A stretch of 64,000 nt of DNA from Octopus vulgaris (Eukaryota): the NCBI GenBank assembly GCA_951406725.2, contig OX597816.1, positions 152,582,001-152,646,000 of the forward strand. Reading direction: 5' to 3'. The translations under genes and the position numbers were made by a program. Within the stretch, counting starts at the first letter, position 1, and every line of letters starts with the position of its first letter. The notes beneath the pieces were generated by a model that was not told where the DNA came from, ran no database searches, and worked only from the letters and a program-made list of their open reading frames with translations. Below are positions 1-64,000 of the stretch, one piece after another.

Positions 1-476
1 GCATAAGGAAATGTATAAAATAAAAGAGGAAGTGTGTCTCAGGATACTGGTTACATAATATGAGAAGATTTAACTTAATGATCAACGACATGAAGTCAAC
101 AAGGAATCAAGAATTCCGACGGCATAATGCTTTTCATAAATGGATATTATCTTCTTTCGTTTCTTCATACATACGCGCACAAGCATGCACGCACGCACAT
201 ACGCACACGCATACACACACACTCACACACACTGATACATATATGTTGACGCCATATAAAGTTTTATAAACTTTCGAAAGAACGCCAAATAATTCTTTTT
301 TACAAAAGTGGATCTAGATGAACGCATTAAAACTATAAAAAATAACCTGTTTATTGGGGTTAGCCTTCAACTTTTCTATTCAAAAGGGTTTGTAACCCAA
401 TACTTGCATCATACTCTATGTATTCTTCGAGATCCACTGTTCCCCAAAAGAATACATGCATACATACATACATACA

Positions 477-585
<109 letters not shown>

Positions 586-696
586 ATATAAAATGTTTCA
601 AATATTTTAATAATTATATACATAATTATAAGGGATTGGCTATAAGCCTCTTCCTATCTCTCTCTCTTTCTCTCTCTTTCTCTCTCTCTCTCTTTC

Positions 697-775
<79 letters not shown>

Positions 776-838
776 AAACAAACCAGAAATGCTTTGTAAG
801 TTACGGAGAGAAAGCTACTTTGGAAGACTCAGTTTAAT

Positions 839-896
<58 letters not shown>

Positions 897-1499
897 TCAA
901 TAACGAATTAAAAGCAGAGTTAGTGTTGCAAAAAATTATCGACCGCAGATACTCAATCTATGTGTTTTGTTTCTTCGCCGGCTGGCTGCGCCTCCATCAC
1001 TTATGAATTTGATTGGAGGCGAGTTGTGTCGCCTGTCTAATGACTTTCAGGTGTTTAAGTACCCAGCGTAATGAGGGAATCGTCCCCTAGGCTCTATATC
1101 GTAGTGAACCGGTGAACAAACAAAACATGCATTTGACTATGTGCGTTGACAATATATATGTATACATACACACATACGCATATGTATATATTTATACACA
1201 CACATATACATACATACATACATACATACATACATACATACATACATACATACATACATACACACACATACATACATACATACATACATACATACATACA
1301 TACATACATACATACATACATACATACATACATACACATATATATACACACATACACATACTGACCATCTTCACACACACATACACGCACACATACTGAC
1401 CATCTTCACACTTTCGTGTCCCAGAAACCACTTCCTCTCTTTTACTTCCACTTTCGGTCACTCCAGAAATGTAACCGCACGTGGATTGTTAGTGATTTT

Positions 1500-1680
1500 T
1501 TCCTTATTTCACCTCCTTTCTCTTTGGACTTTTCTCTTTCCGACGAAGAGCTTTGCTCGAAAAGCTAAAGACACTTTCCTTTCACCGAGCGTGAAATTAA
1601 TATATTTCTTGTGCACGTTCTCATGTTCGTCTTTTACTTTTTTTCTCTGATTTTTAGTTATTTGTTCTTTGAATTGACTA
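1500..1680 (+). mobile_element. PLE 3'-end (pseudo-LTR) fragment with decayed hammerhead-like motif at 1535-1572
   Basis: ccgacgaagagctttgctcgaaaagctaaagac...ccgagcgtgaaattaat is visibly homologous to the 3' end of the PLE at 40630-40800 (minus). Ends at a (CA)n(TA)n tract. Confidence 0.6.
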
Positions 1681-1691
1681 CATCCATCCAT

Positions 1692-1752
<61 letters not shown>

Positions 1753-1753
<1 letters not shown>

Positions 1754-2027
1754 GATTGTCAAACAGGACAACAAGCGTTAAGGCAAGGCAAACATCTCAA
1801 GTCATATACACTATTATTATTAGAAAAACATTCAAAGTCATACAGCTGTTTCTTGGATATCTCAGAGTATGGGATATTTCCTTATCGGAGAAAATAGGGA
1901 AAATGCGCAGGGTATAAATTAATGAAATGACGACATAGAGGATAGGAGTAAAGGAATAAGGAAGAGAATAAAAGAGAAGTATTAAAGTTCACGGTTCAAT
2001 TTTCCGATCGTGTAGAAGTAAGTCCGT

Positions 2028-2030
<3 letters not shown>
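1753..2030 (-). mobile_element. PLE-like 3'-end fragment of a different family with decayed hammerhead-like motif at 1835-1893
   Basis: Minus strand reads CCGAUAA-G...AUAUC..GAUAU..-GAAA-CAGCUG-UA, with a palindromic stem III and GUA triplet. Abuts (TA)n. Confidence 0.45.
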
Positions 2031-2112
<82 letters not shown>

Positions 2113-2233
2113 ACCACAAAGCGCCTTTATCGTACAGTTGTGCATCATCTTTACTTATAAAAATATCGCTTAGAAGAAATGGGTATCATTTTTTTTTACA
2201 CAAAATGGTGGCTGCCTGCTGCTGATTACTTAC

Positions 2234-2290
2234 CTTAACGCCTTTCTGGTTGCTGAAGTCTGTACTTAGGCAATTAATTGCAATATTCAC
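2234..2290 (-). CDS. grh: Grainyhead exon, VNIAINCLSTDFSNQKGVK (DNA-contacting part of CP2 domain); last exon visible in the window
   Basis: Acceptor ttttcag, donor gtaagt, 57 nt, phase 0/0. CLSTDFSxQKGVK is the Grh-subfamily signature; LSF/TFCP2 has STEFTPRKHGGEKG instead. Confidence 0.95.
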
Positions 2291-3341
2291 CTGAAAACAT
2301 AAATTTAAAATGACACATTTAAGTTTCCTTTCAATTTCAGACATTTGGGTTATATATACAGTTTCTAGTAAATATAAACTATTGTTGCAGCCGCAAAGTA
2401 TTGTTCAAAATAGATTTAGGGCAATATGTACAGTGTATAGCCCATATATAATATATAGAGCCGTATTCAGTGTAGGGAAGAGAGTGACAAAGACCCATAG
2501 AGAGTCAGAAATTGCTAGCTAGTTCAGTAGAGAAAAAGCTAGAGCCGGATAGCTAAACAGAGATATTGATAAATAGATCGAAACTGAAAGAGAGAGAGAG
2601 AGAGAGAAAGAAAGAAAAAAGAAAGAGAGAGAGAAAGATGGAGTGTTAAGATGTAGCAAGTGCAATATTTAAATCTTATATAATTTAAACAAGAGAGTAT
2701 ATCAGGTCACACCCCAGAGAATTAGCATAATAAATGCAGTATTACGTAAAATATATTATGTATAGTTAAGGGTGTGTTACTTATAAACTGCTACACAATT
2801 TCTAGCCTTTTCTAAGTTGTCTTTGCTTTTCAGAAAAATATGCATTTTTATGAGAATTGAACGATAATATCTAGTTTTTAAAAATGTTTATATTTACTCT
2901 ATTATAATGTTCAAACCAAGCCTCACCACTCTTCACAGCATGCCTTTGTTGCGATCATGAAGTATATCATTCGTGAGTCAGACTTTTTATTTGATTAAAC
3001 ATGGGAATTTAAATATTTAATAGAGCATGAAGAGATGCACACAATATCCAGTTTTGTGTTCAGTTTGAAAGAACACTGCTTTTCAGTCTGTCATCAGGGA
3101 AATATTTCTTACAAGACTCAAGATATTTAGAGGAATTTAGAGATGGAATATAACCGAGAACATCTTTATTTCTAATAATTTAACCTATGCAAAAATTATA
3201 AGTTTCAACAAATCTGATCCATCTTTTTCTTTTCTTACACTAATTGACGATTAGAGGCTACTTGTCAGACCTGGAAATTAGTTTATTGACTTTACATATG
3301 GTCTCCTCGTTCTTTCATATCAAATTCTCCCAAAGACTTAC

Positions 3342-3439
3342 CAGTGATGGGGTTTCACTTGGCTTCCATTTGACAGATACAGCATTGTGTGACAACTCTT
3401 CAATGGAATTTGACAGGATTCCTTGGCCGTTTTTAGTGT
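3342..3439 (-). CDS. grh: Grainyhead exon, (D)TKNGQGILSNSIEELSHNAVSVKWKPSETPSL
   Basis: Acceptor tttccag, donor gtaagt, 98 nt, phase 1/0. Matches the Grh pattern DTKN...IEEVSHNA..V.W.P. Confidence 0.95.
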
Positions 3440-4245
3440 CTGGAAATTTAGAATTAAAAAAAAAAAACAATTAGAAAGAAACACAAACATATACTTGGCC
3501 TGGGCCAGTCTTTGCATGAAACATATCTAAATTATATACGTCATCTATGTTACCTCACCATTTTCTTTTATGAAAGATAGATATTTACATAAATGATTTC
3601 TTATTGATATGAAGCATACAAACTATAGAGGGGAAAAGTTGAAGTCGTGACATTCATACCTTTTCCAAGAACATTAGCGACTTAAGAGAAAAGTTGCGGA
3701 CTAACATAGTACTTCATACCATCCTTTCACAAGAAATATTACTCTAGATAGTGTTAGTTTGTCTTAATGACACAATCTGCCACAATGTTATTTACTGGTG
3801 TTCTTTAAACAAATATTATGAAACATCCATTCTGTGATTCCTTATACATATGTCACGAGCATTATTCCTGATAGTATTCCATAAAAACATATAGACCCAA
3901 CTATTTTCTTCTAATTTGTTATCTCATGTTAATGAGAAAAACTATGTATACTTTCTTGGTAGCTGTTTCGAAATACATTTCTAATTATTCAGATATCTGC
4001 ATATCATAGATTATATCAATGTAGCATATTCAATCAGCAGAGAATTCTTAAAATTGTCGGTAAAATTCTACCGAAACTGAAAGATATAACGACGAATAAC
4101 CATCATTGTTTACTAACATTAGAACGATAGTTTCTTAGAAAATGTTTCTCAGAAGCATTCCGCCACAAATGAAGAAGATGATAAGAAAAGAGAGAAAAAA
4201 CATGAAAAATATATAATTTTATATGGAGAATTAAGAAGTACTGAC

Positions 4246-4357
4246 CTATATCAAGAATGCGTGTTTTTGTGCTGTGCTGTCGATCACTCCAAAGCTCCCA
4301 AGCAATCAAATTCTTTTCAAGTGACATCGGTTCCCGAAAGTTGACCAATATCAACGT
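4246..4357 (-). CDS. grh: Grainyhead exon, TLILVNFREPMSLEKNLIAWELWSDRQHSTKTRILDI(D)
   Basis: Acceptor tttttccgttcgtag, donor gtcagt, 112 nt, phase 0/1. Matches FRE...AW..W..RQHS.K.RILD. Confidence 0.95.
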
Positions 4358-6108
4358 CTACGAACGGAAAAAGAATACGTGAAGTTATTTCATAATTAGT
4401 TTTGAATTAGTTTCCTCAAATAATTTTCACTGAGAACGTAATGGCGTCCAAAATGAAAATGTATAAAAAGCAATATGAGGATAGAGTTGCTTGTATTTCT
4501 AACATTAAATTGCATTCAAAGATATCTTTATATAGACACACAAGTAATGTGAATAGGAATTAGACTAAAGAATTTATATATAATTTTCAAGGGTATTTAT
4601 TACATCTGTATATGGACTACATCCAAGAAGAAAACCTGCATCCAGATTTATTAGAATCCTATCTTATTCTACAAAAAACTACGGCATCGCTGTATTTTGA
4701 AAACATTTCAAGTCAATACATTTTTAGGATACAAATTAATTTCTATTCTTTAAAACTGTTTGAAAATGTGACACTTGGGTTCAAAACAGTAAATTCTCAG
4801 TTTTGGTTGTATATAATCCTCTTTAGTTTCAACATCATGCATATTTCAATGGGTAGTCAATTCTAGTCACTTATAGGTGCGATAGGTGTACCCCATCTTC
4901 TCTTCTGACTATGAGAAATTTTGAGCCCAATGTAGCAATCTATGGAAATAATTGATTCAGTAATGCTGGGCATTTCGTGCTTTTCATAACACAAGGCCTA
5001 CTGAGCCAGTGAATCTTGTCTTTTGACTATAGCCACAGCGACTAAAATGATGATGAGAAAATGTTATGCGGAAATTTGATTATACAAGGAATTACAAATC
5101 CTTAAACTTGTCTTTGAAGAAAACTCTTAATTCTAAGGTGAGATTCAAGATTTCAATCTGTGTTAGATATGAGAAACTTACTTAAATACAATTTGTAAGT
5201 AGCAAAGTATCTTTAAAAAAGGATGGGGATGATTTGGATGGATTTACAATTGATCCGAATAATTGGTTTTAGATTCAAGTTGTTTTTTGAGATCATAAAC
5301 ATGTTTTTTCCCCACAAGATTTAGTCAGAAGAGGAAAGGTAGAGCCCTTGACATATTTTTTTCAGAGACTTCGGGTGTGGTGCGAGGAAAGTGTCTTCAT
5401 AAAGGAGTGCGTTTCACTAGAAACATTTAAGGGTCAGATTAAACCGGGAGACTGATTAACTCTATCATCGGATTGTATTGTAATGTTTATATACTAAAGG
5501 TTGTCCAATGTATGTTTGGTCTACCCTATCTGCGGGTAAAAACTATTAATTGCTAATTATTCTAGTGCAGTGCACATGAAAATGCAATATAATACAATGA
5601 TTAAACGATGATTTTAATGAAGCTCTTTATTAATTTTCATGAAATTTACGTTTTCTGTCGATCGAGATAAGGATATAAGAAAAACAAAGAAGTATGAGCT
5701 CAAAAGTCAGAAGTGAAAGGGTTAAAAGGACCTGTAGAAGAGATAGGTTTATACGATTTAGAAGGCGGATGAAACTGAACGAAAGGAAAGACAACCCGAA
5801 ATTCTAGTATCTCTGTGATGATATTACCCATACAAATATGCACTATAGTCATAGCATTTTTACAGTATTATGGGTTGAATCCTCGTTCTTTTCTCCAAGT
5901 CCATGGAAAGATTTAATCTATACCGCAAATATAACAAAGCACAGCATCCTCGATGAATACAGTATTGAACTGTATTTTCTGTGTACTTATTATAGTTAGA
6001 TAGACTGGTTCGTTTCAAAGTTTCAGTTAAGTATCATTACCATTAATGATAGTATAACAACTTGTTAAGCTATTTATATAAGTATTTAAGTAAAACAGAC
6101 ATTCTTAC

Positions 6109-6176
6109 CGTAACAGTGACGTTCTTAATATGTTTTTCTTTCTTTGTGTTCTCCATTAGTAATGTGTAATATTGAC
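6109..6176 (-). CDS. grh: Grainyhead exon, (G)QYYTLLMENTKKEKHIKNVTVT
   Basis: Acceptor tttcatag, donor gtaaga, 68 nt, phase 1/0. Completes YLNK-GQYY and IKNxTV; phases fit both neighbours. Confidence 0.92.
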
Positions 6177-6958
6177 CTATGAAATTATATGGAGGAAAAC
6201 ATTAAATGACAGATTAGAATAAATTAACATCTGAGGATTCAGTCAATTTGGAAGTTTTTTAATCAATCATCTATTGATTGTTATTAGCAACTTGTTTGAC
6301 TCAGATCAGTCATGATTTTGTAGAGCTATGAATAAAAGTCTTCCTGTTGTAAACCAGAGGCTACTACATTGTATTCTTCCCTTTTTTAAGACAATAATGA
6401 TGTTAGTTTAGGGAGAGTTGGCTGCTACTTTTTGCAGGTCAAACTTCACCGTCATATTGATGCTCTATTGTTGACTCGTTGTTAGAAAATATAGCTAGCC
6501 ATGCTTGATTCCACAGATTTATGGCTTACTCAAACTTGGACAACGTAAAAATGAATGGAAAGGCTTCCTAAGTTGTTGCACTTCTTTGATATATAAACAT
6601 GGGCACCCTGGGTAATTAACCAGGAGCATCACGGGCGTACGGACCCAATTCTGAGCCATGTATATTGTTGCAGTCAATATACTGATGAGACAACTCTGAA
6701 TAAAGCTATTGGTTGTTACAAGAAAATTTAATCAAGAAAAGAAAAAAAATGATCTCAGCAGACATTTTTTGAGGGATTATTTTTTCAAGGAAGTTGAGTG
6801 GAATACAAGAGGCAAGCCAAATCAGAACAAATACCAAATATATCTATGTTATACAGCCTTTTAAGTCAATCTCTGTTCCTTGAACTCTGATGGCAGGTCA
6901 TCAGATATCGTTCATCTAACACATACATACACATATATGTGTATGTAAATACATACAC

Positions 6959-7036
<78 letters not shown>

Positions 7037-7205
7037 GTACATCTTTGAGGGTGTACGAAGAACCTACTACTACGATTGGCACATGGTCTGAAATTTTGGG
7101 AGAGGCGATAGCAACATCAGTACCAGCAAGCGAGTGCAGTGTCAGTTACGAAGAGTTTAGTAACACTGTACAACTTTATTTTCATCGTTATACTTTCTAT
7201 TTGTA

Positions 7206-7420
7206 AAGGCGGTGAGCTGGCAGAATCGTTACCGACCCGGACAAAATGCTTAGTGGAATTTTCTTCTGGCTTTACGTTCTGAGTTCAAATGTCGCCCAGG
7301 TCGAACTTACTTTTCATCCCTTCGCAGTTGATGAAGTAAGTGCCAGTTGAGCACTCGGGTCGATCTAATCAACTATCTCCTCTCCCAAAATTTCAGACCT
7401 TGTGGCTCTAGTAGTAGGCA
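7206..7420 (+). mobile_element. tRNA-derived SINE, family A
   Basis: Head aaggcggtgagctggcagaa, B-box-like gagttcaaat, body tttcatccc..gggtcgat shared with at least six other copies in the window. Confidence 0.85.
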
Positions 7421-7421
7421 C

Positions 7422-7646
7422 AAGTTCTACAAATTCAATCATATTTATCAAAAATGGAGGTGATAAGATGTTAAAATGTCGTAAGAAGTTTATTCATGCA
7501 TACAATCGTTTCGTACATATATATAAATTCATTTAAAAATTTCCAAAAGGTACGAAACGAGTGTATGCATGAATGAATTTCTTACAACTTTTTAACATTT
7601 TATCTCCATTCCATTTTTGACAAATATGATTGGATTTGTAGAACTT
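7422..7646. repeat. Imperfect foldback, arms 7422-7516 and 7550-7646
   Basis: aagttctacaaattcaatcatattt...tcgtttcgtac pairs with gtacgaaacga...aaatatgattggatttgtagaactt. Confidence 0.85.
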
Positions 7647-7670
7647 CATTTTATAAATTAATCATACACT

Positions 7671-7726
<56 letters not shown>

Positions 7727-7733
7727 GTGTATA

Positions 7734-7772
<39 letters not shown>

Positions 7773-7780
7773 CTTCTCAC

Positions 7781-7875
7781 CTTTGTTTAGATATGTAATT
7801 CGATCTTCTTCAATGCGTTGAGTGGTTGAGGTTGGCGTCTCCATGATATACCGGTAGCCTGACGTATCATTTTCT
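7781..7875 (-). CDS. grh: Grainyhead exon, ENDTSGYRYIMETPTSTTQRIEEDRITYLNK(G), start of CP2 domain
   Basis: Acceptor ttttcgcccttag, donor gtgaga, 95 nt, phase 2/1. EDRITYLNKG motif. Confidence 0.95.
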
Positions 7876-9086
7876 CTAAGGGCGAAAACAGAAGATCTGC
7901 ATTAACATCATTAATTGTTCTTATTGTACGATTGTAAGTAGTAATTGCTTTCCCTTATGACTTTCTGGTCAGGTTTATGAATGAATGGAAAGAGATACAT
8001 CCACATCACTCACTCACTCACTCACTCACTCTCTCTCACACACACATACACACAAAGATGCACAAATAAATGACTCCAATAGTTAGGAGTCAAATGTTTA
8101 TGTGTGTTCAAGAGAGAGAGGTGGAATGGGGGCGGTAAAGAGTGACTATATCTATGCGCTTGGTATTTAAAAATGAATGGTCTTTGTATTAGATGAAGGA
8201 TTACGTCTTCTGGAAAGTTAATGGTCCTTGACTAGGTTTTGACTTTAATATGGCTGTGTAAGAAGAGGAAGGCCAGTGTCAAGATATTCTGCCTGATCCC
8301 CAAGACCGATGAAGGAAAATGATGAAGAAACCAAGCATGTGTTACTCTCAGACTGGAGACCAGGTCTCCGGCCTGTGAATAACGCATGTATGGTCGCCAC
8401 TAAAGCCACTTAGGAGTCTGATGGCTGAAAGATTAAATCAAAAACGGATGCTGTCAACTCGATGGGTTTTCACAGTTTCCATTCATCCAATCTGTCTAAT
8501 AGGTCTTGGGTTTACCCGATGCTGTGGCAGAATACATTTTAACCACATTGTCATTCCTATATAGATTGCAGATAGAGATATTAAAGACATTGCAGTTATC
8601 TATGTAATTGTTGAACGCTGTCATTTCAGATAGCGTCATATTTTTCAGACAATGCACCTGGGGCTATATTATCCCACACATCTTTCCCATTTGGCGATGG
8701 CGGAGAGTAACCGAAGGAGATTTGGCTGCTATTTCTAGCGGGTAGAGTGATTACTCAATGACTCCTTCGTCCGGTCATATTTGTAGATGTGTCTCCACAT
8801 ATTGTTGTAGATAACAAAAAAAGTTGTATATCTAGACACACCTTGATGATACCAACTAGAGATAGTTTATATGTAATCGGCTATAAATAATAACTGAAAA
8901 TCGAAGGGGCTAGTGGCCGAAAATATCGCTATTGTAAAGCAGAAAATGATAAATATGAATATTTTCTCGCGGCACACTGACATAAATATGTTTTTGCTTG
9001 AACACTTCATAAGTGTGGATTATTTCAACGTTGTAGCTACAAACCCGAGAATGCAATTCTGATATATGAACTAGTTAATTAAAAAC

Positions 9087-9118
<32 letters not shown>

Positions 9119-9249
9119 TGTATGTATGTATGTATGTATGTATGTATGTATGTATGTATGTATGTATGTATGTATGCATGCATGTATGTATGTATGTATG
9201 TATGTATGTATGTATGTGTGTATGTATGTATGTATGCATGTATGTATGT

Positions 9250-9540
9250 ATGTATTTGCAGATTTGTATGTTTCTCATGCGTATACTTGCATATCTAGAC
9301 ATGCTCATGTATACTTAAATGATAACCTTCTGGAAAGTTTTACAGATTTTTACAGTTCCAGTGATGGCTTCGATCTGTAATCTTTGAATCAGCTTTTTCC
9401 TTTCTGGTTTTCAGAATTCTAATTTCTCAAGATTGGTATTTAGGCAATGTGTTACATATCCCAGTTCCTTAATGGTTACATGTATAAACTTGAACATGTA
9501 ATCTGGATAGAGTAGCTGCAGATTTGTCAGTAGTTCAGCG
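9250..9540 (+). repeat. Dispersed repeat inserted in (TATG)n; related copy on the minus strand at about 44860-44985
   Basis: gcagatttgtatg...tatacttgcatatctagacat..tcat...cttaa.tgataa..ttctggaaa is shared between the two loci. Confidence 0.75.
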
Positions 9541-9752
9541 TATGTATGTATGTATGTATGTATGTATGTGTGTGTGTGTGTGTCTATGTATGTTTGTATG
9601 TATGTATGTATGTATGTATGTATGTATGTATGTATGTATGTATGTATGGATACGTTTGTGTATATGGATACGTGTGTGTGTGTAAGTATGTATTACATTA
9701 CTACAATCAGTAGCAATTCTTTGTTAATCTAAATCATATCTATTCTTACTAT

Positions 9753-10096
9753 TGGAGGAGGAGATCCCCTTCGCTCATGAATGACCATGAAATTGCCCCT
9801 AGAAAGTTACCCTCCGACGCACAAGTCCAGGCAAGGTTGTTTATGGAAGGCCAGCAGTCACCCATGCATACCAGCCTCCCCTCTCACACCACTGATGTTA
9901 TCCAAGGGAAAGGCAAAGGCCGATACAGCTTGGCACTAATGATTTCGCAACTCATTTCTACAGCTGAGTGAACTGGAGCAACGTGAAATAAAGTGTCTTG
10001 CTCAAGAATACAACACGCAGCCCGGTCCGGGAATCGAACTCACGACCTCACAATCGTAAGCTCGACGCTCTAATCACTGAGCCATGTGCCTTCACC
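9753..10096 (-). mobile_element. tRNA-derived SINE, family B
   Basis: Minus strand has A box tggctcagtgattag, B box gagttcgattccc, then ttgagcaagacact and ccagttcactcagctgta. Confidence 0.85.
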
Positions 10097-10470
10097 ACTT
10101 GTGCCTGGGAAGGTAATTTTCTAGGTGCAATCCCATGTATTCCTACTATATGCACAAAGAATCACTTTAAAATGGTAAATAAATTCTAGGTGTGCCTGCA
10201 ACCGAAACTCAAGAAAGACCACATGTATTTTTATCATGCCATATTGATAACCTCGAATCGAGTACTACAAGCTAATGAAATATCTTAATTATAGAAGGGT
10301 TTTTCTGTCATGGTTATAAATTATGTCATTGTGAAGGATACAACACATTGCTGATGACAGGGCAGGATACTAACTGTCAGCCTATCTCAGGGTGGGAGTT
10401 TCTAGACTCTTGAATCTTAGCCATAAAAATAGCCAAAATATAATATCAATATTCTCAAAAATCTACTTAC

Positions 10471-10664
10471 AATTTTGGTATAACGACACTTGATCCATGT
10501 AATTTTTCGGCCCCAGCGATTTGTCCTTTTATGTTCACGGTACTTTGTGATCGGCGTCTTTTAAGGTATTTGGGTTTTTGCTCTGTAATAATCTCAGCCC
10601 CAGCCGCTCCTGTTGTTGCACCTCCATAGGGAGGGGCCAACGCTGATTGGGCTTCTTTGAATGC
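10471..10664 (-). CDS. grh: Grainyhead exon upstream of the DNA-binding domain, AFKEAQSALAPPYGG...KPKYLKRRRS...VIPK(L); basic stretch is a possible NLS
   Basis: Acceptor ttttacag, donor gtaagt, 194 nt open frame, GC-richer than flanks. Phase 0/2 fits the 7875 exon. Confidence 0.85.
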
Positions 10665-11871
10665 CTGTAAAATACAGATGTAAATAAAAGATGTCAAAAA
10701 TTAAATTCAGTTATTGAATTGTATTGAATCGTAAGATTGTTGTTGTTGTTGTTGCTGTTGTTGTTATTATCATTATTGACAATATCAGACAATTGTTGTT
10801 TTATTTTACTATTGGCCTTGAGCAAATAACGCAATAATTTTGTTGTAAAGATTTCATGTCAATACCTTAAATACATGAGTGAAAGAAAAGAGGCAAATAA
10901 GAATTTTATCACATTGAATGGACATTACACTCCAATAAAACTAAAGCAAACAAACTGGAATATGCGATATTAAGCTCACCCCCCACCACACACACACGCA
11001 CACGCACACAAACAAACACGCATACTATTAAAATTATATGCATGCGTGTGTGTGTATGTGTATATAAAATACTTAGATATATACGTGATTATACAATAAT
11101 TTTTATATTATATGAAAGACATTTTAGGAATAACAATAAAGCATTTACTGAGGGGATCTTAATACTAAATGTAGAATAGAATTGTTTCTAAAATTTGTTT
11201 TTAGTGGGGCTACAAAGTTTTGTTTGAAGAAATTCCAAAAGACTGGTTGAATATGCTGACAGGCGAAACTTGAAATCTATCTCAAAATTAATGTTATAAT
11301 GCCTGTATTTATATCCCAGTGGGATTTGATCTTACAATATAAAGGGACGTAACTAAATAACAACGCTTTTTAATCATTGGACCGTCTATCTATTCTACTA
11401 TTTACCATCCTCAGCTTAATAATGGTTATTAGCTTAGACACAATGCTTTTTTCGAAAATCCCTCCAAAAGTCGAAATTTTATGTAAAAGGAAAATGAATG
11501 TACAACAAAGTAGGTCAGAAAAAAGAACGGCTAAAAACGTAAAGAAGCTGTACTAGTTTCTTTTGGTAACTGTCACAATTATTGCAACAAATATTTGAAT
11601 ATAAGTAAGAAAATGCCAAAGTTCGAATTGGGGCAAAATAAGAAATGTTAGAGCGAATAAGAACTCCGTATTCTTTGTGAAATCAGAAAAGATGAAATAA
11701 GAGTAAGACAGAACACTAGGTATTTAAAGAATTACAAAATAGATAAATAAATATAAGTAATAAAGTAGATGAAATAAAGACCTAAATAATTCTGCAAATG
11801 GCAGAGAAGCTTAAGAAGATCAGAAAACTTGAAAACAGCCAACTCGGTGAGCAAATAATCAGTTAATTCAC

Positions 11872-11905
11872 CTTTGACATTTCATATAAACCTGAAATAA
11901 CAGAC
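11872..11905 (-). CDS. grh: Candidate small Grainyhead exon, (E)SVISGLYEMSK
   Basis: Polypyrimidine acceptor ccctttccttgttagcag, donor AAG|gtgaat, 34 nt. Phase 2/0 links the 34117 exon to the 10664 exon. An alternative acceptor would start the exon at 11891. Confidence 0.5.
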
Positions 11906-12218
11906 CTGCTAACAAGGAAAGGGATACAAGAGTTATTTTATAAATCATGTGAGATGACGAAAAGTGATATACAAGGCTGTACTTCGTTGATGAGTTCAAA
12001 ATGAGATCTAAACATCCAGAATTGTCTCCCATACATGCCGAGAAAATGTAAATCATATTAATTGTTGACTAATTATATATATTTTTACGCGCGCGCGTAC
12101 ACACAAACACACATTAGATTTCAACTGGCCTATTTATTATTGCTGCCGAGAGGTGGCGTAAATTCGTAGTAAATTCGATCGCTCGTAAGTCGGACAGGTC
12201 GTATGTTGACGACGACCT

Positions 12219-12330
<112 letters not shown>

Positions 12331-13041
12331 AATATTTGGAGCGATTCTGGAGATTTGGTACAGAGGCTAGGGAAATGCATTTGTTACTTGTAAATCTACG
12401 TCAGATATTTCAATTTTCTGACGTTCTAACCTTAAGGAAATCAAAAATTTTTTTTCTGTCAAACTAATATCTTCAAGGATCTCTCAATATTTTATGATCC
12501 CCAATGAAGTCTAAGAGGAAGTTTACCTGTTATTTTATTACTACATTGCACATGCGTTGCCAAGTGGTAGTAAATTTCCTGAGTCCCGTTTGCGATAGAG
12601 TTTCTGTTTCCTTGAGCCAGTTAACCAACTTTTCCCCACCCTCGTACTTTCTCATTGACTGAAATGATTGAGAATGTTCACTCTTGGAACAAAAGGATTT
12701 GAAAACTAAGATGTTGGAAACACGACAGTGCTTCTTACTTTTAAAATATGGTTACGTTTGTGTGAACGTAGAACGTGTAATGGTGTATGTAGGTATGTAG
12801 TTGAGAATATATTTGTGCTTGTCTGCGTGACAAGGAGAGAGAGGGACAGACAGAGTGAAAGAAAGAGAAAGAGAGAAAAACATAATGAACGAGAGAGAGA
12901 GAAAGAGAGAGAAAGAAAGAGAGAGAGAGGTAATGAGAGAGAGAGAGAGAGAGTGAGAGAGAGAGAGAGAGAAAGAGAGGGAGAGAAAAGAGAACGAGAA
13001 AGAGCATGTTTATGTGTATGTGCTATGAGAGAATGTGTGAT

Positions 13042-13278
13042 AAGGCGGCGAGCTGGCAGAAACGTTAGCACGCCGGGCGAAATGCTTAGCAGTATTTCGT
13101 CTGTCGTTACGTTCTGAGTTCAAATTCCGCCGAGGTCGACTTTGCCTTTCATCCTTTCGGGGTCGATAAATTAAGGACCAGTTGCGCACTGGGGTCGATG
13201 TAATCGACTTAATCCCTTCGTCTGTCCTTGTTTGTCCCCTCTATGTTAAGCCCCTTGTGGGCAATAAAGAAATAAGAA
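13042..13278 (+). mobile_element. tRNA-derived SINE, family A (near-consensus copy)
   Basis: aaggcggcgagctggcagaaacgttagc...gagttcaaattccgccgaggtcgactttgcc...aataaagaaataagaat. Confidence 0.9.
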
Positions 13279-13851
13279 TATATATGTGTGACTAATGCGG
13301 AGACAGTAGAGATATGTTTGTGTGTGTTTAGCGCATTTAGCAGGGGATATCTCGTGTCTCCCCATACTTGTGAAATCATGTGGATGTAAATGAATGTATG
13401 CATGATTGCATGTTTGTTTTAGGACAGAGGTATGTTAGCTAGTGATTGCGAACGTATCTCTGTTGTACGTGTGTGTGTGTGTCTACGCGTTCGTTCGTGT
13501 CTGCATGTGTATGTGCGTGTGTGAGTGTGTGCGTTCGTTTGCGTATGTATGTGTATGTGTGTGTGTACGCGTTCGTTTGTGTGTGCGCGCGCGCGTGCCT
13601 GTGTACGCGTTCGCCCATAGCAAAAGCGGAGAAAATATACATGAATCGAAAGAAGAAAATATACCTTGATGTATTCGAGGAATATAACGATAGGTGAGAA
13701 AAATGGATAAAATAGTAACAAAATAGAGAAATAGATAGGTAGATAGATGGAAAGGTAGGTGGATAGACAAATAGTTAAGCACAGAGACAGTTTGATCAAT
13801 AGAGATAGAGTGAGATGAGGGGAGGGAGAGAGAAAGAGAGAGAGAGAGAGG

Positions 13852-13891
<40 letters not shown>

Positions 13892-14053
13892 GGGAGAGAG
13901 AGACAAGGTTAATTGTATTCTGTGAGTTCGTATACGTTCTCGCGAGTAAGCAAATAAATAGAGTGAATATTTTCAGATTATTATTACTACTGAGGTAACT
14001 AAAGCATAACGTGTACAAGCCTTTCCATACGACACACCCACCATTTTTCATAT

Positions 14054-14097
<44 letters not shown>

Positions 14098-14098
14098 G

Positions 14099-14164
<66 letters not shown>

Positions 14165-15539
14165 AAGTCTGGGTCAGAGCCACAGAACTATTTCATACCA
14201 TGTGTCATTCTATTATGTCAGTACTCAATGAAGCGTTATTAATGTTAGGGTGTGTCCGTGTGTGTATGTGTGTGTTGTATTAGACTTTATATAGGTGCTA
14301 TTGTGACACAGGCACTTGTATATAAATTTGTGTAGATACAATTCCACTGCTTACGTTATATATTTATGCGCTTAATAGCATATTTACGCACACACACACA
14401 TACATATGAATACACATCATATTACACTAAACTCCAGAATATATCTATAGATTTTTAGCCAATGTGAAATACAACGAGAGCTGTGTATACTTGTCTTTAT
14501 ATACAATAATGATGTGTTGAAACAAAACACTGGTGATGTATATCTGTATGTATATATGTATGTATCTATACATGTATGAATGTATATATATGTATGTATG
14601 CATTATGTATGTATCTCTCTATCTGTCAATCAATTAATCAATCAGTCAATCAATTAATCAATCTGTCTCTCTAGCTGCGCGCATGCGTACAATGCAAAGA
14701 AAGTAAACTTTATTAATTCCTTATATTTTGAGCAACATACCTATCGAGAGAGAAAAAGACAGCCAAGACTGTCACTAAAACCCTAAATTTTCGCGTTTAT
14801 TTCTCGTTGTTTTGTTGCTTAGCTCTAGTCAATCCTAACTGAACGGATCTATGATCATTTCAAGTTATGATGCTTAATACGATTTTCCTGTTTTATGACG
14901 GTAGGGCATGGTTTGAAGGAATTTTGCTACAATTAGTTTTGTTTGTAGTGTTTATCAGTAATTGTAAAGTATGGCCATTAATTTTGTGATGTGGCCAGTC
15001 ATCTCACTTTACGGAAACACTGGGGCATTTTAATGATTTTAAAACTAAACTCACATGAGTATAGAATATATTATTTCAGAAATAGTACATATTTCGCACG
15101 AATTATTCTTCTCAATAACCGCCACCACTCATTGATCCGATTTCTAGAAGCGTTCATTAGGTACAAATATAGTGCTTCAGAGTTATTGGAATCACTGGAA
15201 TGAGACTTATGACGTCAAAGAAACTATAAGATGCTGATAAATCTAACAAGATATTTCAGCGAATGCTAACAGTTTATTCCTATTTATTCCCAAATGTATT
15301 TCTGGTTGATTGTGTTAATTTTTAAATGGTCATTTTTATATTTGACATTGATTGAATTACTTAGGAACTCACTTCAATCTATGACATAGAAAATAGATAA
15401 ATAGGTTTCGCGTTCCAGAGAAGCCCTCTGGCTAAAAGGGCCTGTTTCCAGAGCGAAGTTAAATAGATGTTTGTTAAACGTGCATATGTAAATCTAATTA
15501 TAATCTTACTCAGCTGTCAGATCCTGGCGGTAAGCATTA

Positions 15540-16720
15540 AAAGGAACGACCTCCTCTTTTATCCTTGTACCGGTAATACTCCAAAGATTATGCCTAGAGT
15601 GTTTGTAGAAAGAAAAGTTCTTAAAACAGCCAGTTCTTTCACCTATTTTGGCCCTACTGTGACAAGCAGTGCTCTAAGCTTGATAAAGAAATTGAAACGC
15701 ATATTGGCAAAGCTTGTCCAGCTTTTGGCAAACTGTGCCAGAGACTATGGAATAATCATGAGGTTTCTATTAGAACCAAAATTGAAATCTATAAAACAGT
15801 CGTCATAACAACTCTCTTGTACGGGGTAGTAAATCTCTCTCTATATAAACGGCAGTTTGTCTGTCTGCGTGTCTGTGTGTCTGTTAGGTTGTACCCTCAC
15901 CCTGACCACGGCTTTCAACCGATTCTGATGAAACTTGACACACACATAAATTCGACATGGGGTCGAGAATCAGAAACACAAACCACAGACTGTCTAGGGG
16001 ACGCAACTCGACCTTTTTAACTCTCAAAAAAAATTTAACATAATTTTTTTTCCATTTTTTTGCTATTTTTTGACTATAACTCTCTAAAAATGCTTTATAG
16101 TTATTTCCCTTACAAACCCGAGCAACGCCGGGCGATACTGCTAGTAAATGAAATAAATGGGGTAGTAATAAATGAAACGGCCTTCATATGAGAAGCCTGG
16201 GACAAATATGCAAAATAAAATGGGATGATATAGTGAAGAATAATGATATTTTGTCTATGTGTAACTTCTCTGGCTGAACTGGGGTGTTGTGATTATATTT
16301 TGCGAATGAATGATGATAGAATTGCAAAACAAGTCATTTATGGACAACTAAAAACCTCACGATATAAGGTTGGCTACCATTACTATGGTATACCATATAC
16401 TAAGGTATAAAGAGATATTTAGGGTTAATTTAAAACACAGAAAAAAAAATTATCTACTGGGTGTATATTGCAAAAAGCCGAAATGACTCGAGAAGACAGT
16501 GTCATATAGGACAAGTAAATTTTGAAGCACAAAGAATCCATCACCATAACTAGTTGCATGAAAAGAGAAAGCGAAATTATCAAAATACGAATAATCTTGT
16601 CTCAATTGTGACTGTGCTCATTCTGCCCTAAGTAACGTAAATCTGACATGTGCAACTTGTAATCGGCTGTGTAGAACACTTTCAGGACTGAAAATACATA
16701 TGTGTAATCATCAAATCGAA
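15540..16720 (+). mobile_element. Decayed RTE-like LINE, RT C-terminal part, interrupted by a Helitron
   Basis: Frame-shifted peptides FTYFG, KEIETHIGKACPAFGKLCQRLWNNHEVSIRTKIEIYKTVVITTLLYG, RMNDDRIAKQVIYGQL and terminal CATCNRLCRTLSGLKIH zinc-finger-like motif. Confidence 0.8.
15834..16144 (+). mobile_element. Non-autonomous Helitron-like element, 311 bp
   Basis: 5' TC after a host A, short (GTCT)-like repeat near the 5' end, subterminal hairpin cccgagcaacgccggg at 16117-16132, 3' CTAG followed by host T. Splits the LINE reading frame. Confidence 0.85.
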
Positions 16721-16973
16721 TAAAATGCTTTGTACCAACATAGAATTATAAATAAGGAAAAACAAATTAACTATATTGCAGGATTTTTATCCATGGATAG
16801 GGATTTTGTGCGTGCGCCATTCTTGTGTTTATACCTTGTGACTTTTCATTTCGAGGGTCATTTGTCTGAATGTGCCCTATTCTTATTGCTTCAAGTTTGT
16901 TGGAGTTGCTTCTCTCCTCATTGTTGAATATTCATTCGTTGTTTTCGACGGGCGTCCCATTATGTATATATAT

Positions 16974-17027
<54 letters not shown>

Positions 17028-17493
17028 TGTGTGTGTGTGTGTGTGTGTGCGTGCATGTGTGTTCGTATGCTCGCACTCTACACTCCTGCATATACCTTTC
17101 CCGGTTTTATTTGCTTTATGTCTTTTTAGTTCATTGTAGCTATTTTTTTTTGTTTGTTTATTGTCTGTCTTTCTCTTAATCAACCTAACAAGACTAAAGA
17201 CTGAACCTTTAGCTTTGAAACGGTGGGCTGCAGTCACGTGTAAAGTTTTATACCTTAAACATAGTGATGATGATGTGGTAATGGCGATGGTAATGGTGGA
17301 GCCGGTGGTGGTGGTGGTGGGCGTGCTTTGTTTAAACACGATGTAGCTCGAACTGAAACAGCGCTGTACACCTGTAAAGAGGTTTACAGGCTATTGCCCC
17401 CACTCCCGACAGGTAGCCACACACCTTGGTGCACACATACACATACGCACAAGTACAAACTCGCACACACACACACACACACACACAGACACA

Positions 17494-17538
<45 letters not shown>

Positions 17539-17740
17539 TAACCTTCTGAAGCAGCCATTGATTGGACACCTGTATAGTAGTTAAAATGAAGCGGCAATGA
17601 AAATATAACAGATTCGTGCCATGACTTACCGTCCACCTGTGTATACATTGGCACGGCAACCTGTTACATGTTATGTTTGTATGTATGTATGTGTATAAGT
17701 GTGCATGTATTGATGAATGTAAGGCGTGTATGCTGTTATG

Positions 17741-17789
<49 letters not shown>

Positions 17790-18247
17790 ATATATGAACG
17801 TAACAGCATACATACATATATACACACATACATATATGTATAGGTACACTTACAGATACACACACACGCACATACAAATAAATACCCATACATACATACA
17901 TACATACACACACATGTGTATGTGTATATATATACATATATATAATAGAAAGACATTTTTGTTTTTGTTGTTTAGACCTAGGTGGAAGCCTTGGCTCGGG
18001 TAGATCTATTTATATATCAAGTGAATCCCAACTGAAAATATCTAAACTTTTAGGGTGTATTAGGAGTATTTAAGATATCTTTGCCTGCGCTATAGGGTTG
18101 TCGGAGAGGTCCTTCACAAGTTCGAAGGTGAGGAACACAAGACGATATCTCGTCGCCTTCCTTCGTGCTCTTATTGACGATTAGATGTAGACCAGTTCAC
18201 CTGATACGTTGGAGCGGTAACCACGTAAGAAGCTGACACTCACTCAC

Positions 18248-18343
<96 letters not shown>

Positions 18344-18600
18344 GTGTATCCCTTGCTAGGGTGTAGGCAATATATTCAGTCACGCACTAGCCAGCAAGGT
18401 GGATATTAAGAAAATGCAAAAATATGGTACAAAAAGATCTCACTAAAATTTTCAAATAAACATTCATCTATACACTTTTATATTCATATTACGTCACCCA
18501 TACACAGTTTAAATATGCATATTTCATAAAAACACGCAAGCATACAACACACACACAAACATATGCGCGCACGCACACACACACACACACACGCACACAG

Positions 18601-18995
18601 TCGTGGCTGTGTGGTTCATAGACCGCATGGCTCCGGGTTTAGTCCCATTGCGTGGTGCCCTGGGCAAGTGTCTTCTACTAGCTTCGGGCCGACCAAAGCC
18701 TTGTGAGTGGATTTGGTAAGCAGAAACTGAAAGAAGTTTATAAACTGAAAGAAGTTTATATATATATATGTATTTATATATGTGTGCGCGCGCGTCTGTT
18801 TGTACCTGCACTGGCGATTGACAACTGATGTTTTGTGTGTTTACGTCCATAACTTAACGTGTTGGCAAAAGTGATCAGTAGAATAAGTACCAGGCTTACA
18901 AAAATAAGTCCTGGGGTCGGTTTCTTCGACTAAAACCATTTAAATTTAAGGCGGTACTCCAGCATGGCTGCAGTCTAATAACTGAAACAAGTAAT
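18601..18995 (+). mobile_element. SINE, family C (internally deleted)
   Basis: tgggcaagtgtcttctacta..gggccgaccaaagccttgtgagtggatttggta..gaaactgaaagaag; related to 31948-32218. Tail gcggtactccagcatggc recurs near 32590 and near 46420 (minus). Confidence 0.75.
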
Positions 18996-19004
18996 ACAAT
19001 ATCA

Positions 19005-19056
<52 letters not shown>

Positions 19057-19236
19057 CTTTACATTTTACTTTTGACAATCTTTTTCTAAAAAAGTGAAAC
19101 CGGTCAAGTGAATAAACATCTTTACAATTGCATTTTCAAACCTTCTTTCATATATATTTCCATTCGTGCGGTACCTTACAACTTCAATTTGTTATATATA
19201 TATATATACATATATATATATACTGACACATATCCA

Positions 19237-19337
<101 letters not shown>

Positions 19338-21598
19338 ATATATATATAAATACTAATACACACACATACATGTACATACCTACATACATACATAAATATA
19401 TGCATACATACATGCATACGGTATGAATTGATGAATTGTGTACCAAGGACAAACAAAAATATATCGATAAATTCTTGATTTACTGTAATTATTTTCGGTC
19501 TGAGAGAAAGGTGGAGAAGCTCCTAGTGATAATTGCAACTGATTCTAACTAAACAAGGATGGTAAATAGTTTCAAGCAATAAACAATGAAGAAAAGACAG
19601 TTTGGATTCTTAATCGTCTGCTGCTAGCACTACATAAGTCGATACAATCTAACCATGGTCAGTTCGGTAACATCACACAGAAATCTTTTCCAGTTTGAGT
19701 AGGATGCCTGAATATTAAAAATCAAAATCTATCAAAAAGGCGGGAGAGTCCCTTGTAGACCAACTGTTTCTTCCTCCAATTGTTGATATGTTGAAGAGAT
19801 AAGAATACTCCAGGAATGGCATATTTACATGCTAGGGACACATACACAATCACACACATATATAATGTGCCTATATGAATTTAGAAATGCATAACTAAGC
19901 CACTATTTTAGTGTGCTAATTAAAATTAAGTAGGAGATATTTAATAATGAATATCTGGTTTTACTGATGAGTAACTCACGCAAGACCAAGATCTGAGAAA
20001 GCAGTCAGTCTCCCCCTCTCGTTTTGTATGTATGTATGTATGTATGTATGTATGTATGTATGTATGTATGTATGTATGTATGTATGTATGTATGTATGCA
20101 TGTATGTATGTATGTATGTATGTATGTATGTATGTATGTATGTATGCATGTATGTATGTATCTATCTATCTATTTACACACACACACACACAAGCACACA
20201 CGCGCGCACACACACACACACATACACACGCGCACACATACACACGCGCGCATGTGTGTGTACGTGTCATTCGCCACATTACTAGTCTGCTGAATAGTTA
20301 TATTAGTTTCTCGAATATTCCCATCTCTTCACTCTCACTACCTTTCCCCTGCTTATTTTTCCTTTTCAAGCACACTTTTAATTGCTAGACTTAACTCTTA
20401 TGTCTATATTCTACGGGGATGGGGGAATCTTTTTAATGCCAGAGGCGAACTGCAAGTGCATAAGAACCTGTGTCGGTGCATCCATTCTAAAAAATACTTT
20501 ATTTTACAAATTCGAACGTTTGTTAAATTACCGTTAGACTTTATAGACCTGCACGAGTCGTACTTCTTTTTTCATATGATTTGTTAGTAACTACGTTATC
20601 GACGGTTTTAAATTTAAATGCGGGCGAAATTTCGCCTACTGAAAAGAGGTTTCTAACTTCTCTTGTATATTTTCAGATACTCGCTTGCAAGCTTTTACTG
20701 TTGGTGTTTTAACCGTCTTCTTCCTTTACTTTCTCTTGTATTTTCTGCTTTCTCACTCAATTTTAAATACCCTCTTCCACCTCTTTTTCATCTCTCTGAG
20801 TATCTTACTCTTCTGGTAGCCTTTCAAACTTGTATCGGAGAATAGTCCTAGGGACGATATGGCTTCTATCACCGTAGTGAAAACCGGACAGGGAGTCTGG
20901 TCTATTCGAAATGTAATCAATCCGTATACTAGGTTGACGGATCTCCAAGTCCTACACGGCAATCTCGCTCTTGTGCTGGTACTACAGTAAAGCACCTTCA
21001 AAATTATGACATCTTAGTCTCCTTCAGCAGCATCAAGATAAACTATCTACAAATGTCAATGAAACCATCTTGTACTACATCCTCTCTCCTTTTAGAACTA
21101 ACTAAGTTGTTAAATTGGTTGGCATCACAATTTTTCATGGCAGACACGTATAACATTGTAGATACCGAATTCCAGTGTTCCCATTGCCGCAGAATGTCTG
21201 ATGATATTTCATACCTGATCAGTCACTAACTCAGCAAAATTCAAGATCATCTTATTCAGATATCTGAGACATTGTTGCTACTTTATTAACAAATATCCAG
21301 ATGGCCATTTGGCTCATTGGTAGCTTCATTCAACAACTAATCACCGAGGCGCTGTTTCTTCTCTTTGCCTCGAATTCCGAATTTAAAATTACATTTGCTC
21401 TAAGGAACTAGTTAGCCTCATACTTCACTGCGCAATCACACTCACCAGATATTGCATTTTATCGTTTAATCATTCATCTCTAGAAACGCACGCTTCTGGG
21501 ATTCCTTCAAAAGGAAGATGCCAGGAGGAATCATATACTAGAGGAAACAAAAATGAAGGCTGTTTGTTACTTCTTCGCTAAAACTCATACTATTAACT

Positions 21599-21653
<55 letters not shown>

Positions 21654-21728
21654 GTCATTGACATTTCTCCCAGTCAATGATAGTGACTACTTTAAACAAA
21701 CATTGTACAATAGTGTCATGGATTTCTA

Positions 21729-21763
<35 letters not shown>

Positions 21764-22085
21764 TGAGGCGTGTTTTATTGCGTCACTGCACTCAGCAGAC
21801 TTCAATATAACTTTAATGCCTTTACTCATGTCTCATCTCTCTCCCTCTCTCTCTCTTCCACTCTGTCTCAAGCACGAACACACGCGCACACACATACATA
21901 CGCGCACACACACATAGACACACGTACACACATACACATGCGCACCCGCATACACACGCTCACACGCATGCACACGCGCACATACATACACACATCCTCT
22001 CCCTCGCATTGTGATGGGTGCTTTGTATTTCGTTTCTTTCTGTCTGTATATCTGTGTCAATTTAACTACCTTTATCTATATATCT

Positions 22086-22146
<61 letters not shown>

Positions 22147-23291
22147 TGTCTGTCCGGCTCTGTGGCTATTTGTCAGTCTGTCTGCCTGTCTGGCTATCAA
22201 TCTTTTTATCAAGTGAATTAGTGAAAAGATTTTCACAAAAATATTTTGAAAAATTCATGTATGAATGTATGTATGTATGTATGTATGTATGTATGTATGT
22301 ATGTATGTATGTATGTATGTATGTATGTGTATGTGTGTGTGTGTGTGTGTGTGTGTATGAGTGAGTGTGCGTGTGTCTGTTTACATGTACAGAAGTGGGC
22401 ATCTGAAAGACAGTTAGCGTAAGTAAGGATCGTGTTATCTTTTTTAGCTTGTATACGAGAAGAGGTTGAATGAAATAACAATAAAAAATGCTGGACTCCT
22501 CCCCATTTCCTTCTCTTTCTTCTATTATTCTCTCTCAATAAGAACACACTGTCAAACGCTTTTGTTTTTACTGACATACTATGCAAATGACACACACTCA
22601 GGTACACACATACAAAACTACCCTTCTCTCTATAGAGAAATTGTAAATATTATATGCATGCGTCTATTTTTTAATTCGTAGAAATCTTCCACTGAGGAGG
22701 GAACCGGTTTCCAACAAAGACACAAGGCTCCATCTTTGGGATGTAGTTAACACAGACAAATTCACATTTGGAACATGAGAAAAGTCATGCATATTTTTAC
22801 TGTTCCACTCACAGATTGCTCTTGTAACGTACGAATACACAAGGACATTATGACAGTTGTAATCACTTTAGAAGAAACAAAAACAGGTGTGCTATTTATT
22901 TAGATATATTAGATCTTTTTAACCTTCATTTTTTCTTGCACTTGTTTCAGTCATTAGAGTAGAGTCTATATCCTCACCCCACTTCCACATGCATGCATAC
23001 ACATTCACCTTCATATTTAATACAGCGGCGTACAGTAAAAATTGAAAACACCCTTCTTAACACACATCGGACGCTTCCCGTTTTTCTATAACCTTCTGTC
23101 TATTTTATTTTATTCAATTCGTCTTAGCTATAAACATGTGTACCATTGTAATCTTTTAAAGTGTCTACCCGTGACGGTCTGTAAGGAGAAAATGGAGCCA
23201 GTTATATATTTATTATTATTATGTGAGAATGCCAGTGTTGGTGACGATTGTAGCAAGAAGAGATGACAGTCAGTTAAAAGTAAATTATGTC

Positions 23292-23330
<39 letters not shown>

Positions 23331-23331
<1 letters not shown>

Positions 23332-23543
23332 CCTTTCTACTATAGGCACAATGCCTGAAATTTGGTGGGATGGGCCACCCGATTATATCAGCCTCAGTGC
23401 GTAACTGGTACTTATTTAATCGATCCTGAAAGATGAAAGGCAAAGTCGGCCTCGACGGAATTTGAACTCACAACGTAATGACGGACGAAATGCTGGTAAA
23501 CATTTTGTCCAAGGTGCTAACGATTCTCCTAGCTCACTGCCTT
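23331..23543 (-). mobile_element. tRNA-derived SINE, family A
   Basis: Reverse complement of the 13042 consensus, with (TAA)n tail. Confidence 0.85.
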
Positions 23544-23593
23544 AATAATAATAAAAAGCATCTCGCTGTTTATTTATTATTATTATTATTATT

Positions 23594-24109
23594 GAGTGAG
23601 AGAGCAGTTCATGCCATCAAAGTGACACTGGGGTAAAATATACGAAGCCCAATATACCCATCATGACTACCCATCTGATAAAGGTACACCAGGCACATGC
23701 ATCACAACCATATGTGCGCGACATGGTGATCTCATATCAAGATAAACAGCACATGACCTTGCAGGTGGGGCCCAGTTAGAATTTTCTTTAGGTTGAGTAG
23801 CCCATCCCGCTCAAACGGTCCCTGAATAAGGGTTGTTTAAGGATGTTGAAAGAACCACCCATGTTTCCAGAGGTGAACTATTCAAACCCCAAAGAATCCC
23901 TCTCAACACATGGCTATGATGCTCCCCCACTACTTCTGCTCGTGATCAGAGATGCACATATCGTCAGCCACTAAGGGACATGCTCAACTGGTTAAGGTCA
24001 AACAACTGACAAGCAAATCTGTGGTATTGAGCAGAATATTTGCTGTAGCCCATCTTATATACCAAGACAAAACAATGTATATGATAACACTTCCAATCAG
24101 TTAAGATCT
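23594..24109 (-). repeat. ~515 bp probable retroelement-derived insert with (ATT)n on both sides
   Basis: Complex, GC-richer sequence bracketed by (ATT)n at 23574-23593 and 24110-24182; no credible ORF. Orientation is only tentative, assuming an (AAT)n tail. Confidence 0.55.
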
Positions 24110-24113
24110 TATT

Positions 24114-24183
<70 letters not shown>

Positions 24184-24191
24184 TCTATTAT

Positions 24192-24410
24192 AAGGCGTCG
24201 AACTGGCAGAATCGTTAGCACGCTAGACGAACTACTTAGCAGTATTTCTCTCGTCGCTGTGTTCTGAGTTCAAACTCCGCTGAGGTCGAGTTTGCTTTTC
24301 ATCCTTTCGGGGTCGATAAAAAAAGTACCAGTTGAAAACTGGGGTCGATGTAATCGACTCATCCCGTCCTCCAAAACTGCTGCTCTTGTGGCAAAATTTG
24401 AAACCATTAT
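24192..24410 (+). mobile_element. tRNA-derived SINE, family A
   Basis: aaggcgtcgaactggcagaatcgttagcacg...gagttcaaactccgctgaggtcga... Confidence 0.85.
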
Positions 24411-24478
24411 TACTCTCTATTATTAGACTATAATTATCACATTCTTCCTTCCTGAGCATACATATGTATGTATGCGGC

Positions 24479-24553
<75 letters not shown>

Positions 24554-24637
24554 GTTTAAATATATATATATACAATAGAAATACAAAATGGCTGACGGTT
24601 AGTAAGGAGAGACACAAGTAAGTGAGAAGAAAACAAA

Positions 24638-24682
24638 GGACCACTGATGCGGTCACAGGAGTGTGACGAAAGAACTTTGGCC
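24638..24682 (+). ncRNA. Hammerhead-like motif (one core change) inside a ~240 bp insert between (TA)n tracts
   Basis: ggacca CUGAUGC-G gucaca(ggag)ugugac GAAA gaac UU uggcc. Stems I and II form; A9 is C. Confidence 0.5.
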
Positions 24683-24790
24683 GAAATAAGATTAAGATTA
24701 ATGTAAAAAATAAATATCACTGAAGCAAAATAACACCAAATATATAGTGCGTGTGTTTTTATTGGCTAAACTGGCAATATGACCATTCCG

Positions 24791-24831
<41 letters not shown>

Positions 24832-25045
24832 TCGAGAGAGAGAGAGAGAGAGACATACACATATAAAAATACGCACATACAAGCACTCTTATAGCCAGGG
24901 TTGCGTCAACAGGTTCGAATGTCTCCTACTCGCGACTTCATGCAAATATAATTATTAACTAATATTTTAGCTAAATTTTGTATTTTCATATATTAGACGA
25001 TTAATGGCGGATTTAGACTGGAATCCTTATATACCTATTATATGT

Positions 25046-25120
<75 letters not shown>

Positions 25121-25603
25121 GCCAACTTAACCTTAGTTAAAAGCTTTAAGAAACGTTTAATACAAGAGTAGTAGAAAACAAAACTCTCTCCGGTTGTATT
25201 TTCAAATTCTGAACTGATGTCGATTTCTTGAAATAAAATGCTTTCTTCCTATGTTCAAATGTAAATTTTCCTCATAGAAACCCGTATATTTTCTTGCTGA
25301 AAGTTGTACTTTCGAAATACCAACATATACATAGCTATTTGCACAGTCGTACTTGCATATTTCCATCACATTAAAAAATATTAACAAACTCACACATATA
25401 TACACACGTACATTGACTCACGTACGTTGTGGGCAATAGTCACGAAAGTTAAAAACGAAATATTTTTTTTTTCCTTTTGTTGAAATGTTCAACAAATTTT
25501 GTCATAACAAAACCAGCACAACATAATCGCCTACAGACGCACATACACTCACTAAGACCTAGTTTTTCTTTATTGGAGGGCGGCATAAGTATCTACACAC
25601 ACG

Positions 25604-25677
<74 letters not shown>

Positions 25678-25822
25678 GTATATGAAGCTTAAAGGTGCAC
25701 GGGCGTATAATACTTAAGAATTTCACACAAATGTTACGCTGATGCTACTTGAGAATTACGTCAAGGTAAGCTTGTCTGTGGAATTCTCAGCCGTTATTGC
25801 AAACCCACTTCAATATGGTTTG

Positions 25823-25911
<89 letters not shown>

Positions 25912-27040
25912 GTATTCGCAGTTTCTGTCTATCAAGCTTCACCCAAAATGCGTTAGAAAAATATACTTTCTAGAGTGCTACACAGTGGGATTGAACCATT
26001 GTTACGTCAAACCAAACATGCAAATACCACACCGTTGGCTCAGTTTGTACTAATTTCTGAGCAACTTATTGAATCCAGCTTGATGCTTCACTGTTGCATT
26101 TTCTATTAAATACAACCCAATATCTTTTTCTATTTCTTTCGTTTCTATGAATTTATTGCCTTTTGTGGAGTGGTAAGCTCTCGTAAAGTGTAGGGATTGA
26201 GGCTTCGATTTTCCCACCTTTGCATCAAGTGATGATGGTTGACTCAAATTTGTAACAAGCATTTGTAACAAGCATTAAGATACTAGGGTGGTGATTTTCA
26301 AGCTTTGTGTCGTAAAGGATGTCCGGGTGCAGTGTAGGTGGTGCTTAGATGTGACACGATGGGTGTCTAAATGCACTGCTTTTTTATTATTAAATATAAT
26401 TGAAAGCTTTAGAAAATCCATATAGATATTTGAGTCTTGAAAAATGTTATTCATAATGAGGTTATGCACTAGTATGAATAATAATGAAGGTAAGCAACAG
26501 TTTTCAATATCTTTTCACTCTAAAACAGTTTGCTTCTTAAATTTTTTTACGAAGTCCACCAGTAATTTTTAGTACAGTGTACCACAAGGAAATCAAAATC
26601 ACAGCGACAACATGTGATTTGAGGGGTTTGTGACTGTCATTTCTTGCAAGTCAATCGTCAGATCAACAATGGATTGGCAGCAAATTAAAGTGCATGTCGT
26701 ATTTGGTTACGGCCTTTTACGCTCAGCATTCGAATCCGAACGAACTCAACTTTCCTTTCATCCTTCTGGAGTCGGCCGCATGTGAATGGAATTTATATAT
26801 GTTCTGTAAAGGTGGTTGCGGCGGTGTTGTTGTTACTTGTGCGTTTGGGAATGAATGTTCCGGTTTCTTCGTCAGAAGTGGGGAAAGGGAATGTTACACA
26901 CTTTTACTTGTACTGAATGGGCAATAGTAACTGGCACACAAATACACATTTATAAAAACACATACACACATGCTGACACAGTCGTAGACATTTACAGTCA
27001 ACCCATTTATCAGGATTATACATAATAACAAAAGACAACT

Positions 27041-27137
<97 letters not shown>

Positions 27138-27615
27138 GTGGATAAATGTTGTCTAGTAGGTGGTTTGACTAGAGTGCTTGTGGAGAAGACCACCAGTTCG
27201 ACCAGTACTCCCGCCAAGCAAGTCCCGGTCCATTTAACTTGTTACGTGCTAACCGTAGCATCAATGAATGTTTCAAGGTTTCAACTAAACAACCTACAAC
27301 CCAACCGACCACTACGTTTCTGTAATAAAATATTACAATGACTTCCACCAACACCAGAATACTCACCACCTCAACCACTACTATTTCGTCTACTATAACC
27401 ACCACTATCATATCACGACATCGACTGCAGCCACGTGCCTGCCATTATAGCCAAGAGTCTACCGTTAATTTATTGTTTATTTACGAAACATCTTGTGCTT
27501 CTTCCATAAATAACACTACTATTGACTTGTTTGCCGGGTGTATGTCTGTCTGTTTGACTTCTGCTTGCCTGTCTGCCTGCCTACCTGCCGGCTTGTATGT
27601 ATGTATGTATGTATG

Positions 27616-27646
<31 letters not shown>

Positions 27647-27769
27647 TGCATTTACATACTTAGACACACTTTTGTTATTTCACTATTACTGGAATGTCTT
27701 ACAACATAACTGAAGCTTATCCCGGTTAGGACACGGTAACCTATAGCAGATTTTGTGTGTGTGTGTTTG

Positions 27770-27833
<64 letters not shown>

Positions 27834-28032
27834 TATGCATGTGTGTGTTATATGTTTATATGTGTGTGTATATGTGTTGTATGTGTATATGTGTGAGCAT
27901 GCATACGAGACCAACCATTGATGAAACTTCGAAGTCCCTAGTTTTAAAATTATCACTGTACTTTAGAGCGAGTTGTTTTTCCAGTTGCTTACGTATTTTT
28001 TATACTTATACAAACACCCTTTAACTGCATAT

Positions 28033-28131
<99 letters not shown>

Positions 28132-28489
28132 CGGATCTTTTATACAAGATGTGTCAGTTTTTGTTTTTGAGAACACTTCTTTTAAGACCTCTAGTTTCTT
28201 CTAACTTTGTTTTTACCATACTTTTCAGATATTACACCACAACACACTAAAGCAGAAACAGTCCCATAAAGTTCAAGAAGTGTTTGAACAAATTCCTTCC
28301 AGAAATCCCGGATAAACCTCCTACATCTGGATATGTCTCCGTAAACGATAACTCTCTACTCAGTGGGCCATGTTGTCCGATTCCAGATTTGAATGACTTC
28401 GCCAGGTGGTGTTATTAAGTTAGACATGGTCTGGGCCAGTACTAGCCGAAGCTTATCAAAGTATCAAAAGTCGGCTTAAGTTAGCAATT

Positions 28490-28875
28490 GAAAATGAATG
28501 CTGTAATCGTTGCCTTGAAAGTGCAGCATAGTGATACAGAGATACCTCGCTTCTTGAAGGTAGACCGATCCTTCGTTGTCAAAGTTAGAAAGTAATTGGA
28601 AGCTACTGACAGTGATCCAACATCAGAAGCTAAACGCAAAATGCATGTACAGGGTCTTAATACCATCAAAATACATAACTTTGTATAAAAAGTCCAAGAA
28701 AATCGAGAAAAACCTAGGTAAGTCAATCAGAGCAATTGCAAAGGACCTTAAGGTTTCAAAATGCACCATCAGATGAATTGTGCATGAAGACATCCGGTAC
28801 AAGTCTTATTTGATGCAGAAGATTCTATTTATGTTGGAAGTGGCAAGAAAGAATTGTTCAACCCGAATGAAGTAC
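28490..28875 (+). mobile_element. Decayed Tc1/mariner-superfamily transposase, N-terminal HTH region
   Basis: AVIVALKVQHSDTEIPRFLKVDRSFVVKVRK* then IEKNLGKSIRAIAKDLKVSKCTIR*IVHEDIRYKSY, with stops and frameshifts. Upstream 28401-28470 recurs at about 52395-52462. Confidence 0.75.
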
Positions 28876-28931
28876 CACATGATAAGATACATGAATGTAT
28901 GTACATACATTCATGTATCTTATCATGTGGT
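28874..28931. repeat. Perfect 58-bp loopless palindrome
   Basis: accacatgataagatacatgaatgtatgt followed directly by its exact reverse complement. Confidence 0.95.
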
Positions 28932-29153
28932 GATATTATATTATGTCTGTTTCTCATTGACAGAATAATTCTGTTGATGGTAAGATATAAATTTATCATT
29001 AGTTCTATTTAGAACATGGTGGATTATTACTTGTTCTCGCTCTTTACAATCTGATTTTTCCTGTAACAACAGAAATGTCATGCGGCATCGAATCTCAGCT
29101 TTCTCATGGACAACATCTGTCTGTCTACCTGCCTACCTGCCTACCTGCCTACG

Positions 29154-29196
<43 letters not shown>

Positions 29197-29197
29197 A

Positions 29198-29280
<83 letters not shown>

Positions 29281-29466
29281 ATATATACACCCTATAGCAA
29301 TTCTCCTTTATGAATCACTAGAGGGCTAGACAAAATGTTTTAATGGTCTACTGTATTTTCATGCATTTTCATGCTATATTCGCATGCATTCCCCCACCCC
29401 GGGACTTTTTCCGCATTGGAAGGTCTTCTCAGGTTCGAATGCACCCGAACATGTTAAATGTTACTC

Positions 29467-29515
<49 letters not shown>

Positions 29516-30114
29516 GCACACAAACACAGATACATGCACTCATGATTTATGTTTATGAATGAAGCACGCCAATTCACACACACACACACATATATATGCA
29601 CATATAAGGGGTATACACATGCACATATATACACTTTTATAAAACAGCTATTAATTTTTTGTATCATGTTTAGTGACTATTTCGTTTAGTTGTACTTTCT
29701 TAGTCGAATTTTATACCAACCATTTGTGTTATGTCAACAACTTTTGCCTATTAGGTGGTTAAACGAGTTCAACAGCAACCGAGTAGATGAATCGTCACTG
29801 AAACGACTAGATAATTCATCAAGTCATTGTTGTAAAATGTTTTACATTTTCTTAATGACATATTTAAGGTATGTTCTTTTAGTTTGTTTAATCCTCATAA
29901 ACGTAAAATTATAGTATCGACTGCATATTGTTATATACTCGCATATCTAGTCTGTTGTCTAAGTTCATTTACATCTGTCAATGATATAGTGGTATGTGTT
30001 TGACCTTATATTGCCTCACTAAAGCACCCTGAGAATATTTTTCATTATTTGTGTTTTTTCGATCATATTTAAGGTGAATACTTATTACTTATTCTGTTAT
30101 CCGTTCCTGGGCGA

Positions 30115-30232
<118 letters not shown>

Positions 30233-30415
30233 GCTATCTATCTATCTATCTATATATATATATATATATCGTGAAGTATGTATGCCACCTAAATGTGGCT
30301 GACCCATATGGGACGATGCTACTGGAGTTTATAGCCCCAGGAAGACATCTCCAGCTGGCTAACGAAACACTGTGCGAAGGGAAATCATCATTTGCATCTC
30401 TAGCCTTACGCGATA

Positions 30416-30460
30416 CACACGGATCCGGGTTTCTGGGTAGTAACCCGTCATCAGCGTTTG
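30416..30460 (-). ncRNA. Minimal type-I hammerhead ribozyme motif, left arm
   Basis: caaacg CUGAUGA c-gggu(uacu)accc-a GAAA cccgga UC cgugug. Confidence 0.7.
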
Positions 30461-30704
30461 ACAGTCACCGGCTAGGGATGAGAAGTGATTCTGAACGTAA
30501 AATACCATATGCTTTTTGAAGTGATAAACCGTCGCTGACCCCGATAAAGGAGAAACAAGCAATAATAAATCTCTGAGCGAGATGTAAACAGTAGCAGCAC
30601 GACATCGTGAAGTTTTTCCTTTTTCGAGATCAGTGACGGTTTATAACTGGAAAAACATAGTATTTTGCGTTTGGAATCACTTCTCATCCTTAGCCGGTGA
30701 TTGT

Positions 30705-30749
30705 CACACACTGATGACGGGCTACTAACCAGAAACCCGGGTCCGTGTG
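30705..30749 (+). ncRNA. Minimal type-I hammerhead ribozyme motif, right arm
   Basis: cacaca CUGAUGA (30711-30717) cgggcuacuaacca GAAA (30732-30735) cccgg GUC cgugug. Stem III is the loopless palindrome ACCCGGGU. Confidence 0.75.
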
Positions 30750-30963
30750 TATCACGTAAGGCCAGAGATGGGAACGATGATTTCCCTTCGCAAATACTGA
30801 TCGGGCGCAGACAGTGTGTCGTTAGCCAGCTGGAGGAGATATCTTCCTGGAGCTATAAACTACAGTAGCATCGTCCTATATGGGTTAGCCACATTTAGGC
30901 GGCAAACATACTTCACGATGTCGTCCTGCTACTCTTTATATCTCACTCAGAGATTTATTATTG

Positions 30964-31005
<42 letters not shown>

Positions 31006-31341
31006 CAAATACTTGTGAGGTCAACAACTGAAATGTGTATAGTTCAAAGAGCAAATAACATAGTTCAACGGCGGCTGATGTGAACAATCACTGAAATATC
31101 TTGATGTTCCGCGAGAGAATTTGTGGTAAATATTTCATATTTTATGTGGTCTGTTTGTTGCTAATTCATCCTGTTTGATCATTTTGTTTGGAAATAACAT
31201 CATAACACGGATTACCTGTTGAGTCGCGGTGCACAACCAGTGTTCAGTGTCTTGGTTATATGAACAAAGATTGCATTATCTAGGTTGATGTGTGTTTGTC
31301 TGCTCTCACACAGATAGGCAGACACGTGCGCGTGCGAACAC

Positions 31342-31395
<54 letters not shown>

Positions 31396-31600
31396 ATTCA
31401 CTCACTCACTCACTCACTCACTCATTCACTCACTACAAACACATACACGCACAGTTTTATCATTTTAATTGTATAGACACCCACATATATGTAGATATGT
31501 ATGTATGTATTTATATATATATATATGTATATATATGCATATATATGTATATATACATAGTACATGATCGAAATGAATTTGTTTCTCCATTTTCTTATTT

Positions 31601-31674
<74 letters not shown>

Positions 31675-31947
31675 TAGGCAATTAGATATATTTAATATAT
31701 GTTATGTTAATAAGTGCTATTTGTAATACTTTATAGTATCTTTTCGTTCAATTCTTCGTTTACTCTAAGAATTCATTATTGGATTTTAGATATTAGTTTT
31801 TTTCTATCTCATTAGACTGTTTATGAAACACAAATTAAAAATGTCACAATATCTACTGCTCATGTCTTCTCCCCCCTCTCTCTGTGTACATATATATATA
31901 TATATATGTGCGTGTGTATGTATGTGTATGTATATAGACATGTGTGC

Positions 31948-32100
31948 GTGTGGCCATGTGGTAAGAAGCTTACTTCCCAACCACATGATTCCGGGTTCAA
32001 TCTCATTGTGTGATACCTTGGGCATCTGTCTTCTACTATAGTGAGTGGATTCGGTAGACGGAAACTGAATGAAGCCCGTTGTATATATGTATATGTGTGT

Positions 32101-32138
<38 letters not shown>

Positions 32139-32218
32139 TTCTGTCTGCGTTCTAATTACCCCTCACCACCACTTGACAACAAGTGTTGGTGTGTTTACGT
32201 CCCTATAACTTAGCAGTT
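31948..32218 (+). mobile_element. SINE, family C
   Basis: tggccatgtggtaagaagc..ccgggttcaatc..ccttgggcatctgtcttctactatag..gtgagtggattcggtagacggaaactg. Confidence 0.75.
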
Positions 32219-34116
32219 TATTCTGCCCCTTTACGTTCTGAGTTCGGATCCTGCCGACTTTATTTCTCACTCTTTTGAGGTTGTTAAAATATCCAGCAGT
32301 CGACATCATTCACTATTCTCTAGAAGGTAAACAGCATAATTACCTTTCAATGATCGAGACTAGTGAGAGTCTGTATCTATGTATAAGCTATAAGAACGGA
32401 AAACAGGAGAGACAGAATTCGAAGAAGATAAATTCGAGAATGTAAATGAAGATGAAATAAGACGAAAAAATCATACTAAATATGTCTAAGTATAAATGAA
32501 ACTGTGTGCTTATCAATATAAATAAAACTGTTATATGAATGGATAACGAGATACATCGGGGCACTGATATTTTGTCGGATAACTAAAGACGGTGCTCCAG
32601 CATGGCTACAGTCAAATGACTGAAACATGTAAAAGAATAAAAGAATATACCATGTGTCCTCATGCTTTGAGTATTATATTGGCAACGCTTTTTGGACCCC
32701 GTAATAGATGCAAGCACCAACATACACGGTTTAATTGTGCTACGTTTGTAATCCTCAAAAATGTCTTGTATAAAAAAATGTGTGTTGTCCTGACTGCTCT
32801 AGTAACAAATAAAGGGAAGGATTATTGCTTTTATATATTTTAAAGGTTAATACGTGTATTCAAAGTGGCCGGTTAGTTAAAGCATTGAAGAGGCAAGCCC
32901 ATAGATTGGATGTTCTAATATATTTCCTATGTTCGGTATGGCTTCAGATTAATTTTCTATTTATTGCGAATTAGAGTTATAGTTACAGGAGGATATTAAC
33001 CCATTTTCTTTTTTTGAAAACAACGCCAACGAATAACCTGAACAAGTATATCACATTATTTACTAAGTCATAAATCGGCGGTTCTCAATGAAATTTGTAT
33101 AGAAAAAATATCGAGGAAAGATTGATATTATTTGAAAAGATTAAGACCAGAAACCAAAATAATTATTTGTATTTGAATTGACTGAAATAGTTATATGTAA
33201 TAATACTCAAATACTGAGTAAAATTCCGATTAGATTTTATGGTAAGATAACAGATTCATGGATCATAAGTGAAAATCTGATGTTGGTAATTCGTTGCGGT
33301 CCTACTCACAACATTTCACTCATTGTTGTGTTAGTTTATTTAGAAGTCAGGAATGTGAATCTGATCATCTAACAATCTCCAGTATCGATAGGCTCGGTTC
33401 GTCTAACGACTGGATCCAGATCCACCTTTTGATTTGAATTGCCTGTGAGGGAAGTGTACGGTACACACATAGATATCAATCAACTGTCAGAAGCCTATCT
33501 CTCTCATCCACGAAGAATTCTTAACAATACAGAGGTTAAGTTGATGATATACAGCAATAGTGAGGCATTCTTTATGTTGGATTTGTAATCTGAAATACTG
33601 AAGTCCCTACCCAGTATATTAATATTCTCTTTTGTATATTAAACTTTCATTGAAGCTAAATTAGATTTCTGATTCCTCTAAGGCAATATTGTAAAACTAT
33701 ATTGAGTTCGAATACAGTGATGAGAGGTGAGTCCTGATATTTCGAATAGTGCCGACAAAGACTATCCCTAGCTCCATTGAATTCGTTTCTCATCTATAGA
33801 CAGCCTATGCTATGCAGTCTATGAACAAGGACAGTCTATTATAGGTTTCCATCAACGGAAAACCACGCCCATTTTCTTCAAACCCATTTCTTTTCCATCT
33901 TCCTCTCCCATTCTCGTTTACTTTCTTCCTTTCCTTCACCAAAGTAAGCCGCAGCCTATGTTCACTCCTTCTCATAGCCATCATTAACACCCAACCATTC
34001 ACCCACTAACAATCTAAAAGACTCCGTTCCTACCGCTCTCTATTCAACGCGCCTTTTACCTCCGCCATCTCTCATCATTTCGCCATCAGTCATCACTCTA
34101 AAATTCTTTTACTTAC

Positions 34117-34213
34117 TCCTCTTTCCCCAATCTAACTGAAGTCAGCAGCGCAATCAAGTCTCTTTCTGTGTATTCGTGCATGCAATATTTGATCTCGTCT
34201 CCACGCCCACCCA
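34117..34213 (-). CDS. grh: Candidate upstream Grainyhead exon, GGRGDEIKYCMHEYTERDLIALLTSVRLGKE(E)
   Basis: Acceptor ttttacaatttcag, consensus donor GA|gtaagt, 97 nt open frame, phase 1/2. Same strand and phase-compatible with the 11905 exon across a ~22 kb intron. Confidence 0.55.
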
Positions 34214-34952
34214 CTGAAATTGTAAAATGCCAATCCGCCAACCCACCAATGATCATCATCATCATTGTCATCATCGACGTCGTCATCGTCTTAGTCGTTA
34301 TTGTCATCGTCGTCCCTCCCCTCTTTTTCCTACACTCCCTCTTATACTCCCTTTTCCCTCCTTGTCTCTAATTCTCTTCTATTCTTCCTTTTCCTTATTC
34401 TTTCACACTTTTCATCCATCACCACCACTACCAAACTCCATGTAGTCGTTCGACCTCCTAGAAAGAGTAGCCTAGTCTCACTGAAATCACACTTTACTAT
34501 CTTAAACGGAGAAAAAAACATCTTGCGTAATGTAAACCAATGTACACAGTGACTGATAAATATAATAACAAAGGTGAGAGACGATCATGGCTGGAATGCC
34601 TTTTGGTCATACACAGCTCTGCTCATTCAGAGTCGACTTGGACAACAACAACAGTAGCAACAATAAAACCAATTCCACAAGGCTAAGACTTGCACGAACT
34701 AACACAACTGCGGCGGCGGATAATATGAAGGTTATTATTAAGAGCAAAGTATTGAGTCACTTACAAAGAATTAAAGCGACCCGTTTAAACATACTTCTTT
34801 GTAGAGCCAGCACACCTCTTTTTGAGCAAAGGATATCAAACAAAATGCAAAGCAACTATACTCACTATTTCAAGATAGAAAGTATGTATGTATGTATGTA
34901 TGTATGTATGTATGTATGTATGTATGTATGTATGTATGTATGTACGCATGCA

Positions 34953-34986
<34 letters not shown>

Positions 34987-35137
34987 AACTTGGTAATTAA
35001 CAATACTTAATAATACAATAAAACTAACTTGCTAACAAGACCGTTTAGCAAATAACAACCGCTGTTGCTCTAATTATAGTAGGTGAAAATTAACTTTAAC
35101 AAATTATACTTTCTGCTCAAAATCTAATCCCCCCCCC

Positions 35138-35190
<53 letters not shown>

Positions 35191-35270
35191 TATACACATA
35201 CGCACACACACATACATGTATGAGTGTGAATATATATATTTATGTATGTATACACACACGCACGCGCACG

Positions 35271-35313
<43 letters not shown>

Positions 35314-36140
35314 CAGTACTGAACAAATAAGTAACAGCTGAATTGCATTCACAATTTACTCCAATAAACCCAACTAACTAATTAACAATTCTTGTAAACT
35401 ATCAAGGTCTATTGATTAAATTATATCTATTACTAACTAGCATTTAAACATACTCTATTTATCAACTACCTAACTGTAATTAAATACACTCGCCATATTA
35501 ACTGTATTTACTAATTCTTATGATAACAAGTGTTTTAAAACATTTTCTAACTGATTTATTGAATTACAAGTTAAAGAATTGTTTAATTGACTAATCAGTG
35601 AAATTATATTGTCGTTTTTGTAAAACAACATTTTTTAAAAATGAGCTCTGAATTGTTTTCTTTCTATAGAAAAAGCTAAATGTTTGTTGAGTGGATTGAA
35701 ACTAGTATATTACCGATAGTTATTGTATAGACATGGGAATGATGACATACAAAGTGAACGTTAGCAAGATCTTAACTCAAAACTCAAAGAAAGATCAGTC
35801 CAGTAGCTACGCTGTTTCTATCAACTTGTTAATTCTTACATATTATGTAAACTATATTATTGGGATTTATTTTATGAAGATACGAGAGATGGAAAGCAAA
35901 ATTAGTTACTGGCTGGATATGAACTCAGAGCAAAGATGTTCGATTCAAGATACTGAATGTATTTCGCCCTTCTGTTCTTCTGTTTCTGTTATCTTTAGTA
36001 GTGCATTTGATATTAAAAAGCGCTCTGACTTGTTTCTCAAGTTTAAAGGTAAGTCGGTAACAAGTATGTATGTATGTATGTATGTATGTATGTATGTATG
36101 TATGTATGTATGTATGTATGTATGTATGTATGTATGTATG

Positions 36141-36186
<46 letters not shown>

Positions 36187-36208
36187 CATACATACATATA
36201 CATACATA

Positions 36209-36249
<41 letters not shown>

Positions 36250-36256
36250 ATGTATG

Positions 36257-36332
<76 letters not shown>

Positions 36333-36417
36333 TATACATACATACATACATACATACATACATACATACATACATACATACATACTGTCTTAGCATATAT
36401 ATATATATGTATGTATA

Positions 36418-36452
<35 letters not shown>

Positions 36453-36852
36453 GCTAAGACAGTAAGTGCAGAAGTCAATGAGATATAATGAGATTGTCTT
36501 TCACTATTTGTTATAGAATTATTCTTGAAGAAGACAAAAAGAAAAAAAGTTATCGTTTGTTTTTGTTAAATAAAGGAATCTGCCACTGCCTGTCATCACC
36601 TGTCGTCGACTGTGATCGCCTGTCTCCGCTTGTCTCCGCCTAACTCTGTCTAATTCAACAAGCATTAGAAAATAGAATGAATTAAGAAAAGAGCAAAAGA
36701 TAATTTTCTTTTTAAAAAAAGCATGTTTCGTCGATACTACGGATTATAGGACAACACTAAATATATTCATTTTTTCTATAAAGTGTGTCAGGCCGAGCCC
36801 ATCCCTCACTAAGCTATTGTTCAGACCACCTTTTATAAATGCAGAAAAAAAT

Positions 36853-36939
<87 letters not shown>

Positions 36940-38835
36940 TGGGAGGAGTTGTTGCATTCACACCTGTTTCATACCAGATCAAAGAAGTCAAGTTTGGAGC
37001 AATTTCACTTCACTTACATCTGTAATATTGTTACATATTATGCGGTATAAGGGACACGGTTATTGAAGAGAACCAGATTAAGAAATGAATAAAATTGTAC
37101 CTGAGGTTTATCACTTCCCCACACCTGAGGGATTCATAAGATTGACAGCTTAACTCCGGCTTCCATGGCAATTTGGCTGATTATAAGATATTTCCCCTCA
37201 TGGATAACATACTAATATATTGTAGGTAGTTTTTCTTAATGGAGGATTTTAATTCAGATGTGAACCATTCGTGATTAACGGCTTGTTATATTGTTTTATT
37301 TGTGCCATGTGGTGCAGCTGCTGATCTTGCAATGGGTAGGGACCAGAGGTGAAAGCTGATTGTCCAGTGCTGAGTACACATTTTCGACTACCTCTTAGAA
37401 AAGGATATAGAAGAAAAAGAAGGAGAAAGAGGAGGAGGAAGAGACATGGTTGTGCAGCATTAGTTGAACATGTGACAGTGTAAGAGCTTTGGCACAGACC
37501 CATGTGATGACTTGATACTTCCCTCTGCCGGCCATCGAAACACATTAATTATGCAACATACTCAGCAGTAAACTTTTATCTATATATAATGCTTATTGTA
37601 CCGTAAGTACTACAGATCATGACAACTGAGAATTGCTCAGCAATGATAAGGTGAAAGAATTATTAACCTCTGGATCCATTCGCACCCCAATTCGTTAACA
37701 TAAAAAAAATTAGCCACTAGTTAATACGAGGTCACTTATAGCGTTCTGTAAATATTAATACACTAACGCTTTACTGTGGTCTGCTTAAGTTCCACACATA
37801 CCATCTAAATTAAACTAACAAATGTGCAATTACTGAATTGCTTTTCTCTTATTACACGTCCTCATATATTACTAGGCTTTATTAAAAATTTATTGATATG
37901 TAATTAAAAATATAACATTCTGTTTGTATTTGTTAAGCGTTTTAGGTTATGCAGTAAGTCAACAAACAACAATGTCTCTGAAGGTTAGTAGATGAACATT
38001 TCGGAAGTAAAACACACACGACTTATATCAATAATATAAGTGAAAAAGAAAATGTATGGAATAAACATTCATTATTTGAAAATAATACGTAGAAGGCTAT
38101 ATATATTGCTCGTAAATTGAAGCAAATAATTTAAGAATTTAAATGAAATGCGTACTATTTTACGATCTATATTTTCTTGGGGTTCGGTGTTTTTCAATTA
38201 AGATTGAAGAAATTCTTGAATATTATCGAAATTTGGAACTTTTTGTCGACTAGTGATCTGTTTGTGAATCAAACTTTCTAAACTAAAATGAGTAATAAAG
38301 AGTGGATGTATTTTTGAATATTTCTTATTAAGTTAGTAGAAGTGCCACATTTCAAACTTTTACGTACATAAGAAAAGTTTCAATGTGTTTGAGATGAGTA
38401 GTACTTAATATTTGTTTGACAATTCTTGTGACATGAAACTGTGGACTCTTAATTCACTTCCGTAGCTTCTAGGCAAATTAACATATATATATATATAATC
38501 CGCATTATGTATTGGATTTTATTTCCTTGGCGCGTGCGTGTGTGTACAGAGAGAGAGGGAATGAGGGAGAGAGAGAGAGAGAGAGAGTATAACAGAGATT
38601 CTCAAAATACCCCATCTAAATTAAAGGTTCCAATATACATATCTTGTGAATATTTATGTTTTGGATAAGCAATAAAGCATACATACACATTATACAACAT
38701 ATGCCATTATATCATGAAATATGTGCTTGGTCGTTCATCTTGCTTGAAATAGCAGTCAAATCATCCTCAAATGAAACCTTCCCACTTTGAATAAGGAAGG
38801 GATATATAGGTTAATACAGTACTACGTATCACTCA

Positions 38836-39015
38836 AATTACAAGAATATACATACATGTATAACATATTATGCTTTACATATAAAATATACTAATATATA
38901 TAGATACCAGTACTTATTGTAAGTTATATTTTAATAATTACTGGTATCTTTATATATTAATATATTTTATATGTAAAGCATAATATGTTATATATGTGTG
39001 TATATTCTTGTAATT
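38836..39015. repeat. AT-rich foldback, arms 38836-38912 and 38939-39015
   Basis: aattacaagaatatacatacatgtataacatattatgctttacatataaaatata..gataccagta pairs with tactggtatc..tatattcttgtaatt with few mismatches. Confidence 0.9.
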
Positions 39016-39108
39016 GTCATTTTAGTAAATAAATAAGTTGACATTATATAATGTCTAAGAGTTGATGAACAACCTATTGATCCACTCCATTTTCTTATTG
39101 CTCTCTCC

Positions 39109-39158
<50 letters not shown>

Positions 39159-40227
39159 ATACATATACATTTCTCCGTTTTTTCCGTTCTTGTTTTCGTA
39201 TACATTCTTGGCTTTCTTCCAAGGAATCTAATTAGTTTTTCCTAGGGGCTGGCTATATTGGAGCAATCTCGAGTATAACCAGCCGAAATTGCAAAGATAA
39301 CCTGGAACTCGACTGAAGAAAGAAAACTCCGAATGACCCGTCCTTGTTTTCTTTGTATTGTCTATCTGGATGTTTCGTTGTCCCTTTCATGTATCACCTG
39401 TCTGGATGTTTTGCGTTTTTGGCCCATTTTGCATTTTTTAATATATACATATACATACATACATATACATACATATAGATATATATATATATTTACATAT
39501 ACATACACACATACATACATACATACATACATACATACATACATACATACATACATACATACATACATACATACACACACATATATATATGTATGTACGT
39601 AAGTATGCATGTATGTATGTATGTATGTATGTATGTATGTATGTATGTATGTATGTATGTATGTATGTATGTATTTATTTATTTCAGCACGTCTCGTCAT
39701 AGCATTTGGTTACCGTCAGTTTCACCAACTGAATTACTTTACTACTACTCACATCCTATACATCTTTAGAAAATATAACGTTTATCATTACACGTCTGCC
39801 ACCATTATTATGATTATCATTTCATATCATGAGCACGATGTTGCATTTTCTCTTTATTTCAGATTTTCATTGGTTTATTTGCTTTATAGTTCGGGGACAA
39901 CCCCCCCCCCCCCACACATACACATTGATGTCTGGCTTTGATTCAAATGAACAAATTTATAGGAACGAGAATATAGGCGATTTATCTGGACTATTTGCAC
40001 GTAACTAACGCTGAACTTCTTATTAGCAAAAAACTCATTTTTAGCAAAAACTCATACGCCTACACGACGATACTTGATGACGTTACAATACACAGTTTTA
40101 TGTTGTTAGCTTGTATTGAATGCGTTCGTGTTTTTGAACGTAAAACCTTGAGCAATAAGAAATTTGTTCTTTCGTAGGTTTTCTTTTGTGCGCATGAACA
40201 ATACATTGATGCAAGCAGGCATACAAC

Positions 40228-40307
<80 letters not shown>

Positions 40308-40464
40308 ATATATATATATATATATATATTATATGATATTTATATATATGTAATTATATATGAGTATATATATATATATTATACATATGTGTGTGTGTAT
40401 ATATATATATATATATACATATGATGTTTATATATATATAGAAATATGTATATATATTTATATC

Positions 40465-40535
<71 letters not shown>

Positions 40536-40562
40536 CATCTGTCTGTCCTGTCTATATCTCTA

Positions 40563-40629
<67 letters not shown>

Positions 40630-43139
40630 ATTTCAAATTTATAGAAATACAGACGAAGACAGGTGTAGGAACAACAAGCAAGTGTATTAATTTGATGCTC
40701 GGGAAAAATGGAAAAGTATTTTACGTTCCGAGCCTGCGCTCTTCGACATAAAGGAATAACAAGAAATAAATAGAGAGAAAATGAAGAAAAACGTGTTGAG
40801 TTCAGTCGTCCAGCATGGCGAGTGATTGGGAAAAAAAAAAAGAGGTTGAATGGAAGGGAGATAATTCATGGTGATCCCAACAAGTAGAGGTGTGCTAGAT
40901 GTGTATGTGAGTGTGTAAGTGTGTATGGGTGAATGGGAGCGAGTGAGTTTGACGTGTGTGCATGTGTGACGTGTGTAGCAGTTGATGTGTGCTTTATCAC
41001 GTGGTGTGTGTTCATGTGTATATGTGTATGTGTGTGTGTGTCATTCTGACCAAATAGTGTGTATGTGTATAGTATATGATTGTGGGCAAAAGTTTCCTTT
41101 GTCTATGTGTGTTGCGTGTGTTTATGAGTATTGCGTGTGTGTGTATGTGTATATATTGTCTGTGTTCAGGTATTATGTGCTTGTGTTGGTGTGGGAGTGT
41201 GCATGATGGTGTCTGGTGTGTGTACTGAGTTAAACAGTGTGTGTGGCTGCTGAGAAGTGTGTGTATAATGGTGTGTAGAGTGATGAGTTGACAGTGTGTA
41301 TGGGTGTATGTTTAGTGGTAGTGTGCGTGAGGGTACCGAGGTGGGCGGTATGCGGGTGTGTAGGTGGAGAGTGTGGGAGGTGAGTAGGAATCCGTGTCGG
41401 ATTGATGTCAAATGAAGAGAGTAGGTGAGTTGAATCCATATGGCACTAAGGACCGAAGAGAGAAGATTAATTCCTTTTCACTGTGTAGACGCGAGCCCGG
41501 GAAGCCCATGTGCAGAGACAGCCTGAAAACGGATAAGTGTTGTAATGAATGACTGATAGAACGGAAATAGCATGAGACCGGGTGTCATTACCGAGTCTGA
41601 TGTCCCAAAGGTGCTCCGCGAACTGGTCAGCCAAACGGCATCTCATTTGACGAATGTAGAGAAGGGCAGAGAGAGCAGGTGATGCAGTAAATGACATAAC
41701 TAGAAGTGCAGGTAAAGGAGTCGGGGACGTGGTAGAGATGGTGATGGGTGCCTGTGACGATGGTGGTTTTGGAGAGGTGCGACAGTGTAGTGGGAGCAGG
41801 TAAAGGAGCCAGATATTAGAGAAGAAACTGTGGACCAAGAGGTCACGCGGGCTGTGGGCTCGTTTGAAGGAGGGAAGAGGTATGTTAGAGAATATGTGCG
41901 AGGTGGAAAGGTAGGTCTGGAGTCGCCGGAAGGCTCAGAGAATGGTACGTTGGAAGGGTAGAGTAGAGGTGGGGTATGGATGGGGCGGGTACAAGGAGAA
42001 ATAGCAGGGGTATGGTCTACACTAAAGATCGTGTCCGGACAAAGGCAGTGTGGATAATGGTGAAGAGATATCTGTGTGGGAGGAAGTGGCGAGCCATGAG
42101 TTGAGACTGAGTCTCAAATTCATGGTCGTCATTGTAGAGCTTGCGTAGACGGAGGAATTGGGAGTAGGGGATGGAGAGCTTGGTGTGGGAAGGGTGGGGA
42201 GTGGAGAAGTTAAGGTAGGAGTGTGAGTCAGTGAGTTTGTAGTGGATGGAGATACTGAGGGTGGAGTGGCGAATGTTGACAGAAATGTCGAGAAATTCAA
42301 CAGAAGAGTTAGAGATAGTGCAAGAGAATTTGAGGGCAGGATGGAAGGATTGAACAAAGGAGAGGAAGGAGTCCAGCTGTTCGTGGGGGAGTGAGATCGT
42401 GTCAATACAGTTATCGATATAATGACCGTATTGCTCGGGAGTGGGACCAATGAATTATGAGAATATTTGAGCCTCAATATAGCCAACAAACAGGTTCGTA
42501 TAGTTGAGGTCCATTTTCGTTCCCATGGCCACAGCCGAGACATGTTGGTAAAACTCCCCCGCGGACGAGAAGCAGCTGAGGAAGTTCGACCAGTGGAAGG
42601 AGTAAGGCGGTGGCAGGTTGAGGGTCATGTCGAAGGTCTAGAAAGTGTTTAAGCGCAAGAAGTCCGTTGTGCGGGATCACCGTATATAAACTTTTAATAT
42701 CAAGAATGAACAGAAGTTGAGAGGGGCCAGAAGGGAAGGTGAAAGAGTTAACCAGACGGAGAGCATGGTTAGTGTCGTAGATGTGTGAGGGGAGGGAAGC
42801 CACTTGGGGAGCAAGGACATGGTCGAGGTATTTGGAGATCATTTCCGTAGGGTAGTTGCAGGCGGAGACGATGGGGCGGCCAGGATTGTTGTCTTGTGAA
42901 TTTTGGGAAGTAAATAGTAGGGATGCGCGGAGTACGGACAATGAGGTTGGAAGAGGTGGGAGAGAGACGGGAGGAGAAAATGAGGTCACGAAAAGTGGAT
43001 GACAAAGTCCGTTGGTAGTTAGACATGGGGTTGGAGTGCAGAGGGTAACAGAAGGAGATGTCTTGAAGTTGGCGGAGAGCTTCAGCCTTATAAAGGTCCG
43101 CGCACGACGCCACTACAGCTCCACCCTTGTCGGCCGGTT

Positions 43140-43143
<4 letters not shown>
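40630..43143 (-). mobile_element. 5'-truncated, frameshifted Penelope-like retroelement (RT plus GIY-YIG, Neptune-type) with CA-rich 3' UTR and pseudo-LTR end
   Basis: IKPADKGGAVV, PGRPIVSACNYPTEMISKYLD, ILDIKSLYTVIPH, AMGTKM, YIDN (decayed YIDD), HYKLTDSHSYL, SIPYSQFLRLR, decayed Cys linker HCRT, LYIRQ..RLADQFAEH. Both ends abut microsatellites. Confidence 0.92.
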
Positions 43144-43188
<45 letters not shown>

Positions 43189-44112
43189 TATATGCATATA
43201 TATATATGCGTACACCTGTCTGTGTGCTTAGACGTGTATAACCCCGCCATTATTTAAGTGCCCATTGAATAACTATATATGCACACACATACATACAATT
43301 ATGTATGTATGTGTATATACAATTTTATACATTTTTTCAATACACTTGCATTCATATACGCATAAAACTACACACCACTCCTTAGTCGAGAATTTGTTTG
43401 CTTCTAACAAAGCTTTCTATATTTCTTTCGAGGTCAGTTTACTGACAAGCAAACTTATCTCTTCACAAAAATTATGTTTAAGAAATTTACACAATTCTGT
43501 GCATCACATTCACTAGAAATTGTTTATTTAGAAAATAATGACGAACCTAAAAATATTGTTCAATTGTCGTAAAATAATCACGACTGGTTTGCAAAATACC
43601 TTATTTATTTTGCTATTTCCGTTATCTAACTAAAACGATGACATTATCAACATTGGGGGCGGCGATAACAACAACGATGACTCCTGGAAATCAAATTCCC
43701 TTTAAACTGGCAGCCAAATACCTCTTAAATCGAAACCTATTAACTTTAAAAAAAAATGAAAGGGAGGTCATATTGGATAAGCTGTCTGTAAGCAAATGAC
43801 GTGATAGTTGGACTGTCTTTGCTCTTAGCTTTGCTCAGTGGCCTATATTCTTATGTTAAAAAGCAACTGTAAAAAGGACAAAGCAACGAAAGAGCTTCAT
43901 AAACCAATGAAGGCGTGTCTATGGGATCACTCGATCTGCTACAAATAGAAGCTAAATCTTTAAATCGCACCACAGACATTATGAAGGAGGACATGTTGAA
44001 TAAGTCGTTGACATGCTGCGTCTGAAAAGATGAGATGATGATGGTTGAATGCCTATCATTATATATCTGCTGCTGCATCATCATCATCCTCATCGTCGTT
44101 GTCGTCGTCGTC

Positions 44113-44143
<31 letters not shown>

Positions 44144-45545
44144 GCAGCAGCAGCAGTAATAGCAACAACAACAACAGCAGCAGTAATAGCAACAACAACA
44201 ACGATGATTGTTACATCAACCACAAGCTTCGAATCTTGGACTACCTCCTCGCAGTGTCAAACAGAGTGACTCACTTTGACGAAAAGAAGAGTCAAACGAT
44301 TGCTAGTGCTACGGGAATATATTACACGGAATAGAGTTTTCGGTGCATTCGATTGCCGAGAGGAGTGGAAATGTTAACATTTTGAGATTGTGCTTTTCAA
44401 TGGAGAACAGAGAAAGATGAGTTGTCGTAGGCAAAGCTGACGGTCATGAATGAGGACCCTCAGACATCTCCTCCCCATTGCAATTATTCACTGCCTATAA
44501 CAAAACCAGCTATACGTTCGTCTTTTTTTTAACTCTTTTCTGAAGTACAAGAGTGCAAAACAATGATTGTTCCATTTCTCACGACTATCGATCGTACTGA
44601 AATTTTACGGAACCCTCACTGATGTAGACTCCCGCCAGTTTCTCGGGTTTCAAAACTTTAGCATATTTTATAGTAAACTTCACTTATTTCTGAATCCTTA
44701 ATTTACATTGGTTTGAAGAAAGATTGAAAATATTAATTTGCTGCATTGCAACAACAGCAGAAACATACATACATACATAATACATACATACATACATACA
44801 TACATACATACATACATACATACATAAATAATATATACATATATACATATATACATGCCATTACTCGAACTGTAAAGCTTTGTAACATTTTCCAGAAGTT
44901 TATCACTTAAGTATGTATGAGTATGTCTAGATATGCAAGTATATGCATGAGCAGACGTACATAAAAAGCATACAAATCTGCACGTATACATACATGTATG
45001 CATACATATATACATACATACCCTGTTGTTGATGTTGAAATTCGAATGAAGGAGCTTTGGATCTAGGTTAGAAACCGGCTCTTTCTCTATTGGTAAGAAA
45101 TCTTGAAACACACAAACATACACACACATGCATACAAATATGTATGTATATATAAACATATAGGCACACATACAAATAAATACGGAACTTTAATAAGTTT
45201 GAAAACATACTGCTAATAGATTGCGAATGTGTTTGTGTGCATGTGTGTGTTTGAGTGTGTGTGTGTGTATGGGTGTGTTTGTTCGTTTGTGTGTGTATGT
45301 GTGTGTGCATTGTGTGTGTGTCAAAAGGGAAGGAATTGGAGTGAGACAGAGAAACTGAAGGGCACTGTTGAACAAAGCGATAATTTAAGAGAAGTTAAGA
45401 AGAAAATGATCAATATTTTGTGTCTCACACATTTCTAATCTACGTTCACTCCTTTACAACCGACAGCTTCTCGACATTTTCTTTTTTAAAATTATTCCTG
45501 TTATACACGAGAGGGATCTCGAACTCGAGGTTTTACAAGAAAATA

Positions 45546-45730
45546 TCTTGGGATAGAAAAAAAGTCTATCTTTATTTCTTCTTTTGCTGGTGTCTCAAAT
45601 TTAGGTTAAATCAGTGTTTCTCAAAGGGGAGGCCTATGGGACGGTCGGACAAGTTATTTTGAGAAAATTTGGTCTACATGTTTGACAACTCAGCACCGTC
45701 CATTGGACGCGGGGGGGGGGGCGTTTTGCT

Positions 45731-45765
<35 letters not shown>

Positions 45766-45879
45766 ATAGAAATGGTAAGACAACAAATGAATGAATGAGA
45801 CATCGATATTATGTAAATAGAGAAATTTATCTGTAAATATATGTGACCAACGGTAGCCATGATAAAACTCCGAGTTTAT

Positions 45880-45943
<64 letters not shown>

Positions 45944-46227
45944 TGTGTGTGTGTGGGGGGAGGGTTAATAATTTTCGATAATGTCAGTCTTTCTATGTAA
46001 TCATAATAGTGAATCTTGTGCAAACGCCGCTAAGTTTTTAAATATGAATTTTCCTATCAAAGACGATAGGTCGCAATTTAAGGGAATTTGGTTGCCATTG
46101 CTAGCAGGACGTGTGACCACATACAGGGTGCCACATTTTGGTACCAACTTGAAGTAGGTTGGTGAAGCTGTTCTGCATACTGTCTTGCAATAATAGGCAT
46201 CTTATTAGATTGATAAGGCCTGAAATA
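45546..46227 (+). repeat. Left copy of local inverted duplication
   Basis: Reverse complement of 53989-54861, apart from microsatellite lengths, scattered substitutions and the 54281-54490 insert. Confidence 0.95.
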
Positions 46228-46335
46228 TTACTGTGGGACAGTTTTTATTTGGAGACAAATTCTACATTGTTTCAAAACAAGTAAACAAACATCGATGCTT
46301 ATAGCTCTAGAATATTGTATACGTGTAGTTTATGA

Positions 46336-46366
<31 letters not shown>

Positions 46367-47303
46367 TGTATATTCGTTATTTGTTATACAGATTTGTTCG
46401 ACTAAAAACCTTCAAGGCAGTGCCCCAGCTTGGTCACATAACTGAAACAAGTAAAAGATAAAAGATATATCGAAACTATAATGATATCCGTGGGACAACC
46501 GATAATGGAGGTATGTTGGATTGTTAGTATGGCTGTTTTTGTTTATGTGGAGTAGTATTATAACACGTCCTTTTGATATATATATATATATATATATTAT
46601 ACTACATTTTTTGAAAAAATTCAGAGAGGCTGTTTCCTCTCTCTCTCTCACTTGCTTTCCCTCATTGTTTCTCTATCTCTGTGTATCACGGTATTTCTTT
46701 TCTTTCACTGCGTATTTTGTTTATATGTGTGCTTATGTTGTCGGTGTGTTTGTGTGTGTCTATCATCACATGTCACAACAGTATGACTAATTACAGGTAT
46801 TAGTAGCCAGAATAAAAATGCCCGGGGAATTAGTAAACCAACACACTGCTCGTTTATAAAGCTCAGTTAGACTAGACTACAGTGGCGGTGGCGTGAAAAA
46901 GTGGGAGTAAGCGCTTGATGTTTTCTTTAAAATATTCGGATTCCTTACACGCACGGGACATTGATTTCTGATCTAAGATGCCTTAGTCAATCATGTCCAC
47001 TCCAGTACTTGGCGACTCAGAAGAATAAACAGCAAATTCGACCCTTGTAGATTATGAATCAAGAACGTAAAAGTATTTTGTCTGTCGCCATCACCCCTTA
47101 ATACACAAACACGTATGCCTACTCCCACATGATACAAATATCTATTGACCGATGAAGACTTTTGCAAATCAATTAGCTTTATCAAACTGATGTCTTACTC
47201 TGTGATTTCTTGTACGTAGATACTTTAGTAGAACCAAATCTATTCGATAACCGCTTCGCCGCGTCACGCATAAATAGTCTCTAACTTTTTGAGATTTCCT
47301 TTG

Positions 47304-47508
47304 CTTCTACTATAGGCACAAGGCCTGAAATTTTGGAGGAGGAGGCCAGTCGATTAGATCGACCCCAGTACGCAACTAGTACTTATTTTATCAACCCCGA
47401 AAGGACGAAAGGCAAAGTCGACCTCGGTGGAATTTGAATTCAGAACATAAAGAAATACCGCTAAGCCTTTCGCCCAGCTTGCTAACGTTTCTGCTAGCTC
47501 GTCGCCTT
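47304..47508 (-). mobile_element. tRNA-derived SINE, family A, with probable target-site duplication
   Basis: Family A reverse complement. ctttttgagat occurs at 47285-47295 and 47509-47519. Confidence 0.85.
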
Positions 47509-47649
47509 CTTTTTGAGATCTTCTGCAAAAGCAATGTGGTAGCACTTGCAATCGGAGTAGCCTTTGACCTAATTTAGCACAAGATCCTTCAGACTATGTT
47601 GCTAGCCATTGTATTTCCTCTGTTTATTCTCTCTTCGACAGAAAGGTTT

Positions 47650-48440
47650 TGTATGGCCGCTTCTTGACAGGGCCTTCTTTGCGTTACATTATGTTTGCTC
47701 TGATGCACTCTAGAGTCCACTTAGTGCCCTAAAGTTCTTCTTCTGAACATTAATAACCTTCATACTGTCACTTCTAACAAAATCTCTCTTACATCGACCG
47801 CCATCTGCACACGGCGTAGACAATATGTGTCTCTCATACATTGCTTCCATGAATGGCGACTTCAAAAATATCCTCCGTTAGGAACATGACAATATTGCCC
47901 CAAACCAGTCACTAGAAATGTTAAGCAAATAATTTTGTAAAACTTCTCTCTCCTTACTCGTGTACAACGAACAGCTAACTAAATGCTCACACTCTTAACA
48001 AATGCTTGGCTTGATGATTTCTTCAAGTGTCTTATGAGGCTTCACATATTTAAGATTTCGAAAACTACACTTCAGAGGCTAACTATTATCTACAGATCAA
48101 GAAAATACTCCTTTGATAAATACTGAATCTATTTACAGAACTCAGCTAAGGCTCGCACTGGAGTATCGCTCACGAATATACGACGATACTGCTGCTATGC
48201 ATGAAAACATCGTAGATCTCATTTGTAAAAGGTTATTCATCTGATTAGTAGACTCATACCACAACTCGCTCACAGATGTGTTATATTTTTTGTCTCTTCT
48301 AGAAGTTGTATAATTATGAGTGCTATTTTGAATTCGCATGCCATCTTCAATGAAGACTGCTTTTGCAACTTTTTTGCATCTGCTTTTGCTTTTTTCCACA
48401 AATCTGTTATTATGTCTCATTCTGGAAACTCTGCACTAAA
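47650..48440 (-). mobile_element. Possible highly decayed LINE RT remnant
   Basis: Complex sequence with only faint RT-like peptide echoes (for example VNRFSIY); many stops. Confidence 0.3.
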
Positions 48441-48489
48441 ACTTTTTACTCTATCCTTCCTACTCAATGTAAAATAATAATCCCAATAA

Positions 48490-48702
48490 TCCTTTCTTCT
48501 AAGGCACAAGACTTGAAATTTGTGGGGAGTGGCTAGTCGATTTCATCGACCTTAGTACTTGACTTGTACGTTCTTATCGACCCAGAAACAACGAAAAGCA
48601 AAGCAGACATCAGTGGAATGGGAACTCAGAACATAAAGAGCCGGAAGAAATGCCGCTAAGCATTTTGTCCGACACTCTAACGATTCTGTCAGCTTGCTGC
48701 CT
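48490..48702 (-). mobile_element. tRNA-derived SINE, family A (diverged)
   Basis: aggcacaag..tgaaattt..gaactcagaac..aaatgccgctaagcattttgtccg..ctaacgattctg. Confidence 0.8.
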
Positions 48703-48759
48703 CATTAATAATAATGCAATAAGCTATAATAGCAAACAAAACTATATATATATATTATG

Positions 48760-48803
<44 letters not shown>

Positions 48804-51151
48804 TATATATATATATGCATATAAATTAAAATTTTTACAGGTAATGTATTGGACGAGAATAATTTAGAAAGGTTAAAAAATAGTAAGAAAAGACAATTCA
48901 GAGAAAAATCTAATGTAGATCCCTACTTTATGGTCAGACCAATTGTTAAGCACTGGACATACCTGATGAGATAGGGGTGTTTTGGCAACAATAGAGTTGA
49001 GACATCGTATCTGCCAAGGAGATTATTGAGAAAGAGAAAATAAAAATAAAATTAAAAATCTAAACATTTTATGTATGGCGAAATCGGCTGAAAAATTATA
49101 TTTATCGCTTAGAGAAAGAATGGCAGCACCCATGACCTTTACAGGGCTTCCGAAACTGGGGAGAAGGTGAGGGGAAAGAACATCAACTTATAAGTTATTC
49201 TCAGATTGGAGACCTCGACTGCATATTTGTAAGAAAATGGTCTCATCCCTGAGCGAGGTAATGGTGTTGAATCAAGCGACCGATTAAGTTCGCTGCTCAA
49301 CAAGTACAGTCCATCGGGATTTAGAACAGTTTATATTTCTACCGAAATTTACTCACAGAGCTTGGTTCGACTCGGACTTATGGTAGAAGAAATTTGTCCA
49401 CGATATCGTAATAAGGTGATGCCAAACTCGGAACCGCTTTATTACAACTTGAACTTGTTAATCAAACGACCACGCCTGCATCCTATATTATAGCTCTTAA
49501 CATCATTCATAAAAAGTTTGTTATTTTAAGAGGATAATGCCATAGCGAGTGGGCAAACAAGATGCCTGTTGTAGGAATGATTAGTAAACATTTCCAGACT
49601 AGTAACCCGAATACTTACTCCCGGAGGGACTTGATTAATCTTAAAGGGTGAACATATATTTTCGTTATGATCAAGTTTTAATACACAAATTTATTACACA
49701 TTAATAATTATAGACATAAATCCAACATATTTACTTATAAAATTTAAACAGAATACAGCGAGAATGTTTTGATAACAAAAAGTTATATCATATCGATATC
49801 CATTAATTTTCAACAACTAATTTCTAGACATATTAAGTGGGCAGCGGCGCACGCTTTCCAGGAGTGGCTAAGCTACTCCTGATTCTCCCTATCTACGTTA
49901 TGGTTTTGACACAGTCCAATTAAAGCTTACGGTGGATCCTCATTGAAAGAATATTACAAAGTAAAAAGAAAGAAAATAAAACAAGAAAAATCTAAATGAA
50001 AATCTTTTGATACAAATAGAGCTGTGAAAGTGTTATAACAAATATTCACTATATTTCACAGCCTCTTTGCATTATGTATCAAAAAGGATATGTTCTTTCA
50101 AATCTTTCCCTCATTTTGTGTCTGAATAATGCGGTCTTATAAACTGCATGGATTTTTCACGTTTCATATGTTAATGTGTCATTAAACTGTCATGTTAAGT
50201 ATAAAAATAATAGGTTATAATAACTTTAGTTCAAAATTTCACCTCAACACAATGTAAGAAAAATATATAAATACATTCCTCATAAAATTACCTACATTAT
50301 ATGGAATGTGTATTTATGTTATAAAGAGTAAATACATCTATAAACCGACATATTGATACATAGACACACGCATGCTGACAAACACATACACACACACAAT
50401 TTGACGTATGCAGGTGTGTTTAAAAAATATATTTACAAAAATTGTTCAGAAGATCTTGTCCCCACAAGATCTTTGAGATGAGAAACGAATATCCACTTAA
50501 AGCGACATGAAAGACGTTCCTTGCAACTTTCTAGTCATAAGGGGAATACTTGCTAACCCAGCAGCCATTTCTAAATCCGATTGTCCACGCATGCGCACAA
50601 CACCTATTTCTATGTGTGTGAAGTGCGTAAAAACTACCTGCGTTTTTGTTTATCTTTGTTCATATTTGTTTATATTTTCTCTTGCTTAATATATTCTGTA
50701 TTCAGATTATATGAGTGGTTGCCTTTTGCTTTATTATTTGAGGTATTACATACACTTCATTATCAATCTTATCTCTACTGTTATTTCTTTCTCTTTCCTA
50801 TCTGATTGCCATTCTCCTTTTTATATCTGCCTGTGTATCTGTGTCTCCTACTGCTCGTTTGTCAATGTCTTTCACTATCCATCCATCAACTTACCTACTG
50901 GCTGTTTGTCTTTGTCTCATTATATATGTGTGTGTGTGTTTGTGCGTATGTATGAGTGCATGTGTGTATGTGTATGTGTATGGTGTGTGTAGTGTGTGTG
51001 TATGTGTGTGTGTGTATGGTGTGTGTGTGGTATGTGTATGTGTGTGTGTGTGGTGCGTGTGCATCTGTTTATAAACGAAAATGAGCTAACAAAATTAGCT
51101 CAATAACTCAGAATGCCCACACACACACGTGTGTGTGTGTGTTTGTATGCT

Positions 51152-51189
<38 letters not shown>

Positions 51190-51494
51190 CATACATACAA
51201 ACACACACACGCACACATACACATACACACACACACACAAACGTTTATATATATAAACAATAAAGATAAGCGTGCAAGCGCGCGTTTGTGTGTATGAGTG
51301 TATGTATGCGTATGTACATATAAATACACGCTCACACACACATCACTATATCTATATCTACTTGCACATACATACACACATACACACACATACACACACG
51401 TACACACGTGTTTACACACATATCCGTCATCCATTTACCTATCTACCCATTTTCGCTTACATTCCTCCTACCTCCCAATCTCGTTTCTTCTTAA

Positions 51495-51599
<105 letters not shown>

Positions 51600-51636
51600 C
51601 CTACCTACCTATCTATCTATCTATCTACCTACCTAC

Positions 51637-51759
<123 letters not shown>

Positions 51760-52139
51760 CCTATCTCCGTTGTCTTCCTGACTGTGTACCTCTCTACCTA
51801 CGTCCCCCTTACCCGTCCATATTCCTACCTGTCCATACCGGAAATATGTCACATAACAATTTATGTTGATAATTTATTGCCTTGTCTACTGTTTATATTA
51901 CAGGATGAATATTTGGTGTAGTTATAGCTATCACTACATGGCTGCAAGTTCTATACACGTAACATATGACAGACTACATATGTATGTCTGTATACATACA
52001 TACATACATACATACATACATACATACATACATACATACATACTTACATACATACATATATATATATATATGCATGCATGATTGTATGTTTGTATATATA
52101 TATATATATTGACATACATATATATGCATACCTACATAT

Positions 52140-52177
<38 letters not shown>

Positions 52178-52266
52178 GCATACACATACACACATACATG
52201 TATTTATATATGCATGTATACATATGTGTATGTATACACACACACACACATATATATATATACATG

Positions 52267-52303
<37 letters not shown>

Positions 52304-52307
52304 GCAT

Positions 52308-52352
<45 letters not shown>

Positions 52353-52558
52353 TATATGTATATATATATACACACACATACATACATACATATGCTTGGT
52401 GGTGCTCTTAAGTTAGACATGGCTTGGGCCAATACGGGCCAAAACCTATCAAAGTATCAAAATATATACATATGTATACATTTAGATATAAATACATACA
52501 TACATATATACATACATATATATACACACACACACAAATATACAAGTATGTGTATATG

Positions 52559-52644
<86 letters not shown>

Positions 52645-52867
52645 AGCAAATAAGTGTAAAGTAAGTGTAGTTATATTCGCTTATATGCTTGAATGTTTAT
52701 ATGTTTGTGTACGTGCGTTCGTGTGTAGACACGATTTGTCTTTGAGTGTTAATCTATAGGTACCTATGCTCGAATATTTACAGTGTGTATGTGTGAGTGT
52801 CGGCATGTGTCTGTTTACAATAACAATGATAATAGCACTCCTACTACTACCACTACCGATTTCTTGC

Positions 52868-52887
52868 CATCATCGTCATCATCATCG

Positions 52888-52929
<42 letters not shown>

Positions 52930-52955
52930 CCACCACCACCACCACCACCACCACC

Positions 52956-53002
<47 letters not shown>

Positions 53003-53340
53003 AACCACGAACACCAACAAGAACACAACAACAACAACAACAACAGCGACAACAACAATAACAGCAACAACAACGACAAAAACAACAGCAACAACAAGAA
53101 CCACAAGAAAAACAACAAAAGGAATGAGAAATACTACTGTTACTACTTTTACCACTGCTGCTAGGGGTGTTGTTGGTGGTAGTAATAGTAGTAGTAATAA
53201 TAGTAACATCAGCAATGACAAGAGATCCATGACAAAGAACAAAAGACAAATAATTAAGAATATGAAGAAAAAGAAGAAAAAGAAGAAAAAGAAGGAAAAG
53301 AAGGAAAAGAAGTAGTAGTAGAAGAAGAAGAAGGAAAAAA
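52868..53340. repeat. Compound trinucleotide microsatellite (CAT)n(CAC)n(CAT)n(CAA)n...(GAA)n
   Basis: Read directly from the sequence. Confidence 0.95.
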
Positions 53341-53494
53341 GGGAATGATGGGGATAATGGAAAAATAAAACAAAAAGAAGAAAAATGTATTTCGATAGTG
53401 TGTGAGAAAAAATTTTCATGGTTCGTCATAAAGAAGAGATATTTGATGACGGTGTTAAGAGAGCTAGTAAATGATAGTGGCTTAAATAAAAACG

Positions 53495-53528
<34 letters not shown>

Positions 53529-53584
53529 AATACACACACACACACACACATATATATATAAATACACACACATATATATATATG

Positions 53585-53616
<32 letters not shown>

Positions 53617-53636
53617 CGTATATATATATACGTATA

Positions 53637-53695
<59 letters not shown>

Positions 53696-54280
53696 CATAC
53701 ATACATATACATACATATACATACATATACATACATACACACACACATATATATATTTATATATATATATGTATAGAACACAATACCAACGACATTAAAA
53801 AAAGTAGCAACCAAAGCTAGTATGCATTCGAAAATAAAAACACATAATATCCCCTTCCAATACACACACACACATACACATATACACAAAAGAAAAGAAA
53901 CGAATGACGGAATGTAATGATTCCCTGGTAAAAAACTTCATAGAATATAGTTTTGCAAATTTCCCCTGATATAACCGGTTAATGGTTTTATTTCAGGCCT
54001 CTTCAATCTAATAAGATGCCTATTATTGCAAAACAGTATGCAGAACAGCTTCACCAACCTACTTCAAGTTGGCACCAAAATGAGGCACCCTGTATGTGGT
54101 CACACGTCCTGCTGGCAATGGCAACCAAATTCCCTTAAATCGCGACCCATCGTCTTTGATAGGAAAATTCATATTTAAAAACTTAGCGGCGTTTGCAAAA
54201 GATTCACTATTATGATTACATAGAAAAACTGACATTATCGAAAATTATTAACCCCACCACACACACTATATATATATATA

Positions 54281-54488
54281 CTTTATTTAAAGCAGCATAA
54301 AATTCAACAAAATCTGTTACTCTGAGTTTCTCGTTGCCGTTGCAAAAACTGTCTGATGAACGGCAACGAGAAACTCAGAGTAACAGATTTTGTTGAATTT
54401 TCTGCTGCTTTAAATAAAGCATATTACTCTACCACTGGTATTTGAGTACTCTTTTTTCCACCTTGTTTCACATTTATGTGTTTACTCC

Positions 54489-54490
<2 letters not shown>
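54281..54490 (+). mobile_element. 210-bp foldback element in (TA)n with hammerhead motif (PLE pseudo-LTR-like)
   Basis: Arms 54281-54341 and 54359-54419 are nearly perfect, followed by a 71-nt tail. Absent from the paralogous (TA)n at 45883-45940. Confidence 0.9.
54345..54391 (+). ncRNA. Minimal type-I hammerhead ribozyme motif
   Basis: aaaacugu CUGAUGA (54353-54359) a-cg(gcaa)cg-a GAAA (54370-54373) cuc-a-gag UA acagauuuu; GUA triplet. Confidence 0.75.
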
Positions 54491-54552
<62 letters not shown>

Positions 54553-54861
54553 CTCGGAGTTTTATCATGGCTACCGAAAAATTGTCACATATATTTACAG
54601 ATAAATTTCTCTATTTACATAATATCGATGTCTCATTCATTCTTTTGTTGTCTTACCATTACTATCAATATATATATACAAGCAAAACGCCCCCCACCGT
54701 CCAATGGACGGTGCTGAGTTGTCAAACATGTAAATCAAATTTTCTCAAAATAACTTGTCCGACCGTCCCATAGGCCTCCCCTTTGAGAAACACTGATTTA
54801 ACCTAAATTTGAGACACCAGCAAAAGAAGAAATAAAGATAGACTTTTTTTCTATCCCAAGA

Positions 54862-55048
54862 AAAACGATTTTGCAAATGCATGTTCCCACGGCTTTATCG
54901 ATAGCATTCTCACCTGGAATCGATTTTTGTAATTTTTTTCAAGACTTATACAAGCCCTGATACCGTCGGTACTTACATATCAAATTTGAGTGCAATCGGA
55001 TGCAGGCTGCCCTAGATCCTAGAAGACACACACAGACAGAACGGATTT

Positions 55049-55055
<7 letters not shown>
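54862..55055 (-). mobile_element. Helitron-like 5'-end fragment
   Basis: Minus strand tatataaaatccgttctgtctgtgtgtgtc...ccgattgcactcaaattt resembles the 5' end of 15834-16144 (tatataaacggcagtttgtctgtctg...ccgattctgatgaaactt). No 3' hairpin or CTAG found. Confidence 0.5.
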
Positions 55056-55140
<85 letters not shown>

Positions 55141-58100
55141 GAGAAAGGGACAGAGAGAGGTACACATATTTATATATTGCATGGGATTTAGGATGGAAGC
55201 ATGTTGTAGGTTGGCGTTATAGTTTATGGAGCTGACAATAATACATTTAAAGTGAAGTGCTCTTTTAAACGATACCGGAAGGGATATAGAATAACTGGCG
55301 ACCATATTTAAATTTGAACTTCGTGGAACAAGACTAAGCTTTTCGTCTGGTGTTCTATTTTCTTCGAAAATATTGCAGAATAAAAATGTAACGAAATAAC
55401 GCTACATTGTACTACATACGCTAATGAATGAGCGTTTATGCTAGAAATAGCATTCAAAGCTCCTTCAGATTATATCTTAGCACTGAAAAAAAAAAAAAAG
55501 AGACATTGGTTTATGTAGTTCGGGTTATATCATACCCGAAAAAAAAAAATATATGTGGGATGTCATAACTGGTATGCTTTTAACATGCTTTTGACAAAAG
55601 GCAATGCTCTATATAACACTGCGCCAGACATCAACTTTACACTTCAACAAAACACTGCACTGCATTACACTTCTGCGGTACACTCACATAACACAGCATT
55701 AAATCATGTCATGTGAACCATTCCAGAAGACATATGTACAGACAATTATACGCTAACAGAAGCAGTAGCAACAACAACAAAGATGGTGAAAACAACTACT
55801 ACAGCAACAGAAATAAGTACTGGGATCGATGTAATCGACTAAACCTTCGAGGACAGAGTCCCAGCACGGAGAGTTTGTTTACTATTGTATCGTGAACAAT
55901 GCACTGGCCTTTCATGTCCACAATTCTTTGCATACGTGTTCTCTACCTCTGGTCTCTGACACGTGCGCGCAGACACTCACATACAGGAAAAATAACTAGA
56001 GAGAGTCGGTTCTGACTCTCCAGTTTCGTGTGTGTGTGTGTGTGTGTGTGGAAGGTACATACTATCGAAGGTACATACTTTGCAGGTAATTTGATATCTG
56101 ACAATATGCCAAAACTAACAATTACATCAAGGAAAAACTATTATTTTAATTCCTTGTTTACTTTTTAGAAGTCAAGTTTGTCATGAATTAGCGAGAGATT
56201 TCGTCACATTTCGACTTGCTCACTGCTACAATGCCACTGGAACTTGTGTAGAAATGCATCAGTTATCAGATTCCTGATGAGCGGTGAACATTTTGGACAA
56301 AACTTTAATAAATAAACAAAAAGTAAAAATAACAGTTTTTGTGTGTACTTTTTGCTGGTCGAAGCTGAAGGTAGTAAAGTGAAGTTTGGTAGATAGAAAC
56401 TAGAGGAAGCTCGTCACATGACTCTCTGCTTGTGATTTGACAGCTGATTCTCTCTGAAGATTTACACTAAGAATGCTTCATGGTGCACCGAGTTGGTAGT
56501 TTAGTTGATTGGACAATAGGACTACGCGACCCGCGAAATCAAAGCGTCAACGTATACGTGCACATATATGTATGCAATCCTTCATTTATTTTTTTAGTGG
56601 TTTAGTCCATTACATCGATCCCATTACTTATTTCATAATGCTATATAGTTTATCGAACCCTATTTGTCGAACCGATCATCATCAATAGTTATCCAAGAAA
56701 GATGAACATTGCAAAATAAACAAAACTTTTCATCAAACAACTTAAGAATTCAAGTTGAAACTTCTTCAGTTAACTAACTACTAAGAAGAGCTTCAGTTTG
56801 ACCCAGCCTTTTTCGTGTTAATTAATACACTTATAGATTAAATATAATTCTATAATTGTATAGAAATATATGTATTACTCTACATATACAGTGTAGAAAG
56901 AAAAAAAGAAAAGGTTATTAGCGTTGTCGTCGAGTTTCAGACAAGTACTTTGCAGTGTTTAGTTACATCTCTGTGTGCGTTCGGGATTCAAATCACACTG
57001 TGGTCAGATTCGGCTTTCATCGTTCCCGGTTTAATAAATTAAGTACGACTCAAGTAGTAGTAGTAGTAGTAGTAGTAGTGACAATTTTCGTTGGTCGTAT
57101 TGTACACATAGCACGTTATATCTAAGTTTGTGGCTGTAGACTGTCTTGAATGAACCAAGTAATTATAGACATTGTAGTGTTTACTCGGTTAGCTGTACAC
57201 ATTCACGCCCACCCCATCCTCTCTGTACATATGTATTGTATATACATACATAAACCTACCTACCTACCTATCTATCTACCTACCGACCTACCTACCTGCA
57301 TGCATACATACATACATACATACATACATACATACATACATACATACATACATACATACCTGCATGCATGCATACATACAACATACATACATACATACAT
57401 ACATACATACATACATACATACATACATACATACATACATACATACGTACATAGTCAGGGTGTCGGCTGTTTAATCAACTTCCGGTGAAAAGCAAAGAGA
57501 TTTGGGGCAGAGAATGAAGGTGAAAAAGGGAGTGGGTGAAATAGAAAGTTAGACATAGGTGAGGAGAAATGAGAAAAGGAAAGTGGCCGGGGTGATAGAA
57601 GTAACACGAAAATATAACCCCAAAACTAACAAACGTCAGGTTTAATGAGAAAGAATTGTGGAATGTTCGAAGAGAAATGGTTGATGTTATTAAATGAATT
57701 AATATAAGGTGAGAATTTAAGAAGGAAAAGAAACTTTGTACTTGCGAATAAAGAAGTGAATGGTTAGTGTGATGGCGACTGAAAATGGAGTCATGAGGTT
57801 AATGATCATGATGATAATGGAGGTGGTGGTGATACAGATTTATGTTGAAGGGTGGATGCCACTGGTGTATAAAGGCGGAGAAAATGGGAAGTTGTGATGC
57901 TCATGCCCTTCAAACTGGTATTTGTGACGTCGCTGGAGAAATTTAAAACAATGGTGATATTAATGATAGCAATGATAGTAGTTCTAGTATTGGCGATAGT
58001 ATTAGTAGTAGTAGAACAGTAGTGGTGTTAGTGATAAAGTGGTAGGGGTAAGTAGTGAAATCTATGATAATGCTGCGCCACTGAAGTTCTTGTGTAATCA

Positions 58101-59577
58101 GCTGCAATCATTGCTTCCATATTGTTTGTCCTTGGGCTTTCAGTTGCCTGTAATGTGATTGCCGAGTCAACAGAAAAACGACAACCGCCAACCGACTGAC
58201 TTGGCTTTAGTATCTGTCCAGAATCACGCCGGACCACCACTTGTGGTATTTATTTAATTAGCCAAACGCGAACAATTTCCGGTTGACGACATTGCTTGTG
58301 GACCCGAACCCGACAAACTTTATTTTATTTTTTTTTTTCCTGATTATTCATTTATCTTTTTTTCTTTTATCATACGTCTCCTTATTCTCCTTCTATTGCG
58401 GTTATCACATCTCTATGCTTTTTTTATACGTTTCAGTGAATTCCGTCGTTTTCCATCCTCTCCCCTTCCTCTTCTTTTTTTCCATATAAACCTGGTGATT
58501 TGTTATATATTTCTGTTCAAACCCGGCGTTCATATTAAGCATTTCGTCTCCTTCCATAGGCGATATAATTCCTTTCATCTTTTGATCTTTTTTTGTCTCA
58601 TTCGGTCATTTAGCCCTCTTTATTTCGTGCATTTTAATGAATATCACTTAAATTATAACACTTAAGTTTATGTATACTGAAGTTGCACATGCTCAGCTGA
58701 AACAAACATGCTATAAACACATTGTGTGCGTATGCGCGCGCATGTGTGTGTGTGTGTGTAGAAGTCGAGAGAAAGTTGGCTGAGAAGAAAGGTGCTAGAT
58801 TATTAGTAGAAGGGTAGGTGATTCATATGAAACTAACGGCACTCATATGTGTACATGATTAGGACATTTTTTCAAAAGAACAGTTTGCCTAGTCGTCAAC
58901 AGGTAAGACGAAATGGTAAGGCTATTGTAAAACTGACGCATGTTTCTTTAGATTCCTTTGCTGGCTTCAAAGTTTATCAATGAATATTTGAATAATTCTT
59001 CAGAAAAAAAGAGACGATCTTGGTCATATGCTTCGCTCTTCATGCACAATGACCCAAACATGTTATTCGACCCAGATTCTGCAATTGTCAACTACATTGA
59101 CGCAACCTATATTGATCAATTAGATATATACATAGAGTTGTTCAATAGAGACAGAATATGTGAATATTCACGATATAGAAAATCGATTATTTAGACAGAT
59201 TACATACATATATTAGAGTGTATGAATGTCTGAAAGGACAGGTTTATTAGACAACTTGCCATAAGTCCATCCAGTTGTATACTATCGGGTGTTCTTTTGT
59301 GTTCGTAGCCAAGACACTTCATACTAGAATCAAGTCCATGTACTTTTAAATGGGTAACGTGAGTGATGTTATTTACTTTTGTAATTAGCTATAGCAACGT
59401 GGATTATTCCTTGATTTACAGTGGTATGCTTACTTTCTCTAACTGAAACAAATTACATATAGGACGGAACGACGAGAGAGACTTAATGCAGTATCTCAAT
59501 GAACGCATACAAGCGGCAAAATTAGAGTGAATTATCAACTACATTCTTAATATTAAATATATATATATATATATATA

Positions 59578-59884
59578 TCACCGTCACCGTCACCGACCAG
59601 GCTATCAGATGTTGCTATACATCGCTGGTCACAATGCGCTTCGCATTGTTTTAGCCTTCAAATGACGTCACCCCGCTGGCTAAGCGAGCAGGCCAACAGA
59701 AGAAAGAATGTGAGAAAGTTGTGGAGAAAGAGTACAGCAGGGATCGCCCCCCCCCCCCCAGCCGGAGCCTCGTGGAGCTTTAGGTGTTTTCGCTCAATAA
59801 ACACTCACAACGCCCGGTCTGGGAAACGAAACCGCGATCCTACGACCGCGAGTCCGCTGCTCTAACCACTGGGCCATTGCGGCT

Positions 59885-59887
<3 letters not shown>
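59578..59887 (-). mobile_element. tRNA-derived SINE, family D
   Basis: Minus strand tggcccagtggttagagcagcggactcgcggtcgtaggatcgcggtttcgtttcccagacc is a tRNA-like head with A and B boxes, followed by a non-tRNA body. Sits between (TA)n and (CA)n. Confidence 0.85.
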
Positions 59888-59934
<47 letters not shown>

Positions 59935-60259
59935 GTACATATAATATTACATTATATTATATTATATTATTACGATGAATGTAAACAAACAAACGAAGTT
60001 TGCTTTAGAAGCAACGTAGCCGAGGAACGATGTGATCGCAGAATACCGACAGCACGAGTTCCATTGGACCCGCGAAGTTTCTGAGTGGTGTCCAAGAAAG
60101 TGGAAAAGACCATTTCAAATCCTCCACGACGATAGGAAAACGATTTACTTTAGTGATTTGGGTCAAGATGGAAAAGAATAGTACAATCAAAACAGAATTG
60201 GAAGCGCATGGTTACCAACAGTGCACATCTGATGGTCTGGTTGATACGTATATATATAC

Positions 60260-60331
<72 letters not shown>

Positions 60332-60447
60332 GAGAAAGTCGTGTAAATATAGATAAGAGAGGTTGAGAGGATGGATCTGTAGCTCTGCACTCGGAAAGTT
60401 ACAAATTATGAGGCTTAGTGTTCTAATCTTTTTTTTCTTTTTTTTTC

Positions 60448-60657
60448 TTTTCTGCTCTAGGTACAAGGCCCGAAATTTTGGGGGAGGGCGCCACACGATT
60501 AGATCGACCCCAGTACACAACTGGTACTTAATTTATCGACCTCGAAAGGATGAAAGGCAAAGTCGACCTCGGCGGGATTTGAACTCAGAACGTCCATGAC
60601 AGACGAAATACCGCTAAGCATCTCGCTCGGCGTGCTAACGTTTCTGCCAGCTCGCCG
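60448..60657 (-). mobile_element. tRNA-derived SINE, family A
   Basis: Reverse complement of the 13042 consensus with A-rich tail. Confidence 0.9.
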
Positions 60658-61389
60658 GTTTGTAAATTGGTTTTATTGCTGCTCGAGATATTTGTAAAAG
60701 TTGCAGAAATTGTTGCTCTCAAAACCACTGATTAAACAACCGATTAAAATGTCTGAAAATATTCTCGTAGTATCAAATTCTGCTGCATTTGAATCGATGA
60801 TAACAAGTATACGTTACACGAACCAATGAAGGAATCTCTACGTGGTCGTTGGCCCTACTTGAGGTAGCGAGCAAATCCCCCAAAACACCCTCTACAGTAT
60901 TAACAGATAGACATATTGAAAATAAAGCCAGAGTCGAGTTGACCTGGGACTAAATATCAGCATATACATGCTACTTGTTACAATGTTCCTTCTAAATTTT
61001 AGTAGTCACAATATCGTACAATTTCCTTTCGTCGAGCGCTATTTGTTCACATAAAGGCAACGAATCTTACGCTAGTTGTAAAAGGTGTGAGCTCAATTTA
61101 ACCGAGGTGGGTATTGAATTTTTCTTATATAACAGTATTACAGAATTTATAAGTACACCTCTTTTTCTCTCTTCTCTCTCTTTCACATCCCACGCATTTT
61201 AGACACATGATTCAACACAGATTCACACAAGCATAACCGATCTTTCTCTCCCTTCCTTTTTCTCTTCTTTGACCCCTTCTCCTCTTCTTAAAATCTATAA
61301 CTTTGTGTCAACGACATAGACGTGAGTTTTTCGCGCTTAAGTTAAATACACATGCACGCACACATACCTCCCACCTACACGCAGACACT

Positions 61390-61428
<39 letters not shown>

Positions 61429-61699
61429 AACTAATACACACAAACACACACACACACACACACATATACTTGCATGGCAACACTACAATCATCATCAACT
61501 CACACACACGTACGAGCGCGCGCGCACCCCCCCACATACACACATGCTTATAAACACAATCTTCAAGTTAACGTAAAGGGAACGTGTCCCTAATTACACA
61601 CCAGAAATACTCAACCTCACAAACAAAAACCTCAAATACCATACACCAGCACCCATAAAAATGAAACTCACCATCAAGCAAAGAAATAACAGAAAAAAT

Positions 61700-62600
61700 A
61701 ATCCAGGGAGAAACAGAAATATTTGTATCATGGTAAAACATAAATTACCAATGAAACACTGTGTAGAGTAATTTGTATTGTCAACAACAAGAACACTAAG
61801 GCCTCATAATTTGTAATTTTCCGAGTGAAGAGCTGCAGAGTCCATCCCCTCAACCTCTCTTATCAGTCCATATTTACACGATTTTCTCATTCATCTACAA
61901 AATATAGATGCCTCCCACCCTTTTCCAGAAATTGCTGCACAACTACTCCAAGTCAATATAAATTACCTAGGTGTAAACATTGAAAGATTTTAAACATATC
62001 GAATCCTCCGTATCTCTTCTTACCAGGAACATCGATCATCGAATGCAATCAACTATCGCACTCTACAACATAAACATATCACAAACACATAGAATACGAA
62101 TTCACTGGAAGTTGCGCATAACACCTTGATAATATTCGCAACAAACATATAATTCACAGCAAAGAAAAAAAATAAGACAATGCACAAATTTACTTAGACC
62201 AAACTGAGGTATTACATTTGACCAACAGAAGCAAACAACAAAGGAGTATAAAAACAATTCATTAGACCCATCATAGACTACATCATTCCCATTCGGGCTC
62301 CAAATTTCTCTATATCAAGCTAAGATAAACTATGAGTTTTCAAGACGCTATACAGCGTATTCTAACAGACTGTACAGTTACTAAATCCATAAGCACCTGC
62401 CCCCAATACAACGAGAGAAAAATTCCAATATTGAAACACAACCTGGTGATGCGAGGGCACAGTTTGTTGCCACATCAAACTTTAACCTTTCTCCTCACAA
62501 TTCCTGCCACAAAGTGAAACCCCACTTCCAAACACTCAAACATATACAACATCCCAGAGCGCTACTGCAGATTCAACCTAAAACTACTATCCCTCCCACC
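61700..62600 (+). mobile_element. Decayed I/Jockey-like LINE, RT C-terminal part
   Basis: YLGV, YKXFIRPIIDYIIPIRAPNFS and FQDAIQRILTDC echo the pattern YK.FIR..L.Y..P.W.P....LQ..QN.ALR.ITGC; many disablements. Confidence 0.6.
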
Positions 62601-63695
62601 CAACTCAGACAAGTATAAATGATGCATGGAAGCGTAAATAGCCGCTACATCAATAGTCACACTAGTACAAAACAGTATGTTGCGATATATACACTCGAAA
62701 TAAATCCAGAAGAACAATTGCCTCGCTCTGTCAGAATCCATTTTCTCATTACCTGGAGTAGATAAATAAACGAAATGGTGGAAGGAATGTATCAAACCCA
62801 GACTGTCGCATTATATCTCATATTATTCATCACTGTATATAGCACTACGCAGATTCTCAGCTTAGCAAAGACTTGGGAATATAGTTCTGAGGGTCCAGCT
62901 TTACCGTTCAGTCAACTAGCTACGTAATAAAGGACAGCTTGAGAAGGCTATTCTTGGGTGACCTAAATATATCTATATCCACAATATATGTTAACTGCCT
63001 TTATAGATCACATTAGCAGTTTGTTGCTGTGGACTAAATTTGCGTAACATTTTTCTTGTTGACTGGTTAAACACAATCTATAATATTTAGTCTGTTTATT
63101 AAGTAGTTTATGCTATTTGAAAGAAATGCATGTTGAGCATACAGGTCACTATCGTCAGATAGATATCATTAGAATAATGCGAGTAGGTTAGAAAATAACG
63201 TCTTAAATTTGAAAAGTGCGTTCTTATTGACATTTTCTTTTCGTTTTCTATTTAGCGATAAAAGTGGACACTGCATACGAGTATTTCGTTGGCATTTGCG
63301 CCAAGCCATTCAAGCTAATAGGACATTCGTCAGTTTCACAGCATGAACTCCTCATGGAGCATATAGACAAGACGGACAGTGAAATTCGAATATTATGTAT
63401 CTTGGCTATACCGTCAACAAGGAGACAAAATGTCTACACTTTGTCGCCTCTGTCTACTTGTTACTCAATTACGTAGAGCAGGACAAAATAAATAATGACG
63501 GTAACGCTTCATTAAGCATCCTGTTCTTTAGATTAGACACACATATACACCTGTACATGTGTATATGTGTATGCTTGTGCATGAGTGTGCACGCACTGTA
63601 ATAGGTGAATGTATATGTAAAGGTATATATATATATTTGTGTATATATACATTTGTATATATATATATATATGTATATATATACACATACATACA

Positions 63696-63739
<44 letters not shown>

Positions 63740-63741
63740 TG

Positions 63742-63855
<114 letters not shown>

Positions 63856-64000
63856 TAAATTCATCTTCGTGTGACTGAATTGATTAATATATTTCCTGCT
63901 ATATCGATTCATTCTACTCTCCCTCGCTGTCTCTAACACTCTTTCATTCTATCCACTTTCTCTATCCCACGTAAGCTATAATTAATGTTCTCCCACTTTT

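What the first reader, a model, noticed from the sequence alone, without database searches (positions are those of the whole stretch)
30268..30964. Double-hammerhead foldback with a circularly permuted arm
If the unit is A-B (A about 55 nt, B about 290 nt), the locus reads B-A followed by the reverse complement of A-B. The left half is therefore a permuted, tandem-derived copy, as expected from a circular or multimeric RNA template followed by inversion. Each arm has an intact CUGAUGA/GAAA/UC core, so both strands encode a ribozyme, each opposed by its own antisense. The two copies differ in ways that point to an ancestral cacacg/cgugug stem I and ACCCGGGU stem III. The minus-strand copy is sense to the putative grh intron.
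Basis: partly seen in the sequence, partly recalled or inferred. Interest (0 to 1): 0.75.

Follow-up and report, generated by a model that had tools for sequence, protein, structure and literature searches.

The report
Aged fold-back retrozyme insertion in grainyhead
An intron of the grainyhead gene holds an old mirror-image copy of an abundant non-coding repeat with a hammerhead (self-cutting RNA) motif, likely pasted in one step by a Penelope-type jumping gene; this layout is routine for the family, and the two motifs here are decayed and predicted to be inactive.

Summary
The geometry is real. There are two outward-pointing arms: the left is a permuted unit plus 10 nt, the right is nearly one unit. 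The unit is 355 nt, not about 345. Each arm has a type I hammerhead core, and the locus lies in a 38-kb grainyhead intron.

It is not special. 10 of 15 copies picked by the hammerhead motif alone are fold-backs. A young sister family (S) has arms of up to about 5.6 units; 30 of 32 of its fold-backs end one arm with and one without a ~42-nt tail, and 12-13-bp target duplications show where flanks allow. This is the published Penelope-like layout, including hammerhead pairs on opposite strands. The best reading is a decayed non-autonomous Penelope-dependent element (non-LTR retrozyme type).

Only the cores are intact: both ribozymes have broken helices, and the antisense arm is transcribed first on either strand and buries them. 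No autonomous partner, RNA or cleavage was shown. The scan noted this layout before on other DNA. The family-level rules (one long plus one short end, no stop at the cut site) are a usable handle on the Penelope mechanism.

The parts
30115..30269 (.). (TATC)n/(TA)n microsatellite, left target flank
30268..30556 (-). left arm, outer part: unit positions U1-308, ending at the short (tail-less) 3' end; 82% identical to the right arm, 19-nt deletion
30416..30460 (-). type I hammerhead motif, sense to grh pre-mRNA; predicted cut after 30422; helix I 5 of 6 pairs, helix II 4 of 5 (family-wide C.A at 10.1/11.1), helix III second pair C.A
30612..30613 (.). head-to-head inversion junction with 2-nt microhomology
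30612..30964 (+). right arm: U1-353, ending at the long 3' end
30705..30749 (+). type I hammerhead motif; predicted cut after 30743; helix I closing pair A.C, helix II only 2 of 5 pairs, palindromic helix III intact
30920..30964 (+). 45-nt 'tail' (U309-353) present at only this end of the insertion; its last ~33 nt are shared (about 91%) with the young sister family S
30965..31000 (.). (TA)n microsatellite, right target flank (hides any target-site duplication)
10665..48962 (-). grainyhead (CP2 family) intron, 38.3 kb, that contains the element

Best explanation
The locus is an old, protein-less, head-to-head copy of a high-copy 355-nt hammerhead-bearing tandem repeat (non-LTR retrozyme type), likely inserted in one event by the enzyme of a Penelope-like retrotransposon acting in trans, and its two ribozymes are predicted to be inactive today. 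Inferred mechanism: the GIY-YIG endonuclease nicks both strands of a (TA)n target about 12-13 bp apart. Each nick primes reverse transcription on more-than-unit RNA (an uncut multimer or a religated circle) at one of two internal start sites about 45 nt apart (U353 and U308). Both cDNAs stop at random and are joined by microhomology, which gives two outward-pointing arms with the tail on one end only. Shown: geometry, family membership, end rule, shared haplotype of arms, target duplications in the sister family, decayed helices, intron position. Inferred: the enzyme, the two-nick priming, the RNA template, and the lack of cleavage.
For: Copy number and layout: 5471 first-look candidates, 40 scored, on many chromosomes; 10 of 15 loci picked only by an exact 33-nt hammerhead motif are fold-backs, all at separate places. 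Ends: U 3' ends cluster at U353 and near U308, mostly next to AT-rich or (TA)n DNA; of 24 U fold-backs among 46 loci, 12 are long+short, 0 long+long, 3 short+short and 9 have one end elsewhere. Sister family S (360-nt unit, 94-100% identical full-unit copies): 26 of 40 loci are fold-backs, 24 of them long+short and 0 long+long; 6 of 6 more fold-backs among 10 further loci are long+short. Single event: 12-13-bp target duplications in 4 of the 6 S fold-backs with non-simple flanks, and overlapping junctions in 20 of 26. Same template: S units differ by 1.0% within an arm, 1.2% across arms and 3.4% between loci (91, 88 and 6880 pairs); U opposite arms share 2.7 non-majority alleles per 100 sites against 0.74 between loci, and the focal arms share 6. 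More-than-unit template: 76 of 83 S arms and 68 of 93 U arms cross the cut site, and 5' ends do not pile up there (3 against 2.5 and 3 against 2.9 expected). An autonomous RT/GIY-YIG element of this genome shows the same long/short fold-back in (TA)n (L172; Pfam on a family member). Literature: partial tandems, an inverted 5'-truncated copy and a tail on one end (PMC8557442; PMC3846280); two internal RT starts that define the tail, both strands cut and extended, hammerhead dispensable (PMC11167929); hammerhead pairs 100-700 bp apart on opposite strands (PMC4209133). Inactivity: broken helices; 31 of 33 core nucleotides paired to the antisense arm, which is transcribed first on either strand; arms 6.9% and 8.9% from the family majority at non-CpG sites.
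Against: No autonomous partner was found: U and S show no sequence link to the terminal repeats of the RT/GIY-YIG elements in 46 loci, so mobilisation by a Penelope enzyme rests on geometry. The focal flanks are (TA)n, so no target duplication is visible here, and 2 of the 6 informative S fold-backs show none. The focal arms differ at 28 of 258 non-CpG sites (10.9%), only modestly below the between-locus 14.2%. Some S loci (L117, L128) carry different subfamily alleles in different units. Gene conversion between units could mimic a shared template. S loci were chosen as best full-unit or multimer matches, which biases the end counts (it should favour long+long, which was absent).
Confidence: 0.85

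Rival explanations
1. The arms are the ends (pLTR stumps) of a longer autonomous Penelope-like element, 5'-truncated on both sides; the 355-nt unit is not an independent non-autonomous element.
For: The same layout is made by autonomous elements here (L057, L172) and is published (PMC3846280). Earlier scan notes read similar fold-backs this way.
Against: After U353 the sequence runs straight into U1 in many copies, so the repeat unit closes on itself with no ORF. S arms hold up to about 5.6 head-to-tail units.
Confidence: 0.07
2. Self-priming: one cDNA (or the RNA) folds back on itself and the second arm is copied from the first, as proposed by Arkhipova et al. 2013.
For: Junction microhomology, shared haplotype of the arms, and containment of one arm in the other is possible in 18 of 24 S and 8 of 12 U long+short fold-backs.
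Against: Containment is impossible in 6 of 24 S and 4 of 12 U cases, including this locus. Self-priming of a multimeric RNA rather than of the cDNA is not excluded by this test.
Confidence: 0.05
3. The fold-back is a functional, selected element of grainyhead: a regulated ribozyme or a source of double-stranded RNA for editing or small RNAs.
For: It lies in a grh intron with one motif sense to the pre-mRNA and would form a duplex of about 300 bp.
Against: Divergence and helix damage are ordinary for the family, the layout is the family's commonest, and the arms have drifted apart rather than staying complementary.
Confidence: 0.03

Closest known systems
Metazoan non-LTR retrozymes (Cervera and de la Pena 2020, PMC7229834; passages and sections 14 and 17 read)
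   Same: Non-coding tandem unit of 170-400 nt (mussel 350-390, axolotl 330/350) with one type I hammerhead per unit; GC 0.43 in one U unit; short palindromic helix III suited to dimers; Penelope-like elements named there as likely mobilisers.
   Different: Here copies are dispersed, mostly under two units in U and often fold-backs; U lacks the G10.1-C11.1 pair (C.A 32, U-A 13, G.A 1, A-U 1 of 47 distinct motifs); circles, expression and cleavage are not shown.
Insertions of endonuclease-bearing Penelope-like elements with inverted pLTR and tail (Arkhipova 2013 PMC3846280, Craig 2021 PMC8557442: passages read; Frangieh 2024 PMC11167929: parts 1-2 of 4 read)
   Same: Partial tandem plus inverted 5'-truncated copy, tail on one end, short target duplication, AT-rich or microsatellite targets, two internal RT start sites, hammerhead cleavage not marking the ends.
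   Different: No ORF; tail 42-45 nt rather than 30-40; the unit itself is the short repeat; partner not identified.
Opposite-strand hammerhead pairs of Schistosoma Penelope-like elements (Cervera and de la Pena 2014, PMC4209133; parts 1-2 of 4 read)
   Same: Two hammerheads 100-700 bp apart on opposite strands (here about 260 bp); palindromic helix III; dimer-type design.
   Different: Those are minimal hammerheads with a long helix II and conserved G10.1-C11.1; this one has a 6-bp helix I and a 4-5-bp helix II.
Animal retrozymes as non-autonomous PLE derivatives (Li, Clavereau, Pollet, bioRxiv 10.64898/2026.07.22.740005; parts 1-3 of 5 read)
   Same: Same proposed relationship; monomers, dimers and multimers; frequent intronic copies; 8 of 9 tested dimers did not cleave.
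   Different: That study sampled 31 vertebrates, 3 insects and a coral, no mollusc; the homology to a pLTR that it found for 24 of 57 Xenopus families was not found here.

Membership tests
Non-LTR retrozyme | Short (about 170-400 nt) non-coding unit in head-to-tail tandem | tested here: met
   355-nt unit, partial tandems up to about 1.8 units in U; 360-nt unit, arms up to about 5.6 units in S
Non-LTR retrozyme | Type I hammerhead in each unit | tested here: met
   Core and three helices in family copies; helix II differs but stays paired, and helix III stays palindromic, across U, S and a third relative. No Rfam hit at gathering score in the window.
Non-LTR retrozyme | 'Active' copy: two consecutive same-strand units with complete hammerheads (Li et al. 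criterion) | tested here: not met
   This locus has one decayed motif per strand; S multimers do have consecutive units
Non-LTR retrozyme | Expression as linear and circular RNA; self-cleavage | not testable with these tools
   Only assembled contigs were available; these cannot show RNA ends, strand or circles
Penelope-like element insertion | Partial tandem with 5' truncation plus inverted copy | tested here: met
Penelope-like element insertion | Two 3' ends defining a tail present on one end | tested here: met
   U308/U353 here; S 30 of 32 fold-backs long+short
Penelope-like element insertion | AT-rich target and short target-site duplication | tested here: inconclusive
   (TA)n on both sides here hides a duplication; 12-13 bp in 4 of 6 informative S fold-backs
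Penelope-like element (autonomous) | ORF with RT and GIY-YIG domains | tested here: not met
   No such ORF in or beside the locus
Non-autonomous derivative of a specific Penelope-like family | Sequence homology to the pLTR of an autonomous partner | tested here: inconclusive
   No link in 14 + 32 loci of RT/GIY-YIG elements from two protein searches; other families were not sampled
Canonical hammerhead ribozyme | G10.1-C11.1 and intact helices I-III | tested here: not met
   C.A at 10.1/11.1 in both arms plus arm-specific mismatches; met in all 13 distinct S variants for G10.1-C11.1

The most novel reading that the evidence does not exclude
These octopod families record in DNA how Penelope enzymes work: a dimeric enzyme primes both strands of the target at two fixed internal sites on a circular, sometimes multimeric, retrozyme RNA and rolls around it. 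This would explain the strict one-long-one-short end rule (30 of 32), arms up to about 5.6 units with no longer array found, no stop at the cut site, and locus-private variants that recur with period 3 (L101) or 2 (L091, L103). The young family S would then be a live circular-RNA retroelement in which this can be tested directly.
Probability: 0.3. Interest if true: 0.55.

Novelty: new member of a known kind. Interest (0 to 1): 0.22.

Why it matters
The locus itself matters little: it is one of probably thousands of decayed copies. What is useful is the family comparison. How Penelope-like elements make tandem and inverted insertions, and whether retrozyme circles are the templates, are stated as open in PMC8557442 and PMC7229834. 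The young sister family gives short, near-identical, multi-unit fold-backs with an intact hammerhead, in which two-nick priming, self-priming and rolling-circle copying make different predictions. Three searches turned up no paper on a cephalopod retrozyme family or on the paired-end rule as a count; repeat libraries (Repbase, Dfam) and paper supplements were not seen, so the families may already be catalogued there.

Tried and rejected
Rfam at gathering score: 0 hits in the window. A 39-nt exact hammerhead pattern: 0 genome hits; the 33-nt version gave 15.

Long satellite arrays: none among the 40 scored candidates for a 1.6-unit U query or a 3.9-unit S query; collapsed arrays are not excluded.

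Classic L1-type twin priming (one arm starting where the other ends): 5 of 24 S and 4 of 12 U cases within 25 nt, against 6.3 and 3.2 by chance; rejected. Cleaved linear monomer as template: rejected.

Partner search: a GIY-YIG frame near a U copy (L054/L057) proved a separate insertion. The RT/GIY-YIG elements sampled share no sequence with U or S; the U hits in L168, L191, L195 and L198 read as separate neighbouring copies.

Circle versus linear multimer from shared variants: 13 of 40 multi-unit S loci gave 167 singleton and 15 shared columns, with mixed patterns (period 3, period 2, adjacent pairs, index-matched); gene conversion is not excluded. The singleton count includes end-gap noise (70 in L099).

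Expression: no RNA holder listed. Contigs of guessed-RNA runs matched only pieces at family level, and none covered a grh exon; no evidence either way.

My first grh protein query (protein 1) was in the wrong reading frame and found nothing; corrected. Six U arms starting at U46 are probably an alignment break at an indel of the reference arm, not a feature. A sequence look-up in earlier findings returned nothing; the split-core hammerhead notes concern a different motif.

Full report
Observation. The locus sits between (TATC)n/(TA)n and (TA)n tracts. With the right arm (30612-30964, +) as U1-353, the left half is the reverse complement of U299-353, a 2-nt joint and U1-308, and the halves overlap by 2 nt at 30612-30613. 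Hammerhead cores begin at 30711 (+) and 30454 (-), with predicted cuts after 30743 and 30422. Rfam gave no hit at gathering score.

Host gene. CP2-domain exons lie on the minus strand at low coordinates. A full-length Argonauta protein maps a 16-codon exon to 49010-48963 with AG/GT ends and the next exon from 10664, and an N-terminal exon beyond the window. The element is therefore in a 38.3-kb grainyhead intron, with the left-arm motif sense to the pre-mRNA. The genome (2.8 Gb) is by inference an octopod's.

Family U. A genome search gave 5471 first-look candidates, of which 40 were scored, with best pieces about 75-91% identical on many chromosomes. Copies are monomers, partial tandems and fold-backs with variable 5' ends and two preferred 3' ends, U353 and about U308, mostly next to AT-rich or microsatellite DNA. 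An exact 33-nt hammerhead pattern, blind to layout, hit 15 separate places (control 0), and 10 of the 15 are fold-backs. Of 46 loci, 24 were fold-backs: 12 long+short, 0 long+long, 3 short+short and 9 with one end elsewhere. The longest U tandems found were about 1.8 units (12 loci mapped of 40 scored). The median copy is 8% from the column majority at non-CpG sites; the focal arms are 6.9% and 8.9%.

Sister family S. Locus L037 held a young relative with a 360-nt unit, 65% like U over the hammerhead region and 91% over the last 33 nt. Its full-unit copies are 94-100% identical (1874 candidates, 40 scored). Of those 40 loci, 26 are fold-backs; 24 end one arm at about 358 and the other at 313-318, and none is long+long. 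Ten further loci gave 6 more fold-backs, all long+short. Arms reach about 5.6 units, and no longer array appeared with a 3.9-unit query. Junction arms overlap by 1-16 nt in 20 of 26; 4 of 6 fold-backs with non-simple flanks have a 12-13-bp target duplication, 2 have none, and 20 lie in simple TA repeats. Units differ by 1.0% within an arm, 1.2% across arms and 3.4% between loci, and some locus-private alleles are fixed in both arms. These loci were selected as best matches, so the counts are not a random sample.

Mechanism tests. Arms do not stop at the hammerhead cut: 76 of 83 S arms and 68 of 93 U arms cross it, and 5' ends near it match chance, so the template was uncut multimer or religated circle. 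One arm does not start where the other ends, unlike L1 twin priming. Copying the second arm from the first cDNA is impossible for 6 of 24 S and 4 of 12 U long+short fold-backs, this locus included. What fits is two cDNAs primed from opposite target strands at two internal sites. That is inferred from Frangieh et al. (PMC11167929, parts 1-2 of 4 read), who found that a Penelope-like protein cuts and extends both strands, starts at two internal sites that define the tail, and does not need hammerhead cleavage. Variants shared by some units of a locus are mostly private to it; L101 shows period 3 at three sites, and others show period 2, adjacent pairs or matched positions in both arms. Multimeric circles, a longer source array and later gene conversion all remain possible.

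The ribozymes. Across U, S and a third relative, helix II changes sequence but stays paired and helix III stays palindromic, so the mobile ancestors likely kept the fold. S has G10.1-C11.1 in all 13 distinct variants; U has C.A or U-A there. In the focal right arm the helix I closing pair is A.C and helix II keeps 2 of 5 pairs; in the left arm helix I has one mismatch and helix III a C.A second pair. Short palindromic helix III motifs are reported to need a same-strand partner (PMC4209133), which neither strand has. On either strand the antisense arm is transcribed first, and 31 of 33 core nucleotides pair with it in a structure of about -460 kcal/mol. Cleavage of grh pre-mRNA is therefore unlikely; this is a prediction.

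Partner. Two protein searches found large RT/GIY-YIG families with open frames of 800-1200 codons. In 46 loci none shared sequence with U or S, though one shows the same long/short fold-back in (TA)n (L172). The mobilising enzyme is not identified.

Comparison and novelty. The layout is published: partial tandems, an inverted 5'-truncated copy and a tail on one end (PMC8557442, passages; PMC3846280, passages), and opposite-strand hammerhead pairs. The unit fits non-LTR retrozymes (PMC7229834, passages and two sections), which are proposed to be non-autonomous Penelope derivatives (bioRxiv 10.64898/2026.07.22.740005, parts 1-3 of 5). Searches for hammerhead+Penelope+octopus, retrozyme+cephalopod and Penelope+inverted+twin priming+tail listed no paper on these families; supplements and repeat libraries were not seen. 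Earlier notes of this scan reached the same kind of reading on other DNA.

Verdict: a real but ordinary, decayed member of a known kind, interest 0.22. The sister family is the better object for follow-up.

Noticed in passing
L037:1-684; L089-L128; L217-L226: Young 360-nt hammerhead repeat family S with a canonical motif, multi-unit fold-backs and a strict one-long-one-short end rule; candidate live retrozyme. One unit folds as a circle at z = -5.0 against 60 shuffles.
   Followed up: yes
L101 (G000:C3:51539979-51542157): Variants at three sites (two of them private to the locus) recur with period 3 along a 5.4-unit arm; a single unequal crossover after insertion would need a longer starting array, which hints at a trimeric template.
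   Followed up: partly
L159-L172, L057:1807-4315: Very abundant young RT/GIY-YIG element (21,819 candidates) with tandem and fold-back copies in (TA)n and two 3' ends about 35-40 nt apart; my pattern found no canonical hammerhead core in its terminal repeat.
   Followed up: partly
L185-L196, L197: Second young RT/GIY-YIG family with open frames up to 1200 codons and a hammerhead-like motif with a UUGAAGA core; a third family (L197) has a minimal CUGACGA motif.
   Followed up: no
window 41467-43227 (-): Broken RT/GIY-YIG retroelement remnant in the same grh intron, related to the second family, with no sequence link to the fold-back.
   Followed up: partly
L198:1297-1515; L168:6-64; L010: Further relatives of U with other helix II and helix III sequences, showing a clan of hammerhead repeats.
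   Followed up: partly
window 48963-49010 (-): 16-codon grainyhead exon separated from the next exon by a 38-kb intron; 15 of 16 residues are identical in Argonauta.
   Followed up: yes
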